NCBI GenBank assembly: GCA_040285855.1
Contig: JAUFOQ010000002.1
Location: 2,294,001-2,358,000, forward strand
Direction of reading: 5' to 3'
Source of the DNA: Eukaryota sp. GEM-RC1
Lineage: Eukaryota
DNA: 64,000 nt
Shown: positions 1 to 64,000 of the stretch, piece by piece
How the letters are laid out: each line of letters opens with the position of its first letter
Numbering within the stretch: the stretch's first letter is position 1
The notes under the pieces: generated by a model
Databases searched by the model: none
Told to the model about the DNA's origin: nothing
Seen by the model: the letters and a program-made list of their open reading frames with translations, nothing else
Translations under genes and position numbers: made by a program

Positions 1-2047
1 TTAATATTGTCAAAATATTCGAATATCGACTTCGAAGATCCTATCACAACAATTAACGATCTTTTGACCAAAATTTTAGAAATATTTAAATCCCACACAT
101 TTGCCAACACATTAATGCTCAATGTATCTCTAAAGAACTTCAAAAGCATATGTCTTTCTCTTCTACCACCAGTTATTAACCCCCAATCACTGACCCTCAC
201 TCACGTCACCAGAGCTCTTCTACTTTCCTTTTTCACCATATACACCAATTCATCCACTGACCCCTCTCTCCCTAATTCTCTCTCTTCCACTCTTCACCAA
301 CACTTTCCTTCTGATGTCCCTCAAATCACCAAAGTAGAAGAAGTGTATCGTCCCCTTGAAACTGCTGAATCAGTTGCATCATCACAAGCTTCTGATTCTG
401 CCAACACCCAGTCAGATTACAGTTACGATTCAGAAGAAGAGGAAGAAATAGAATTAATTGAGAAGCATATTCCTTCTTTAGAATCTTTTGCTCTCGATCC
501 GTTAACTGGAGAATGGGTTTCACTTGATTTAATGTTTTCCCCTAGGTCACTGCTTTCTATTACTCACAGTGAACCTTTTTGTTTGTATTCCTGTCATTTG
601 ATGGCTCCTTGTACTACTTTTACAGCAATTCATTCTTCATCAAGATGCGCAGGGAAAAAGTCGATTGTAAAGCTGCTGACGCGATCTGAAAGGTTCGATG
701 GAGGGCAGAATTCATCTTATCAGGCTCTTACTTCTAGATTAGTTACTGAAACAGCCAGAAAACGAAAGAAAGACCAAAAAGATCAAAGTGAAGACGCTTT
801 ACACCCAAACTCTCTCCTTGTTCATGTCGAAAAGGAGTCTATGTTTAGTGTTGATACTCTGGTTCAGTCTTTGATTAGGCAGTTGTCATCGCATGAGCTC
901 AATCATTTTGGAACTGATTTGACAGTTGATTTTCCATTGTTTTCTTCTGTGCTGCTGATTGAGATTGATGATGATACTTCACAGGCAGTTTCAGATGCTT
1001 TGTTGTCGCTATTGGACAAAAACTGTATTGGTGACAAGATTTTCAAATTTTCAAAAATTTATCTTGTCGCTACAAGTTCAACATTCTCTACCTTTTCTTC
1101 ATACTTTTTAGACCGTTGTTCTTTTGTGTTCAAGCCAGCTATAGGTTTTGAAGCACTACAATCAATCATTTTTGATCAAGTATCGTCATCTCAGGTCGCC
1201 AGTTTAGAACTGCGACAAAGTTTCTCGTTAGGATTGTCTAAGTTAATATTTACCTGTCAGGAAAAATGGCAGGAAATGCCAAACACGTGTGTCAACGTCA
1301 CCACCGCAATCAAAATTGTTAAATATGTTAATGCTGAGCTCTACAATCACAAAATCACAGTATTTCCAAAATTGTTAGATCAAATAATTGAAATTATTTT
1401 GGGATCTCAAATTTCTTTTGACGAGGACTTCTTTGCTGAATTGGCTACAGATGTGTATTCCTGTTTTCAGCACTTTAATGAAGATTTTTCTGAAAAACAT
1501 GATTCTGCTAGATGGTTTTCTACTGGCGTTTTAGGAAAGTATGACGTTAACAAGACAATTAAAAAGTTGATTGATGAAGAGAAACATTTTTGTAGCTTCT
1601 TGCTACGTGTTTTGGTTGATAACTACGAAACTTCTTCTGGTTATAATGATTTAATTCTTGATGTTTCCAAAAATTGCATCACTTTTTGATTTGAATGTTT
1701 TCCCCTTTGTTCTGATACGAACTTGTGATTCTTCTAGAATTTCTTTTTGCCATTCTCTACTTAAGGTTGCTTCAATGTGTTGTAGCAAAGATTTGTATTT
1801 CTATGATAGTCAATTAAATTTGATGGAATTGCCGCAATCAAGTCTTGTATTGATTTCTGATGACTGGAGCTCTGCTGATTTTAATCAAATTTTAGTTAAA
1901 TTGACCCCTTTCATGATGAAATTGTCTTTAGTTTTTTCGTTTGATGATGAAAGTCCTCTCTTGCCTATATTTAAAAATTCTAGTTTGTTTTCAAAATCTT
2001 CACTAGTTTCGTTACTCGATGTCGATGACTTTTACGACCAATTGTAA
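1..2047 (+). CDS. Divergent dynein heavy chain-like protein (AAA2/3 to AAA4 region), 5'-partial, 1-nt frameshift near 1670
   Basis: The motif order resembles dynein: DPLTGEWVS, degenerate P-loop CAGKKS, LLIEIDD, KIYLVATS, FLDRCSF. Removing one A from tccaaaaattg joins ORF 7-1689 to ORF 1658-2047 (DVSKIASLFDLNVFPFVLI, AAA4-like). Confidence 0.5.
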
Positions 2048-2049
2048 TA

Positions 2050-2800
2050 TATATTCACGATTATGCTATGTTTCAAGTGCTCTAGTTGCAAATCATCTAA
2101 AACAGTGAAATTTACATAGTTTTGTAAGGATATCAAGGGTGTGTTCAAACTGTTTGACCATTTGTTATTCTTGGTCTGATTTTCAAACCAATTCTTTTTT
2201 CATTTGTATTATTGTGAGTTCTGTCATTTGGGTTAAATCTAAACTTATTGTCCTATTCTGTGAGTGTTTCTCATATTAATTCTGCATAGTAATTTACTGT
2301 ATATTAAATCAGATTGAATAGCCAATACAATTATTTGAATACCTTGGTCTGTTAATTGGCTCAACTTTAAAGTATAAGTTAAAATATTGATTGATATGAT
2401 GTTCGATCATTGAAACATTGGCCAATAAAAATTCGCGAATTAGCTCTTTTGTCTCAAGACCAATTGCACTTGATTTAGATAATCGTTTCAACATGTCCTT
2501 CTTGTTTACGAACTGAATAAACAACTTTCATGATTTTCCTGTTCTACTGCTAGCAGTGGCATTATGTGAAACACTGGACCAATATCAAACATTGTAACAT
2601 CATTTGAATCAATACCTAGCATTGAAATATTGAAATCATTCACGACATTGGAATTGGCATGGGTTAAATACCAGTCAATGACACTGTCCATCAATTCAAT
2701 TTTTCCAGGCCCTGATATTAAATATGCGTTCAAAAGAACAATTTCCAAAATGATTATACAATCTTGCCTCAACTACCGAATCCACCTGAATTGTTCCTAA
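2050..2800 (-). pseudogene. Disrupted dynein-like fragment (stalk end/AAA5-like) on the opposite strand
   Basis: Fragments IVLLNAYLISGPG, IMPLL, DMLKRLSKSSAIG and FNLYF weakly echo the dynein post-stalk/AAA5 motif order. Stops and frameshifts are present. Confidence 0.25.
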
Positions 2801-2960
2801 ACTGCCTTCAGTGACCAAAAACGACCACTTCACACTCCATTAACTGAACCATCTATAGCATATCGAACAAAGACTACTATGTTTTATGTCACTTAATAGA
2901 TGAGAAGTGTAAAATTGTTTACTCAGTTTCCAAAAAATTGTTTATAAAGACTAAAAGCTA

Positions 2961-5553
2961 TTACATTCTGTCGAAGAATTTGTCCAAAGATGGGATTTGG
3001 GGATCAAGACCCTTACGGGTACGGATTCCACGAACAATTTCCCATTGCTTGTTGTTTTCTTCAAAAGGATCACCATTAACAAGTTGATAATGATCAAAGA
3101 CACATTGAGGGAAAGCTTGACCAGAAGTATGGGATCTCAGATCAGCGGTGAAACCGAAAGATTCAGCAACAGGTAGATAAGCCTTAACTTGATACAATGG
3201 AGTTCCGACTTTTTGATCTTCAGCAATAACAATACCTCTTCTGCGATTCAACACAGAGTAGATACCGCCCATAGCGGTATCAGGGGCAGTGATATCACAA
3301 AGATAAACTGGCTCCATGAGTCTGGGTTGAGCCATGAGTGATGATGCGTAGATTACACGACGAGCAGTGGGTACAATTTGACCACCACCTCTATGAATAG
3401 CATCGGCATGGAGGGTGACATCGATAATATCGAAACGACATCCTCTCATATATTCTTCAGTCATAACACCTTCACGAGAAGCCCATGAGAAAGCAGCACA
3501 AACGGAATCCTTGATTTCGTTAAGATATTGGACACCCTTGGTGGTATCACAAATGACGTTAGTTCCGTCGTTTCCGGGTCCAAAGGCCCAGATTCTTCTG
3601 GCTTCATCATTGTCCCATCCAAAGTTATCAGTGAGATATCTGGCACGGGTCTTGATATCTTCCTTTTGAGAGATTTTGCCTTCTTCGATTGCTTCAGCGA
3701 ATCCTTCTTCAAGGGGACGAGCAATAGCGTGAATTCTGTTATGTTTGTTAGGAGACTTAGAGAGAGCAGGAGCGGACTCAGCAGTGACAGTTTCACGGAA
3801 GGAAACAACGGGATCGGTAACACGGAGTTCAATACCGGCATGATCTTCAGTAAGATCCTTGAGACAAATTTCAAGATGAAGTTCACCAGCACCGGCAACG
3901 ATATGTTCACCAGATTCTTCAGTGTAACATTGGACACATGGATCAGACTTAGATAGACGCTTAAGACCTTCAACAAGCTTGGGCAATTCAGCGGCGTTCT
4001 TGGGTTCGACAGCAACACGTACAACAGGTGATACAGAGAATTTCATAGCCTTGATAGGATAAGCAGTTTCAGAAGTGGTCAAAGTACCGTTCTTGGTAAG
4101 GAACTGATCGATACCGACTAAAGCAGCAGTGTTACCAGCAGGGATATCGTTGACGGCTTCAACGTTCTTTCCCATCATGAGCACAACACGTTGAATACTC
4201 TTATGATAAAGATCGACTTTACCACCGAATTCATAGTTGGCACCCAGAATTCTAATCTTGACACCAGCTCTAACAGTTCCAGAGAAAACTCTTCCGAAAG
4301 CATAGAATCTACCCTTATCTGATGTAGGAACCATTTTAGAAATGTACATCATAAGAGGGGCATTCGGATCGCAGTTGGCAATACCAGTAGCACACTCATC
4401 ATCAAGGGGACCAGTGTACAAAGTGGAGCAACGATACTTTTGAGCAACCTTGGGGGAAGGAAGATGAACGATGATCATTTCCAAAAGAGCTTCAGCAGCG
4501 GGAAGGAATCTTTGCATAATGGTCTTTAGGAGTCTCTTATCAGTTTGATCGAATTCGTCTTGAGTAATCTTGATTCCCAAAACCTTGATCATCTTGGTGA
4601 CCTTATCTCTTTGTCCGTTCATGACACAATCAAAGAGGCGATAGATGGGATCGAGGACGAAACTGACAAAAGCTCTCTTAAGAGGTTTGCCATCATCACC
4701 AATGGGACGACTCTTCCATTTCTTGGCAGGTGAATCAAAGAAGTTATCTCCCCAGAGACGATCAATGAGCTTAGCGCGTTCAATACCGAACTTAGAAGCA
4801 TACATGTTGGCGAAATGAGTTAAAGTGAAACCCCATCCATGGAGTCCGGATCCGAAGGCGACGGTTCCCTTTGCGGGATCAACCATAACATCACCAAGAG
4901 CTTCGTCAATATAGGTTGCAATGAGGACATTGGCATTTTCAACAGTTCTTGCGAAGGACTGATAGGCTTCTTCGGGTTCTTGCTTCAATTCAAGGATGAC
5001 ACGATCCATTTTGTTAAGCATGAGTACAGGCTTGACACGTTCGGCTAAGGCTTGTCTAAGCACAGTTTCAGTTTGAACGGAAACACCAGAAATGGCGTCA
5101 ACAACAACTAATGCACCATCGGTAACTCTAAGAGCGGCAGAAACTTCGGAGGAGAAATCAACATGACCAGGAGAATCAATAAGATTGATCAAATGACCAA
5201 TATTGGCATCATCAGGTTGGGCTTCGCGATTGTGCATAACACCTTCAGCTACTTCATAATAGAGAGAAACACCAGTTGATTTGATGGTAATGCCACGATC
5301 TTGTTCGTCCTGTCTGGTATCAGTGAAACGAGCATCACCAGCTTTTGAAGCAGCGATGATACCAGCTTTGGCGATGAGCGAGTCAGTTAAGGTAGACTTT
5401 CCGTGATCAACTAAAGTCAATAGAGGCACAGAATCGCATACCATGAGCAATAACGGAAATGTTCCTGATACGTTCAGGAAACTCCATGATTTCTCGCATT
5501 TGTTCCTGTTATTAATACATCATTTGAGATCATACTTTGGTAAAGTTAGGCAT
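2961..5553 (-). CDS. EEF2: Translation elongation factor 2
   Basis: Motifs [25 protein letters not shown] and [11 protein letters not shown] (diphthamide loop). ATG at 5553; introns 5506-5535 (30 nt) and 5411-5441 (31 nt) restore the N-terminus MPNFTKEQMREIM. Confidence 0.98.
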
Positions 5554-6466
5554 GGTGAATGATTTCGGTAAAGAAAAAAAGGGGAACCAGTTTTGCTCAC
5601 TGCGGATTTCTTCGTTCGTCTTACACTTATTAGCTCGTTGATACCATTCACTTGTCAAGCTTTGGTGTTTAACTTAGTCTTGTGAACCAAAACAATATGT
5701 AGTTCATCAATACACTGTTTTGGAATATCTTCCATATACATAAACCCTAAGTCATCTCGTCAATTACATGATGTATAACCTTCGCACAAGTGTTACCTTG
5801 GACTTTCTGCCAGTCTTCATCTGCTTCACTTTTATCTTCAATCACGACGTCAATATCCTCACTCTCCTCAGTCTCAAAACATCTCGCACTTGGTATCGGT
5901 TACTGAGTTAACCATTGTTCTTTCATCTATTGAAATCATAAACCCCTTCTCCATCTTCCAGAAATTTATTATTTATTTGTTACAGTTCCACTTTAACCAC
6001 TTCTTTCTCTGTTTCTTCTTCCTATGGCTATTAGTAACTCGATGGACATGTTTTCTCCAATAATCCCAGCTCTAAGAAATGAAGAGAAAGCAGCACTTCC
6101 TACAGAGATTTATATAAGATAATTTCTTGATTCTAAATAGTTTCATCATGGTTTTTACTGATGCATCATTATCATGTGAGAGTCATTACAATCACCATAG
6201 ACTTCTTATCTTCTGTTTTACAGTAGTTCCTTAATTTTCAGTCGTAACTACGTTTACCTTTTATGTAAGGAAACTTGTTCATCTTGTCTTTCTTGTTTAA
6301 GCAACCTAGACTTTCTTTAAGCTTTCTTTGCTTTATGCAGTTTTTTGGTTCAATATGTTTTAATCACATTAATTTTTTATCTTTCAATTTAAACTTAAAG
6401 TGTACAAATATGATACATTAAAATACAAACTCATTGTACAATCTACAAACTAAAAAGACAATCCTT

Positions 6467-7199
6467 TCACGAAAGACTCTCATCCAGTGATCTATACTGA
6501 TTGATTCTGTCGTTGATCTGTCGTGTCACGCTCATTAGTTCGTAATTCTGATCTTCAATCAAAACAGTTTCCAATTCGATTTCCATAGCTTCCTGATCAT
6601 TAACTTCTTTTAGCCGTACTGATTCTTTAACCTTTTCTTGTTGAATCTTCATTCTAAACAGTTTTTTCTCAGCTTCGATCTTGACTTTCAACTTCCTAGC
6701 TTGCTCTCTTTCGCGTTCTCTTTGAGCTTCTAGCTGCTCCTCTCGCTTTCTGGAAGCATTTTTGATCTTCCGAGCTTGTTCTCTAGCCTTCCGTAGTCTT
6801 TTCTTCATTGGCTTCTTTCATTCTCATTTTCCTTAAAACCTCGTCTTTACGAAGCTTATGGGTAAAGTTAACAATGGAATTATCTTGTTCTTGTTTCATT
6901 GATAATGTTTCCATTTTAGTGGACAACATTTCCTGTTGACGTTCCACTCTACGTGTGATGTTGAATTGTTTCCGTTTTATAGTTCTGATTGTTTGTTCTT
7001 CTTGGTCTTTCAATCGGGAGAGTTTTAGAGAAAGAGATCGAGATTGGCTGGTGGCATGTTTGTATTGTTGAAGGGCGCTTTTTCTTTGTTCAGGAGAAGA
7101 AGGAGTGCGAAGGAGCGAACGTTCAAAAGAAGAAGACTTTGGTGGTGAAACGGAAAAATGGTCCAAAAGAAAGTGTGATTCATCGGTTGAGTAATTCAT
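6467..7199 (-). CDS. Coiled-coil protein (two ORFs joined by an indel in an A-run near 6800)
   Basis: Overlapping E/K/R/Q-rich ORFs 6783-7199 and 6467-6808. Confidence 0.55.
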
Positions 7200-7361
7200 T
7201 TGGAGGCCATAAATCTGATAATGGGAGGGAAGAATTTGGGTCGAAAATCCCCACTAGTATGTTTGTATTAAACGCATATTGCTTCAACAAGCAATGACAG
7301 ACTCTTTCTGGAATTGTAAGATGCGGACCTATGTAGATATCTTCGTTAGCATCAACACTCG

Positions 7362-8608
7362 ATGTTCAACCGCTTCAGACACCTTCACCGTCATGTTTAT
7401 GTGTCTTCCATAGTTTCGTTCTTCGCTGAAGCTTCAATTAGAATGGTTATGGATCTCATCCCTTTATTTCTCTATTCTGTAATCTCTACTCCACCCTTCC
7501 TCGTTGCATTCACTGAAAACATCACTGACAGTCTTTCACACCTTCTCAAACTTCTATTTGGCTTTGTGGCTGATATATATGGTCGAAAGTTCCTCGTTGG
7601 ACTTGGTTACCTTCTTGGAACTCTCCCCCGCCCTCTCCTTCTCAATGCCAACTACTGGTGGGTAGTCTTTCTGGTCAAACTCACTGAAAGATTTGGAAAG
7701 GAATGAGAACTGCTCCTAGAGATGCTCTATTAGTAGACTGTACTACTGAGGAAGAAAGATCCGTGGCTTTTGGACTTCAACGAGCAGCTGATATGTTGGG
7801 CGGGCTGGTTGGTATTATTGCTGTTATTATAGTTGTTTTTTCTATTCATTCTTCTGGAACAATTGATCGATTTGTCTTCAATGTGTTTACTGTGATTTCT
7901 CTAATACCTGGATTTCTGTCGGTTGCTATTTGGTTCATCTTTATCCATGAACGGTTTGAACCTCCACCTCATTCCTCTGAAAGAAATGGCTTTGTATCTG
8001 ACATTGGAGAACTAGGCAGTAGATTCTACAAGATCCTCTTCGTTACCTCCTTCTTTTCACTGGGATTCCTTGGGAATAGCTTTGGACTCATGATTAGCAA
8101 GGACATGGGCTTACCCCTTAAAACGATCTTGTTTGCTCTTCTAGTTTCTAGACTAGTTGGATCTATTGGTGGAATCTGGTTACCCTTTCTATGTGATCGC
8201 TTTGGAATTAAAGGAGCTAATAACTTGGGGTTTTTAGCTCATTCTATAGCTTGCGTAGGGTTCAATGCAGCGTTCTACTATGGTAATTTAATTACATTGT
8301 TTCTGGCATATGGAGTGTTTGGTTTCTCCATAAGTATACATCGGACGGCTGCTAAAACCCTATGTTCTTTAGTCACTCCGCTACATCATCAAGGACTAGC
8401 AATAGGTTTCTTGTTCTGTGGTATTGGCCTAGCTACTACCATTGGAAGCTTTGTCACTGGCTGGCTGTTTGAGTTGAATAAGATGTTTCCTTTTTGGTAT
8501 GGTGCAGTGTTTGGAGTGTTGTCAATGTTGTTTCTGTCGTTGGTGTATTCTGATAGTGAGTTTCAAGAAGCCTATGTTGAACATTCGCTTTTAAGTGACA
8601 GTGACTAG
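7362..8608 (+). CDS. Major facilitator superfamily transporter (frameshift near 7697)
   Basis: MFS motif A (GFVADIYGRK) and many hydrophobic helices. Adding one A to ggaaagga gives ERFGKGMRTAPRDAL and joins the two ORFs. Confidence 0.88.
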
Positions 8609-8706
8609 TGATTTTTTAAAATTTGAAATATTGGAGTGTACTATGTTCATTAAATACTATTATACAATCTGTGTTACAATATAACTGCAAAGTTCATTCA
8701 TTACTA

Positions 8707-10318
8707 TCACAAATAGCCCGACCTGGTCATTGTAAATTCTTTTGATTGTCTTATTCGTGCTGATCGTGGACTCATTGGAATATCGAGCTTGTTGTAAAAC
8801 TTTAGACCTTGAACTTGACTGCCATGGAGCTCAACCTTCCGTTCTGGGAGAGGTGACGAGAAAGGTGACGATATCGGTTTTGTAGCTTCAAGAGACCTTA
8901 TTTTTCCACTATTGAGTGTTGATTTGAGTTCTTCTATCGTATCACTTACCTCTAACAAATGCATTTGAGACAAATTCTTCTTCCGTTCAGCAATCTCTGA
9001 CGAAAACTTGTCCTTGAGCTCCAGTGTCTCTCGATTCAAGGTCTGAATCAAATCACGTTCACAGTCTTTGATTTTCTTCTTGCACTCATCTTCAATCTTC
9101 TTCTTTGACTTGGTAACAAATTGAGCACGATTTTGTTTAAACTCTAGCAAATCCTCCTCCATTTCTTTTTCTAGCTCAATCTCTCGTTGTTTCCTTTGAT
9201 CAGCCAGCTCATCCTCCATTGAATTCAAAAGCATTGTGTGTTGAGCAATTAAATCATTTTGGAGTGACATGAGTTCTTGTTGTTTGTCACTGCAAAAGTT
9301 GTCGATTTTTGAGTTCCATTCAGACTTGGTCCTTTCTAATTCAGTATCTTTAGAACTCACAAGGCGTTGAATCTCGGAGAAAATGGATTCCTTAACATTC
9401 TTGACACGCTGATTCTCATAATCAAGCTCGTCTTTGATCTCTTTTAATCGCTGATCCAATCGATGACGTGCCTCGCCTATTTCAAGCTCAGAATTCTTTT
9501 GAAGTTCACGAACTTCCATAGTATGTTCAACTTCTAGTTTTTCCATTAACTTAGACTTTTTCTTCTCAAACTGTAGAACTTGGTGTTTCTGCTCCTTTTC
9601 CAACTGTTCGATTTCCTCTTCATGATGTTCTTTTTGAGCGTATAAATTCTCCTTATGTTTCAGATTTAATTCATGCATAAGCCGTTCATGATCTCTTTCT
9701 TGATGATCAATCAAAACAGATAGACGTTCTTTCTCATCATTCAGTGTCAGTTCATTCTCTCTCTTTATCTTAGCCATTTGCATCTGGTGATTGCGTTGGA
9801 CTGTGTTTAGTTCCTCCTCCAACATTAGTTTAAGCTTGAAAAGTTCATCATCGTGTTCCTTTAAGAGTTCTTCCTGTTGGTCTTTAAGAGATTGGTAGTG
9901 AGATTCAAGTAGTAGAAGTTGTTGTTGCTTGATATGGTTCTGCATCTCCTCCATGAGTTCACATCGGAATTTTTCACGAGATTCTCTGTCTTCACAGATT
10001 AGCTTGTTTTCTTTTTCAACAAAGCCATTGTATTCGTCATCTATTTTAGAACGAAGTTCAGCAAGAAAGGATTCGCGTTCTTTGTAAAGTTTCTGTCGAG
10101 TTTGGTCTCTGATGCGTTTGTCCTCAGAAAGAAGAGTAGCTATGGCCTGTTGACGTTCTGCTGATATAGAGTGTCCTAAAGCTGAAGAAGAGGTGGCCAT
10201 AGCAGAGGAAATCTGATTTTCTTGAATGAAACTTCATATCCGAGATGTTAACACTTCTCTTCTTAAAGGTAAGCGACATCCTACCATCTTTCTGTAGCTG
10301 TCTTAAAGACATACTCAC
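8707..10318 (-). CDS. Long coiled-coil protein; 5' end uncertain
   Basis: 497-aa E/K/L/Q-rich heptad ORF with a short overlapping upstream ORF. Confidence 0.7.
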
Positions 10319-10630
10319 GAATTAAAACAATTACTCTTGTTTTCATTGGTGAAACTGATCACAATCGTTTTGACTCCCATCTTCTCCGGGTTCTTAGCCG
10401 TGACTCTGTCTCTGAATGCCGTGTTCTTAGCTCCATCCCTTTTGTTTGTTTTTCAAACATTAAATTTCTCACATTAGGAACGACTTTCCAATAGAGGACT
10501 GGTTAACCGAAGCATCATTGTCTCATCACGTCATCATAATCTCATTGGACTGGAAGTTAAAACCCATATCCTTACAGAAGCCCTGTTCTTTGACAATGAA
10601 GGAGACGCCTCGGTAGACCTCATTCTGTCA

Positions 10631-11143
10631 ATGTCAGCTCTTGGAAGCCAGCCAGCTCTTAAGTTTAAGAAGTCATCCGGGGATGAGAGACATGCTCCCG
10701 TTCGTAATATCTCATTGGAGGAATTGGAAGCCACAGTTGAATATATGCCACTTAAGCCACATTTTGATCTTAAAATTGAGATTAATGAGTCAGTTATTGA
10801 AAAGATTCTAATGTTTTTAAAAAGATCGTCACTTAATAAGTTCAAAACTATTGAGATCAAGGGTGAGTGTATTTCAGAGACCCATTCCAAGCTTGAGATT
10901 CATTCTGAAGGTATCCAAAGCTCCCTGTTCATTTGCTTCAACAGTCTTCCTACTAAAATTTCAGGAGATTCTACCCAATCCTCGTGTAGGTTCTCTTTGT
11001 CTATCTTTGATAAGTTGTGTTCTCCTCTGAAGTGTAGAGAGGAGGGGGTTTGTTCGTTGTTTCTACGATCTTTAGATGATTGTGATATTGAGTTGGAGAT
11101 TAATGGTGTTGTTGTTTGTTCTAGAAGTGCTGGGTCTATTTGA
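10631..11143 (+). CDS. Hypothetical protein
   Basis: 170-aa ORF with coding-like composition and no recognised motif. Confidence 0.45.
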   Translation: MSALGSQPALKFKKSSGDERHAPVRNISLEELEATVEYMPLKPHFDLKIEINESVIEKILMFLKRSSLNKFKTIEIKGECISETHSKLEIHSEGIQSSLFICFNSLPTKISGDSTQSSCRFSLSIFDKLCSPLKCREEGVCSLFLRSLDDCDIELEINGVVVCSRSAGSI

Positions 11144-11917
11144 AGTTTGAAGCTATTTTCTTGAAGCTATGTCTAACTTCTTGATGGAAGTACTAATCTA
11201 CTTTAGGAAGGTGTACTTGTTGTGTTTGTCTATTGATTGACTCTGATATTATTAGTGACGTGGCAGTTTTTGATCACGTCTTTACTGATTGGATGTCAAT
11301 CTAAAAGTTTTGGACTCTGTGTTTTGGTTTAGTTCAAGTATTGCAGTGGACTAACCAGTATCTGTGCATTCATCTCATTCGACTGGTTATTGTATGGACT
11401 TCGTATGGTATAAAGAAAATTTTTATATCACTACAATATTTGGACTTTGATGACTGTGACGCCACAATAATTTTAATCAACGAATAGAACTGATTGTTCT
11501 AATGTTTCAGTCATAGCATTGATGATGCTTCATATTGCCTGCAAATTAACAACTTTGAATAAAACTAGCTTACATGGAATTACTTTTGTCAGATTCAGTT
11601 ATTTATTTTATACCTACTATTATAAACGGTGAGGGTTAAGCTTAAATCTCTCAGAGAAAGGACGACTGATGTTCTCTCTCCAAACAAGTCACGAAGTCTA
11701 CTTTGACTGCAGGCTTCTCCTCCTGAAAAAGTCCAGAAATAGTCTGGAAAACTAAATACACCCATCTTGCTACTTATGGTAGGTTCCAAACCTTGTATAG
11801 AATTTAAATTCTTAATTAATACCACGCCATAAATTATGGCCCATAATGGGATTTCATTTGATTTATGTTTTCACTCGACAATTCGAATTATCAACCGTAA
11901 AATTTGATTGTAATATT

Positions 11918-12787
11918 CATACATGGGGATCACACTTTTTTGTGATGTGATATTTGTGAATGATTGTTGTGATCCACAGGTATCACAAAAAGACTGATTT
12001 GTGAGTGATATTTGTGATGCTTGTGGGAGGTCGAAATACGCAAAATATGGTGATATATTCCAATTGAAGAATAAACTCGATCAATACGTACTGTTGTGTG
12101 AAAACATTTGAACGATTTATATGACCCAATCTGAAAGAATTTAAGGGTTACATTTACAATCTATCTTCTTTGTCACATGGCAGCAGTTATTTACTCATAA
12201 CAGGAACTCACCAATAGTAAAGATTTAGCGACGATTCGGTGAATTGTTCTACAAACAGAATACACTATACGAACATATGATCAAAAAGGTTGTTCGTCCT
12301 CTATTTACGACCATTGTTAACATCATTAAGACAATTGAGTTCACTTTTTCCTAAACGATCGTAAACTGATACATCCAAATGACATACTAGTATTTCATAT
12401 TCAACACGTTTCACATGTTTAAGAGTCATCAATGGTTTTTTGTACTTATCTTGTGTTTCCATAGTTATATTGAAGATTAAAGATCATTTAACAATAGACC
12501 GTAAACCTACGGGTTTTAAATTAGATAAACAACAGAAGTCGTCTTTAAATCAGTACAGAAAATTGCGACTACTGGATTCTTTTGACTTTGTTCCTCAATC
12601 ACAATCTATGGTTAGAAAGCTCGATGGAATTCCGAAATCCAAAAGCCATAGTATCTAGCAGAATATACACTTCAAGTTTGTGTATATATGGTTCTATTGA
12701 GTAAGATCAGTATTATCTGTATTTGTGATGTGATATGTGTGATTCACATGTATCGCAAAATGCAAAAAAGTGTGATACCCAAGTATG
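11918..12787. mobile_element. Non-autonomous hAT element (870 bp)
   Basis: TIRs catacatggggatcacacttttt / aaaaagtgtgatacccaagtatg; 8-bp TSD gtaatatt/gttatatt (7/8); subterminal tgtga repeats. Confidence 0.85.
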
Positions 12788-13236
12788 GTTATATTAGCGT
12801 GTTTTCTACTTTGCAATGTCACTCCACTGTCCTGGTACACTATTAATGAGGCACAATTTCGTCTTTCCGACGAAATTGTGTTTCAGGCAGTGTAAAACTG
12901 CCCGATCTAAAACTGAATCAATTGCAAACTAATTGTATCAGTGATCCTGCTAACCGTAAATGCGACAGTGTTGCATATGACTCCATAATTCTCATCTTAC
13001 TTTAATGAACTGTTGGGTGAAGATTGAGTGCCCGCTCAATGTAATTCAGTGGTCGTGGAACACTAAAATAAATAGAATGTATCTAAATTTGTCATATGTG
13101 AAGTATTAATATCATGTATCAAGAATCAATTTCTTTTTTCAATTACTGCTTATGAAAGCAATATTTTAAAAAAAGTTATGTCCTTCGACGAAGACTAAAT
13201 ATATGGTCAATTAAAACGTCAAACAAGAGTTCCAGA

Positions 13237-13975
13237 CAGCAACCACAAACAATATGTATATATTGTATTGTCTAGTGTTTGATTGAACAATAAATATATT
13301 GTCCAATCAAGTACTGTATTGTATTGTAGGTTCATTGTGCGAAAAAAAAACAATAAATAAAACAATTCAATATTTCTGCTCTGAATAATTGGTATCTACA
13401 CCTACAACTTCACTTTGTGCATTCTGAGTCATAACACAGGTCACTATCTGCTGATTTCTGGTATTAGTAAATGCAAAACTTCATTACATGGCAGTGAATT
13501 TTGTTCGGATGATCAGAGAGAATGTTCTATGCTCTACTGAAAAAGTGGTCTATGTCTTAACTAGATGTTGTTATAAGTACTAGATCATTTGTGATGTCTA
13601 ATTCTTAAGAGTCTGGGCCCTGTTAATATACTTTATTGCTCAAAAGACATACCATCAGAATTTTGGGTAATATTGTTGCTTAAAGATAGGAATGGTCATA
13701 CTGTGAAATGAAAATAAGGTGATTTATAATATACATTTCTCATGCTACGATAATGATTATCAGATAGTCTACAATATATCCACATGTAAGGGGTTCGTTC
13801 ATCAGAGCATTCCTGATGAGCAATTGGAGGTTGCAGGTCTTCCAACAGTTTGGTTATAATGAGAAGAAGTGAATCTTATTGTAGTTGCACAAATTGACAA
13901 ATATTGTATTGTGTTATTGTACAAATAATTGTTCATAGTATATATACATCTAGATGTATACTGTTTTGGTTGCAG
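13237..13975 (-). mobile_element. Non-autonomous hAT element (739 bp)
   Basis: Perfect 8-bp TSD gttccaga (13229-13236 and 13976-13983); imperfect TIRs cagcaaccacaaaca / tgttttggttgcag; internal PATSNCS remnant of the hAT dimerisation motif. Confidence 0.82.
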
Positions 13976-14231
13976 GTTCCAGATCAGAGATCTGTTTTGT
14001 TTATCAAACAAAATCTTAGAATTCACTTCCAGCACAGTCCTATAACAATAAAACTGGTAGTTTTATTGCGCAATAAATGGAGGGCGTTTTCCCAATAACA
14101 TGTATACTGTTTCTGAAAGCGTTGTTTGAACAAGTGTTTTGCCCAGAAACGAAGAGATAAATGCTCCAATTTGTACAGATATCTTGTATTGAAAGGCCGA
14201 CAGCTCTTGATAGCTCAATTCTTGAAAACAA

Positions 14232-15378
14232 ATGATTCTTCACTTTCAGCAAAGTCCTCTACCACGAAACTTCACAGTTGACGCTGATCCGAGTGATACT
14301 GTGGATTCTCTCAAATGCCTCATTGAAGTCCAGGAGTCAATTCCTCACTCCGATCAATGGATCTTCTTCAACAACTCCCAACTTACCGATCACCAGATCT
14401 TATCTTCTTTTGGTTTGACCGACAACTCTCTACTGCATCTTATCGTCTCTGCACCCTTATCGGCTGCTCCAAATGACATTGATGCATTCTTTTACTTTCT
14501 TGCAGCTAATCCAATGGCTCTTCAAGAACTGTCCCAACAGAATGTCCCACTACATCAGTCGTTCACACAAGGTTTGCAAGCTTTTCGTCAGAAAATATTA
14601 GAACAACGCATTTCTCAAGTTTCGAGTGATTTAGTACGTTCAGGTGCAGTGGCAACAAATCATGAGGAACTTCGTAAAAAACAAGCCATACAAGAACAGA
14701 AACTATCAGTATATGAGCATCATCCTGAAGCTTTTGTTCGTGTTCATATGCTCTATATCAAAGCCTCCATTAATGGACACCCTCTCACTCTTCTGTTAGA
14801 CACTGGAGCTCAGCAGAGTGTTTTCAGCCGTGTCTCCGCAGAGAAAGCTGGTATCATGGAGTACTTAGATCGTGGTATCGTGATAATCTTGTATTGTTCT
14901 CACTCTAGATTTCGCAGGGATTGCCTATGGCGTTGGACAACAGAAAATACTGGGACGAGTCCATGCAGTTGCTTTCAAAATGGGTGAGTCTTTCTTTGAT
15001 CACTCCGTTACCGTAATGGAGGGAGATCGACCTCTAATGCTGCTGGGATTGGATTTTATGCTGCGCCACCAAGCCATTATTGATCTTAGGAGTAAGCTCT
15101 TTCGAATCGGAGATGAGGGAATTGGATTCTTAAATGAAAACCAAGTTTCGCCAGAGCTGTCACTTACTCCAGAAGAGGCGAGTACAGCGCAAAAAGCACA
15201 GCCAACGAACGCACAGCCAGCTGTACCGCCAACAGGATTTGTAAGAGAGTTTCCTAGGGAAAAGATTCAACATTTAAAGGATCTAGGCGTTCCTGAAGAT
15301 CGAGCAAAACAATTGTTAATTGAAACAAATGGAAATGTAGAACTAGCAGCGACTGTTTTCTTCTCTGAACCGCAGTAA
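14232..15378 (+). CDS. DDI1: DNA damage-inducible protein 1 (UBL, retroviral-like aspartyl protease, UBA)
   Basis: N-terminal UBL, HPEAF..VHMLYI, catalytic DTGAQ, LLGLDFM and C-terminal UBA. A 34-nt intron at 14875-14908 restores LDRDFAGIAYGVG. Confidence 0.95.
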
Positions 15379-16054
15379 GTGTACATAAATTAGGCTCTCT
15401 GATTTGTTTTTGTATAGGTACATTGATTTTCATGTTCTTCTAATAGATTCAATTCATGAAGAATGTAACCAATGAGCTGGAAAGAATGATTAACAAACAA
15501 ATCAATAAGTTTTATAAACATTGTGCCAAACAATAAACGGAGGAGCACGATAAAGAAGGGGAGGAGGAAGCTACCAAACTCTTTGAGTTATCTGGCATTC
15601 GGTGCATAGTTTGTGTTTCTCAGCACATCGAGGACAAGCGTTGTCCACCCATTCATCTTGAGGGGAGGATTGGTCACAGTTGCAGCAAAGGTAGAAGATC
15701 ATGGTCACCAGCGAACGTACTAGTAGTTAGGAAAACAGTGGATGATCGGTATCTCTTCAATTAGAATGACATGCTCAAAAATATTAGGGACCGATCAAAA
15801 TTTTAGACTGTTTGAATCACATCACCAACTACCAACAAACCATGTAGTTCTACTTCACATCCATGTACATCACGAACATTTCTAGCACATTATCACTCTC
15901 TCCTCAGTTCGTTCGTCTTTGAATTGCATTTGTTCGTGATGATGTATATGATCATTGTGACTAATATCCCCAATTAAACAAGTACTCTCCTTACATGTAT
16001 GAAGAAATAGGCTTAACAATGGAACTAAGCCAACATACATTTATTCTTACAGTC

Positions 16055-17302
16055 TTAAGACGTCATCTTTTCCAAAAGAAAACGTCTACCCACAACAGCG
16101 GATCCGAGAACGATAATAGAAGAGCAGAACCACGCAATCTCGGAGAACTTACACGAGACAAGGAGCTCTTCAATACAGAATATAACAAAAAACACAGAGG
16201 CGTACCCTTGAAGAGCTGTCACATCACACAAAATACCAACACCAATGAAAAAACCTACATAGAGAATAAAAATGAGAAAACGCAACAAATGGGGCAGATC
16301 TGATAGACATAAATACAGCAAAAGTGATAGGCAAAAAACGAAGTTGATAACATGGAAAAATCCAGCATCAAAAAGAGATAGGGAAGGATTGACAACAGAC
16401 AACAACTCCATGATTCTTTCATTACCATACTTCTCGAAAAGTAAAACCAAGCATCTTAAAAACAATATTGCACCACTTGAGAAAAGTCCAGTGCTAATAG
16501 CTGACAACGATTCATAACCAAGTGCATAGCTTAAGTTATATGCATGGATAACAAAGCCAAGGGACGAAACAAGAGACATGGCAGAGAAGACACCGAGAGT
16601 GATGGATTGCAGTCGGAGTGTGAAGTAAACACTGGAGGCAGTCACAACAAGGAAATTGAAAAATTTAGGTGATGTTGAAAATGCACTAGCCGCACCGTTC
16701 TGAAGAAGGACTACAATGAGAACAGCAGAGAACCTGTTGAAAAAGAAGCCGATTTGGAAAAGAGACAACTGTAAGAAGAGATGGAGAAGGAAGGGCATGT
16801 GATGGTAAGCTAACAGAACAAGAATTGTGAGTTCACGTACTAAAGCGAGAAACATAATGTCTAGCCGCAACACAGACGCAATCCAGCTAGAAATCTTGAC
16901 AATCGGAGGCCAAATGTAAACAGCAAAAACCTTGGCGAAAGATGTGATAGCAGCAATCGAAGCAGTGACTTGAATGAGAACCAGGAATGACATTGACTTC
17001 CTGAGTTTCGAGAAGAAGGACATTTGGTGTGAAACGAAATAGATCAGAGACTCCTCATCTGGAAACTCTCGATGTGCAACGGAAGAGGCTTCTTTTAGGA
17101 TGTTGGAGATGTGCTCAAAGACCATGCTGTTGTCATTTAACAAACCAAGAGAAACAAGAGACCGTATTTCATGAATACGTCCGAGATACTGGTGAAGAGA
17201 TTCTGACAAAGGCGATGCAAGTGCTTGCGTCAAAAGTAATAACACAATCAAAAGCTTGAACATGAGACTAAGATTGTATCCACTCAATGGATTCCATGCC
17301 AT
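16055..17302 (-). CDS. Multi-pass membrane protein of unknown function
   Basis: About 415-aa ORF with a signal-peptide-like start and about 10 hydrophobic segments. Confidence 0.7.
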   Translation of the reverse strand: MAWNPLSGYNLSLMFKLLIVLLLLTQALASPLSESLHQYLGRIHEIRSLVSLGLLNDNSMVFEHISNILKEASSVAHREFPDEESLIYFVSHQMSFFSKLRKSMSFLVLIQVTASIAAITSFAKVFAVYIWPPIVKISSWIASVLRLDIMFLALVRELTILVLLAYHHMPFLLHLFLQLSLFQIGFFFNRFSAVLIVVLLQNGAASAFSTSPKFFNFLVVTASSVYFTLRLQSITLGVFSAMSLVSSLGFVIHAYNLSYALGYESLSAISTGLFSSGAILFLRCLVLLFEKYGNERIMELLSVVNPSLSLFDAGFFHVINFVFCLSLLLYLCLSDLPHLLRFLIFILYVGFFIGVGILCDVTALQGYASVFFVIFCIEELLVSCKFSEIAWFCSSIIVLGSAVVGRRFLLEKMTS

Positions 17303-17314
17303 GTCTCCTCCGAT

Positions 17315-18052
17315 CAGCAATGTAAAAATATCTTATTGTTATCTTATTGTTTTCTGACATCCAACGATAAATATATTTTCTGGACTGATATCTTATCTTA
17401 TTTATAGGTTATCTTGAGTCAAAACAATAAATATATCTTCAATAACGACAGTAACTAATCACTAAGAACAAAAATTTCATCAATTTCATCAACTGGCGCC
17501 TGACTAAGTTGAGATTCGACATCAGGATGTTTTGTTAAAATTTGTTCAATAGTTGACTGATCCCACAGATCAGAATATTGTACAATAAGAACAGTTGCTT
17601 TTCTAGAGCTTCTGAGCTCAAATTTGGCCTAGTGTCTCCTAAAGTTCTTTTAGCTCTGCTGAAAAGTCTCTCAACTTCATTGCTAGTTGCTGGAATCCAA
17701 CTTAAATCTATATATTTTCGGCCTTGATTAGTTCGTTGCTGTTTACGTTTGTTCATTCTTTCATTTGAGCAATGGGAGGATTTGGAGCAGGAACAACAGC
17801 TGTAAAATAGTGAAGAGCAAGCGTTTTTGGTCGAACACCAATATCTGCGGGACGCTTGGAAAATGACATAAAGATAAGAATCTGGTTAGAGAAAGAAAAT
17901 GGAAGTTCTTGACTTATCTTATCTTATTGAAATATATCGTATATTGTTCAGTTTTCAAGATAAATATATTGCGGAGAGAGAGTGTCACAATAAGATAACA
18001 ATAAATATATTTATTGAAATTGTACAATATATTTATTTATTTTACATTGCTG
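17315..18052 (-). mobile_element. Non-autonomous hAT element (738 bp) with transposase C-terminal remnant
   Basis: TIR cagcaatgtaaaa / ttttacattgctg; TSD cctccgat/cgtccgat (7/8); internal IPATSNEVERLFS (hAT dimerisation domain); tcttat subterminal repeats. Confidence 0.9.
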
Positions 18053-18350
18053 CGTCCGATTGCTACTGATATCGTTTTTGAAAATGATTTCAGTACATTT
18101 AATGCCGAAATACCACGCCTCTAGATTTCAGCAAGATATATACAATCATCTCATTTGAATTTCCAGTAACTCCCTTCAGTTAGGATTGAGGGAATGTATA
18201 ATATGATGGTTCGATCAGCAGACACCCAGCTCACCTATAATTCTAAAAGTTCATGAAAGTTAAGATTACAAGGAAGAAATTAAATTAATTATATGACATA
18301 AAAATTAAAAACTGCTCTACTTATATACAACATTAAGAATAACCCATTCA

Positions 18351-18660
18351 TCAATTAACAGAACCCAATGTTGGCCAATCTTGCTGACGTTTCTCCTTCT
18401 TCATTTGAACAGAAGGGAACGAATCAAGCGTTAGATAGAGATCTAACAGCTCTTGGAAACGTGGACTGAACTTGATTGGATACTTGTCTTTCCTATATAC
18501 GAGGAAAGCAACAAACTTCTCTAGTCCATACAAACTGTTCCCTTGGAAGTAATCATACTCCACTAAATCCATAAACTCCTTCAAAATACGATCACTAAAG
18601 TTTTTCTCCAAGAAGAAACTAGCAAATCTGAATACGCATTGCAGACCATATGAATAGCCT
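18351..18660 (-). pseudogene. Orphan 3' fragment of a LARP1-like gene (DM15 domain)
   Basis: YSYGLQCVFRFASFFLEKNF...LYGLEKFVAFL matches DM15 repeats; no upstream coding region is visible. Confidence 0.75.
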
Positions 18661-19115
18661 GAAGGGTGAACTCACTTTGCCATAAGTTTTGTTGAATACA
18701 ATAACTCAAAATTGTGAATGAATACAGTATTCTTCATTTTGATGACCTGATCCAGATTTAGACAATATAAAAACACAAACTGGTATTGTACTTGTAATAG
18801 TCTTGTGTCTCATATATCAACAAATTGGAACAAATATTTTTCAACATTACAACGTGTACTGCTATTACGATAAAAGTTGAACAGAACACTAGTATTTTAC
18901 AACGTTGCTTGTTCTGACGAGGTTTCCTGTTTGTGTTTCTCAAAGAGAGTCGAAAAACAACTTTATACAAGGATCAACCGTAGTGAAATCTATCACTGTT
19001 TGACACGAATTAAGATATGACACAATAAGCTAACCTCGTCGACAATTGTTATTATTAACATCATTTTGATGTTTAAGAAGAGGATCAATTTTCCACACTA
19101 GATGCATATTAGAAG

Positions 19116-19845
19116 CATAGTTCAGATCTACATATACACATAATATACTGTATATACCGATTTTCGGTATATACAGTGTATATAAAAATGTCCCAAGATG
19201 TTGGTTAACGGTGCACATTTGTATGTGAGTTCAGTTACATGTATACAACGGTTTATGAATTTGTCAGAGTCTACTGGATGACCAGACTGTATTAGTCATT
19301 GTCAAGGACAAAGATTCAGGTCATTAAGCAAATAAGTAGTGACCAATTGAAATTGGCTCTAACTACAGTACTGAACAACAGTAAAATCTTCTCTCTGTCC
19401 CTCCATTGCACTTAGTTTTAACATAAACTTTACCGACTTCATATAGCGTTGATCGCTCATGGAGCTGATGTAGTATTCAATGATGAGGTAGATTGGCCTT
19501 TGGATGAAGATTTGGATGAAGACCTGCCAGAAAACAATATCGAAGAGGAAAGTGAAGAGAATACGGTAAGTGATGATGGCGGATTATCTTCTTTCTGCTC
19601 GGAAATGGAGGATGATGCGATCATTGTATCTGTATCCAACAGGTGTACAATGAAGACAGAACCACAAAAATGACTGTAAAACATGATGTGGCTGATGATT
19701 AGATTTGTTGTTGAATATAGAGTATTTTATATACATGTATGTGTGGATGTATGTGTGTATGAACTGTATATACAAATGTATATGTATATTTGTGTATATA
19801 CAGTATATGATAAATCCAACCCGTGTACAGTATATCTGAACTATG
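19116..19845. mobile_element. Non-autonomous hAT element (730 bp)
   Basis: TIR catagttcagat / atctgaactatg; perfect 8-bp TSD attagaag (19108-19115 and 19846-19853); tatac-rich subterminal repeats; acidic transposase-tail-like remnant. Confidence 0.9.
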
Positions 19846-19910
19846 ATTAGAAGTACTGTATAGAAGAAGTTCTTCTATCAGATGTTGATTGAATTTCTTG
19901 GGTCTTTTTG

Positions 19911-20987
19911 ATGCCACTTGACGAACAGTATCAGACCATCAGGAACCAATTGCTAGGTTCTAGGTCTTCCCCTCTACCCTTCTATGAAAGTGTTCGTACT
20001 CAGATTATTAGACAAAAGCTATGGGGACGCCCTTCTGTCTCCCGGCCTCCTACTTCCCCCCAACAATCCTCCCAGTCAACTCTTCCCCTATCACTTCCAG
20101 TTGAATCCTCCATCACCTTCTTCTCTTTCCTTCCTGATTCCTCAGCTGACTTCCTTGCAGGCACTTCCTCTGGCCAAATCCACCTCTGCTCCCCTCACTC
20201 TACCACTTCTCCCTTCCAATCTCCCCACAGAGGCCCAATCTCGTCAATTCTCTTTCTTCCCCTCGGGTCTTTCTTCCTTAGCTCTGGCTTGGACAAAGTA
20301 GTGGTCATGTGGAATCTTCAAGACTGTACTCCAATTAAGGTCTTCTACTTCTCTGAACCCGTTGTTTCTTTGGTTTTAAGTAATGACAATCCAAATTTCT
20401 GTATTATTGGAACGCCCAAAACCGTATCTTGTTTAAATTTATCGAATTTTTCACTAATTTCGAAAACTTTGCCTTTTCTTATCACATCTAATCTTTCGTT
20501 AATTGAAACGTGCTTTTATGGTGTAGTTTTTGGTAATGAATTTGGTGCTCTTTGTTTATTGCCAGTTGTTTTTGGTAAACGTTTTCACAAAATCCAAATG
20601 GTCTCTAAAATATTTAATAATTCAGTTGTTGAACATTTAAATTTTTTACCTGTCACGTGTCAGTTGCTGTGTTTGTTGAGCGACAAGTCTATTGCTTGTT
20701 TTTCGTGTAACAAAATTGCTCCTGTTAAATACTTTTTTAAATATTTGGAGTTATCACAACAAATTGATATTTTTAATCTGAGGAATTTGAAATTTTGTTT
20801 CTTTAAGGAAAAGTTCATTGTGGCTTCTGATGGTATTTTGGTCTACAAACATGATGGGCAGCGCTTTGTGTTGATTCAAAATCACAAAGTTCCTTTTGAT
20901 ATGGAATTAATGCAAATTAATTCTGATCAGGATGACTTAATTATTGGTGTGTTGTCTTCAGCTAATGAATTCCTTATTGTTTCATAG
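19911..20987 (+). CDS. WD40-repeat protein
   Basis: HRGPISSILF...SSGLDKVVVMWNL WD repeat in a 359-aa ORF. Confidence 0.75.
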   Translation: MPLDEQYQTIRNQLLGSRSSPLPFYESVRTQIIRQKLWGRPSVSRPPTSPQQSSQSTLPLSLPVESSITFFSFLPDSSADFLAGTSSGQIHLCSPHSTTSPFQSPHRGPISSILFLPLGSFFLSSGLDKVVVMWNLQDCTPIKVFYFSEPVVSLVLSNDNPNFCIIGTPKTVSCLNLSNFSLISKTLPFLITSNLSLIETCFYGVVFGNEFGALCLLPVVFGKRFHKIQMVSKIFNNSVVEHLNFLPVTCQLLCLLSDKSIACFSCNKIAPVKYFFKYLELSQQIDIFNLRNLKFCFFKEKFIVASDGILVYKHDGQRFVLIQNHKVPFDMELMQINSDQDDLIIGVLSSANEFLIVS

Positions 20988-21609
20988 TTCTGATTCAACT
21001 GTACCTTTCGACATAGTTAAGAGTTCCAAGTTTCTATTAGAGAAATTGAATTCCTAATAACCAGGCTATTATAGGTTCATTATGGCAGACCTATCTAGGT
21101 CAAAAGTCTAACTAAACATTGGGACTTAGGTGAAGGTCTTGTATCGAGTCCTTGAATTAGCCACGCTGTAACTACTGGAGTCAATTGTCAATGCTGTGGT
21201 TAATGTTAGATACCGTTTTTACTTAGGATTAACAGTTGTTGAAGGAATGAAACAAGGTGTGTCACAGCTGAGTGCTTTGCCTGTGTTTGTTCACGACTTT
21301 TGTATCGCGATACAATTCAAATGTCTACTTTGGAATTGTGGGTACAATAAGAGTTTTTTGTTTTTTGTGTAGTTTTCATTGTACGTTGTGTTTTGAATTA
21401 CAAACGTCGCCAGATTTTTACCTGATTTCTTTAGTCAACATCACAAAATACCACAACATTCTGTTTCACATTCATTCATTGAGCTAACAATGTGAGTGAC
21501 ACTTTCTTCAATCAAATAGAATTGTTTATGAGCTGGATTTAAGTTGGTAAACACATACATAGAAGAATACAGTAGAAGAGGTGAACAAATTTAATCCTGA
21601 TTAATTTAC

Positions 21610-22271
21610 ATGTCCCGACAACAACTTCTAAACATCGTTGTATTAGGTTCCCCGGGGTACTTTTTCTGATTACAAACTAACATCAGTGTCGGGAAGACGT
21701 CCATCGTTTCACAATATGCCCATCGAAAGTTCAATGACGGTAATTCTGCTGATAGTAGTATATCTTTTCACTCATCTTCTTACTTAAGATCCTGATGTTG
21801 AAGTTCGAGAGATGAATATAGACAACACTCCAGTTATACTTAAATTCTGTGATACAACAGGAGATATCGAATTTCCCAGTAACGACGCACCTTTATACAG
21901 AGGAGTAGACGCTTGTCTGCTAGTATATGATGTTAACAACCCCGATTCATTTGATGAACTGGATTCGTTGAGAGAGAATTTCCTTACTCAAGCAGATCTC
22001 GATCCTTCTGATGTTGATGACTTTCCCTTCGTTGTTTTGGGCAATAAATCTGACCTTCTGGAAGATCCTTCATCACTGAAGGATCAAGCTTCAAGTTGGC
22101 GTCAATCTCATGGTAATATTCCCTTATTTGAAACCTCTGCAAACGATTACTCAACCATCGTATGTTGATTTCACTTTTTGATCTTAGCACACTGCTATTT
22201 TGGAACTTGTTCGATCTGTACTGAAAAGAATGGCACCCTTACTCCCCCCACACCTTACATTGATCAAATGA
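21610..22271 (+). CDS. Divergent Rab7-like small GTPase (three tiny introns)
   Basis: After splicing: GSPGVGKTS (intron 21657-21686), DTTGD, YRGVDACLLVYDV, FPFVVLGNKSD and FETSA. Further introns at about 21759-21789 and 22160-22187. Confidence 0.8.
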
Positions 22272-22496
22272 TAATTTCAGGAGGAAGTTTGGGTTGTGGA
22301 ACAAAATCTGTCTTGTCTTACATTGCCTTAACAATCTTGTTTTTCTCTCTTTCGGGCATCTTGTTACTCCCAAGTGGTCTTAATTCATGTTTTGTTGCCT
22401 TCTTTATCATTATGATACAGAATATATCCTCATATCTGTAACGAACAACAGTATCACCTTTACCTTAGCTGTGGGTTTTACTTTGTTGTAACACTT

Positions 22497-23645
22497 TTGA
22501 TAAGTTTCTTTTTACCTCTTCAACCTCGATATGGCAGTTTGTTCGTGTATTTGATCACGTTAATCCAACCAGTGGTTTTACTTGCTGAAACGTACAATAC
22601 TAACCAGAAACTACAGAAACAATGTACTGCTGGTTTGGTAATTGTTATCCTCACCAGTCTTTATGTTGTGTCAATGCTTCCTGCAACTACTCTTGCAATG
22701 ACTCCTGTTCAGAATCACACGTCATCATTTGAGGAAGAACACCTTTCAGATGTTTACTTTCCTTATGCATCTTTACCAGATTTCTTTGTTCCCACTGAAA
22801 TCAGCCTTCTTCTGCCTAAGGTTCCACGAACGAAAGTGTTTGTTATCGGAGGGCCTTCTGGAACTGGGAAGTCTGTTTCCTTATATCATTATTTAAATAT
22901 TAATACCCCTATTTGGATTTCTGGAAAAAAACTCTTTGTGAAAACATGGTACATGTAGCTCTTGACCCAGGTTTTAACCTCACAAAAGATTCTGATTGCT
23001 TAGTGTATCTTGCCCAAATCTTGTCGTCTACTCCAAGTGCTCTTGTTATTGAATTTGCTGATCACCTGTCCACTTCAGGTGGTATTGCTTCGTTTTTGCA
23101 GCATCTTGGTCTTGATTCTGCTGTTCCCATCCCTATTTACCTCACTATCTCCAACTACCATCATTATAGACAGCATATTCATCCGCTGATTAGTCGTATT
23201 GCATTCTTTAAATGGTTTAATTATCCAAGTGAAGAAGTTGTACAAAGTCTTGTTGCTCATTATGGTTTGGACTTAAACAAAACACTAAGAGATGTCGGAC
23301 CTTCCTTTAATCTGCTTCAAACGTACTTTATTAGTGATGAAGCAGCTCAAGATGAGTGTTTTGCCATTGTTGAGAATTTAAAGGACTATTATTCTACTTT
23401 TGACAAAGTTGACGAGTTTCCTTCCACTGACTATGATCCCATTGTATTTTCGTATCAACAGCATTATCCATCATATAATAACCTTGTTCAAAAACAGTTA
23501 CTCTATCGTGGACCTTCTGGTCTCATGTTCGCCAATCCCCCTTGTTAGAAGAGCAATGTGCACACTTTTTGATCAAAAGGATAAGGTCGAACCTTCTTGT
23601 AGTTCAGTATCACTATGTGGCCAGATTTCTCATAAGTCAGTGTAA
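22497..23645 (+). CDS. Membrane-anchored P-loop NTPase-like protein, frameshifted
   Basis: Hydrophobic N-terminus, Walker A GPSGTGKS and Walker B-like LVIEFAD; indels in A and C runs near 22925 and 23540. Confidence 0.55.
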
Positions 23646-24099
23646 GGTGTCAAAGTTACGATGTATTACACTGAATATATTTAAATATTTAATATATTTA
23701 AACTGAATAAAGTTTTGTAATTGTCTGTTAGGAACCCCAGTTAGAGTATTTTGTTTACCGATAACGACTCTGTGTTGTAATTTGTTCTAGAAATATTAAA
23801 TCAATCAATTCAATGCTAATCAAAATTTGATTCATTTCATCTCACCGCTAAGTCTAGTCTTTAAAATTTGCTGAAAGAGCCAAAACATAAAAGTAGAAAA
23901 GACAAACAGAACTACAATTTTTCAGAAGTTAATGAAGATAATCCTTTGTATAGGTAGGGATGAGGTTTGTTTGGTTTAGTTCTAGCTATTATTGGCTCGA
24001 TTCAGAACTTCTGGAGTACACTATCTTTTATGTCAAAATGTATCTTGGACTAACAAAACAAGTCAAACACTGTAATATTAAAAGAAATTTACACAAAAA

Positions 24100-27000
24100 A
24101 TATAAAAACAAACGTTACAATCTAAACATCTTTGAAATCCCATCATCCATTCCATTAAAGAACATCACAGCCTCCTCATTCTTATGAGTTTTAATAGTCC
24201 GATCTCTAGCATCGAGAGGAACCTTAGAAAGTTTATCCAATCCAACTACGTTCTGGATGGTCAGCCCTTTATACCAGAGTATGTTTCGTCAGCAGATGAA
24301 ATCATTTCAGCAGTAAAAAGTGAAAAGAGTTCTTTTTGCAGAGGACGATTGTTGATAAGCATTCCAACTTCCTTTGCTCTTCTTTACATTTCCAAAAAAA
24401 GAGAATTTCTTCTTCAATTTTCCCACAATAAAAGAAAGAACCAGTGCCATTTTTGTAATCGAATCATCCAGTAAGTTTGAATGGCAAAATGTTTCAAAAG
24501 TTGAGAAATTCTCCAAATAGAGTTCTGAACTAACAACATCTGCTTCATGTTCCAATTCATAAATGATAGCCAAAATACAGAACTGTAAAACTGTTATTTC
24601 TGCTCCACCAGGTTGTACCAATACAAGACAATCAGAAGAATCAGTCGAATTGAGGAAATTAAGTTTGTCAATCATCGGCAGAGCCATAATGAGGCTGTAG
24701 ATTCCAGTTCCAAAAAGACTGGCCAGAGCAATCTTGTGGCTTTCACATACGTGTCCTAATTCAGCGATGATTTCGTCTTCGCTTTGAAATACATAAGTCT
24801 TAAACTGTTGATATTCGAGATGAGAAGCTGTTTGTAATAACATGTCAGCTATTTTCCTATGCTCGGGTAAATCCATTGTTTCAGGAAGCAGTACATCTGA
24901 AGGGAAAAGAGCACCAATGGCCACAGAATTGTCAGCATCAAAGAACAAGGGTTCATCAGGATTCTCACGCAAAGGAGGAACGACATGAACTAGGTTATCT
25001 AAACGGCGATTGAACGTAACTACTCCGATTTGATTAAACTGTGCAACGGTGAAGAAGTGGGCTGTTGCTGGTAAGAGACATTTTTTAGCAATTAAAGATT
25101 TGGAGACGGGAGACTTGGAAAAGGAAGTGTTCTTTTGGGGGGAAATGGAAATTCTTCCAAACTTTTTGAAAAATCTTCTGAAAAATCTTCGACAAAAGCA
25201 ACATGATGACGATAAGCAACCTCGCCAGACTTCTGTATACGGTTCCGGAACTTTCCAGCATCCATTGAAGTGTAACCATCATGATGCGGAGCTTTTACAT
25301 ACCAGTCAGACAGCAACTTTTGTAACAACAATTGTCCAGTATGATTTCCCCTGAGAAACACAAATCCAGTACCAGAATTGTGTAACCAAAGAATGTCTTG
25401 TACATGGATGTCCTTGATAAATTCATAGCTGCAGTACAGAACCAAAACAACCTTGAAAGTGGAATTCCCTTCTTCATCAACAATGTTCCTCCACGAATTA
25501 TCATGACGATTACCTTCTGAGTCGAATGAAAAGCCATCTTTACTTTGACAATCCCAAAGAAGATACGTTAGTCCCAACTTCTTCAACAATTCAAACCAAA
25601 TCGGAAGTTCAGTTTTAGAAGTTTCAGTTGTAGCGACTAGTAGAACATCGGGCTTTGCGTTGGGATCAAAGGCTTCAACACTGAATGGGATTGTAACATA
25701 ATACAAAAGTAAGGAATCATAAATGAATGATAGACTTACTTGCAAGGTAGTAGCAGGAGGCACAGTCTCAGCAACACGGAATACCAGTGAACAAGAAACT
25801 GTGGAATTAGCAGGTACAGAAGGAATTACCAAATCATTAACATCGCATTGAGACCCATCGAGACTAAAGCTGACAAGAGAAACAGGGTGATTTGTTGAAT
25901 GATGTAATGTGAGAGGCTTTGAATCATTAGAAGTAGGATTCGAAAGGTTGATGGCGACTGCGCTAGCTTCACCAGGTGCAACAAATGTTGAAGAACATGT
26001 TGGACTTTCTACAGTTACTGGCAAAGAAACAACAAAGGTTTGGATATGATTGGTGTTTTTGGCTTGTCATCACAAGAATAAATTGCCTTTGGAATGTAAT
26101 GGTCACTACTTAGAAGACAGATACTGTCATAAGAAACGTTGACACGACAATTCCAGGATTCATCAACAAAAACCTCTGAAGGCATGTCATCGGATTTTCT
26201 GGTGATTGTTCCACTTATACTATCCGTTACAGTAAAGGTTCCTTGGGCACCTATGGAGGGAAGTACAATTGTAGAGGGAAACTGAATGGAAAAGAGATCA
26301 GATCCTACAGAAGCAGCTGAAACCACTACTCCAGCTGGAAGTGGCATATCTTTTGATTTGTTTTTGATTTTGATATTGGAGATGGTAACTACTGTTCCAG
26401 GATGAATCTCATCAGGAGCAGGACTAACAGTAAATGACTCGACAATGATTGAAAAGCGTTCATAGTAGACCGTGCCATCAGTCAACACATAAGCAAATGA
26501 GCCTAAGTTGCCACAGCTTCCAAGATTTCCAGATTTACCAGAGGATAAATAATTGTTTGAATCGGTAGACTTACCAGCAGAACCACCAGCACCATAATTG
26601 CCATACCATCCCCAGATAACATTAGGAACCACATAGGCAAAGTCAGTGAGGGAATGCGCTTTGATCACGATGACACCACCGTTACCACCATCACCACCGT
26701 TACCACCGTCTCCGCCTTCTGTCTGTAAATTGCTTCCATTACCATCACCTCCATCACCACCTTTACCTCCTCTGCCTCCTGAAGAATCAACCTTGACAAC
26801 TTCATTCTCTCCAAGTTCAAACACGTGATCAAGAGCACCTGACACATGTAAGTTCCGTGAGTCATCACAGCGAATTTCAATTTCTAATGATTTGCCATTT
26901 CGACCATTTCCACCAGGACGTCCGTTACAATGCTTATTAGCTCTATCATCACAATTGCGCCCATTTTCTCCACGTCCATTAATCACATAACGAGATTTGC

Positions 27001-27718
27001 ACATTTTAGAAGCAACTGTAGCAGTTGCGAAGATGTGATTTTGCTTAAATCTGCAAGAGGCACATCGGTTCTTATAGCAAATTGAGTTGGGCGAAAAGTA
27101 CTCTGGAGTTATTTTGACTTCATCTTGGAGAGCTGAGACGACAAAGTCAGCATTTCCTCTTATGTCTATAGCTTGATCTTGGGGCGGTTTGATTTCTTTA
27201 ATCGGACCTGATGCACCTGAGCGATACGCAGGTTTAAATGTCTTGACCCAGTCCTTGCTCCCTAGCATTAAGACCGTATGTAAGTCAAACACTTCTTTGA
27301 ATTGCAAATGTGGCTCTTCTGGATCCCGGTTCCAGAAGACGGTCAATGGACTAGAAGTAGGTCTGTAAGGACGGCGGTCTTAAGATCGAATATCTGTCAT
27401 TAGGATTCCGTACCGCATCGGTCGAACTCTGAGGGAACAATCGTCGAGGTCGACATTATCCCTGAAATACTCTTTTGAGGAATCAAGTGATTCTCTGAGC
27501 ACACTATCACGGGAGAAGTAATACAGTCTTCCACATTTAACATTCAGGGCTAAATATGTGGATGAGGAAAGGAGTGCGTTGCTTGATACCTTAGTACAGA
27601 AGATGGATTTAACACCGGTTTCTGGTGGAGCGTCAGGCAAACTGTTAGAATCCCTGGGGGTGGGCACAAGATGATATTTACACTTCGAAAACAAGTAAGA
27701 TATAGATGTAGATAACAT
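24100..27718 (-). CDS. Large protein with GGxGG glycine-rich repeats and Ig-like beta domains; interrupted
   Basis: Collinear ORFs 27380-27718, 26015-27346, 25092-26024 and 24307-24972; in-frame TAA at 27380 plus homopolymer indels. Confidence 0.6.
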
Positions 27719-28282
27719 GATGATCTAGGTGATGTATGAGTGAGAGACAGAATCTTGATTTAGAAATGGGCCAAAATAGACCTAAACACGATTCATCATA
27801 TCATTCACTTGATGACTCATTTCGTTAAACCTACTCTGAATATCTTTTCGAGCACAAATTCAATGTCTTCCAAATCGATATGCATAACTGGTTCATCTAC
27901 TGACACGTACTCAGCTATCCTGTCATTGACTTCCCACTTACTATCTCTTCTCACATACTAGAATATTGCAATATCGATGTGTACAATATCAGTTTATCAA
28001 TGCTGGCCATCCCAATGCAGAATTTTCTACTAGTACGGCTACATTGTAGTGTTATAGCATGTTGAAAAGTATATTCTTGCATTAATGATGGTGGAAAGAT
28101 GATATTTTAAGTGAATAAAGTGTACATAATTGGTGTACATTGCACTTCTAACTAGATGTTCCTCCAAAGTTGTTGAAATCAGCAATCTGAAATTTATGAA
28201 AAACCAAAAATTATATAAATGAATGATCTCTAAATGAGAAGAAACGATACCGACAAGTCAGCGAAACTAAAAAAAACTAATC

Positions 28283-29125
28283 CTAAACTAATAAAACACT
28301 ATTAATGACACCTAAGATTAGAACAAAAAGTGATACAAACCATCATTCTCAGGGTTATTCGTAACCTGTGCATACTTACCCCAAACAACCTTACCTCCCG
28401 CAGTCACAAGCCCCAAGGAAGACACATTCACCTCCAGAACAGTTCCTTTAGTGATGATTCCAAGGTTCGTGTATGTTGCTGAAGAGGGATTCTTCTTGAC
28501 CCCTATTATGTCTAAATAAAAGGTAGTTTTCAGTTCTGGATGTGTGACATGTGCCTTTTTAAAACGAAGACCTGAAGGACGAATGAAACGTTCATACTTT
28601 GGAGGTTTACGGGTGAAGCCATCACCAACAAAAGTAGCTTTTGTGACCATACGTTTCCACGTCTTCTTTTGTCGTTGTCCTGTCCTAATTACTTTGAAAA
28701 TTTCATCTTCTGGAAGAGCTCTGATTTTCGGTATGGGGACATCCCATTTGCCAGCTTTTTCCTTCTTTTTCTGTTTGATCATGTTTGATAGTACCTTTCC
28801 ACGAGAGACGTTCTCACGATCTAATAGATAAGCTGGAACAGCACCCTCGGGGACATTATCGTCAACAGTTCGAGAGGTGTCCCGTTTTTCATGTTGATTA
28901 ATAAGTTTACGCATCTGAGCCTTTTCCTTGAAGCGTTTTTTGTTGAGAAGTTTAGCATGAAGTCCATGTACGGATTTAGCTTCTTTGGCAATTCTGTGAG
29001 GTTCACGTGCTTCCTTCTTACGTCTAAGATAAGGCCAGATTTTAAGATGCATACTGGCGCTCGTGATGATCAAGACGTCGACCATGTCGTTTTATATGAA
29101 GTTCAATATGTTCGTTTTGTGGCAT
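28283..29125 (-). CDS. NSA2: Ribosome biogenesis protein NSA2
   Basis: MPQNEHIE...WKRMVTK...[20 protein letters not shown]; introns 29024-29054 and 28312-28340. Confidence 0.97.
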
Positions 29126-29185
29126 TTTAAGTTAGGGAAGAGTGAGAACAAAGAAGTTGTCTTCTCTTGCAAAACCCAATCTCAA

Positions 29186-30238
29186 ATGTCTGAACAATCC
29201 TCACTCTTCATTGTTGATACCCGAACAGCCTCTGATATCGCTGCTTCACGTAAGCGTCTTCACCAAGATCTTGTCCTCGCTGGCGATCCATCTGTTATTC
29301 CTGTAGTAAAAAAACCAGTCAAAAAACACACTGACGAACTCTCTAAGTCCGATGAAGCTTTCTTTAAGCGTCAAATCAACGCTATCAAGAGCGATCAACA
29401 ATCTCAACCAAAACCTTCAAAAACTACTGCTGTTCAAGACATCTGGAACTCTCCTCCATCCAACCCCTCCAACCAACCACGCACTTTAAACTCTACTGCT
29501 AAATCTGTCCCTGCTCCCAATCCTGGTCAGTCCTACAACCCCGATCAGCAGCAACACAAAGAACTCTTAGATACTGCTGTTGCTCAGGCTGTGGTTGACG
29601 ACGATTCAGAGAAGTATACGTTCAGTAGAATCCCAAGAAATGCTGGAGTCCTCAGTGGAATGCCTGTTGAAGAGGCTGCTCATTACCCGGGCCCTGTTAA
29701 AGTCACTACAGCCACTTCAATTTCACGTAGATCTAAGAGGAACCAAAAGGCTGAAGAACCAGTTGAAACTCCAACTGTTAAAGCCCAGACAACTTCTAAT
29801 GCTAAATCTAACAACAAGAAGAAAGCACTTGCATCTGCTACTGCTGTTAATCAAGCTCAACTTGACGCAGACAAGAATCAGCGAAAAGAAGGACATTTGA
29901 TTAGCCAGTTTATTAGCCAAGCTGAAGAAAAGAAGTTCAACACAATGACAGCTGACCACACTCGGCAAGTTGGAGAGTTTCCTTCTAGACTTGGTCCTGT
30001 TAAGTATCAGGAACCACTGCCCGATGTTCTTACTGTTGATGAACTTCCCTCAAAGTTCTCAAGTCTGCCTCTAGAAACTTCTGTTGTAGAGGATCGGTAC
30101 ACTTCTATTCTACGTAGGGGTCTCGTTGAACCCAGGAAGAAGCAGTATAAGAGAAACAAGTATCCTATCAAGATGAAGAGCAGAGGTTATCACTTTAGTG
30201 ATGTTATTAGAGGAGTTGGGAAGGAGTTTAAAGAGTAA
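29186..30238 (+). CDS. NOP53: 60S ribosome biogenesis factor NOP53
   Basis: Motifs LFIVD (AIM-like), PGQSYNP...HKELL, RLG..KY and DRY.S..RRGLVEPR. Confidence 0.85.
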   Translation: MSEQSSLFIVDTRTASDIAASRKRLHQDLVLAGDPSVIPVVKKPVKKHTDELSKSDEAFFKRQINAIKSDQQSQPKPSKTTAVQDIWNSPPSNPSNQPRTLNSTAKSVPAPNPGQSYNPDQQQHKELLDTAVAQAVVDDDSEKYTFSRIPRNAGVLSGMPVEEAAHYPGPVKVTTATSISRRSKRNQKAEEPVETPTVKAQTTSNAKSNNKKKALASATAVNQAQLDADKNQRKEGHLISQFISQAEEKKFNTMTADHTRQVGEFPSRLGPVKYQEPLPDVLTVDELPSKFSSLPLETSVVEDRYTSILRRGLVEPRKKQYKRNKYPIKMKSRGYHFSDVIRGVGKEFKE

Positions 30239-31599
30239 GGGGATTAGGAGTAGTTGTCTTTTTTGTTCTCTAGTTTGAGGTTTAGTAATTATTAGTTATT
30301 TTTCTTATTTTGTTGGATTTATTCCATTATAGATTTGCAGTTATAGTGTACTGAAAGTTGATTAAATATTCGTTATTTAGATGTTCTCCTTTTCTTCTGT
30401 AAATTGTCCTTAATGTATCCAAAAAAAACTGTAGACTAAGTTACCAAGTGCGAGTTACGATTGGCTCAAAACTGAACCGTAAATTCATTTTGGATGAGAC
30501 TAAACACTAAATTTACTGTCGTAATATACTAGCACTGTGATACCATGTGTGTAGAAAAGAGACCACTCACGTGGATGATTTTCGTGTTGAGTAAAAGAAG
30601 TGATCTCTCGTGATCAATGAAGAAGATTCGAATTCAACTTCGCAATTGACGACTGTTCTAAAGGATCGCACATTTGTAAAAGCCTTTTAGTAGGTGGAAC
30701 CATAAAACCGGTTAAAGAAATTTGAAGGTTTTATGTTATAAATTCACGAATAAAACTACTACATTGTAGTACTTAAAAGATATAATGATCCACATCTACT
30801 AGTACTCTTGAGCTACCACGATACTATTTGTCCAGAATACGATTCAAATACTTTGGGAAACTTCTATATAGGGAAAAAACAATGCGATTGCGCCAAAGAG
30901 ACCGATTAAAATTTTTCCTATGGCCACGGCACAATTTTGGAACGGCATCAAAGAAATTTGCAGCAGCAATTCCAATATTACCAAGAATTGAAATAGCAAA
31001 AGGAATGAATTTAGAAGAAGAATACAAATTGGAATTTAGTTTGTTCATTGTGTCAGAGTATGTATCAATTTTTTTTAAAATTAACGAATTTAATTGTAAT
31101 GATGACAGACAGAATCAATTTTTTTTGTAAATTAAGAGCATACGTCGTTGTCGCTTCTTTGTCGATGCAGTGTCTGTTGATATTTGTAATAAGACATCCT
31201 TGAAAAGGATGCTTACTCTGAAATTTCCCATTTGGACAGTTCTGAACAAGTCAAACCGGATCAATAGAAAAAGCATTGACTTCTCTGAAAGCGACGAGTG
31301 TTGTTTTAATGATATCAAATTTTAGTTTCTTTAGCATATTACATTTATAAACATCATGTATTTACAATTTTTAGACAGTCTTGTATGTGGTGTGAGTTCC
31401 AAACCAAACTATTTGACTCATTGTAGTTTGTTTCCATTGTATCTGTATTTGTTGTATAAACAAAAAGATAAGAACAGAAACGTTGAATAGTGACATAAAA
31501 AACAATTGTCATGTTGATGTTGCCAATCATTGTAACTTCTTATAGTTTCTGGATTAGTATGTGTTAATCTATTGTTTTTAAAAAGAAAACTTGGTTCAA

Positions 31600-33700
31600 A
31601 ACAAACACTTCATTAGAACTACATTGTACTAGTAAACTAATTGGTATTGAATCCCACTGGCAATCTCAAAGAAGTAGCTTTTATGGAAAACACTAATTGG
31701 TTCAACAACAGCAGTACTTGGCGTCGATTCATTATTTACCTTATTTCACTCCTAAAATTAATTTACTTTCAAATTGACCGTCAGATTTAGTAAATAACTC
31801 ATACATCATCAAATCAACTAGAGCTGTTGAAAAAGGTGATCCTCTTGGTACATTTTTTTTGGCTCGCATTACAATCATTTTTTTTCATAAATGGGTTTTC
31901 TTCATAATTGAATTCTGTCATGACGTCACACTTGTATGACATGACAGTAGGTCAAGCAACCACTATTTCTCATATTTATTGATGGTTATTAGCAATAGTT
32001 TATGAATATCCTATTTCTTCTATTTCACACATTTTTCAATTCTTATACCGCTAAGATTCGTCAATACAATACAATACAGTAAAACGGATTCCCTGCTTCA
32101 GTCCATCTATTCATCTTGATCCAACCTTCTTTTTGACTCTCAATGAACTAATCGGACAACTTTTCCATCGTCATGTTGCGATGTAAAATATGATTGAATT
32201 AAAAAGCAATCGAAGATACGTAAATATGTGGTTCTTGACTTAGTAGTGTTGTGTTGAAATAGATTGACATAACGTTGTCTAATACAGGTTCTAACATTGA
32301 GAGCCGCCGTTTTGACAATTACGTTCTGTAATTGATGTTGAAGCAGAGGCTCCAGTTGTCTTCATCGCAACAAGAGCCAACAAGAGACAACAAGAGCCAA
32401 ATTAAGATAGGCGTCGGAACCATAATTGAACCACCGCTGATGAGGTGGGTATTTAGTAGCTTCATCGTCATAAATGTTGTTACCAGAAAACTCTTCAAAA
32501 CCACTGCAAAATTTCTTCTAAACTGGTCCAAATGTCTTCAAAAAATTGAGCATGAGCTTCACACTTTTTGGGGTCCTGAAACAACGGTAAATTGAAAGAA
32601 CGAATTGCAGGATTTAACAGACGAATTATGAACAAGTCTTCATCAACTCCATAATGCATTCTGTTGAAAATAATAAAGTCAATTTCGTACAATCTTTCCT
32701 CAAGTACTTCGGGGGGGGGTTCTTCAGCACTTATATTCTAATTTTCCTTCACAATAGTTCTTGCTACTCAAATGGGCAAATGATTTATAACCCGAATCTT
32801 CTGAGTCAGACATTCGTAAAACGATCGTCAACAGAGCTGTTAATGAACAAAAGATTTCACAATTTACCCAGTAGTCAGAAGAACTTTTTAACAAATTAAA
32901 AGAGAAATACCCTGAGGTGGATTTGTTGCTTACATTTGTCAGATGATTCTTCATTGATTGGACCTATGAGCGTGTTTCAAGAATCTAGTCTTGACAATTT
33001 TGTTGAAATTTTCAAGTCTATTGGTTTGGAGATCAAATTGAATAAGTGTTTCTTGATCGGAAAAGAAAATGATAAAAATACATATGGCCAACTCTTCTGT
33101 TGAGTCTATCAAATTTTTGGGTACCTAATTTGGAAATCGAGGTAAATTTTGAAATAGTTTATATAATTCTTTGAATATGCTTCAATCCCAGTTGCAATGA
33201 ATTCAAGATGTTAAGATTGTAAAACACTTGGCTTTTTCAATGCTTTCAGTTTGATTTAGTTCAAAAATTAATCATTTTATGAGATCTTTGCCTCCCTGAT
33301 ATTTCAAGGGAAATAGCTCAAAAATTCAATGAAATTAGAAATATTTTGTTGGATAGTCTTGTAGAAATTGACTCAAACAAACTTCCTTATCATGCATTCA
33401 TTTCCCCTTTTTTTCGAGGTGTTGTATTTTCTAGAGCTGAGTATTTGTGCCAAAGTGCATATATTGGTATTTTGAAAAATTTTCTTTTCAAAATTCGTTT
33501 GAGATTTAGTGATATTCACCTCTTGATTGTATCATTCAAGAAATTATCTGCTAACATTTGGAACAAGTGTTTTCCTAAGTTAATCACGTCCATCCCTGAT
33601 AGGCCTCTACTAGTATCAGATGATCTATTGCCATCAGATTATGTCAATGTTATTAATTTGATAGCGATGTAGATATATTCCAAGATTTTCTCTTAAAATA
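31600..33700 (+). mobile_element. Decayed non-LTR retrotransposon RT region, split by about 1 kb of other sequence
   Basis: KGDPLG motif near 31830. After about 32890: LKEKYPEV, a YADD-like remnant, GLEIKLNKCFLI, IKFLG and SSKINHFMRSLPP. Many stops. Confidence 0.65.
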
Positions 33701-34059
33701 AATGGTTTGAAAACAATAAAGTAAATGTTACCAGAAGCAAATCCAAGTATTGGAAGATACGTCTGATCATCAGACAGTGAAGTGCACATTCACATGATCT
33801 AACAAAAGAAGGCACATAATAAAGTGAACATCAAGCAGAAGGAACATAATGCAACAAGCAGAGCGAAAAGACACTCAAACTGTTTTAGACTGATCAGGAG
33901 GTGAAAAGCATTTAAGAAGTCAGCCATGTGCAATTGTGTACAAAGAATGAATGCCGAGTATAAAGAGACACCTTTAAAGTATGAAATGAGAGAAGAAATT
34001 GCTCATGACGTCTTCCCTTGTCCCAGCTGAAATTCTCACTATTATTCTCAGTGAATTTT

Positions 34060-35240
34060 CCTTCTCTAATCAAACCATTTCATTTGGTATAGATTCCATG
34101 GAAGAAACCAAATCTGTACATGCTGCTTGTTCTACCTACTTCCGATCCCTCTGGTTCTGAGATAAAAATGAGAACCCCATTGACTTCTCTCATCTTCCCG
34201 TTACTTCGGACACTTTCTTTTCTTTCATTAGATCGTTCTATGGAAAGTCATTTATTCTTAACGAGACCAATACATACCATTTTTACTGTCTAATCCACTA
34301 CTTTCAAGTAGATCAACTCATTGACCAATTTGAAACCCACCTCAACACTCATCTCGTAACCTGGGCTTGGTTAAAACCATTCATTAAAGAAGCAGATGAA
34401 GGAAATGACTTGAGAGCTCTGGACTTCGTTGGTCCTTTCCTTTCCAAAATTGATGACTTATTGATTGATGACGTGATGGCAATCACTACCGAAGGATTTG
34501 AAGTACTTTCCCAGTCTTGCACCCTCGCTCAATCACTGTCGTGGTTCATCAAATCAATGGTGAACTTTATTCTCAATCAAAATTCCGATTTTCAAATGTT
34601 TTAAATTCTTGTTCAGTCGAAGTTCTTTTTTTTACTACAATGGAATGAGTTTTTATTTATATCTTCAAGAACATTTAAAAGAATTTGAAGCTGATTTGGT
34701 GATGTTTTCAGTTACAAGAATCAAAATTCGCTGTATTGACTCATTGCCTAAGGAAAATTCTGAATTAGTATCGTATATTGATAATTTAGAACCTGAAATT
34801 GAAAAATTGGGAACAATTGCCACAGAAACTCAATCTGTTCCTGAATCAAAAGTGATTAGATTCTCTCAAACTAGAAAGCATCCTGAATTACGTGTCTCTG
34901 ATGATAGAAAGAGAGTTGTTAACATTGGTGGAGGATGGGATTTGGCGAGAACTTCCACTACTTCAAGGTAATGTGTATACTTGGAAGTTGAGGTATCTGG
35001 GGTCTACTGATTTATGTCGGAGTTATTTACGAGTAGTGCTGGTGGTCGTTGTTTTGAGAATGCTTACTGTTCTTCAAATAGCGGCTTTAGTAAGAATGTT
35101 TCCGGGTGTCTCTCAGGAAAAATTGCTAAGTAGAATCCTGGTGAACTACTCGAAATCAATGTGGCTCTTATTAACTGCAGTCAGCTACAATCAGATCCGT
35201 GGTTGATTCCTCAATTGACCTTCATGGACACCTGAATAGC
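34060..35240 (+). pseudogene. Disrupted BTB/BACK + SPRY-like gene
   Basis: Fragments HAACSTYFRSL and VIRFSQTRKHPELRVSDDRKRV..YTWKLRY; several stops and frameshifts. Confidence 0.4.
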
Positions 35241-35334
35241 ATCAGAGGTTATTACTTATGAAGTGGTAAATAATAATTTCTTATGAAGAAAAGTCCTACT
35301 ATACTGCTGCTGCAAACCAACAATAGTAGCCCTA

Positions 35335-35736
35335 TCAGCAAGAAAGATGTTGTTGATTTCCAGTTGCCCAAGGGGAGATTGTGTTAGGATAATTACCCAT
35401 TTCAACAACTGGATTAAACCAAGGATGTCCTTCAGGTTCAGCAGTTTCACGAACAGTTTTAGTCACACCTTCTACAGTACCACATTCATTGTAATTGGCT
35501 AAAGCTCTCCAAGAGCTATAAGGATATTCACACTCAGCCAAAGTTTCATCATTATACAAACGCCACGGACAATGCACAAGGGGAGTGTCTTCAACAACAA
35601 TAGATTTAAGTTGTTTTGCAACTTGGATTGTTTTCCATTGACGTGACAAAGACATGAAGTTAAAAAAAGCTTTATTGAGAAAGATATAAATCTGTATCTT
35701 CAGTAGACCATCCACATACTTCACAATATTGGGCAT
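35335..35736 (-). CDS. Hypothetical protein
   Basis: 133-aa ORF with no recognised motif. Confidence 0.35.
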   Translation of the reverse strand: MPNIVKYVDGLLKIQIYIFLNKAFFNFMSLSRQWKTIQVAKQLKSIVVEDTPLVHCPWRLYNDETLAECEYPYSSWRALANYNECGTVEGVTKTVRETAEPEGHPWFNPVVEMGNYPNTISPWATGNQQHLSC

Positions 35737-35760
35737 TATGGGTTCGATCTATCGAACGAT

Positions 35761-35866
35761 TCTTTCATTTTCTGAATTAGTATGTATCTTTCATTTTCTG
35801 AATTAGTATGTATTAATTTATTGTTGCTTTCATTTTCTGAATTAGTATGTATTAGTTTATTGTTGC
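35761..35866. repeat. Tandem repeat, 3 copies of ctttcattttctgaattagtatgta
   Basis: Directly visible in the sequence. Confidence 0.9.
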
Positions 35867-36268
35867 AAATAAACTCTTATATATGAAGAAAAGTTATTTT
35901 CTTTTTAATGTGTGGAGGACATGACTTTACATTCATGGATCCAATTTAATTCGAATTTCTCGAAGTGTAACTCTACTTTTATTATTCTTTTCAAGATCTC
36001 AAGTGGGTATCAAAGTTATTATCAGTAACAACAATGTTTGGTTTTGTTCTCTGTTGATATAACTAAGTTTTAAAGTAGTTCATCTCAAGCACATGAGACA
36101 TTTACCAATGTACTTTCATGTAGCTCATAGCTCCCTCCAATTATACTTTTAATAAAAGAAAATGTTACTGTTAATTTAATAAAATAACCACAACTGTAAG
36201 AAACCAGGAAAAAACAGACTAAATACGATCAACTAAACACCAATTAAAATAACTAATTTTTCAATACT

Positions 36269-37225
36269 TTAATTTCTACGACCTCTTTTCCTAGGACCTC
36301 CTCTACCCTTACGGTTCTTCCTCAAAGCAGCCTTCTTTTCCTTTGCTTCTATATAAAACATAGCCTCATCAGCACCAGTTAAAACAACCAACTCAGGAGT
36401 CTGACCTCCAATCTTAATCGAATCTTCCTGTAACTTATCAGCTACCTTCTGAGCTACTTTCTCCTCTGCCACGTCACTGAATCTAATCTTTGCACTGGGT
36501 TCTCCCTGAGAATAGGCAACGTACCCAACGGTAGCAAAAGGAGACAGAAGTTCTGTGAGGATCTCCCGTGTGCAGGTAGCTGGAAGGTTCTTGATCTCTA
36601 GTAGACAACCTTCCACAAACTCAACACCTTCGTCCTCTTCCTCGTCTTCTAAAGACTTCTTGTCAGTCTTGGCATCTTGCTTGGCTTCCCTACGCTTGGA
36701 GGTGCGTTGTTCTCTTTGCTCAGCCTTGCGTTTGAAGTAGTCGGGAGCATACTCAGTTTTGGCTTCGAAATCAAGTTCTTGGTCTAGGAAAGACTTAGCC
36801 TCTTCAACGGTAGAGAACTCAACAATGGCGGAATCGTACTTTTGGGTATGGAAGTTACGGCGAAGTCTGACACATTGAATGGTTCCGTACTTTGACAGGA
36901 GTTCTTCGACTGATTCGATGGTACTGTCTTCAGGAACTGGCTTGACGCGGACAGATCGTTCTTCTGACGTGTCTTTTTCAGGGAGTGGAGCGACACGTCG
37001 GACTTTGGTTTTGTCTTCAGAAAGTGCAACAACAGTGGAGTCTTTGAGTTGTTCAGCTAATTCAGGAGTGGTGAGGTTGAAGCTCTTCATGCGGTTGAAG
37101 CTGTTGATGACATCAAGTGAAATCCAGCCTTCAGGGGTTTGTTTCGCAGTACTGAGAAGAAACTTGTCTTTAAGATAGTTGGAGTCACTAAAGTAGAACT
37201 CTACTTGTTGAAGGGCAGTTTTCAT
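36269..37225 (-). CDS. SSB: La autoantigen (La motif, RRM, xRRM)
   Basis: QVEFYFSDSNYLKDKFL, FNRMK, two RRM-like domains and a basic tail. Confidence 0.92.
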   Translation of the reverse strand: MKTALQQVEFYFSDSNYLKDKFLLSTAKQTPEGWISLDVINSFNRMKSFNLTTPELAEQLKDSTVVALSEDKTKVRRVAPLPEKDTSEERSVRVKPVPEDSTIESVEELLSKYGTIQCVRLRRNFHTQKYDSAIVEFSTVEEAKSFLDQELDFEAKTEYAPDYFKRKAEQREQRTSKRREAKQDAKTDKKSLEDEEEDEGVEFVEGCLLEIKNLPATCTREILTELLSPFATVGYVAYSQGEPSAKIRFSDVAEEKVAQKVADKLQEDSIKIGGQTPELVVLTGADEAMFYIEAKEKKAALRKNRKGRGGPRKRGRRN

Positions 37226-37513
37226 AGGAGAGAGGAAATTAAAAAAAAGACTCCTTGTTCCCTTTTCCACAGCTTTCCTATCATACATTCATACGAAACT
37301 ATTAATAGTAACCGCAGAATATCTTCGCTAAAAAATAAAAATCACTTGTAGAGACGAAAATGATTTACCTTCTAAGTATACGATTCTTTTGACAATACCA
37401 GGAATATGTAGTTTTTTTGTTCAAGTTCTATTTATTGACAACAACACTACGGTGTACGTACATCTAATAATCAATATCCTCAAAGTCCAAATTGTCTACT
37501 TGGACATTCTTAC

Positions 37514-38420
37514 CTACCATATCCTCATAATGGCTGTTAAGTGATAATAAAATTTCAGATCCAGAAGACACCATACCTTTAATGATAGCAAACGCAATTC
37601 GATTTTTCCAAAATCTAAGATCAAAAGTCCTAGATGTTTTTCTTTTACAATCTTCACAAAGAATTCAAGTAATGATGTTTTGGATTCACCTAAAGACCCG
37701 CACAGTGAAAGAACAAAAGGGTACAACAAAGAATTGGAGTGTGAAACCGAATTCAATTATTTCAGTTTATCACCAATTTTCCATTTTAAATTTTTCACTA
37801 ATCAACAGAGAATTTTAAACATAAGATGTAGATAGTTTCTTGTTAAAATCATTTCAAACATCGATAGACAGAACATCATCAATAATGAAAGATCCAACGA
37901 GACCAGGAAATATCACATCACCACGGCTATTTCCAAACGATTTGTCAACATCCGTATCATCAAACAAACCAGCCAGAACTGGTTTTAAAAGGAAACTATT
38001 CCATAAGATTTACACATATAATATAATTGATCCCTTACTGGGTCATGAACCCTACTTCTAAAAAGAAATAAGACGGTTACAATTCAATAACGGTTAAAAT
38101 CTTTATTTAAAGTGGTTTCGACTACAGAAATTTGTGAAACCAAGTGTTGAAAGACAGTCATCTTGATGATGTCTTGATTTAGATGGTTTAGCCTTATTTT
38201 TCATCAATTTCTGGACAAACGTGACTGTCGTACGGATATTTATTGACTATGGCACTGGTTTATAAACCGTGAAGACAGCTGTGCAATATTTTTCAAATCA
38301 GATGCCTCACTATCTACCAGCTTTTAAAATGGAACAAGATTCGTTGTCATTTTGGAGGTCCTCTGGTTTGTGGAATTGGAAATCATTGAAGAGATTCTTT
38401 TCAAAAGATCGAAGCAACTG
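37514..38420 (-). mobile_element. 3' remnant of an RLE-type (CRE-like) non-LTR retrotransposon
   Basis: RGDVIFPGLVGSFIIDDVLSID (restriction-like endonuclease core) and YPFVLSLCGSLGE; many stops. Confidence 0.6.
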
Positions 38421-38423
38421 TGG

Positions 38424-38577
38424 ACACGGGACCTTTTTCGAACACGGGGCAACATAGAACAAGACCCAAGTAAGAGCAGAAAGTCTCCTAAACAAGAGAC
38501 TTCTCTAAGAGGGGAGATTGTCTATGATTGCTCAGATAACTACGGATTCACGTAGTAAATAAAGGCTATGACTATGA
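38424..38577 (-). ncRNA. Candidate Fanzor omegaRNA scaffold (locus A)
   Basis: Immediately 3' of the Fanzor stop; hairpins actacg-tgaatc-cgtagt and aagtctctt-gttt-aggagactt; ends near aaaggtcccgtgt. Confidence 0.55.
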
Positions 38578-40724
38578 CTATGACAAATAACTGGGTCTAA
38601 CTCCTAGACCCCGCTCTAAATGATGCTCCACAATGGTCTTGATGTTGATACACGCTAACTTGTTACGATTCCAAACTTTGTCTTTGTCATCACATTCTTC
38701 TCTGCACTTCTCAGATTGACATCTCAACAACGCATGTAACTTCACCGTAGGCTTCTTTTCTTGTGTCTTGGGTCTAGGATTGTCAACTTCCATAAACACT
38801 TTAACTGGCCCCAAACAAGTAGGACACTTTGAAGATGTGTAACTCTCGTCTACCAAAACAATATTGTAACCATTTCTCCTAAAGAAGTTTCTCCACATCA
38901 CACCTCTACTTGATCGGAGATGTTTTAGGTTCTGCCTCTTATTACCATTGTCACCAAACATCAATACACAGTCATCTTTATTCCATCCTTTTGCAGTCAT
39001 ATTTTTCAACAACTTACTTTCTATTTTTTGAATATGGACGTATCTTTGCATTTTTGAATGCGCCATATCATCAAACAGTAGTAATCAAATGTTGATTCAA
39101 TAACTGTAAGTTTGGAACTCACATAGTCATAGAAGGTTTCATACACGGTCGACTTTGAATTTTCTTTGGACAATGTTGACTCTTCTTGTTCAACCGTTTT
39201 TTCATCTCGGAGAATAAATTCTTTTTTCTTTTCCCTTCTAAACTTTTGATGGACTCTGGACAATCTCGACCATTCTGTTTCTGTCAATCTTAGCCACTCG
39301 TATTCTTTGTTTCTCATTTCACGGGCTAAATTTTCAGGCTTTCTTATTTTTTCTGAACAGAAGTAGAGTAAATCCTTCTTGCCAGGATCAATGTACACTT
39401 TTGTTTTCAATGTAAACTCTTCAATATCATAGTCTTGAACATATTCATCAGTACTGGAGAACTTTTGTACTATCTGGTTTAAAGGACATTCCCACACAGT
39501 CCTCTCTAGTAAGTTCAATACAAACAGAGAAACCATCAGTTTTAATGGTATTGTTAAACTTATAACCTTTCTTTATAAATGGACGATTAAAATTGACAAA
39601 GTAAGACCAGAATTGATTTTGCTCAGCAGGAGACATGTGTCTAATTTCAGTTTGTGTATTCCACTCAGATCTGATTTTTTTCTCTTTAACCTGATGATTG
39701 GTTAATGTGGAACGTAATATTCCCCAAAGACCTTGTGTATCCACTTCAAAGAAGCCTGGAACCACGTGTCGAACAATCGGAATTATATTGTAAGTACTGG
39801 CTTCATCCTCTTCAAGAAAGTTATTTATCTGTATTGCTGATTTTAGAAAAGATTGTGGATGTTCATGTACCGCTTTAAGTAGAGAATCAATCTGTTTGTC
39901 TTCATAATCACCATTTGACTTTTGAATTTTAATTGATGGTGGGAAGAGGATATCAATGCAAACCTGATCTGAAAATAGTTCTAGAACAGTGTCGTGACTT
40001 TGAGCTAAAAGTTCAATTTTATCTTCTCTACTTAAGCTTTTTCATTGTCATCTTCAAGAATTATGGTATCACATTGTTCAATAAACTCTTGTATTTCTTC
40101 AGTAGTTTTTGGAATATCATTTCTATTCCTTTGAAGAAAAACATTTTTTATTTGTCTCAATCTCCAACGAAATACAGACTTTTCTTTTCTGGACATTTCT
40201 TCTTCAACACTATTTTTTTCAAACCAAACATTAATAAATTTGTCAATGTACTGCGGATATCGCATCTTAATGTTTGTGTTCAAATTTGTTTGTATTGTTT
40301 CACCAACCATTGCCATAAGTCGTGGAGAATGGTTAGCTGGAAATTGTGGAATACCACCATTGTCAATCATAACTTGTTTGTATTGATTTGTATCAAATTT
40401 TCTCAAGTCGTCATTAATTGTCGCATTTCCATTGTTTAGTTTAATCTTATGACGATCAGCAGAGATTTTTTTCAGCAACGTTTGAATGTGTTCAACCTCT
40501 TTCCTTGTAATTAATGGTAGTGGAAGCTCATTCTTATTTAAATACAATAAAAACAGCTTTAAACAATAAGAAGTGTGTATTCGTAGTTTATGAACCAATA
40601 GAGCATAAAAATTCAACAACAATTCCAGTCCTGTGTGTTTTGCAATAGACTTCAGTGTAGTCTTATGTGTGACAAAAGTGGAACGAACTATTTTATTTGA
40701 TTGAAATAATAAAAACAACTTCAA
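38578..40724 (-). CDS. Fanzor (TnpB-derived RNA-guided RuvC nuclease), C-terminal part of a polyprotein; three A-run frameshifts
   Basis: FVTHKTTLKSI N-terminus, FNNTIKTDGFSVC, RuvC-I IDPGKKDLL, VLMFGD, RuvC-II VDESYTSSKCPTC, zinc finger LLRCQSEKC, RuvC-III WNRN(D>N)KLACINI and RPSYL tail. Confidence 0.9.
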
Positions 40725-41440
40725 TGCTAGTACACTGTCTTTGAAACATTAGTTTAGAACTTCTTGAGGTCGTCTACTAACACAATCAATAGGCAATAAG
40801 TGTTCAAATTTGTCATGAAGACGTCCTTTAGATTCATTTAATAAAAACCAACTTAAAGATCTTAATGATCTTGAACATTTGATAGCAATAAATTGTTTAG
40901 CATAGAGGTAAGAATCACATACAGCTCTACCAGCCCATTCAGTACAAACACGTTGCCATAAAGGTGACAAATGTGATTTTGTGGTATCATCTAGCATTGG
41001 TTCTGGAAAGTCTATTCCAAAAGCATCAATTCTATTGTCTAGAACAACATTATGAAAATTAGTAATGTTAAATCCAGTCAAAACAGACGGATTTTTATCA
41101 GTCAAATAGTTGACAAAAAACTCTAGTAACTGTTTTTCATCTTCAAAGAAGAAAAGGCTATGGCAATCAGTTGGATTTTCAACCTCTGAAAAGACAGTTG
41201 ATTCTTCTGAAGTCGCAACAAAGCTTTCTTGGAGGTAAAACTCATCCTTAATAAAATGACCGAACACTCCAGAAATCATGAACACTTGTTGTTTTTCAAT
41301 CCAAGCATCTCTTTTTGAATCACTTTGATTTTTTTAAAACATCATTATGTTCTTGTCTTTGATCATTCAAATTCTTCGTAAGTTTCTCCGCAGGTAATTG
41401 ATCAACTTCTCTTGTTTCAATATCAAACGACAAAATTGAA
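40725..41440 (-). CDS. B-family DNA polymerase-type 3'-5' exonuclease domain, in frame with Fanzor
   Basis: ExoI SFDIET, EKQLLEFF, ExoII GFNITNFH, GRAVCDSY, SLRSLS and ExoIII VLN*CFKD (TAA where YCxxD has Tyr). No polymerase domain follows. Confidence 0.82.
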
Positions 41441-41877
41441 CAAGAGTTAGAGTCTTCTGGTAATTCGGAATTACAATGAAAGTCAATCATTTGTTTCTTA
41501 GGAGGTTTAAGACTCTTGGTAGCATGAGTTTTACCACTTGCTTTTGGTTTGGTTGTAGACTTTTTGGATTTGCCAACTTTTGTTGTACTCTTAGCTGGTG
41601 TCTTTGTGGTTTCGGTTTTCTCACAAGCAGCAACGTTTATTTTAGGAGTTGTCAAATTTATTGGAGCTAAAGTCTCTAACTTTGGACGAATCAAAGATTC
41701 CTGAAACAATTCTTCAGCTTCTTGAAGTGCTTGTTGTATCATGTGCAACTTCAAACGACGTCTCTTTTGTCGGTTAGACAAATCACCTGGTAAACTATTT
41801 AGAAATTCTTTATGAGTCACATTTGGAACCCCTATATCAGAATCACTGGGCTTACGTATAATCCTTTTTGACTTTTT

Positions 41878-42645
41878 TTAAGCAACTTTGTCAGTTTTTT
41901 TATATTTGCGTGTTCGCTTAATTTTGGTTTGTCCAGATATCCGGTTTCTACTTGTAGGAGGTTGTAGAGATTGAAGGTACACTTTTATTTCTTGTCTACT
42001 CTCCCTAGTATTGATAGGTTGTTGAATCATTCTATCAGCAGCATGGAGAAGAGATTGATCTGTGAATTGGTTTGAAGTCAGAAGTTCAATAAGTCCTCGC
42101 ATAAACTGAAGAACATATACTCCACAATCATTTGTTGTTTGTTTCTGTAGCACTGGAACAATAATGAGCTGAAACTGGAGTTGATGAAGAATTTCATGTA
42201 TTTTTGAAATATCTTGATTCAAATAAGAGTCAATTTCATTTAAATTTTTATCAACATCCTGTCTGTGAATTTCAGCATCATAAAGAGGATCGAGAAATAT
42301 CACTTGTAGATCATTTTTATCAATTACAATCAAACCCCAATGTAAACCAGTCATTGCATCATTTATTGGAAGAAAAAGATATCTAGAATCTGTCGCAAGC
42401 ATCTTGTTCATGAAAAACTCGTGGAGAGATTGAGTTTCATCAACTAAATATGATTGAATAGATTCAGGAGTTACAAAGGCATTGAAATCAATTTTGTATA
42501 CGTCCATCAAATGACGAGAGTACCAATTGACACATTCTTCTGCAATCGATTCTTCAGCTGACAACGATTTGATTGCTTCTGAAACCTCTTGTAATTGAGT
42601 TTTTGTCAGTTTGTTAGGATCTGGAATTTCATCAGTAGATGACAT
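41878..42645 (-). CDS. ULP1/SENP-like (C48) cysteine protease domain 2
   Basis: FLPIN...HWGLIVID...FLDPL...QTTNDCGVYVL (His, Asp, Gln and Cys all present). Confidence 0.88.
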   Translation of the reverse strand: MSSTDEIPDPNKLTKTQLQEVSEAIKSLSAEESIAEECVNWYSRHLMDVYKIDFNAFVTPESIQSYLVDETQSLHEFFMNKMLATDSRYLFLPINDAMTGLHWGLIVIDKNDLQVIFLDPLYDAEIHRQDVDKNLNEIDSYLNQDISKIHEILHQLQFQLIIVPVLQKQTTNDCGVYVLQFMRGLIELLTSNQFTDQSLLHAADRMIQQPINTRESRQEIKVYLQSLQPPTSRNRISGQTKIKRTRKYKKTDKVA

Positions 42646-42676
42646 CAGTGTAGAAGGTTCAGATAAATCAGAAGTA

Positions 42677-43549
42677 TTAGCAGTCTTCTATCTTTTTTTT
42701 GGCCGGTTGTTTAGTTTTAGGACCTTTTTTCTTTCTTGCATCTGGTTTTTTGGGTTTATGACGTTGTTGAAAAGGTGTAGAATGAACTGAAAAGTATTTG
42801 TTTAAGATTTGTCTAGCACGTTCAGCCCTCTCTGCTGATTGAGTAGTCAAAATATGAGTCAAAACTTCTTTCCTCATTTTTAGAGCATCATAGTCTTGGC
42901 TTATTACGAGTCTGGTTAAAATTTCTTTAAAATCGATAGATGAACAATCGATAGATGAGTCTGTTAAGGTAACAAACTTTTTAATGTACATAAGAATAAA
43001 AGGTCCACAATCGTTTTCAGTTTGCTCTTGCTTTACAAATAGTTTATCCCGATACACAAATTTCGCATCATTAAACAAATTTAACTGTAACCGTTGGACA
43101 ACTTTTTAACTACGAGTTAACCGTTTTTGAGCCCGGAATTGTTCTAAGTCTTCTAAGTGTTGTTGCTCAGTAAACAGTGAGTCAATTGAATAAATCAGTC
43201 GGTCTTTAATATCACAAACTAGAATTGTCCAATGAGTTGGAATTCCACCAAAGAGACCATCATTTACTGGCATGAATATAAATCGTTTCGCAGGAACACC
43301 TTCTTTCATTGTTGTGATAAGATAATTGAATTTCCTTAGTAACAGCTGATAGTGGAAGACTGCTATTGCCCCAAGCATATCATTAATTGGGAAATATTGA
43401 CAACAATGACTACTTTGAGTAAGGAAATCACCGTATAAGCCAATTACATCATCATTAATCCATACTTTGGGCTTTAAAGTGTCGATGTTGTCCCAAGCAG
43501 GAGCAGGAACAGGTCTCAGTTGCTCATCTCTAAGGTCATCTGTAAGAGA
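42677..43549 (-). CDS. ULP1/SENP-like (C48) cysteine protease domain 1 (one in-frame TAA at 43106)
   Basis: WINDDVI, FMPVN..HWTILVCD..IDSL and QTENDCGPFIL. Confidence 0.88.
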
Positions 43550-43594
43550 AGGTCCTGGATTGGACTCTATGTCTCCATCCGTGGTTAAATCATG
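43550..43594 (-). other. 2A-like ribosome-skipping (StopGo) peptide HDLTTDGDIESNPG/P
   Basis: Exact match to the D(V/I)ExNPGP consensus with a typical upstream DLT..GD context. Confidence 0.9.
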
Positions 43595-43642
43595 AACAAA
43601 CTGTGATGACTGTTGATTAAAATGACTGTTGAGAAATGACGA

Positions 43643-43883
43643 GTGATAGTGCGAGTAACTTAATCCTGTTACTATCACCCGAAACACCTTGTGGTGTTTG
43701 AGTACAGAGAATCCTAATGAATTAGAAGAAAAACATACAGAGTGATAGTGCAAGTAACTTAATCCTGTTACTATCACCCGAAACACTTTGCAGTGTTTGG
43801 AGAGCATCAAATAAGAAGAAAAAGGTGATAGTGCGAGTAACTGAATCCTGTTACCATCACCCGAAACACTTTGCAGTGTTTGG
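43643..43883 (-). repeat. Three copies of an about 58-nt two-hairpin RNA-like element in the polyprotein 5' region
   Basis: Copies at 43643-43700, 43742-43800 and 43825-43883; compensatory base changes in the stems. Confidence 0.85.
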
Positions 43884-43929
43884 AAGCGAAAAAGGGAATG
43901 AAAAAGATACAGGTCAAAAAGATTTCAAC

Positions 43930-43937
43930 TATTTATA
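43930..43937 (-). promoter_or_regulatory. TATA box candidate for the polyprotein transcript
   Basis: TATAAATA about 47 nt upstream of the first structured repeat, followed by a pyrimidine-rich tcattc initiator-like stretch. Confidence 0.45.
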
Positions 43938-44097
43938 GCTGATGTTGACACTGACAACTTGACATTATGGCATCTTCATCATATGTTGTACTGGTCTTCT
44001 CTTCATCACTCAAATGCAAGAAATTGGACACATCATATAAATAAAACAAACCATAAGAACTACTGCTACATTTTCAACACATAGATGTTGATTTTGT

Positions 44098-44200
44098 TCA
44101 ACATTTGTAATGACAATACTTGTAGATACAACATTTGTTATGACAATATTGGTAGATACAACATTTGTAATGACAATATTTGTAGATACAACATTTGTAG
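44098..44200. repeat. 30-bp tandem repeat (about 3.5 copies; caacatttgtaatgacaatatttgtagata)
   Basis: Directly visible in the sequence. Confidence 0.9.
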
Positions 44201-44213
44201 GGATAGACTATAT

Positions 44214-44671
44214 CAGTGTTTGAAAACCACCCGGGTGGAAATGAAAACCACCCGGGTGGCACTCGGTTCCACCCACCACCCGGGTGGCGTCTGGGTGGTA
44301 CTGGGTGGATAATTTTGGTCATACCATCATCTTCAATCCATGACTTCCTGAATACATACTTCGATGTTCAACGTGTCCTGAATACAATTATTTTAACGGG
44401 AGTTATTTCTAGGCTCGGATAGGCTAATATCATCTTATTTATTTATTTTTCAGAGGGTTGTTTTAATCCCAACCCTGTACAAAGTTCTTCATTGTTAGTT
44501 ATTTTATATCACACACTGCTAAAGTACTTTAATTTTCATCGTATATGGTGTATAAAGTAGTTTTTGCACCAAAACTTATGTCTCGTTCTTTAATGCCGGT
44601 GGAAATGAAAACCACCCGGACGCCACCCGGTTCCACCCACCACCCGGGTGGCGTCCGGGTGGAAAATTTTC
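44214..44671. mobile_element. hAT-type MITE (458 bp) with palindromic ccacccgggtgg subterminal repeats
   Basis: Perfect 8-bp TSD gactatat (44206-44213 and 44672-44679); left end cagtgtttgaaaa; right TIR truncated to ttttc. Confidence 0.75.
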
Positions 44672-44887
44672 GACTATATACACCGCACGACATTTTACTC
44701 TTTACACGACATTCTTGTTTATGTCGTGTCCCAAGCTGATTTCTCTTGCATCATTCTTCCCTGTTTCATATCAAACCATAGTACACTAAAACACGTGTTC
44801 TTCCAGTAACAACACGTTCAATCTATGATCAAAGGTGATTATGTGGAAAGAACATCCTTCGATTTAAATCACAAATCGTTTGTTCAC

Positions 44888-45131
44888 ATGCAGATCTTCG
44901 TTAAAACTCTCACCGGCAAAACCATCAATCATCAATGTTAAAGTCGAAGGAGCTACTGATACCATTGAATCGGTCAAGGAAAAAATCCAAGATCAGGAAG
45001 GAATCCCACCTAGACAGCAAGTGTTGAGCTTTGAGGATCAGAAACTTGAAGATGATCGTACTCTACAGGACTACAACATTCAGGAAGAGTCTACCCTTTT
45101 TCTTGTCCTCCGTCTCCGAGGTCGTATCTAA
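44888..45131 (+). pseudogene. Divergent ubiquitin-like gene disrupted by a 7-bp duplication
   Basis: [13 protein letters not shown]...EGIPP...[22 protein letters not shown]; catcaat duplicated at 44923-44936; no C-terminal GG. Confidence 0.85.
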
Positions 45132-45316
45132 GTTTGTACATATTTAATAAACTTATTGTACCCACTATATCAATGCACATTCTATGAGCAGATTACCGTA
45201 CATATGACATTTTAATGACGACATAGTTAATTCACGGACGTTCACGAAACACAAGTCTTCAAATTGTACTGACATCAATTCAAATCGAATTGTGTTCAAC
45301 AGATTCCTCACTAATA

Positions 45317-46367
45317 ATGCTTACTGAAAAGAAGTCCGCAATCTTACTCGTCGTCTTGCTGATACTGAAAAGCCTATCCGTGACGCTGCTTTCGATGAGC
45401 TTAAGTCAGTACTTGCTCATGAAGATCTCACTGATATCGACTTGAAACGAGTTTCATTAGGTCTTTTTTATGATATCTGGCACTCAGACAAACCCCTAGT
45501 CCAGAACAGTCTCTGTGAATCAATTGCATCCTTTGTAACATCCCTACAACCATCAAAGTCCAACAAGTTCTTCTCTGTCTTTCTTCCCATTCTTGGTAAG
45601 GAATGGGGTGGTATTGATCAGTACCGTTTAGACAAGTACATGTATCTCATTAGACTTTTCATTCGGGGAGCATTAGAACAGTCTATTGTTTCTGATGATA
45701 CTGCTGAACTCTTTGGAGAGACTCTAACCGCCCTACTGTCGGATGAATCTGTCATTCCGTTTGGTTTTCAATGTCATGTTTGCGATGTATTTCCAGAAGA
45801 AGTTGAGACAGTATTCAAGACGTCTCCAAATCCCAACACGTGTCTTCCTTTCCTCTACTGTTTTGTTATCTGTCTGTCAAAGTGTAAGAACAAGTTGCTT
45901 CGAACCGAGTATGGACAGTGTTTGAATGGTGTTGTATCGTTTTTATTTAACTTAATGGATGAAGAGGAAGCAAATGAAGAAGCTGTTGTGTTATCAATGT
46001 CTTTGTCTGAAATTCTGTTTTATTACGCATCATCAGTAACTGAAGTTGTTGGTCCTGCTAGAAAGATCATGTATGACGTTGCAGATCGCATTGGTAAGAA
46101 ACTTGACATTCCCTTAGGATCTCTTTCAAAGCTTGATGGAAATGCCAACGGAGAAGAGGAGGAGGAAGAACCTTTTCCGAAGGCGAGCTAAGTGGTAGTG
46201 ACAGTGATGAAGAAGAGAGTCAGGATGAAGGCAGTCAAGATGATGAAGGGGAAGAGGAAAGCAGTTCTGAAGAGGAGGGATCGTTGTTACTTCTAGCAAA
46301 TGTAGAGAAACTAAGGAGGACTAGTACAAAGTCATCGAATATACCTAAAAAGAAGCGAAAGCAATAA
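45317..46367 (+). CDS. RRP1: rRNA processing protein RRP1/NOP52 (indels near both ends)
   Basis: GLFYDIWHSDKPLVQ and EWGGIDQYRLDKYMYLIR; acidic/basic tail. Confidence 0.88.
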
Positions 46368-46389
46368 GATAGTTGAAGAATTTAAATAT

Positions 46390-47622
46390 TTATTTAATTA
46401 TCTGATAGCAGACTTCTATTTTCATGTTCTGAAATAATAGCACTCTCGAGTGCTCGGATAAACTCCCAACTGACAGAATATCTTTAGATTTGGCAAAGAA
46501 TGCAAATGCAATAAATGGAAGTTTCCTTAAAGTCCTACCTGAAAACCCAAAAGCTTTTTCAGAAGCAGTGAGTAACTGTTTCCCAACATCTGAATCACAG
46601 TTCTCGGGTTCAAGTGGTAGTTCTTCCGGTAATAACAAATGAGATTCAATTAAAGATGTTATACTTTGTCGGAATAAAGTGTAGATAACTCTAACTGAAG
46701 GTGGTCCGAGATAGACCTTTAAATCAGCACGATCAACAAATGCCAAGTCTACAGCAGAAGTGATATTAGTCGTACATGTAATCAAGACATTGGGAAGTTT
46801 CCCGATTCGATCAATCTGAGTGAGAAGAGCATTAACAACTCTAATAGCATCACTGGGTTCACTCCCACTCAGAGCAGCTTTACGAGAAGCAGACAGAGAT
46901 TCTACCTCATCGATTAACACAACTATAAAAGTACCAGAATCAGCCAGCATGTCAAATATTGAATCAAACAACCGAAGGACAAGTTTACCTGACTCTGAGA
47001 ACCATCGGGAGAACAGAGAGTGTGCATTGATTTCGACAAGATAAGATGAATGATACCGTTTCTTAAGAACAATTGAGAGTTTGTGGGCTAGTGCTTTACA
47101 TAGAGATGTTTTACCTGATCCCGGAGGTCCATGAAGTAATACGACGCGATTCCATGTCACATAGTTTGAGTTTACTTTGGCATCGGAGAATCTCAGAGCA
47201 GTTTCGGAGTACCTTAAGAGACGATTTTTGATCTCTTGGTCGTAGATTAGAGCTTCCCACATTCCATCGAAGTGGAGAGAGGGTAGAGGCCAGTTAATGA
47301 GAGCAGGAGTTTCTCCGTCCTCGCCATCATCTTCTAGAGTCTCTGATTCTCCACCAGTGGTGTTTAGAACAAAAGAGGTAATGTGAAACTTTGCTTGATG
47401 AAAGAAAACAACATTAGAAGAACAGTCATCAAAATCTGCTACACGGAGAGCGTGTAGGTTTTGGTTAAGGAAATCATCACGTGAGAAAGAGACTGGGCCT
47501 GGTTGTAAGATATAACACGATGTGGAGAGAAATTTGGTAACAGCAGAGGATATATTACAAGATGTTATCCTACAGGTCGGAAGTAGAGATACTTCTACGT
47601 GGACAGAGACTGGCTCTGACAT
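46390..47622 (-). CDS. PCH2: Pachytene checkpoint AAA+ ATPase PCH2/TRIP13
   Basis: WNRVVLLHGPPGSGKTSLCKALA, EINAHSLFSRWFSESGKLV, LIDEVESL and EPSDAIRVVNALLTQID. Confidence 0.95.
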   Translation of the reverse strand: MSEPVSVHVEVSLLPTCRITSCNISSAVTKFLSTSCYILQPGPVSFSRDDFLNQNLHALRVADFDDCSSNVVFFHQAKFHITSFVLNTTGGESETLEDDGEDGETPALINWPLPSLHFDGMWEALIYDQEIKNRLLRYSETALRFSDAKVNSNYVTWNRVVLLHGPPGSGKTSLCKALAHKLSIVLKKRYHSSYLVEINAHSLFSRWFSESGKLVLRLFDSIFDMLADSGTFIVVLIDEVESLSASRKAALSGSEPSDAIRVVNALLTQIDRIGKLPNVLITCTTNITSAVDLAFVDRADLKVYLGPPSVRVIYTLFRQSITSLIESHLLLPEELPLEPENCDSDVGKQLLTASEKAFGFSGRTLRKLPFIAFAFFAKSKDILSVGSLSEHSRVLLFQNMKIEVCYQIIK

Positions 47623-47881
47623 AATGCCGGCAAAATGAATAGTTGTTGTGTCCTTGAAATGTTCCATAAACAATTACCGGTATTTCTCCAGAGTAAACGA
47701 TTGAATCCTAAATATAACCGTTTATGCAGTGGGTTAAGTACAATGAGATAGGTTAGAATGGAAGTCCATTTTGCTATCACTATAAAACCTACTCAAGAAC
47801 CCAACTTACTCTTTTCTACAAATTCAACACTTTTCACCTAAGAATTATAACATAATCGTTTTCTTTGGAATAGTTTGGTGA

Positions 47882-48743
47882 TCAGTATTGATCATAACAT
47901 TCAGTCAGAAACACAAGCAATCCCCTAATTTCTTCTCTAGATAATCCATAATCTTGGGGATCATTTAGAATTTGACTGACTAGATCTCGAAAGTCTTTCA
48001 CTAACACTCGATGTTTGACTTTCGTAAACAGTTGTGGATGCTTCATGGCACTTTCATACAGGTATATCATCCCAGCCATTCGAGTGGACTGATCTTGAAG
48101 CCATGATACAATTATTGGCAGTATTATTTCCATTGAACTCTCTAAATTTAGTTTTCGGGTTCTTAATACCTTCTAACGTGTTAAATTCATCTTCACTGAC
48201 GTTTCGTAGGCGATTTTGGAACTCCTGATTATACAAGTTGTTTTGAAAGCGGAGAACTAGTTGGTGGAGATTTTGTGGTTGTTGTACACTAAGCGGTGTG
48301 ATGAATCCAGTACTTGGAGTTGGTAGAGGCTGTGAGGGAAGACGAGATACTTCTGATGGAAATTGTCCAGTTCTAATGTCAGACTATGAGAAACATACGT
48401 TGCCATCAGGTCACTGTCTTCTTGAGCAATCAGAGGATGTGTGTTGGAATCCAGTTTCTCATTGAGCAGTTCTGATAATCGATTCAGAGCACCAATGACA
48501 TTCTTGAGATTTGCATGATGTTGCAGATGCCATTTGTAGGATGCTTCTTGATGTTTCGCAAGACGCTTGTTCTGTTCTCGTAGCTTTTCCAGTGCTTTAC
48601 CAACATCTTCAGTTTGACTGGACATTAGTGCCGGGAAAAATTCAGTTTTCTCCATTTCCCTCCTCTCACCTTCAGTGATCATCTTCAAAGTCCGTCTGTG
48701 ATCGCTCTCCTGTCTCGCATCGTGATTTTGGAATTACTGACAT
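47882..48743 (-). CDS. Hypothetical protein (interrupted by intron or indels)
   Basis: Collinear ORFs 48257-48688, 48054-48236 and 47882-48133. Confidence 0.45.
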
Positions 48744-48950
48744 AATGAAGCTTCGTCAAATAAATACTCCAAAAAATCAAACAAAACGATCAACTCTTTT
48801 ATCACACAAATCAATTAGAAATGGAACTGATAACACTCAAACAGAAGAATATCCGTAATAAAAACCGAAAAACTTAACAAAACGATATGCAAGCTCATCT
48901 AAAAAGCACAAAACAAGAATAATCCAACACAACAATTTCTATATCATTCT

Positions 48951-50183
48951 CTATATCCGCACCTTAAAGTATAACCTCACCCTCTTATCCTCACTTGCAG
49001 TTGTAACATGACCATTAGAAGACACACTAACATCTCTAACTACCCCTTGATGACCAGTTGACCACTCACTCACTGAGTTGTTCAAAGTGTTGACAACACG
49101 GAGATCCTTAGAAGAACCATTAGCAACTAAAATAAAGGAACTGCCGGGAAACCAAGATACAGAAGATCGATGTTTTGGAGATCCCATATCCATCGTCATC
49201 AATTGCTTATCTTTGCCAATCATTCTGCAATCATACACAATCATTTGCCCCGTTGATAACGTGACTGCTACGTATCGTCCCATGGGTGACGTCGCAACAT
49301 CATAAACCTTTCCATTAAAACTAAGCGAAGAAGTTATATTCATTAGACGAGGATCGAACACTCGTAACGTTCTATCTGCAGAACCAGCAAACACTTGGTC
49401 AAGGTGTTGATTAATAGAGGTACAAAGGATTGGTCCATTGAAGTGGTTATTACCACGAGGAGAGAAGGTGGTAAAGGAAGCGTCAGTGGAGATGTTGAGG
49501 AACTTGAGCACGGGGGACTCAGTAGCAGCTACTAACCAGTCACCAGTGGGGAACCAAGCGATTGACCTAACATTGTGATCAAGAGAACAAGTAGAAAAGG
49601 AGTTCTTTCCTCCAAGACTTTTGCCAATGTCAAAGAGTGAGACCAAGCCATCACGAGAACCAGAGGCCAGGAAGGGAGCAAAAGGATGAAATGATAGAGT
49701 GTTGATGTAGTCAGTGTGACCAAAGAAAGTCTTTACAACGGGGTTAGAAGAAGTAGAGGAGTCACGGGTCTTGGTACTGGCTTTTGAAACGTCAATTAGT
49801 TTAACAGACATATCTGCAGACCCTGAGGCTGCCCATGTTCCATCGTTTGAGAAAGAGACGCATCTACAAGCCTCTTTATGTGGAGAATGGTATCTGCTGT
49901 CATATGGAGGTAGTTGTGGGATGATTGGAGGGATTTCAGATGAATCTTGAGGTATAGCCACATCTGGAAGGGAAGTTGTGACTTTAGGGTCAAAGAATCC
50001 CCTTGATTGTTCAAGAGAAAGTCCTTCATTGACTAGAACAGAGAGTCTGTCAGTGGTGATAGTGGGATCGAAGGGAACATCCACATATTCTGAAAGATAT
50101 TCTGCAGCTACAGAGTGCCCATCATTAAGAAGTTGTGATAGTATTAGCTGGTAAAGATACTGTTTCGATGCATGATAAGACAT
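48951..50183 (-). CDS. CSTF1: Cleavage stimulation factor 50-kDa subunit (WD40)
   Basis: N-terminal LYQLILSQLLNDG dimerisation motif, HKEACRC.SFS.DG...ASGSADMSVK and WD repeats. Confidence 0.85.
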   Translation of the reverse strand: MSYHASKQYLYQLILSQLLNDGHSVAAEYLSEYVDVPFDPTITTDRLSVLVNEGLSLEQSRGFFDPKVTTSLPDVAIPQDSSEIPPIIPQLPPYDSRYHSPHKEACRCVSFSNDGTWAASGSADMSVKLIDVSKASTKTRDSSTSSNPVVKTFFGHTDYINTLSFHPFAPFLASGSRDGLVSLFDIGKSLGGKNSFSTCSLDHNVRSIAWFPTGDWLVAATESPVLKFLNISTDASFTTFSPRGNNHFNGPILCTSINQHLDQVFAGSADRTLRVFDPRLMNITSSLSFNGKVYDVATSPMGRYVAVTLSTGQMIVYDCRMIGKDKQLMTMDMGSPKHRSSVSWFPGSSFILVANGSSKDLRVVNTLNNSVSEWSTGHQGVVRDVSVSSNGHVTTASEDKRVRLYFKVRI

Positions 50184-50380
50184 TTTTGACAGCTCTCAAA
50201 GCAGGAGCAAATTTCGAGATTTTTACTTCACACATTGTTGATCAACTGTATCGACCCTCGTATTGTCTCCTTAAGGCTCTGTGTCTCATAACATGTAGTT
50301 GCAGTTGATCAGTCTTCTAAGGATATCCTTGTCTCCAACGGTTTTCTTTATGACTTCATTTTCTTTCCCATTAGTACCTT

Positions 50381-52297
50381 TTGTCGTCTTTTACTTGTGG
50401 CTTCTCTACTTTGTCCATGTTTCGTACATGTCGAATATGTTTCTCGAAACGTCTAAAAAAGTTTTCTGTTATCAAACTCCAATGTTCTCATAAGTTCTGC
50501 AAAACCTGTCTTCGATCTCATGTCAATGAGCGCCTCAGCAAACCCCTTGGACTTCGCTGTCCAGATCCTTCTTGTGGAGCTAGATTAGGTTCACGTGACC
50601 TCCAATCATTTTTATCAAGGCGAGACTATCGACGAATAGAAGATTTGATCAACAGAAGGATCCTCGATCATTTCCCTTCTTTTGTTATGTGTGCACAGCC
50701 TTCTTGTGATGGTTATGGAGTCCTACCTCTCGTATCTGATGAGATTCACGATCGTTGGAAGTGCCCACGATGTGATCTCATCACGTGTACTAATTGCCGA
50801 ATTCCCTATCATGAGGGTCAATCATGCCAAGAATACCAATCAGTTGAATCTTCCTCCACTCCTCTCACTTCCCTTCCTCTTCCCCAACAGAAACGTCTCC
50901 GTCTACTCCGACGACACACCAAAACCTGTCCTCACGGTCACCGTACTAGGAAGATCCCTGTAACTCTCCTTCACTCTGCAGATGGTCAGGAAACTGGATC
51001 TAATCACGTCAGATGTGCTGTTTGTGCTGTTGAGTTCTGTTGGGTATGCCGATCTGAGTACTCTCGAGGTCACTTCAACTTTAGAATGTCTTATTGTCCT
51101 ATAGCTGAACTCACACTCACTCTGACAGTCAACAACGACGTGATACTTTCCTCTGCTCACCTTCCTCAGCAGATCAACGAATACGTCGTTGGAGATCACG
51201 ATTTAAAAAATGTAAAAGTCTACTCAGTAGATACCAATCTCGTTACTCACCAAGGACCTCTCTCCAGCCCAGGTCTCCTCCGTCCTGGTCCTACAAGAGT
51301 CATTGTTCACATCCGCAACGGAACAGTTGTCCAAGTCGTATGTCCTCGTGGGTCCTGCCCTTTCAAACTCACTGATCACGCGGGAATCACACTCCTAGCT
51401 TCCCCTGCTCCTTCTTCTATTAACCCTCTAGCCACTCCTCAGACCCCAATGACCCCTGCCTGGATGACTCCGCGTATTGGGAGAAGTAGGAGAGAGGAAG
51501 TGAGTTTGTTTACTCCTGATGTGGATCTTGAGTCTCCTCAGGATGATAGACAGTGGGTTGACTCACCCGCGGTTCACCTTCATGAAGTTGCCCCACCTAA
51601 AAGAGCTAATCATCCTTTTTCAACTCCAGATTTAGTAACTAGTTGTAAATCAGTTAATATCCCTAATCACTCAGCTCCAGTTACCTTTAGAAAAACACCG
51701 CACACGCCTGTGCCTAGAAAGAAACCTCCCCAGCCCATCAATATTAAAGAGAACCCTGTTGGAAGTGTCAGGATGAATGTGGCTAAGAATATTCTACGTG
51801 CAGAAGCTGAGGCGAGAGAGAAAGGTCAGGCTTGTGTCACGCCGTTGCAGTTCAGAAAGGTTCCGTCACCTGGCCAGAGTGATTTTGAGCTTGACATGAT
51901 GAGGTCTCGAATTTTGTCTAATCATCTACCATCTTGTTTGTGTCGAAAATGTCTGTTATTTAAGTCTTCGTTGGGAGTTCTACCATCTTCGTACTATGAC
52001 GTGAGAGAAGAGGTCAAGTCAAGGAAATTCTCGTCACTGACAGTTGCACAGTCACCAGTTTTCTCTAGTCAACAAAAGACTGTTGAAGATGTGGTTATTA
52101 ATGAAGAAGATCAACTACCTGTTAAACATCCTGTTTCTTGTTTTTGTTCAATGTGTCTCGGGTCAAAAAGTAAGTGTTCTAAGAATTCGTCGGAGGTACG
52201 GGTTTTTCTTGAAAATTTTGGGAAGAAACCAAAATCAGTGAAGTTGATGTCTGAATCATCTAAATCTGATCTTGAATTATCTCCAGATACAAGATAG
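50381..52297 (+). CDS. RBR (RING-IBR-RING) E3 ubiquitin ligase
   Basis: RING1 CRIC..CSHKFCKTC..CPDPSC, IBR, and RING2-like HVRCAVCAVEFCWVC; probable ATG near 50417. Confidence 0.85.
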   Translation: MSSFTCGFSTLSMFRTCRICFSKRLKKFSVIKLQCSHKFCKTCLRSHVNERLSKPLGLRCPDPSCGARLGSRDLQSFLSRRDYRRIEDLINRRILDHFPSFVMCAQPSCDGYGVLPLVSDEIHDRWKCPRCDLITCTNCRIPYHEGQSCQEYQSVESSSTPLTSLPLPQQKRLRLLRRHTKTCPHGHRTRKIPVTLLHSADGQETGSNHVRCAVCAVEFCWVCRSEYSRGHFNFRMSYCPIAELTLTLTVNNDVILSSAHLPQQINEYVVGDHDLKNVKVYSVDTNLVTHQGPLSSPGLLRPGPTRVIVHIRNGTVVQVVCPRGSCPFKLTDHAGITLLASPAPSSINPLATPQTPMTPAWMTPRIGRSRREEVSLFTPDVDLESPQDDRQWVDSPAVHLHEVAPPKRANHPFSTPDLVTSCKSVNIPNHSAPVTFRKTPHTPVPRKKPPQPINIKENPVGSVRMNVAKNILRAEAEAREKGQACVTPLQFRKVPSPGQSDFELDMMRSRILSNHLPSCLCRKCLLFKSSLGVLPSSYYDVREEVKSRKFSSLTVAQSPVFSSQQKTVEDVVINEEDQLPVKHPVSCFCSMCLGSKSKCSKNSSEVRVFLENFGKKPKSVKLMSESSKSDLELSPDTR

Positions 52298-52470
52298 TTT
52301 AAGTTTTGGTTGTTTTACTTATTTGTGTGTGTTTATAAAGTTAGTTCTGTCAGATTGAAGATGATTGTACTGGACAGTATAGTATATATCTTATTTTTGT
52401 TAGAGCTCTAAAGCAAAATATGTATAATTAGATTATGCTGCTGAATGAAGAATTATTAGATTCATTAATA

Positions 52471-55178
52471 CTCTAAAACATCTAATACAACGCCACCCCC
52501 AAACCCCGAAAATTAGGGGGTGGCGCTCTATTAGATTTATGATCTGTCTGCTGACTTCTGGGATTTTTGACCGTCGGTTTGAAATTTCTGAATTCGTCTT
52601 GACAAGTCAAATTCTTTTTGCTCTTTTGCTCCAGTCAATCTTTTTAATGACCCTGATTTATGACCTACCTTTTCTCCTCTCTCATGTCCTTCTTGTTCTA
52701 GCGTATATCTCGCCATTGTGATTCACGATCTGCTTATGCTTATGTACCATAATAAACAACAATCTTTTCTGAACCTTTTCTTTCTGTTGTGTCTGACGAG
52801 TCTCAACTAAACAGCCCTCAAGTTGATGAACCACTTGAATATCTATCTCCTGGATTGGCTGGAATTCCCTGGAGCAAAGGTAGTAAAGGTTGGTTTATCA
52901 TATTCTCTTTATAACCGGCCCCAAACTAGATTGGGGACGATGTTCCTAAGGATCAGTTGTGTTCATGTTCCAAACTGTTGTCTTACATAATTCTTTCTTG
53001 TTTTAGCTCTTTCCTTATCTTTATGATGGGCAAAAGCTCAGACCAACAGATTTCGCTGTTTCGGTCTTTAGTCTATTCATCTCTTCTCTGGTTTGCAGTC
53101 TGTTGGATGATGTTTAGTCTGTTGTTCTTCATAAAGGATTATTGGCCCAAATAGTGTCTAGAAAACACAATGTTTAAGGAAATGATACTGTTTAGCAGCT
53201 GTATCGAGATATGGGGAACGATATTGCTTGTATTGGCGATATGTATCCGACAACCATCAAGTATCACAATAGATCTACAACCGCAATTGGTCAGTTTGGT
53301 ACATTGTACTGTCTACAAACACATCATTAGCTTCTTGTGATGATAATGAGTAACCTCAGTCTGATTTCATTATCATGTTTTGTGTTGCTATGCAAAAATG
53401 CAGTCAAAAACGACTGAAGACACAGCAGTGCATTACACGATCAGAGTTGTAGCAAACCAGCAGAGTTGTAGCAAACCTTAGTGTTTTCCTTTGGAGGATA
53501 AGATGTCAATGTGATGTATGTGTAGTAGGATGGTTGTACAACGTTGAGTTTATTCATGACATGGTTGAACACGGTTCACAATTCTAAGAACGAATACCTG
53601 CAAACACGTCTCTATCTTGAAACAAGCTCAACAATTGATACCAAAAGATGTATGGAATCCATCAAAGAAGGTATAAGTGTATCAGTTTGGGGATATGTGG
53701 TTATGGGGTGAAGAGTATTTGGGGTAAAATGATTTTGGGGAGTATCAACAGAATGATGCGCCCCAAATGAATTCCCCCAGTATTATCGCTAGCAACAGTT
53801 CATTGATTTCGGTTCAAGTACATGTGGAGTTTTGGAGTTTGATAAGAAAATGTTGTCAAATGTGACGTTTGACACATAGGATGAACAGATTTCATCGGAA
53901 TCAGATGTTATGAAAGCCTTTTACAGTATAGAGAGACATTGTTGTATGATCATGATGTATAAAACAACATTATTTATAAGACTGGCTAAATATGGGTTCT
54001 TTGAATCACGTTATCAACATATAATTCGACAGTGACGTGCATATACAATAGTACTTGTAGTACTTTTCATGAGTAACAACTGTAGTGTTGATAAGAGTGA
54101 ACGGATAATCAGATCTGAAAAATCTTCTACTGACAATTTCTCACTCTGACTTTCAGAGATGAGTTTCTGAACGTTTTGATTCTGTCTACCTTCTCCAGAA
54201 TGATGACCCTATAGATGTTCACTCTGAATCAAGCATCGTTATTATACCAGTACTTATGATTTCATTTTCATTATCATGTCCTATGAATGCGTTGTACTAC
54301 TACAAGTAGAACCACAAGGAGCTACAGTTGTACGAGTAGCACTATTGCGACTATGAACCTCTTAGGAAACAACCTATCTTTTTCATAAATCACAATGTAG
54401 TGTACCGATTTATATGTTAATCTTGGAGCTTCTTATACACTGGAATCATGATAACCTTTTATAGTATAGAGAGACATTGTTGTAGGATCACGAGTAAAAA
54501 CCGAGTCTATACTTGAGCAGGCACATAACAATTCTTTATAGAAATATACTACAGAAATAAACTGTTCATCGTACAGGAAAAAAATCGATCTCTTGCTGAA
54601 TGAATCCTAGAGACCTAGAGTCACAAAACAGGAGTTCGCTTCAAGTGCATCTTCAGTGAAAGAAAAGGCTGACTTTTGCACAAAGGTAAAGATCTGATAG
54701 AAGCAGGTCCGTTATCGAAGAATCAGTGTCAAGTATGTTGACTTCTCTCTTTTGACTAGTGGAGAGAGTCAATCTAGAGAGACTGGAAGATAACATTGAG
54801 AAAGAATGGTAGGATTCGGGAGATCCTCTTGGGAAACTAAAGAAGAACGCAGTGACACAAAGCTGCCGTACAACGAGAAGACTTTCTGAAAAGTTACCAA
54901 TACACCATAATCTTCCGAAGTACATCAGCCTAAGAAGACATGATGATGTACGAAATGAGGAGGAGATGAAGGGGAGGAGTGGTAGGTCAAAAATGCAAGA
55001 GAAGGATGTGGACGGTCAAAAATGTAGACGTGAAGGTCATAAAGAATTCAAATTTGAAAATTCACTGGGTCAAAAACACATGAAATTTTAGAGAAATATT
55101 GCAAATATTTTTGACCGAAGGGGGTGGCCTTCTGTTAGATGTGGATTTTGGGGTGGCGTTGTATTAGATGTTTTAGAG
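52471..55178. mobile_element. Non-autonomous pogo/Tc1-mariner-like element (about 2.7 kb)
   Basis: Perfect 29-bp TIR ctctaaaacatctaatacaacgccacccc (52471-52499 / 55150-55178), TA on both flanks, inner ggggtggc repeats and no transposase ORF. Confidence 0.85.
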
Positions 55179-55208
55179 TACTGTTTGAGTACTTCTTAAT
55201 TAAAATTA

Positions 55209-55990
55209 TTGTTAGTCGATATTTCAGTTTCTGATTCTGGTGTTAAACAAGGAGATCTTCTTGGCCCCTTCTTTGTTTGTTTGGCTATTCATCCCACCCT
55301 GAAAAAACTCAAAAAAGGACATGCAGACTTAGAAATTGTAGCTTATATGGATGGCATTTCTTTTATTGTTCCTATGTCAACTCTTCGTACTAATGCGAAT
55401 CACGCTGCTGATTTGCACGATGCAATTGGACTTCATTTAAATGTGCAAAAATGTTTTTTGATTGCCAAGGTACCTGTAACTTTAATTGTAAATTCTTTAG
55501 AGGTTCCCTTTGTGAACTACTTGTCTTCAAGCTTTAGATTTCTAGGTTGCTATCCTGGTTCACATGAAAACATTGTTAAAAATCTGAAAGTATATTCGGA
55601 TTCAAAAGCTCTATTTGCTCTCAGTGTTTTTTATGAAGAAAAAGGTTATGTAAGTTAAAATGGCAATGATTGTTGCTTTAATGATATTGAGTTCTAGTAT
55701 TTTTGTTTATCTTAGTGTTTTTGTTCCATAAATTACTCGTGGAAAAAAAACATGTTTTAGTTAATCTTCCACAGATGCTAACAACGTTTGGTGAAAGATG
55801 TTCTTTTTTATCAAGATTATATAAAAATCAAGATTGCGGATGTTCATTTTCTGCTAGAGATTGTCAGTGCACCACGGTTTTCCCATCATGGATCCTGTAA
55901 TCTGTTACTTATATCATCATCTTAGTTTTGGCGATTTTCAACTGTTATCATAAATTTGACAAACACTTAAATATTTGTAGTTTTGTCAGA
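55209..55990 (+). mobile_element. Non-LTR retrotransposon RT fragment
   Basis: SGVKQGDLLGPFF, AYMDG (YxDD decayed), GLHLNVQKC and FRFLG. Confidence 0.8.
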
Positions 55991-56468
55991 CGTTTTGCTG
56001 GAGATCAGAAACACCAAGAACATTCTAGTTGAATGAGCCCATATACCCTCTCAAGTCTCAGTTTTTCTTCTGATCTCTCTTTCAACTTACATCACTCAGT
56101 CAACTTTCGTCTTACTGATTCATCAACAAACGATTCATCGAAACATTCCCTTTTAAAATCTCTCTGCTCTCAGTGTTACCACTGTTTCTATATATCAATC
56201 TCATACTATAAGTAAGAAGCATACCCCAGAATCATAGTCAACAGTGATGCTTATTTATCAATAAACCGAACAGCTTTTCTATTTTTTGTGCTAACTTCTT
56301 CTAAATGGACAAAACAAAAGAAAAAGTCCATTACAAATCAAAGTGATTTCAGAACTCATCTTCAACAGTAAATCAACAGAAGGACCATAGTTTGGATGCT
56401 TTAGTTAGTGTCTGTTTGTTATTGTTTTCTGCAAAAACATGTATTTCACTGATTGATCACACTGATTG

Positions 56469-56633
56469 TACAAGGGAATTTGAGTCGCGTACTGTGGATT
56501 TTCCAAGAAATGCATACTTTACACTTTCAAAGAAAGCCTCTTCATACACACCCCTTTTCTGAGGAAGCACCACATTACGGCCTCCATTCAAGGTAACTTG
56601 AACTTCATCGGCCAATACATGAAATATTCTTCA
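56469..56633 (-). ncRNA. Candidate Fanzor omegaRNA scaffold (locus B)
   Basis: 3' of the Fanzor stop. Nested stems ttcatgtat/gtgtatgaa, ggcc..ttcaag-ttac-cttgaa..ggcc, cttcct/agggg and ctttc-ttt-gaaag; ends caaattcccttgta. Confidence 0.65.
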
Positions 56634-58465
56634 CTAACGTTCAGGTCTTCTGAACGCTTCAGGTCTAATCCCGAAGAAGAATTCGCTGATTGCGATCTCT
56701 AGTTGGTTTCGAGATGCTGAGATGTCTCGCGACCATTCTTGCAAACAAAGAGGACATGTGAACTTGGAATTGTTCACTCTCCTCTCGCCATTCACCATGT
56801 GATACAATTTTTGGTGGACAACCTTACAGCAGTTCACCTTTTTTGAAGTATAAAACTCGTCTCCCATCACCACATTGTGCGATCTTTGTAGATAAGTCAA
56901 GAATCGCTTTCTAGGCGCTTTGACCTTTTGTCTTGATGGTCCATCTCCGCCTTTGCCAAACCAGATGCTAATTGTCCGGCCATCAGCTATAGTATTGATT
57001 ATCTGGTGTAATAAATCGAATCTTTTTTGTCGTCTTATATAGAAGTCGAAATTATTTCGTCGTAAAGATCGTCTGTTTCCTTCAATAAACCGTCTTTGTA
57101 GTATAGTTTTGCTCATCTGGGCATCCACAACGTGAGAAGCTAATTCGATGAGATACAGTTTAAAGTTCTCAACGATACAAGTATTCGCTGTTGTGTGAGT
57201 GAGAGCAGGGGCATGGTTAATTTTTTTCGGTTTTGGGGACAAACAAATCCCAGAGGCTTCAACTGGGCCATTAAGTGAACCCACCGACCAACCACACAGA
57301 TTGCTGTGGTTGGGGTCAATAGCCCAAAATAAAACACTTTCATCCAGAAGTGGTAGTACTTCAGACACCTCAGATTTCTTCTTCTTCTTAGGAGGAGGAC
57401 GGACAACCTTACTTTGAAGGTTCTTCTTCCTTTTTCTTGTCTTTGAAGGCCGTTGAGCAGGTTTCTCCACCAGCTCCAACTCGGCCTTTGTTCGCCTCTT
57501 TTAGTCTTTTTTAGGCTTCATTGAGAAAGTGAATCTCAATGAGACTCCATCAGAGGAAATTGTATAAGTCTCAAATTTCTTCTTTCTAAAAACATCATGC
57601 GGATTTTTTAATAAAACCTTTCGAGTATTATAATTTTGGAAATGTTTTTGAGTAGCCTGGCTGAAGGGAAGAAAGCCAGGTGAATAAGATGCCATGGGCG
57701 TAAGAGCCTGCCGACGCATTCTGGTGGGTTCAACCCTCTCCAAGTGGAGGAGAAGATTAAATGGAACTTCAAAGATGAAGTTGACATTGGACGGAGTTAA
57801 GTCAGTCATTGGAGTGGTCAAAAGGGCATCCACTCGTTCTGGGTCCATAACTTGATTGTTGAAGATGTCAACAATCTGGTGGTGCCAAGTGGTCCACCAA
57901 GGAAGAAGAGATTGCGGTGGCTCAGAGCCACGTAGAACAAGAGAAGCGTACTGCTTTGGAGAGGGACAAAGACAGTAGGTAGCTGTGGTTCGAAAGAAGT
58001 TAAGCTTCCAACTAACCAAGCCATCCGTCATCAGCTGCTGAAAGGCAGCTGCAAGCTGAAGTGCTCTTGCACTAAATAGGTCCGAGTATGCCCAGTTGAT
58101 GGGACACCTCCGTTCCTTGCATGGGGGTTTGTCCCGGCCAATAGGAGGGAACGGCCAGCCTGGACGGTCTGTAGAATTTAAAAGAGCATTGAACACCTCA
58201 GTGTGCTCACAAAAGGTTCCCGTACTGGCATCGTCGGGGAGGACGGATCCAGACAAACAAAGTCAAAACACTGGTACCAGTACTGCTGTTCAGTCAGCCA
58301 GTACGCCAAGTGTTTGTGCTGGAGCACGAACAGTCGAGCAAGGAGGGTGCTCTGGACAGCAACTGTTCTGACGTGGCGGAACTGCCGCTCCATGGCTTTT
58401 TGAGCTGGCACTCCGAAGAAACGGGAAATAGATGACGCGACAGTGGTTTTTTTGTCGACAGTCAT
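56634..58465 (-). CDS. Fanzor nuclease B (one frameshift near 58255, one in-frame TAA at 57501)
   Basis: TISSDGVSL, RuvC-I WAIDPN, WFG, RuvC-II GDEFYTSKKVNCC, zinc finger CPLC, RuvC-III WSRDISASRN and RPEAF tail; D-E-D triad intact. Confidence 0.88.
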
Positions 58466-58773
58466 CAAAGTTAAATAATTGAAGAATTTGATGTATTTTA
58501 TGTAACCTCTATCACAATCGTTTGTTCTATAGTGTATTTGTAAATTACCATCTGTGGACACCAGTTGCTGAGTAGTTGAGATGGTTTTTAATTGCTATGG
58601 TATGTCTTCCATGATCTCTCTTGATGAAGTTAAGAGAACCAAAAGTTCTTGTCTTGATTCATACATGTACTGCTACCTGTTGAACTTTGTTTCTGCATTT
58701 ATGTAAAATTAATTTCAAGTGATCTTAAGCTTATGACAGTCATAATATCTGATATTAGTCAGTGACTGTGAGT

Positions 58774-61221
58774 TAGTGTTGCACGAGACGTGTAATTTAC
58801 TGGCCGAGACGCGTCTCGGAGACGTGCGTCTCCTGAGACGTTTCCGAGACGTGTTTTTTGGTGTTTACATCTTTTTACTTTCCACACAACATCTCCCTCC
58901 TCTTTTCTCCCATTTATATGACTGCACCAGGCATCAACTTAAGAGATTTTGTAACAGTTATTGTTGACGTTGAATCTGATGAAGCAGCAACTCGTCCTAC
59001 GTCTCCAAGTGGTCGTCTCAAAGATCCACAGGTCCGTTGTAACTCATGCCATCATATCTTTTCTGAATCCACTTCGCGGTTGAAAGCTCACTTCCATATT
59101 TCTGGAAGTGGAGTCAAATTATGCACAGCACTGCCTCCTGAACTTTCCGAAAGACAACGTTTAGCTTTATCGCAATCAACCCCACCAAAGAAAAAAGACC
59201 GCCAAACAAGCCTTTTTGAAAATTGGGACTCTCAAAGCAAAAAGTTCCTAGACCTGGTGATAGCCAATTTCTTCTATCGTCATGGCATTTCCTTTAATGT
59301 GGCTCGGTCTCCCGAGTTTGTCGATATGGTAAGCGCTTTGGTCTCATACAACTCTAAAATATCGTATACTCCTCCTTCTTACAATTCTCTTCGCACCTCA
59401 CTCTTGTCTGAGGTGAAGAATGTTATCAACTCTCGATTATCTACTTTTTTTCGAAATATAAGAACCACTGGATGTACAGTAGTTCTTGACTGCTGGAAAG
59501 ATGTCAGAGGGCGATCCCTAGTTAATTTCTTGTTCGTTTCCCCTGATGGAGCCGTTTTCGAGAAGGCTGTTAATTTACATGGCAAATCTAAAACTGCCCT
59601 TCTAATAGAACAGGAACTTTCGAAGGTGATCCGAGACCGAGGTTCCGACAACTTCACTCAAATAGTCAGTGATAGGGGTTCAGAAATGAATGGATGTCAA
59701 CGCGTCATATCTAAGTTCCAGGCGATCACTTGGACTCCCTGTTACTCGCATACGCTTGACCTTTTCTTGGAAGATTTGGATGATTTGGATATTATCGCTG
59801 ACGTCAATGAAATTACAGGAAAAATTGTCAGTTTCATTAAAAACCAAGAACAAGTTAATGCAATTTTTTTACGGTTATCTGATGGCTGTGAACTACTTAA
59901 ACCCACAATGACCCGGTTCGCCACCAATTTTATTCAACTTGGAAGGTTGCTGAAAGTGAAACAGGCTGTCAGGATGTTGTTGATCAATGGTGATTATGAG
60001 CGTTGGAAAAATCGTCAAAAGACTCGCAAAAAGAAAGACCATATTGCATTGTTCGAAAGTTTTATCACTGATGGTCGCTTTTGGGACCAAGCAAAAGAAA
60101 TACACGATTTTTGTTTGCCTTTTGTTGAACTTCTAAACGAAGTTAATTCGGACACCCCTGTAATGGGTTCTATGTTTCGTCGTTTTACAGAGACATACAA
60201 GAAGATTTTCTCCACTGAGCTGCAATTTCTTGAACAATATAGAATAACCATAGCGGAATTATTTCTCGATCGGTGGAACATTGTCAAGAACCATCTGCAT
60301 TTCTCTGCCCATTTACTGGACCCCAAAAATCAAGACTTCGATCCACTAAATGAAGATATGCAATCGCTGAGAAATTCTGTCGTTACAACATTAAAGAAGC
60401 TTTTATCTCCCGAAGACGCAAAGGCTGCTTTCAAGCAATTATGCCATTATCGAACAAAGAAAGGAAGTTTTGCTGATCCGCTAGTCTGGGAAGCTGCTGT
60501 AACAATGGAGGGAAATGAATGGTGGGATGTGTTTGGCGGTGATACACCTCAGTTAACCAAAGTTGCTATCAAGGTCTTAAGCTGTGTAGTTACAGCAGCT
60601 GCAAGTGAGAGATGTTGGAGTGTTTACTCCTATATTATCAACCGGAGAAGGAATCGAATGACACCAGAGAGACAAAATGATCTTGTATATGTCTTCATGA
60701 ATCTTCAACTGCTGAAGAAACAAAGATCCTTTGCCGTGAACTACTATACGGAAGATTATCCCCAACTTAGTAACTTGCTGTCTAATATTGTGGAGGAGGA
60801 GGATCAAGAATGTCTTATGAGAGAAGCTATAGACGAGATAGTGGAAGAAATGGAAGAAGAAGACATTGTTGTTATTGAAGACCAAGACAATGACCTAGCC
60901 GTTAGTGAAAACGGAAGTGGTGGTGAACAAATGGTATTTGACCCTCTTCTTGAAGGTCTTGAAATGCAATTCTAAATTTATTTGTCTGTAATGCATCCAA
61001 AGGTGCTCATCCACCGTTTTGTTAGTTTTTAATTCAGTTTTTGATGAGTTTCTGAATAAATCTATTTGTTTTAACTTGTACTGATGTCATTATTACGTTT
61101 GTTAAAACAGGTATCAATGTTAGAAGACAGAGACGGGGAGACGTCTCTGAGACGTAATGTTGTAGAGACGGGAGACGGAGACGCGGACGTCTCGGGAGAC
61201 AAGAGACGTCTCGTGCAACAC
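58774..61221 (+). mobile_element. Autonomous-looking hAT DNA transposon
   Basis: 15-bp TIR gtgttgcacgagacg (58776-58790) / cgtctcgtgcaacac (61207-61221); many gagacg subterminal repeats at both ends. Confidence 0.92.
58918..60975 (+). CDS. hAT transposase (BED finger, DUF659-type DDE core, dimerisation domain)
   Basis: CNSC..H BED finger, LDCWKD, VSDRGS, CYSH, TRF, WWDVFG...AASERCWS; uninterrupted ORF. Confidence 0.95.
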   Translation: MTAPGINLRDFVTVIVDVESDEAATRPTSPSGRLKDPQVRCNSCHHIFSESTSRLKAHFHISGSGVKLCTALPPELSERQRLALSQSTPPKKKDRQTSLFENWDSQSKKFLDLVIANFFYRHGISFNVARSPEFVDMVSALVSYNSKISYTPPSYNSLRTSLLSEVKNVINSRLSTFFRNIRTTGCTVVLDCWKDVRGRSLVNFLFVSPDGAVFEKAVNLHGKSKTALLIEQELSKVIRDRGSDNFTQIVSDRGSEMNGCQRVISKFQAITWTPCYSHTLDLFLEDLDDLDIIADVNEITGKIVSFIKNQEQVNAIFLRLSDGCELLKPTMTRFATNFIQLGRLLKVKQAVRMLLINGDYERWKNRQKTRKKKDHIALFESFITDGRFWDQAKEIHDFCLPFVELLNEVNSDTPVMGSMFRRFTETYKKIFSTELQFLEQYRITIAELFLDRWNIVKNHLHFSAHLLDPKNQDFDPLNEDMQSLRNSVVTTLKKLLSPEDAKAAFKQLCHYRTKKGSFADPLVWEAAVTMEGNEWWDVFGGDTPQLTKVAIKVLSCVVTAAASERCWSVYSYIINRRRNRMTPERQNDLVYVFMNLQLLKKQRSFAVNYYTEDYPQLSNLLSNIVEEEDQECLMREAIDEIVEEMEEEDIVVIEDQDNDLAVSENGSGGEQMVFDPLLEGLEMQF

Positions 61222-62850
61222 ATAATATGACTTCTATAACAAAAAAGAATGGCAAGCTTTGACTGTTTATCTCTTTCTTCCAACACTTATATATCCCAAA
61301 TTTATCACCATCACTAAACAATCTTCACAAGAACTGCCCGCAACAACACAGGTCTTCAATTGTTGTCAGATTGGCTTGCTGCCACCTCTCCCTTAATAAT
61401 CCTTCTTCCGCACAACATGTACTGGATCCGTTACTTCGGTGATTTGTTGTGAATACCAGATCCATAGGACTTCATCCCATCAGTTCTCTGGTCTTTGATC
61501 ATGACGAATTCCTCGACGGACAAGAGGACGTACTGATCCATGAAGAAGAAGAGGAGCTCCTTGACAGTGTTCTAAAGTTGTCCCTTGTTGATGGTCTTGA
61601 AATGGAAGACCTTCTTATGAACATCTCCCCCTGATGATGTCTGTAACTGCTGGTTTTGAAGTTGTAGCCTTTCCCCGTTCCTATATTGGTGCTTTCAGGT
61701 CCGTCCTTGACCTTTCTCGCTCTTATATCGCCCTCTCCGTTAACACTAGTTCTCTCCTTCTCTCATCCATCCATTTAGCAGATATGTGAGAGATTATTGG
61801 TATTTGCTGATGATTGAGTGTTTAGCAATATTTTTCCTCAATCCCACCACTTAAATTTGGACGAAGATTACCCGTAGTGGTACATCCGTGCCATCTTCAA
61901 TTCATCACAATAGTCATAGTTTGTTGGTTTATTTATCATAAAAAGCTAGTTACCAAACCAGTAGTATCTCCCTCTACTCGTCAATAATATTTGATTGTTT
62001 TGATTGATTGGCGAGTGAAGAAAGATTTTATATAAAATAACTTGGTCACTTCTCGGTTGTTTCAATGTTAGTTATTGAACAACTTATGTTTATTTCTAAA
62101 AAAAAAATTAAGATTATATTCAAGCAATATCTTCAAAAATAACTGGAATGACTCGACAAACACATGATATACATCATAGAGGCTCTGGAAATACTCTAGA
62201 GAAACACTGGACTCAAAATCTCGTTTAATTCTCTTGTTTAATTAATTCTGTCAAGAGATTCCTGTGGAGTCACATCAAGGAATATAATGCTGTTTCTCTT
62301 TCTCATAAAATTAGCCATGTTGTTAAACAAGCGGAGATAGGTTTCGCAGCCATGTTATTCCAAGAGTCCTGAGTCTGAGAGCATTTTGGCAAAGACGGAG
62401 TCCTTATAGATTGTTCAGTCTCTAATGGAACCACTGATGGAGCCGAAAGATGCCGAACTGAACGCCAGAAGTGGTCATGGCGAATAAAAATCTGTTGAAT
62501 CATGTTTCTCGCCTTCTTTCGCAAAACTATGAAAAGAAGAATCAGAGATTCACGAAAAGTTCAGACGTGAAAGTAAGATAAGAACTTCACCGGATCAGAT
62601 ACGCCTTTATTGAGATGAACAGCAGAGTATGTTCTACGAAAAGGATTGAGACCGTCAGGTTCTAGATGAATGTTCCGTGTATGATATAGACATAACAGCA
62701 AAACCATAAGAGAGGATGAAAAACTGAAAAACAGAACGGGGAAAATAAATGTTGGGGAAAAGATAAATGGGAGGTTCTTGTACTAGTACTACTAGTAGTA
62801 GTTTAATCCAAAACGAAATCCCCAGTAGATTCTTCCCCTTACATATTATT

Positions 62851-64000
62851 ATGACCAATCCCAAAAAAGGCTCCAAGCTGAACAAACCTAAGCGAGAACC
62901 AAGGGAACTAACGGAACATGATCCTTCGTCAATGGATTCTCTCCTTGACGAAGTACGTACTACTGTTGAGTCTTACTTCGAACCTCACAAACTTCGTAAT
63001 GATACATGGCTCCAAAGTCATATGGATGATGAAGGATACGTTCCACTCATCCTTCTTGCTTCCTTTGAAAAGGTCAAGTCTCTCCCTGTTGACACCCCAT
63101 TCATAGAGAAAGCGCTACAGGATTCCGAGCTTCTGATGCTCTCGTACAAAGGAGATTCTGGAAATCCCTTTGTTCGCCTACGTAATCCTCTTCCCGCGGA
63201 TAACGATGAATCCGAACTCTGCGAAATCACTAAAATGTCCGTAGACAGCTCCCTCAACGACATCCGAAGACCTTCACTCTATGAAATCTCAAGACACTCC
63301 CCAAGATTCGACAACGATCTTGTCGCCACCTCCCTACCATCATATGCCCACTTTGACACATCCTACGAAGCTCCTGAATCTTGGAAGCAAGTTACCTCCC
63401 GTCGAGCCTCCGTCCTCTCCGTCAATCCTGAAGATGACGATGATGACCAATTCGACATGGATGATCTCAAAGACCAACTACCAACCATCCAGGAAAAGAT
63501 GATGGCTCCCCCAGTCACTCGTCCCCGTGCTTACTCCGAAGCAGATACCATTAAACAGTCTCTGTACTCCATGGATGCTCTTGACGACGTGGATATCGAC
63601 GACTACTACAATGACCCTAAACTTCAACGTTTGGTTGTTGTTACTCCCAAGAAAAAAGAAGGACAAGGCCGGGCCTTCACGCAGAAGTCACAAGGTTGCT
63701 GATCCTCACTCACGAGGAGCTGCCAAGAAGGATATGATTGACGACATTGAAAGTCAGTTGTACTATTTCTATGACTCTGGTACTGGAAGACCTGAAGTTC
63801 CTCAAAAGCTTGAGATTAAGCCAATGGAAGTGAAGAAACCAGTGGTTGATGAGGTTGCTGACCTACCTGAAGATTGGATTCAGACCAAGGCTAAACCTAT
63901 CAAAGCTTCTAGTCAGGAACGTAGAGATTCTGTCTCTTCTGTTAAGTCTAGCTCGCATGTTTCTCATCAACTCCTAGAACCAGGTGGTTTTGAACAGCAA
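62851..64000 (+). CDS. LARP1: La-related protein, LARP1-like (3'-partial)
   Basis: La motif VESYFEPHKLRNDTWL..MDDEGYVPL..LASF, then LVVVT; SH.LL...GF.Q at the window end marks the start of DM15. Indel near 63690. Confidence 0.8.

Follow-up and report, generated by a model that had tools for sequence, protein, structure and literature searches.

The polyprotein locus and its breaks

The window, by which we mean the whole 64-kb stretch of DNA analysed, has in its ORF list nine minus-strand pieces running from 43924 to 38578. A preliminary description had proposed that these join into one frame, and they do so over 43807-38578 (5,230 nt, about 1,743 codons), giving the features listed in Table 1.

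Table 1. Features of the polyprotein locus, in window positions.
Feature	Position	Strand	Remarks
Leader, open in polyprotein frame	43592..43924	-	in-frame ATG at 43807; peptide unconserved between lineages
Three 60-nt leader repeats	43643..43884	-	two hairpins each on sense strand; repeat search and folding
2A-type ribosome-skipping motif, putative	43550..43591	-	GDIESNPG/P; sequence DLTTDGDIESNPGP
CE-clan (Peptidase_C48) protease 1	42860..43480	-	approximate bounds; TAA at 43108-43106 breaks frame
CE-clan (Peptidase_C48) protease 2	42000..42600	-	approximate bounds; His and Cys motifs intact
Basic low-complexity linker	41434..41999	-	short conserved helix S-x-R-x-K-R-R; TAA at 41880-41878
PolB-type 3'-5' exonuclease	40700..41433	-	ExoI SFDIET; ExoII D>H copy-specific; ExoIII Tyr>TAA at 40751-40749; frameshift near 41333
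Fanzor1 (WED-REC-RuvC-zinc finger)	38578..40699	-	triad DPGKKD / DESYTS / WNRN; frameshifts near 40040, 39465, 39053
Expected omegaRNA scaffold and right end, putative	38420..38577	-	placed by position only

Comparison with relatives showed that all five frameshifts (near 42695, 41333, 40040, 39465 and 39053) lie in A-runs. The three in-frame TAA codons previously listed (43106, 41878, 40749) are present, but the total of three stops was one too few: besides its indel, the join near 42695 crosses a TAG at 42690-42688, where P0051 and P0053 have Lys. The residues facing the three TAA codons in relatives differ (Glu, Gln and Tyr), so that these are nonsense mutations; a recoded stop was ruled out on the same ground. 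With four stops and five frameshifts, nine breaks in all, and an ExoII D>H private to it, this copy is decayed as had been suspected, whereas the RuvC-III D>N that had also been taken as a possible mark of decay is family-wide. The multi-copy mobile element to which this dead, broken copy belongs is found in soda-lake protists.

The first 94 codons of the leader were open in 24 of 2000 shuffles. Its repeats (43825-43884, 43742-43801 and 43643-43702) fold with z-scores of -5.1, -4.6 and -3.1 and had no Rfam match; 51 of 51 stem cells pair, with one two-sided and three one-sided changes, a result equalled by 169 of 500 shuffles. Since the ATG at 43807 sits within these repeats, and P0053, the closest 2A-bearing relative, aligns to this copy only from 43621, this ATG is only a candidate start. 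Downstream, GDIESNPGP is of the GD[V/I]ExNPGP type, as expected of the 2A peptide previously proposed. The motif or a variant occurs in 18 of 207 proteins, 15 being canonical and three carrying E>H; this change is linked to very low activity in PMC3708506, where the motif by itself is also described as insufficient for skipping, upstream context being needed.

The domain assignments hold: Pfam profiles support the exonuclease and both proteases, and Fanzor1 is supported by structure searches. Protease 2 matches Peptidase_C48 at E 1.7e-15, the frameshift and the TAG lying upstream of it, while protease 1 matches at 1.8e-4 for its His half and at just 0.021 for its Cys half; the two halves lie within one chain in P0051, P0052 and P0053. 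The Ulp1/SENP (PF02902) catalytic motifs His...Asp...Gln...Cys are present, in P0053 in two stretches (E 8.5e-23), and the best solved matches are SENP8, a deneddylase (6e-11), SENP5 (2e-10) and SENP1/Ulp1 (about 2e-7). SENP8 thereby leads SENP5 by very little, and the deSUMOylation earlier suggested would be one candidate activity. The pair of ULP1 proteases first described is a feature of this lineage and not of the family, in which relatives have none, one or two; the proteases are variable, swappable cargo.

An exonuclease fused to Fanzor1 across relatives

The exonuclease was recognised by Pfam DNA_pol_B_exo1 (E 7.6e-15). The PF03104 motifs (ExoI DxE, ExoII NxxxFD, ExoIII YxxxD) and fold are found in relatives, and in this copy the domain is broken by the D>H, the Tyr>stop and the frameshift. 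All nine lineage representatives retain the ExoI D-x-E and the ExoII D, and the eight that extend as far as ExoIII have its D as well, with Met replacing the ExoIII Tyr in a single lineage, the P0006 group. The structure of the relative P0003 was modelled with pLDDT 86.5 and pTM 0.74, the output giving no inter-domain confidence; residues 1-246 match PolB exonucleases with Z about 16, and the top Z-scores are tied among family-B polymerase proofreading domains, so that they point to no single donor lineage.

Fanzor identity follows from the family profile, in which SpuFz1 is matched at 1e-41, and from structure searches: residues 248-940 of the P0003 model align with SpuFz1 over 567 residues (Z 27.2, rmsd 3.6; Foldseek E 8e-29). 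Pfam gave Cas12f1-like_TNB at E 1.6e-4, a match that falls short of the curated cut-off. A rearranged RuvC-II glutamate directly preceding the zinc finger, a Fanzor1 feature (PMC13565253; PMC10530073), is present in the window as DESYTSSKCPTC, in a column common to 126 stand-alone Fanzor1 relatives.

ExoIII leads into the first Fanzor strand without a change of frame, the TAA at 40749 being all that separates them, and, as had been proposed, the locus is a single gene for a polyprotein made up of 2A, protease(s), the PolB-type exonuclease and Fanzor1, all junctions being spanned by relatives. Among 78 family proteins the join of ExoIII to the first Fanzor strand was seen in 33, protease to ExoI in 10 and 2A to protease in seven, and 10 of the 78 carry the whole exonuclease and Fanzor, with all exonuclease and RuvC motifs, in one chain. 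P0053 (956 aa) runs from 2A through ExoII, P0012 (1,571 aa) has a degenerate 2A, one protease, the exonuclease and a whole Fanzor, and P0006, P0037, P0044, P0035 and P0046 span 2A, exonuclease and Fanzor. The family core is 2A, exonuclease and Fanzor, and 5' modules are swapped onto shared 3' modules. The pattern used for the exonuclease-Fanzor join matched 10 of 11 proteins, and in these 10 the join shows no length change. The fusion occurs in at least nine exonuclease lineages, 17-73% identical, with young copies at 95-98%, the closest named relatives being those of skoliomonad metamonads (90-96% identical). The fusions form one clade, on one side of a 100/100 branch in a tree of 27 rows and also in one of 133 rows by FastTree, and the exonuclease is present in none of the 126 stand-alone relatives.

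A chimeric assembly or a nest of unrelated insertions might be suspected from the nine breaks, five of them in A-runs, and from the named relatives being automatic gene models on nanopore assemblies, in which predicted introns could hide breaks. However, each junction is spanned by 2 to 33 proteins from two named species and many contigs, and the same join recurs in lineages only about 30% identical, so that this explanation is largely refuted and has next to no probability left. The exonuclease-fused Fanzor architecture is real and extends beyond this copy; no published description of it was found in the literature, and the preliminary description likewise knew of none.

Both the window and each of the 10 complete relatives have D-E-N as the RuvC triad. 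Asparagine occupies RuvC-III in 24 of the 24 family proteins that have the motif, with a further N>L three residues on, whereas stand-alone Fanzor1 relatives have D in 120 of 126 (N in three, a gap in three). The D>N was first read as possible decay; since it is the normal state of the clade and matches the D-E-N triad of the active GtFz1, it is not. It may still be asked whether a RuvC fixed in this state is dead or nicks only, in which case the Fanzor would serve for RNA-guided delivery of the exonuclease and proteases to DNA, comparable to TldR and Cas12k, which are guides without nuclease activity. In addition, all six GEM-RC1-named proteins reaching 39053 share the frameshift with this copy, which falls before RuvC-II and cuts off RuvC-II and RuvC-III; if real, it would mean that the GEM-RC1 lineage spread without a working nuclease in cis. 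We consider a dead or nick-only RuvC distinctly unlikely, given that all 10 complete proteins retain the zinc finger, the RuvC-I D and the RuvC-II E and that GtFz1, with the same WNRN, cuts DNA (PMC11423790). In the same paper SpuFz1 D606N is more active. The N of GtFz1 was probably gained separately from that of this clade (the trees were built without GtFz1), and the clade-wide triad widens one structurally described case to a family.

A candidate mechanism of element maintenance

The absence of transposase, Rep and RT from this copy, as previously stated, was upheld. A search between the 3' and 5' zones of this single copy, whose ends are unmapped, yielded neither a terminal inverted repeat nor a convincing target-site duplication, which would be expected of a non-autonomous TIR DNA transposon (hAT, Mariner, MuDR and others), and an excising DNA transposon is therefore an assumption. 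The 3' region, analysed in one DNA copy, does not fold better than shuffled sequence (z -0.93 over 201 nt, and -1.94 in the best window of 120 nt) and gave no convincing Rfam match.

The reading that we favour, held at roughly even probability, is a single-gene element whose exonuclease-Fanzor1 fusion cuts element-free sites and trims the 3' end, after which repair copies the element back. Ribosomes would first read through the structured leader, whose peptide is unconstrained, and 2A would free it, giving a defined polyprotein start. The Fanzor would then bind omegaRNA from the 3' end of the element, with flanking DNA as guide, and the empty allele would be cut about 14-21 nt past the TAM, as by SpuFz1 and GtFz1; these cut positions, and the lack of a transposase in Spu-1 elements, are described in PMC10432273. 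The TAM-side fragment would keep a tail of about 14-17 nt, ending 3', whose sequence comes from the other side of the insertion point. The TAM duplex is clamped by REC and WED in the published account, and the exonuclease, tethered on the TAM side through the WED strand, could remove this tail, which would block simple re-ligation and free the junction for homologous copying; restorative homing is described in PMC13565253. Moves to new sites would use a transposase supplied in trans, and the proteases, as optional cargo, may remove SUMO, NEDD8 or ubiquitin from factors of host silencing or repair.

The exonuclease could instead act on RNA, trimming a read-through transcript to mature omegaRNA with a short guide or turning over element RNA. 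Many DEDD-type exonucleases are RNases, but this domain matches by profile, model features and fold the proofreading domains of family-B DNA polymerases, which act on DNA, and 126 relatives do without it; the role on RNA thus seems rather improbable, even though omegaRNA must be excised from a longer 3' transcript (PMC13565253).

The structured leader, 2A and Ulp1-like protease that make up the 5' half might also derive from a non-LTR retrotransposon, with RNA copied by an RT in trans and the Fanzor and exonuclease providing a guided break with a trimmed 3'-OH primer. Ulp1 domains occur in NeSL/Utopia elements, TIRs were not found in this copy, and the swapping of 5' modules onto shared 3' modules would fit. 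An RT fragment lies elsewhere in the 64-kb window, which also fits. Non-LTR ORFs with an N-terminal 2A motif are reported in PMC3708506, for the most part from elements that have one ORF only. However, the interval bounded by the flanking host genes lacks the RT ORF expected of an autonomous non-LTR retrotransposon, there is no poly(A) downstream of the gene, and these proteases were found in no RT-bearing protein of 1,130-3,225 aa, which is weak evidence. A variable 5' and constant 3' part is also known in the unclassified Fanzor family MCi-2 (PMC3627910), and a 2026 review gives no retrotransposon as known to encode a Fanzor (PMC13565253). We regard this retro-type origin as unlikely. Equally doubtful is the boldest reading, a transposase-free eukaryotic element in which one polyprotein cuts by RNA guide, trims back as far as the insertion junction by means of the proofreading exonuclease that it carries and disarms host ubiquitin-like signalling, the element being copied from a DNA or RNA template. 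If true, nature would here provide a guided cut-trim-and-write element, which might also be the first of retro type to encode a Fanzor.

Comparison with known systems

To our knowledge, described Fanzors are stand-alone nucleases. The clade keeps a second nuclease at a fixed distance over deep divergence, and therefore the fate of DNA ends after the guided cut appears to matter to the element; how eukaryotic Fanzor breaks become transposon gain is thus made testable. Engineered Cas-exonuclease fusions, TREX2-Cas9 among them, have in this family a counterpart from nature, of which intact proteins of 940-1,300 aa are publicly available already.

The best match in sequence and fold is SpuFz1 of Spizellomyces punctatus (PDB 8GKH, 9CEU-9CEZ), and the Spu-1 elements likewise have the rearranged RuvC-II, a single ORF, many copies and no transposase (PMC10432273). 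In contrast to the fusions, SpuFz1 is a stand-alone protein of about 600-640 aa with a D-E-D triad, encoded in a 2.1-kb locus with 30-nt inverted repeats, and lacks exonuclease, protease and 2A. GtFz1 of Guillardia theta (PDB 9CER) shares the D-E-N triad with WNRN, and its loci, like this copy, are without clear inverted repeats or transposase (PMC10432273); it is farther in sequence (4e-8) and fold (Z 21.8) and has no fused enzymes. MCi-2 of Mucor circinelloides is similarly unclassified, without TIRs and with variable 5' modules on a shared 3' Fanzor, but makes 11-12 bp target duplications, and the main text of its description by Bao and Jurka (2013) names no exonuclease or protease (PMC3627910). 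Terminal hairpins with asymmetric inverted repeats would be expected of Helitron2 and Helitron-like elements; the hairpins seen here lie in the 5' leader and may or may not mark an element end.

The proofreading domains of Pol delta, epsilon and alpha, ASFV, herpesvirus and RB69 have the same ExoI/II/III motifs and fold, but the polymerase domain of these family-B enzymes is absent here and a Fanzor stands in its place. SENP8/NEDP1 and the SENP/Ulp1 proteases share the Peptidase_C48 His/Cys motifs, and Ulp1 is cargo of Ginger, Mutator and other transposons, the Atlas having C48 clusters with transposase domains; here, unlike in either, the proteases, in zero to two copies, are fused in frame to an RNA-guided nuclease. 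Finally, the 2A-bearing non-LTR elements L1Tc, Ingi, CR1, L2 and Rex1 carry the same N-terminal GD[V/I]ExNPGP in a single long ORF (PMC3708506), but encode an APE endonuclease and RT, neither of which is present here. Among cellular mobile elements the motif is otherwise reported in non-LTR retrotransposons (PMC3708506), which hints at exchange between RNA and DNA elements.

Recurrence of the exonuclease-Fanzor fusion

In the minus-strand element the exonuclease and the Fanzor N-terminus share one frame when a single stop is read as X. Pfam identified Peptidase_C48 twice and DNA_pol_B_exo1 (E 7.6e-15) on the ORF pieces, together with a match to the TnpB zinc-finger domain in the Fanzor part which fell under the cut-off. 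Searching longer proteins with the Fanzor N-terminal piece gave seven matches from 1,244 candidates, named at NCBI as Eukaryota sp. GEM-RC1 (71-96% identical) and TZLM3-RCL (36-49%). These strain names match skoliomonad metamonads of soda lakes, for which nanopore sequencing, short-read correction and automatic gene models are described (bioRxiv 2023.05.03.539051). The named relatives fall into clusters of 1 to 14 members apiece on many contigs, with 95-98% identity among copies of one lineage. When 1.84 billion representatives were searched with a profile, further, unnamed members came to light.

Across the 78 family proteins examined, ExoIII was joined to the first Fanzor strand in 33, a protease to ExoI in ten, the 2A motif to a protease in seven and the two proteases to each other in three; ten carry all exonuclease and RuvC motifs in a single chain. 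One relative, P0053 (956 aa), spans 43621 to 40905 of this copy at 77-94% identity, and in another, P0012 (1,571 aa), a degenerate 2A is followed by one protease and everything up to the Fanzor C-terminus. The multi-enzyme single chain proposed in the preliminary description was borne out, as every join recurs in relatives. False introns in gene models could mask breaks, but identical joins are found even across lineages about 30% identical. The exonuclease-Fanzor fusion is thus almost certainly real, and an artefact of chimeric assembly or of nested unrelated insertions is highly improbable. None of 187 pattern-matching stretches from metagenome contigs and none of 193 from viral contigs were confirmed as relatives in protein searches, nor did the leader-repeat pattern find a relative in metagenome contigs.

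No title listed in the literature searches, and no key main text looked through, showed an exonuclease or protease naturally fused to a Fanzor or TnpB, and the word "exonuclease" is absent from the main texts of PMC13565253, PMC10711439, PMC10530073, PMC10432273, PMC10691335 and PMC3627910. Within these titles and main texts we could not find a description of this architecture, in agreement with the earlier impression of novelty.

A dead copy between host genes

The host is a gene-dense eukaryote whose long genes are open under the standard code, and the element has the La gene on one side and the Nop52 gene on the other, each no more than about 1.4 kb away, which rules out a large viral or Polinton-like insert. 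All five of the frameshifts initially proposed lie in A-runs. Three in-frame stops had also been counted; there are four, a TAG at 42690-42688, where relatives have Lys, having been overlooked. A reading of TAA as a sense codon was rejected: relatives have Glu, Gln and Tyr at the three positions, and the genes of the host are long under the standard code. The ExoII D>H change is private to this copy. As the four nonsense changes and D>H are not homopolymer errors, this copy is dead at any assembly quality, and the decay suspected at the outset is real. The frameshift at 39051-39055, just ahead of an in-frame ATG of the RuvC-II/III part, is common to this copy and all six GEM-RC1-named proteins extending to 39053, and 21 other proteins are in frame across this region; it may reflect a shared assembly error, recoding, or a truncated lineage that has spread.

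The absence of a transposase or reverse transcriptase gene from this copy also stands, because a distinct hAT-like piece lies only about 290 bp from the leader and the downstream side lacks any ORF of 100 codons. A comparison of the 3' with the 5' side of this copy for terminal inverted repeats (TIRs) or target duplications gave chance-level matches, none of at least 9 nt and two of 8 nt. The hAT-like piece begins CAGTGTTTG and has palindromic subterminal repeats, CCACCCGGGTGG; it was rejected as an end of the Fanzor element because an 8-bp repeat of its own flanks it. Two of the three leader repeats contain the first 9 nt of this piece as well, which may be chance. The ubiquitin-like gene, at a distance of about 1 kb from the proteases of the element, ends in LRLRGRI and not LRLRGG and carries a frameshift from a 7-bp tandem duplication near 44923-44936; it is likely a pseudogene.

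Features of the window around the element
Feature	Position	Strand	Remarks
La gene, host	36269-37288		flanks element
Nine ORF pieces of element	43924 to 38578	-	between La and Nop52 genes
2A-type motif	43591-43550	-	sequence motif
Leader repeats, 60 nt each	43825-43884, 43742-43801, 43643-43702	-	
Tandem array, 15/30-nt unit, 6.8 copies	44099-44200		between leader and hAT-like piece
hAT-like piece, 458 bp	44214-44671		flanked by an 8-bp direct repeat (44206, 44672)
Ubiquitin-like gene	44888-45131	+	PF00240 E 1.9e-20
Nop52 gene, host	45328-46191		flanks element
Reverse transcriptase fragment	55200-55658	+	RVT_1 E 1.6e-6, under cut-off; non-LTR-like by motifs
Second TnpB/Fanzor-like gene, unrelated	56634-58262	-	TNB domain E 4e-7
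hAT element, apparently intact	58774-61223	+	ORF of 712 codons; DUF659 and hAT dimerisation domains

Nuclease core, proteases and leader

By fold and motifs the nuclease of the family is a Fanzor1, with a predicted omegaRNA and predicted activity. The family profile matches SpuFz1 (1e-41), PpFz1 (1e-34) and GtFz1 (4e-8), and in the model of the relative P0003 (pLDDT 86.5) residues 248-940 match SpuFz1 (Z 27.2) and residues 1-246 match PolB exonucleases (Z about 16, donors tied). The exonuclease is absent from all 126 stand-alone Fanzor1 relatives, and with midpoint rooting only, the exonuclease-bearing lineages occupy one side of a 100/100 branch opposite stand-alone Fanzor1s (27 rows, IQ-TREE), a grouping also present in a 133-row FastTree tree from which 32 fragments and near-copies were left out.

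The RuvC-III D>N change had been taken as a possible sign of decay, a reading that was rejected; N is found in 24 of 24 family proteins having the motif. The residue is D in 120 of the 126 stand-alone relatives, N in three and a gap in three. GtFz1 cleaves with a D-E-N triad and is less active when N is changed to D, and D606N raises the activity of SpuFz1, as reported in PMC11423790; D>N is therefore characteristic of the family and consistent with activity of the enzyme. That the Fanzor is dead or nicking and acts as a carrier for the other enzymes seems improbable. Since stand-alone representatives with N (P0108, P0115 and P0120) are scattered, the D-E-N triad probably arose several times. 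The second TnpB/Fanzor-like gene, which shares about 20% identity with the fusion family, has the canonical RuvC-III aspartate (WSRD) and one in-frame stop (57501-57503).

Nine exonuclease lineages, 17-73% identical, all keep the ExoI D-x-E and the ExoII aspartate, and the eight whose sequence extends to ExoIII keep its aspartate; the join to the Fanzor strand is of constant length in the 10 proteins, out of 11, that the pattern matched. The two ULP1 proteases announced earlier hold for this copy and P0053; P0012, P0029 and P0073 have one, and the P0006 group and P0084 have none. Lineages have exchanged proteases: the protease of P0012 is that of P0073 (77-88 matches per 100 residues), but in exonuclease and Fanzor P0012 goes with P0029 (88-100). 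The label "deSUMOylase" is not established, as the best-matching solved structure is SENP8, a deneddylase, narrowly before SENP5. A weak search in a narrow length window (1,130-3,225 aa) found these proteases in none of 6,719 candidates. For the half with the 2A and proteases, the structure model was of low quality (pLDDT 42). Within the otherwise variable linker, several lineages keep a short basic helix (S-x-R-x-K-R-R...) and, after it, a P-T-P-K motif (41700-41800, minus strand); this stretch may serve in nuclear localisation or in binding nucleic acid.

Upstream of the 2A the frame is open over the three leader repeats, as it also was in 24 of 2,000 shuffles of a region chosen post hoc. 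Each repeat forms two hairpins (folding z -3.1 to -5.1), and all stem differences preserve pairing, three copies being too few for significance. The leaders of P0035 and P0073 likewise contain repeated units, of 29 aa and 27 aa respectively. Rfam gave sub-threshold matches only, none over the repeats, and by eye the repeats resembled neither hammerhead nor HDV ribozyme motifs. The 3' region, the expected omegaRNA site, folds weakly.

Propagation of the element

The 2A motif is present in 18 of 207 related proteins, preceded by unrelated leaders. Such motifs are reported at the starts of non-LTR ORFs (PMC3708506), which favors a retro-type element with reverse transcriptase in trans; we consider this unlikely overall. 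A "cut, trim, copy back" cycle is the likeliest reading and has, in our judgement, about an equal chance of being right or wrong, on the grounds of the cut positions, of what proofreading exonucleases do and of the attachment of the exonuclease to WED. Exonucleases of the proofreading type take off 3' ends that are short and unpaired. The exonuclease is joined to the first WED strand of the Fanzor, and WED and REC clamp the TAM duplex. That the exonuclease trims RNA is just as improbable as a carrier role for the Fanzor, if not slightly more so. According to PMC10432273, the cuts of SpuFz1 fall 16-17 nt past the TAM on the non-target strand and 20-21 nt past it on the target strand, and GtFz1 cuts 14-17 nt past it. 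In the cut-and-trim cycle the Fanzor would cut the empty allele and leave the TAM-side fragment with a short 3' tail; this tail would be sequence from the far side of the insertion point, to be removed before the junction could be rebuilt, so that the exonuclease would trim it and repair would copy the element back. The apparently intact hAT element, whose TIRs match at 14 of 16 nt, whose subterminal repeats are GAGAC-rich and which lies head to head with the second TnpB/Fanzor-like gene, might provide transposase in trans. Fanzor and TnpB are known to cleave alleles from which the element has been lost, repair then putting it back (PMC13565253), and transposition of the fusion element would be supplied in trans, as has been suggested for the transposase-free Spu-1 elements.

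Follow-up and report, generated by a model that had tools for sequence, protein, structure and literature searches.

The window, a 64,000-nucleotide stretch of Eukaryota sp. GEM-RC1, carries a dead member of a family of mobile elements that is present in many copies in Skoliomonas-type protists. In intact proteins of this family a 3'-5' proofreading exonuclease of family-B DNA polymerases (PolB), in the following termed Exo, is joined directly to a Fanzor1 nuclease. We assign a probability of about 0.5 to the reading that Exo trims the 3' tail left by a guided cut and thereby lets host repair copy the element back into place.

Architecture of the Element

The element forms a single broken reading frame on the minus strand (~43,600-38,578, ~1,700 codons), larger than the earlier note had seen. 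Along this frame follow a 2A motif, two Ulp1 domains, a basic linker, a PolB 3'-5' exonuclease and Fanzor1. The following features were assigned:

43643-43884, minus strand: 5' leader with three 60-nt two-hairpin repeats (43643-43702, 43742-43801, 43825-43884)
43550-43591, minus strand: 2A (StopGo) motif DLTTDGDIESNPGP, matching D(V/I)ExNPGP
42960-43549 (lower bound approximate), minus strand: first Ulp1/C48 protease domain (PF02902 in two halves, E 1.8e-4 and 0.021)
42058-42426, minus strand: second Ulp1/C48 protease domain (PF02902, E 1.7e-15)
41431-42057, minus strand: basic low-complexity linker, conserved in part (26-29% identity to the linkers of P0002, P0012 and P0108)
40700-41430, minus strand: PolB-type 3'-5' proofreading exonuclease domain (PF03104 and Exo motifs)
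38578-40699, minus strand: Fanzor1 (PF07282, E 1.6e-4; stop codon 38578-38580)
38440-38620, minus strand: expected omegaRNA and right end, putative, position inferred from Fanzor1 biology (PMC10432273)

The earlier note had described Exo as a stand-alone domain. This description was abandoned because Exo is the middle part of a polyprotein frame whose first parts are a 2A motif and a pair of Ulp1 domains, the general order being 2A-(Ulp1)0-2-Exo-Fanzor. By motif match the 2A motif is a putative ribosome-skipping site. The pattern D[VI]E.NPGP occurred in 0 of 200 shuffled windows, precedes Exo in 7 related families and is present, exactly or as a close variant (some with His for Glu), in 33 Exo-bearing relatives. 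The first Ulp1 domain (His motif 43220-43237, Cys motif 43001-43018, in-frame TAA 43106-43108) aligns with the N-terminal region of P0108/P0118. The second one (His motif 42328-42345, Cys motif 42118-42135) comes after a frameshift near 42,680, and the linker contains an in-frame TAA at 41878-41880. The stretch of the leader repeats gave no Rfam match at E<=1; since hammerhead or HDV core motifs were not seen by eye either, such an identity of the repeats was rejected. The ORFs flanking the element are host genes (La, Nop52, TRIP13-like).

Altogether, the copy in the window has three in-frame stops, five frameshifts (near 42,680, 41,330, 40,040, 39,460 and 39,052) and an Asp to His exchange in ExoII. 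It is a pseudogene because ExoI is out of frame through the 41,330 frameshift, the ExoII Asp is now His and the ExoIII Tyr position is now a TAA stop. In P0037, which is 92% identical, YCFKD is read straight through at this stop. Four of the five frameshifts coincide with or adjoin A-runs and one is common to P0106; some of them may be long-read errors. Programmed frameshifting or assembly error would not account for all lesions, since the three in-frame stops and the Asp to His exchange are substitutions. A non-standard genetic code was rejected as the cause of the TAA stops, since the standard code leaves host ORFs of 400-850 aa open and relatives carry Tyr at the position of the ExoIII stop.

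Intact Relatives

The earlier note had suggested a search for proteins combining a PF03104-type exonuclease with a Fanzor RuvC domain. Such proteins exist: the fusion is intact in 18 of the 167 proteins scanned, all single-ORF proteins of Eukaryota sp. TZLM3-RCL from five families that keep every Exo and RuvC motif, although these are gene predictions in which predicted introns could hide lesions. Intact Exo-Fanzor fusions include P0002-P0005; KAL0213088.1, KAL0220299.1 and KAL0227605.1 are accessions of intact proteins. Two of the 18, P0108 and P0118, have exactly the architecture of the window copy, with 2A, two Ulp1 domains, Exo and Fanzor in collinear order.

Pieces of the fusion were found in two related organisms. 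The 132 cluster members (110 listed; many are fragments) divide into 108 from TZLM3-RCL, 22 from GEM-RC1 and 2 from TZLM1-RC, and over their last 900 aa the copies of one family share 92.8-99.0% identity. Scanning with patterns from the fusion alignment, a method of low sensitivity, detected no relative among 211 matched metagenome-contig stretches or 98 viral-contig stretches; a tblastn search of P0003 against phages, likewise of low sensitivity, gave no match. The Exo alignment offered no sufficiently conserved stretch for a pattern scan.

The Exonuclease Domain

As first read from the sequence, three Exo motifs lie in order on the minus strand: ExoI SFDIET (41413-41430), ExoII GFNITNFH (41052-41075) and ExoIII [stop]CFKD (40737-40751). 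The profile PF03104 (DNA_pol_B_exo1) matched the ORF 40749-41333 far beyond chance (E 7.6e-15, 55.4 bits, cut-off 23), so that a match to a DnaQ/PolB exonuclease profile is present. The fold agrees with the profile. The closest structural neighbours of Exo are the exonucleases of replicative family-B polymerases (Z 12.4-16.6), which align over 171-196 residues at rmsd 3.2-4.0, with 13-23% identity in the structural alignments. Thus, Exo is a proofreading exonuclease of the replicative PolB type. It shares ExoI D-x-E, ExoII N-xxx-FD and ExoIII Y-xxx-D with Pol delta, alpha and epsilon, archaeal PolB, HSV, ASFV and RB69. Unlike replicative family-B polymerases, it has a helical insertion of 30-45 residues behind ExoI and is followed by no polymerase domain. 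The stretch corresponding to the Pol delta beta-hairpin is shorter in Exo-Fanzor and was modelled mostly as coil and helix.

The palm/fingers/thumb domain PF00136 had no match in the element ORFs or the intact relatives scanned. Stand-alone Fanzor1 alignments start at read-through residues 212-222 (~40,700), that is 13-23 codons beyond residue 199, the ExoIII Asp, in agreement with the earlier estimate of about 15 codons. The replacement of the polymerase by Fanzor was also borne out by the intact copies, where Exo is joined straight to Fanzor1; none of the relatives scanned has a full polymerase between the two.

Large DNA viruses contain PolB exonucleases, proteases and Fanzors alike. The locus might also be what a deletion left of a Polinton or endogenous virus, the polymerase having been lost in this copy, and viral PolBs are indeed among the fold matches. 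However, the same direct junction in 18 intact proteins already largely refutes this explanation, protein-primed phi29 reached Z 8.6 compared to 12.4-16.6 for replicative PolBs, the neighbours are host genes rather than integrase, capsid or ATPase genes and no long inverted repeat was found around the element. A viral or Polinton remnant is therefore extremely improbable.

The catalytic residues were compared in 50 full Exo domains, many of which are near-copies, but whose lineages are 25-49% identical. The acidic residues are retained in 49 (ExoI Asp), 48 (ExoI Glu), 50 (ExoII Asp) and 49 (ExoIII Asp) of them. Deep divergence of the family together with near-invariant catalytic acids therefore points to long selection for catalysis, and by this conservation the exonuclease of the family is likely to be active.

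This retention of four acidic residues across such distant lineages argues against the possibility that a Fanzor element merely landed in a PolB gene behind Exo, for example in a giant virus, leaving a piece that is inert or serves as DNA-binding cargo. Exo is also present in 7/7 families with 2A, while the number of Ulp1 domains there varies from 0 to 2. Consistent with a passenger are the junction at the end of the ExoIII helix, the gain, loss and swapping of other cargo (Ulp1, leaders) among relatives, the apparent deletion of most of Exo in P0062 and the nearest Fanzor clusters by features, which are mostly from Nucleocytoviricota (score 0.76, a lead only). On balance we regard an inert passenger as very unlikely.

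DNA is the probable substrate by fold, since the closest matches of Exo are DNA-polymerase exonucleases, well above the DEDD-fold RNases (RNase T, REXO2, ERI1) at Z 9-10. The presence of these RNases among the neighbours nevertheless fits another explanation, in which Exo trims the 3' (guide) end of an omegaRNA read through from the right end. The 3' end of the omegaRNA serves as the guide, and about 15 bp of this guide are protected by the protein (PMC11423790); the helical insertion after ExoI could retune the substrate. Yet Fanzor1s that have no Exo mature their RNA all the same, yeast included (PMC10432273), and RNA trimming appears quite unlikely.

The Fanzor1 Part

The Fanzor1 part contains RuvC-I YIDPG (39381-39395), RuvC-II VDESYTS (38833-38853), RuvC-III WNRN (38653-38673) and a zinc finger. 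Of the 22 Exo-Fanzor rows that have a residue at the RuvC-I Asp column, 21 carry the Asp; one GEM-RC1 family reads DIG instead of DPG. The RuvC-II Glu, present in 15/15 rows, stands six residues ahead of the CxxC zinc finger (VDESYTSSKCPTC), which is the arrangement expected of Fanzor1 (PMC10711439). The acidic residue of RuvC-III (RD motif) is absent, with Asn in the window and in 43/43 family proteins with the motif. This Asn is a documented family variant and no reason for exclusion from Fanzor1, because active GtFz1 carries it; SpuFz1 D606N is even more active than the wild type (PMC11423790). A dead Fanzor was ruled out as an interpretation of the Asn on the same grounds.

An AlphaFold model of the intact relative P0003 (pLDDT 85.7, pTM 0.71) was compared with known structures using Foldseek. 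The top 7 matches were PpFz, SpuFz and GtFz structures (best PpFz1/SpuFz1/GtFz1), followed by Pol delta. The matches to SpuFz1, PpFz1 and GtFz1 had E 6.5e-28 to 3e-17, with TM 0.80 on SpuFz1 length, and HMMER gave matches to stand-alone Fanzors of 600-780 aa. By analogy, RNA-guided cleavage of dsDNA is a putative activity of the fused Fanzor1. A complex prediction with Exo and Fanzor as two chains scored 0.02, which is no answer and carries no evidential weight.

Origin of the Fusion and Ends of the Element

Exo-Fanzors form one clade in the Fanzor tree (10 of 35 rows) and in the Exo tree (8 of 26 rows), with SH-aLRT 100 in both, so that the fusion has a single origin on both domain trees. Both are quick trees with long branches and SH-aLRT as their only support, and the Exo tree left out Pol alpha, epsilon, zeta, herpes and Polinton as well as P0111, P0099, P0115, L002 and L021 (5 of 31 intended rows), in which the motif cut failed. 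The earlier note proposed that Exo was captured from a host or DNA-virus polymerase. Of this proposal the replicative PolB type is supported; host, virus and archaeon are all possible donors, as Pol delta, alpha and epsilon come out almost level with archaeal and viral PolBs as closest to Exo. A passenger origin could hold even for an Exo that is now functional.

Described Fanzor1 elements combine fixed 3' ends with 5' ends that vary, and they have duplications of 7-19 bp (PMC3627910). At the window locus, 38250-38620 had a fold z-score of -0.87, hairpins predicted there were not significant and Rfam gave no relevant match for an omegaRNA. The TIR/TSD search yielded 4 direct matches of at least 10 nt versus 2.7 expected, none of them convincing. 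This single decayed copy with unmapped ends yielded neither an omegaRNA or TAM nor an element end, TIR, TSD or transposase, nor did it show hallmarks of Helitron2, Mariner, MuDR, hAT, Sola or IS4 (transposase, terminal repeats, duplication).

Proposed Role of the Exonuclease

In the trimming reading, the 2A motif would release the variable leader, so that the protein begins at a fixed Pro, and Ulp1 would be optional cargo. A guide from the right flank would place the cut in an empty allele at a distance of 14-21 nt from the TAM, following the cut positions and the cut-and-copy model of Fanzor1 (PMC10432273). In the filled donor the element would sit between the TAM and the guide-matching flank; the TAM-side 3' end would thus bear an unpaired tail of ~14-17 nt that has to be removed before synthesis. 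The tethered PolB exonuclease would remove this tail in place, as does the proofreading activity of yeast Pol delta, which shortens invading 3' ends and cuts off non-homologous tails (PMC9477423). The guided cut and the tail geometry are drawn by analogy with Fanzor1 biology. Two reports count against the mechanism: in a single-strand-annealing assay the correction pattern was unchanged on loss of Pol delta proofreading (PMC10868807), and engineered fusions with TREX1, TREX2 or T5 impaired the Fanzor2 MmeFz2 and reduced its editing (PMC12923547). Furthermore, the benefit of an own Exo is not obvious because Pol delta and Rad1-Rad10/XPF of the host might suffice to take off the tail.

Alternatively, Exo may render the cut destructive by chewing the ends against re-ligation, as TREX2 does in engineered Cas9 fusions, so that sequence is deleted or empty alleles, rival elements or invading viral DNA are lost. 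The catalytic conservation fits equally. The enlargement of 5' overhangs is the opposite of the resection needed by homologous repair. SpuFz1 leaves 5' overhangs (PMC10432273), which a 3'-5' exonuclease would enlarge, and engineered Cas-exonuclease fusions are reported to give more editing or larger deletions. However, larger deletions at host sites bring no clear gain to a selfish element, no guide sequences aiming at foreign DNA were seen, and the impaired MmeFz2 fusions speak against a destructive cut, too. We consider it rather unlikely.

Comparison with Known Systems and Significance

The family resembles SpuFz1, PpFz1 and GtFz1 (PMC10432273, PMC11423790; PDB 8gkh, 9ceu, 9cf0, 9cer) in fold, the DPG of RuvC-I, the relocated RuvC-II Glu before the zinc finger and, as in GtFz1, a D-E-N triad. 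It differs from them by the N-terminal PolB exonuclease of ~245 aa and by the 2A motif and 0-2 Ulp1 domains upstream; unlike Spu-1, the window element showed no inverted repeats. MCi-2 of Mucor and CRe-1/2/3 of Chlamydomonas (Helitron2) are also multi-copy, keep their 3' part constant while the 5' parts are swapped or cut short, and lack TIRs; no exonuclease fusion is described for their Fanzors, the words exonuclease and polymerase occurring 0 times in the main text (PMC3627910). The non-LTR retrotransposons L1Tc, Ingi and CR1/L2 likewise carry D(V/I)ExNPGP near the N-terminus of a mobile-element polyprotein (PMC3708506), whereas the present family has no APE or reverse transcriptase and places 2A ahead of Ulp1/Exo/Fanzor. 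With TREX2-Cas9, T5-Cas12f and TREX1/TREX2/T5-MmeFz2 (PMC12923547) it shares an RNA-guided-type nuclease tethered to an exonuclease; unlike these it is natural, long conserved and built with a PolB proofreading domain. The earlier comparison with engineered Cas-exonuclease fusions stands for the architecture only. No description of an Exo-Fanzor pairing was found in the main texts of the literature searched.

The biological role of Fanzor cleavage has been stated as unknown (PMC10432273). Here, an Exo kept on Fanzor1 through deep divergence, in >100 annotated copies or fragments, points to the fate of DNA ends after the cut, which becomes testable with a single protein and two point mutants. 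Natural intact nuclease-exonuclease proteins of 940-1,200 aa are available, while engineered Fanzor2-exonuclease fusions lost activity. The family also brings a 2A peptide into a putative DNA element that has no reverse transcriptase. Only tentatively do we extend the trimming reading to a transposase-free eukaryotic element that would spread by a single machine of its own, combining an RNA-guided cut, tethered 3'-5' trimming, host strand invasion that copies from the 3' end and a protein freed by 2A from any leader it acquires. If true, the family would provide the first dual-nuclease OMEGA effector to occur in nature, and templated-repair editing could use it directly as a scaffold.

Organization of the Window Copy

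The copy in the window comprises the following features:

43643–43884, minus strand: three 60-nt repeats upstream of the 2A motif
43550–43591, minus strand: 2A motif DLTTDGDIESNPGP
Minus strand: two Ulp1/C48 domains (PF02902; E 1.8e-4 plus 0.021 for the first, 1.7e-15 for the second)
Minus strand, between the Ulp1 domains and Exo: basic linker
41413–41430, minus strand: ExoI, SFDIET, in a frame different from that of ExoII and ExoIII
41052–41075, minus strand: ExoII, GFNITNFH, with His replacing Asp
40737–40751, minus strand: ExoIII, [TAA]CFKD, with a stop replacing Tyr
Minus strand, downstream of Exo: complete Fanzor1 with YIDPG, VDESYTSSKCPTC and WNRN

The ORF at 40749–41333 matched the exonuclease family PF03104 with an E value of 7.6e-15 and 55.4 bits (cut-off 23), and reading through the single TAA in the Exo frame opened 238 further codons. 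Because the motifs are ordered on the minus strand, PF03104 is matched and Fanzors without Exo begin to align at read-through residues 212–222, i.e. 13–23 codons past the ExoIII Asp (HMMER, 1.84 billion representatives), the earlier note was correct in describing three Exo motifs of a PolB proofreading domain followed about 15 codons later by Fanzor; the deviating frame of ExoI, the His in ExoII and the stop in ExoIII qualify this description.

Shuffling of the window (200 times) yielded no 2A-type motif. Each 60-nt repeat folded into two adjacent hairpins; inspection by eye indicated that, on the opposite strand, the bulge of one hairpin could pair with the loop of the other. Tandem repeats translated upstream of 2A also occur in the relatives P0024, P0104 and P0018.

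In-frame TAA codons occur at three positions (43106, 41878, 40749), and the frame shifts at five (about 42680, 41330, 40040, 39460 and 39052; four of the five at or beside A-runs). The window copy cannot make the fusion protein, barring assembly errors behind some of the lesions. The frameshift at about 39052, before RuvC-II, is shared with the 96%-identical relative P0106, whose annotation ends with the same shifted tail; either the lesion was inherited or a homopolymer error occurred twice.

The flanking genes are ordinary eukaryotic ones (La, Nop52, TRIP13-like), and we give hardly any credence to the locus being a remnant of a virus or Polinton. The element lies in a gap of about 8 kb between the divergent La and Nop52 genes (36269–37288, minus strand, and 45328–46191, plus strand); a further La-domain ORF is located at 62767–63699 (plus strand). 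Upstream, the Ulp1-bearing element adjoins a frameshifted ubiquitin gene at 44888–45131 (plus strand; PF00240, E 1.9e-20) which ends in LRLRGRI, not GG, and may be element cargo. A tandem array with a 15/30-nt period (44099–44298) and two GC-rich 65-nt copies on the palindrome CCACCCGGGTGG (44598–44662) are candidates for the left end or for a small separate element. A guide, element ends and a transposase were sought at the window locus and none was identified.

Elsewhere in the window a second, unrelated Fanzor without Exo was observed at 56640–58600 (minus strand; PF07282, E 4e-7; DPN, E, WSRD triad), interrupted by an in-frame stop and a frameshift. A hAT transposase frame that is open over 712 aa lies head-to-head with it at 58837–60972 (plus strand; DUF659, hAT dimerisation, weak zf-BED), and this Fanzor is possibly hAT-carried. 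A 2.7-kb element without a long ORF (52469–55180) is bounded by 38-bp inverted repeats (95%) and directly followed by a reverse-transcriptase fragment (55200–55655; PF00078, E 1.6e-6).

Intact Relatives

A search with the window read-through gave 3,559 candidates; the four longer proteins among them all came from Eukaryota sp. TZLM3-RCL. Further searches and cluster look-ups gave 132 cluster members (108 TZLM3-RCL, 22 GEM-RC1, 2 TZLM1-RC); fragments are numerous among the 110 that were listed. We take these record names to correspond to Skoliomonas litria, sp. RCL and sp. GEMRC, the free-living metamonads of the genome paper (10.1101/2023.05.03.539051). Searches of limited sensitivity revealed no Exo-Fanzor fusion outside GEM-RC1, TZLM3-RCL and TZLM1-RC.

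All three Exo and all three RuvC motifs were present in one ORF in 18 of 167 proteins examined. These complete Exo-Fanzors, which are gene predictions known as protein sequences, form five families with copies 92.8–99.0% identical over the last 900 aa. P0108 (1,846 aa) and P0118 (1,905 aa) have their parts in the same order as the window copy: a 2A motif and two Ulp1 domains, then the linker, Exo and Fanzor. P0037, with 92% identity to the window, has an uninterrupted YCFKD at the position of the window's stop. The polymerase family PF00136 matched no relative scanned; in keeping with the earlier note's view that Fanzor stands in place of the polymerase, no full polymerase lies between Exo and Fanzor in the intact copies scanned. 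In P0007 (KAL0221217.1), an annotated DEAH-type helicase precedes linker, Exo and Fanzor; here the annotation probably joined a host gene to a copy that is truncated at its 5' end.

Thirty-three proteins with a 2A-like motif plus Exo covered seven Exo families and carried 0, 1 or 2 Ulp1 domains; among these predictions Ulp1 is optional. The families exchange leaders and Ulp1 types. Such swaps around 2A (P0012, P0109, P0111, P0112, P0124), in which one leader and one Ulp1 type each occur with two Exo families, suggest recombination between elements. By analogy to non-LTR elements (PMC3708506), 2A would probably detach the variable leader.

Class, Origin and Conservation

The AlphaFold model of the relative P0003 (64-row alignment) reached a pLDDT of 85.7 and a pTM of 0.71. 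In Foldseek PpFz, SpuFz and GtFz took the first seven places (E 6.5e-28 to 3e-17), with Pol delta next. For the Exo model (pLDDT 90.1), matches to replicative PolB exonucleases reached Z 12.4–16.6, among them Pol alpha (16.6; rmsd 3.4, 188 aligned), Pol epsilon (16.3), Pyrococcus (15.5), and ASFV and Pol delta (15.1); values were lower for ExoI (11.4), DnaQ (10.6) and phi29 (8.6). Exo differs from PolB exonucleases by a helical insertion after ExoI, and the stretch that corresponds to the beta-hairpin of Pol delta is shorter. By sequence and fold Exo-Fanzor is a Fanzor1; an identity as DNA polymerase or Polinton was rejected.

A quick tree of the Fanzor part split 10 Exo-Fanzors from 25 Exo-less environmental Fanzors, and an Exo tree split 8 Exo-Fanzors from 18 PolBs (SH-aLRT 100 each). 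Exo identity between family representatives was 25–49%. Among 50 full Exo domains, many of them near-copies, ExoI Asp was conserved in 49, Glu in 48, ExoII Asp in 50 and ExoIII Asp in 49, the two misses at Asp positions being gaps. On sequence grounds Exo-Fanzor is one old fusion under selection; that Exo is a passenger domain appears very improbable.

All 43 family proteins with the motif have Asn as their third RuvC residue; 24 of 25 other Fanzors have Asp. A dead nuclease was rejected as the meaning of this Asn, since GtFz1 has the same residue yet is active, and SpuFz1 D606N exceeds the wild type in activity (PMC11423790). By this analogy the Exo-Fanzor nuclease is probably live.

Against solved structures the Exo profile scored 46.9 bits for Pol delta, 43.2 for HSV, 39.8 for RB69 and Pol alpha and 35 for Pol epsilon. 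The best full-length library matches were archaeal-type (P0059, Aenigmatarchaeota; P0114, Woesearchaeota), closely followed by one Pol delta-like and one giant-virus-like protein; viral folds matched at 11–23% identity. In the Exo tree, built with long-branch warnings, five rows dropped and poor sampling, the clade branches outside the group of Pol delta and NCLDV, and its stem is very long. The Fanzor clusters closest by features, taken as a lead only, are mainly giant-virus (score 0.76), which makes an origin of the fusion in a virus plausible.

Proposed Role of the Exonuclease

The architecture is real and apparently undescribed. No Exo fused to Fanzor is described in the accessible parts of the literature searched; one could be recorded in Repbase, in subscription papers or in supplementary tables that accompany the Fanzor surveys. 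The word "exonuclease" is absent from the main text of PMC3627910, PMC10711439, PMC10432273, PMC10530073 and PMC10691335, as is "Fanzor" from the available text of the Skoliomonas genome paper and from two 2A surveys. The portions available of PMC6338049 and PMC10288648 mention Fanzor in general terms only.

The available text of PMC10432273 states the role of Fanzor as unknown; it reports cuts by SpuFz1 and GtFz1 14–21 nt from the TAM, and that cleavage by TnpB allows an element to be copied back through homologous recombination. In our geometry, a cut at an empty site would leave about 14–17 nt of right-flank sequence on the TAM-side 3' end, and this stretch would find no partner at the left junction of the donor. 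In yeast, the proofreading activity of Pol delta degrades invading 3' ends over as much as about 40 nt and is able to remove a non-homologous tail (PMC9477423). By analogy, a Fanzor-tethered Exo would trim the 3' tail at the guided cut, a reading to which we assign a probability of about 0.5. However, host enzymes could do this instead, loss of proofreading left the correction pattern unaltered in a single-strand-annealing assay (PMC10868807), and engineered exonuclease fusions impaired MmeFz2 (PMC12923547). Destructive chewing of cut ends by Exo is considered unlikely. Trimming of the omegaRNA by Exo seems quite improbable.

By its sequences, Exo-Fanzor is an old, prolific, lineage-specific Fanzor1 clade in which a PolB proofreading domain with conserved catalytic residues is fused to the nuclease. 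Tails left untrimmed would show up as duplications; the Exo-less CRe-1/2/3 elements have 7–19-bp duplications and variable 5' ends (PMC3627910), and if Exo trims tails, duplications of Exo-Fanzors would be expected to be short or absent.
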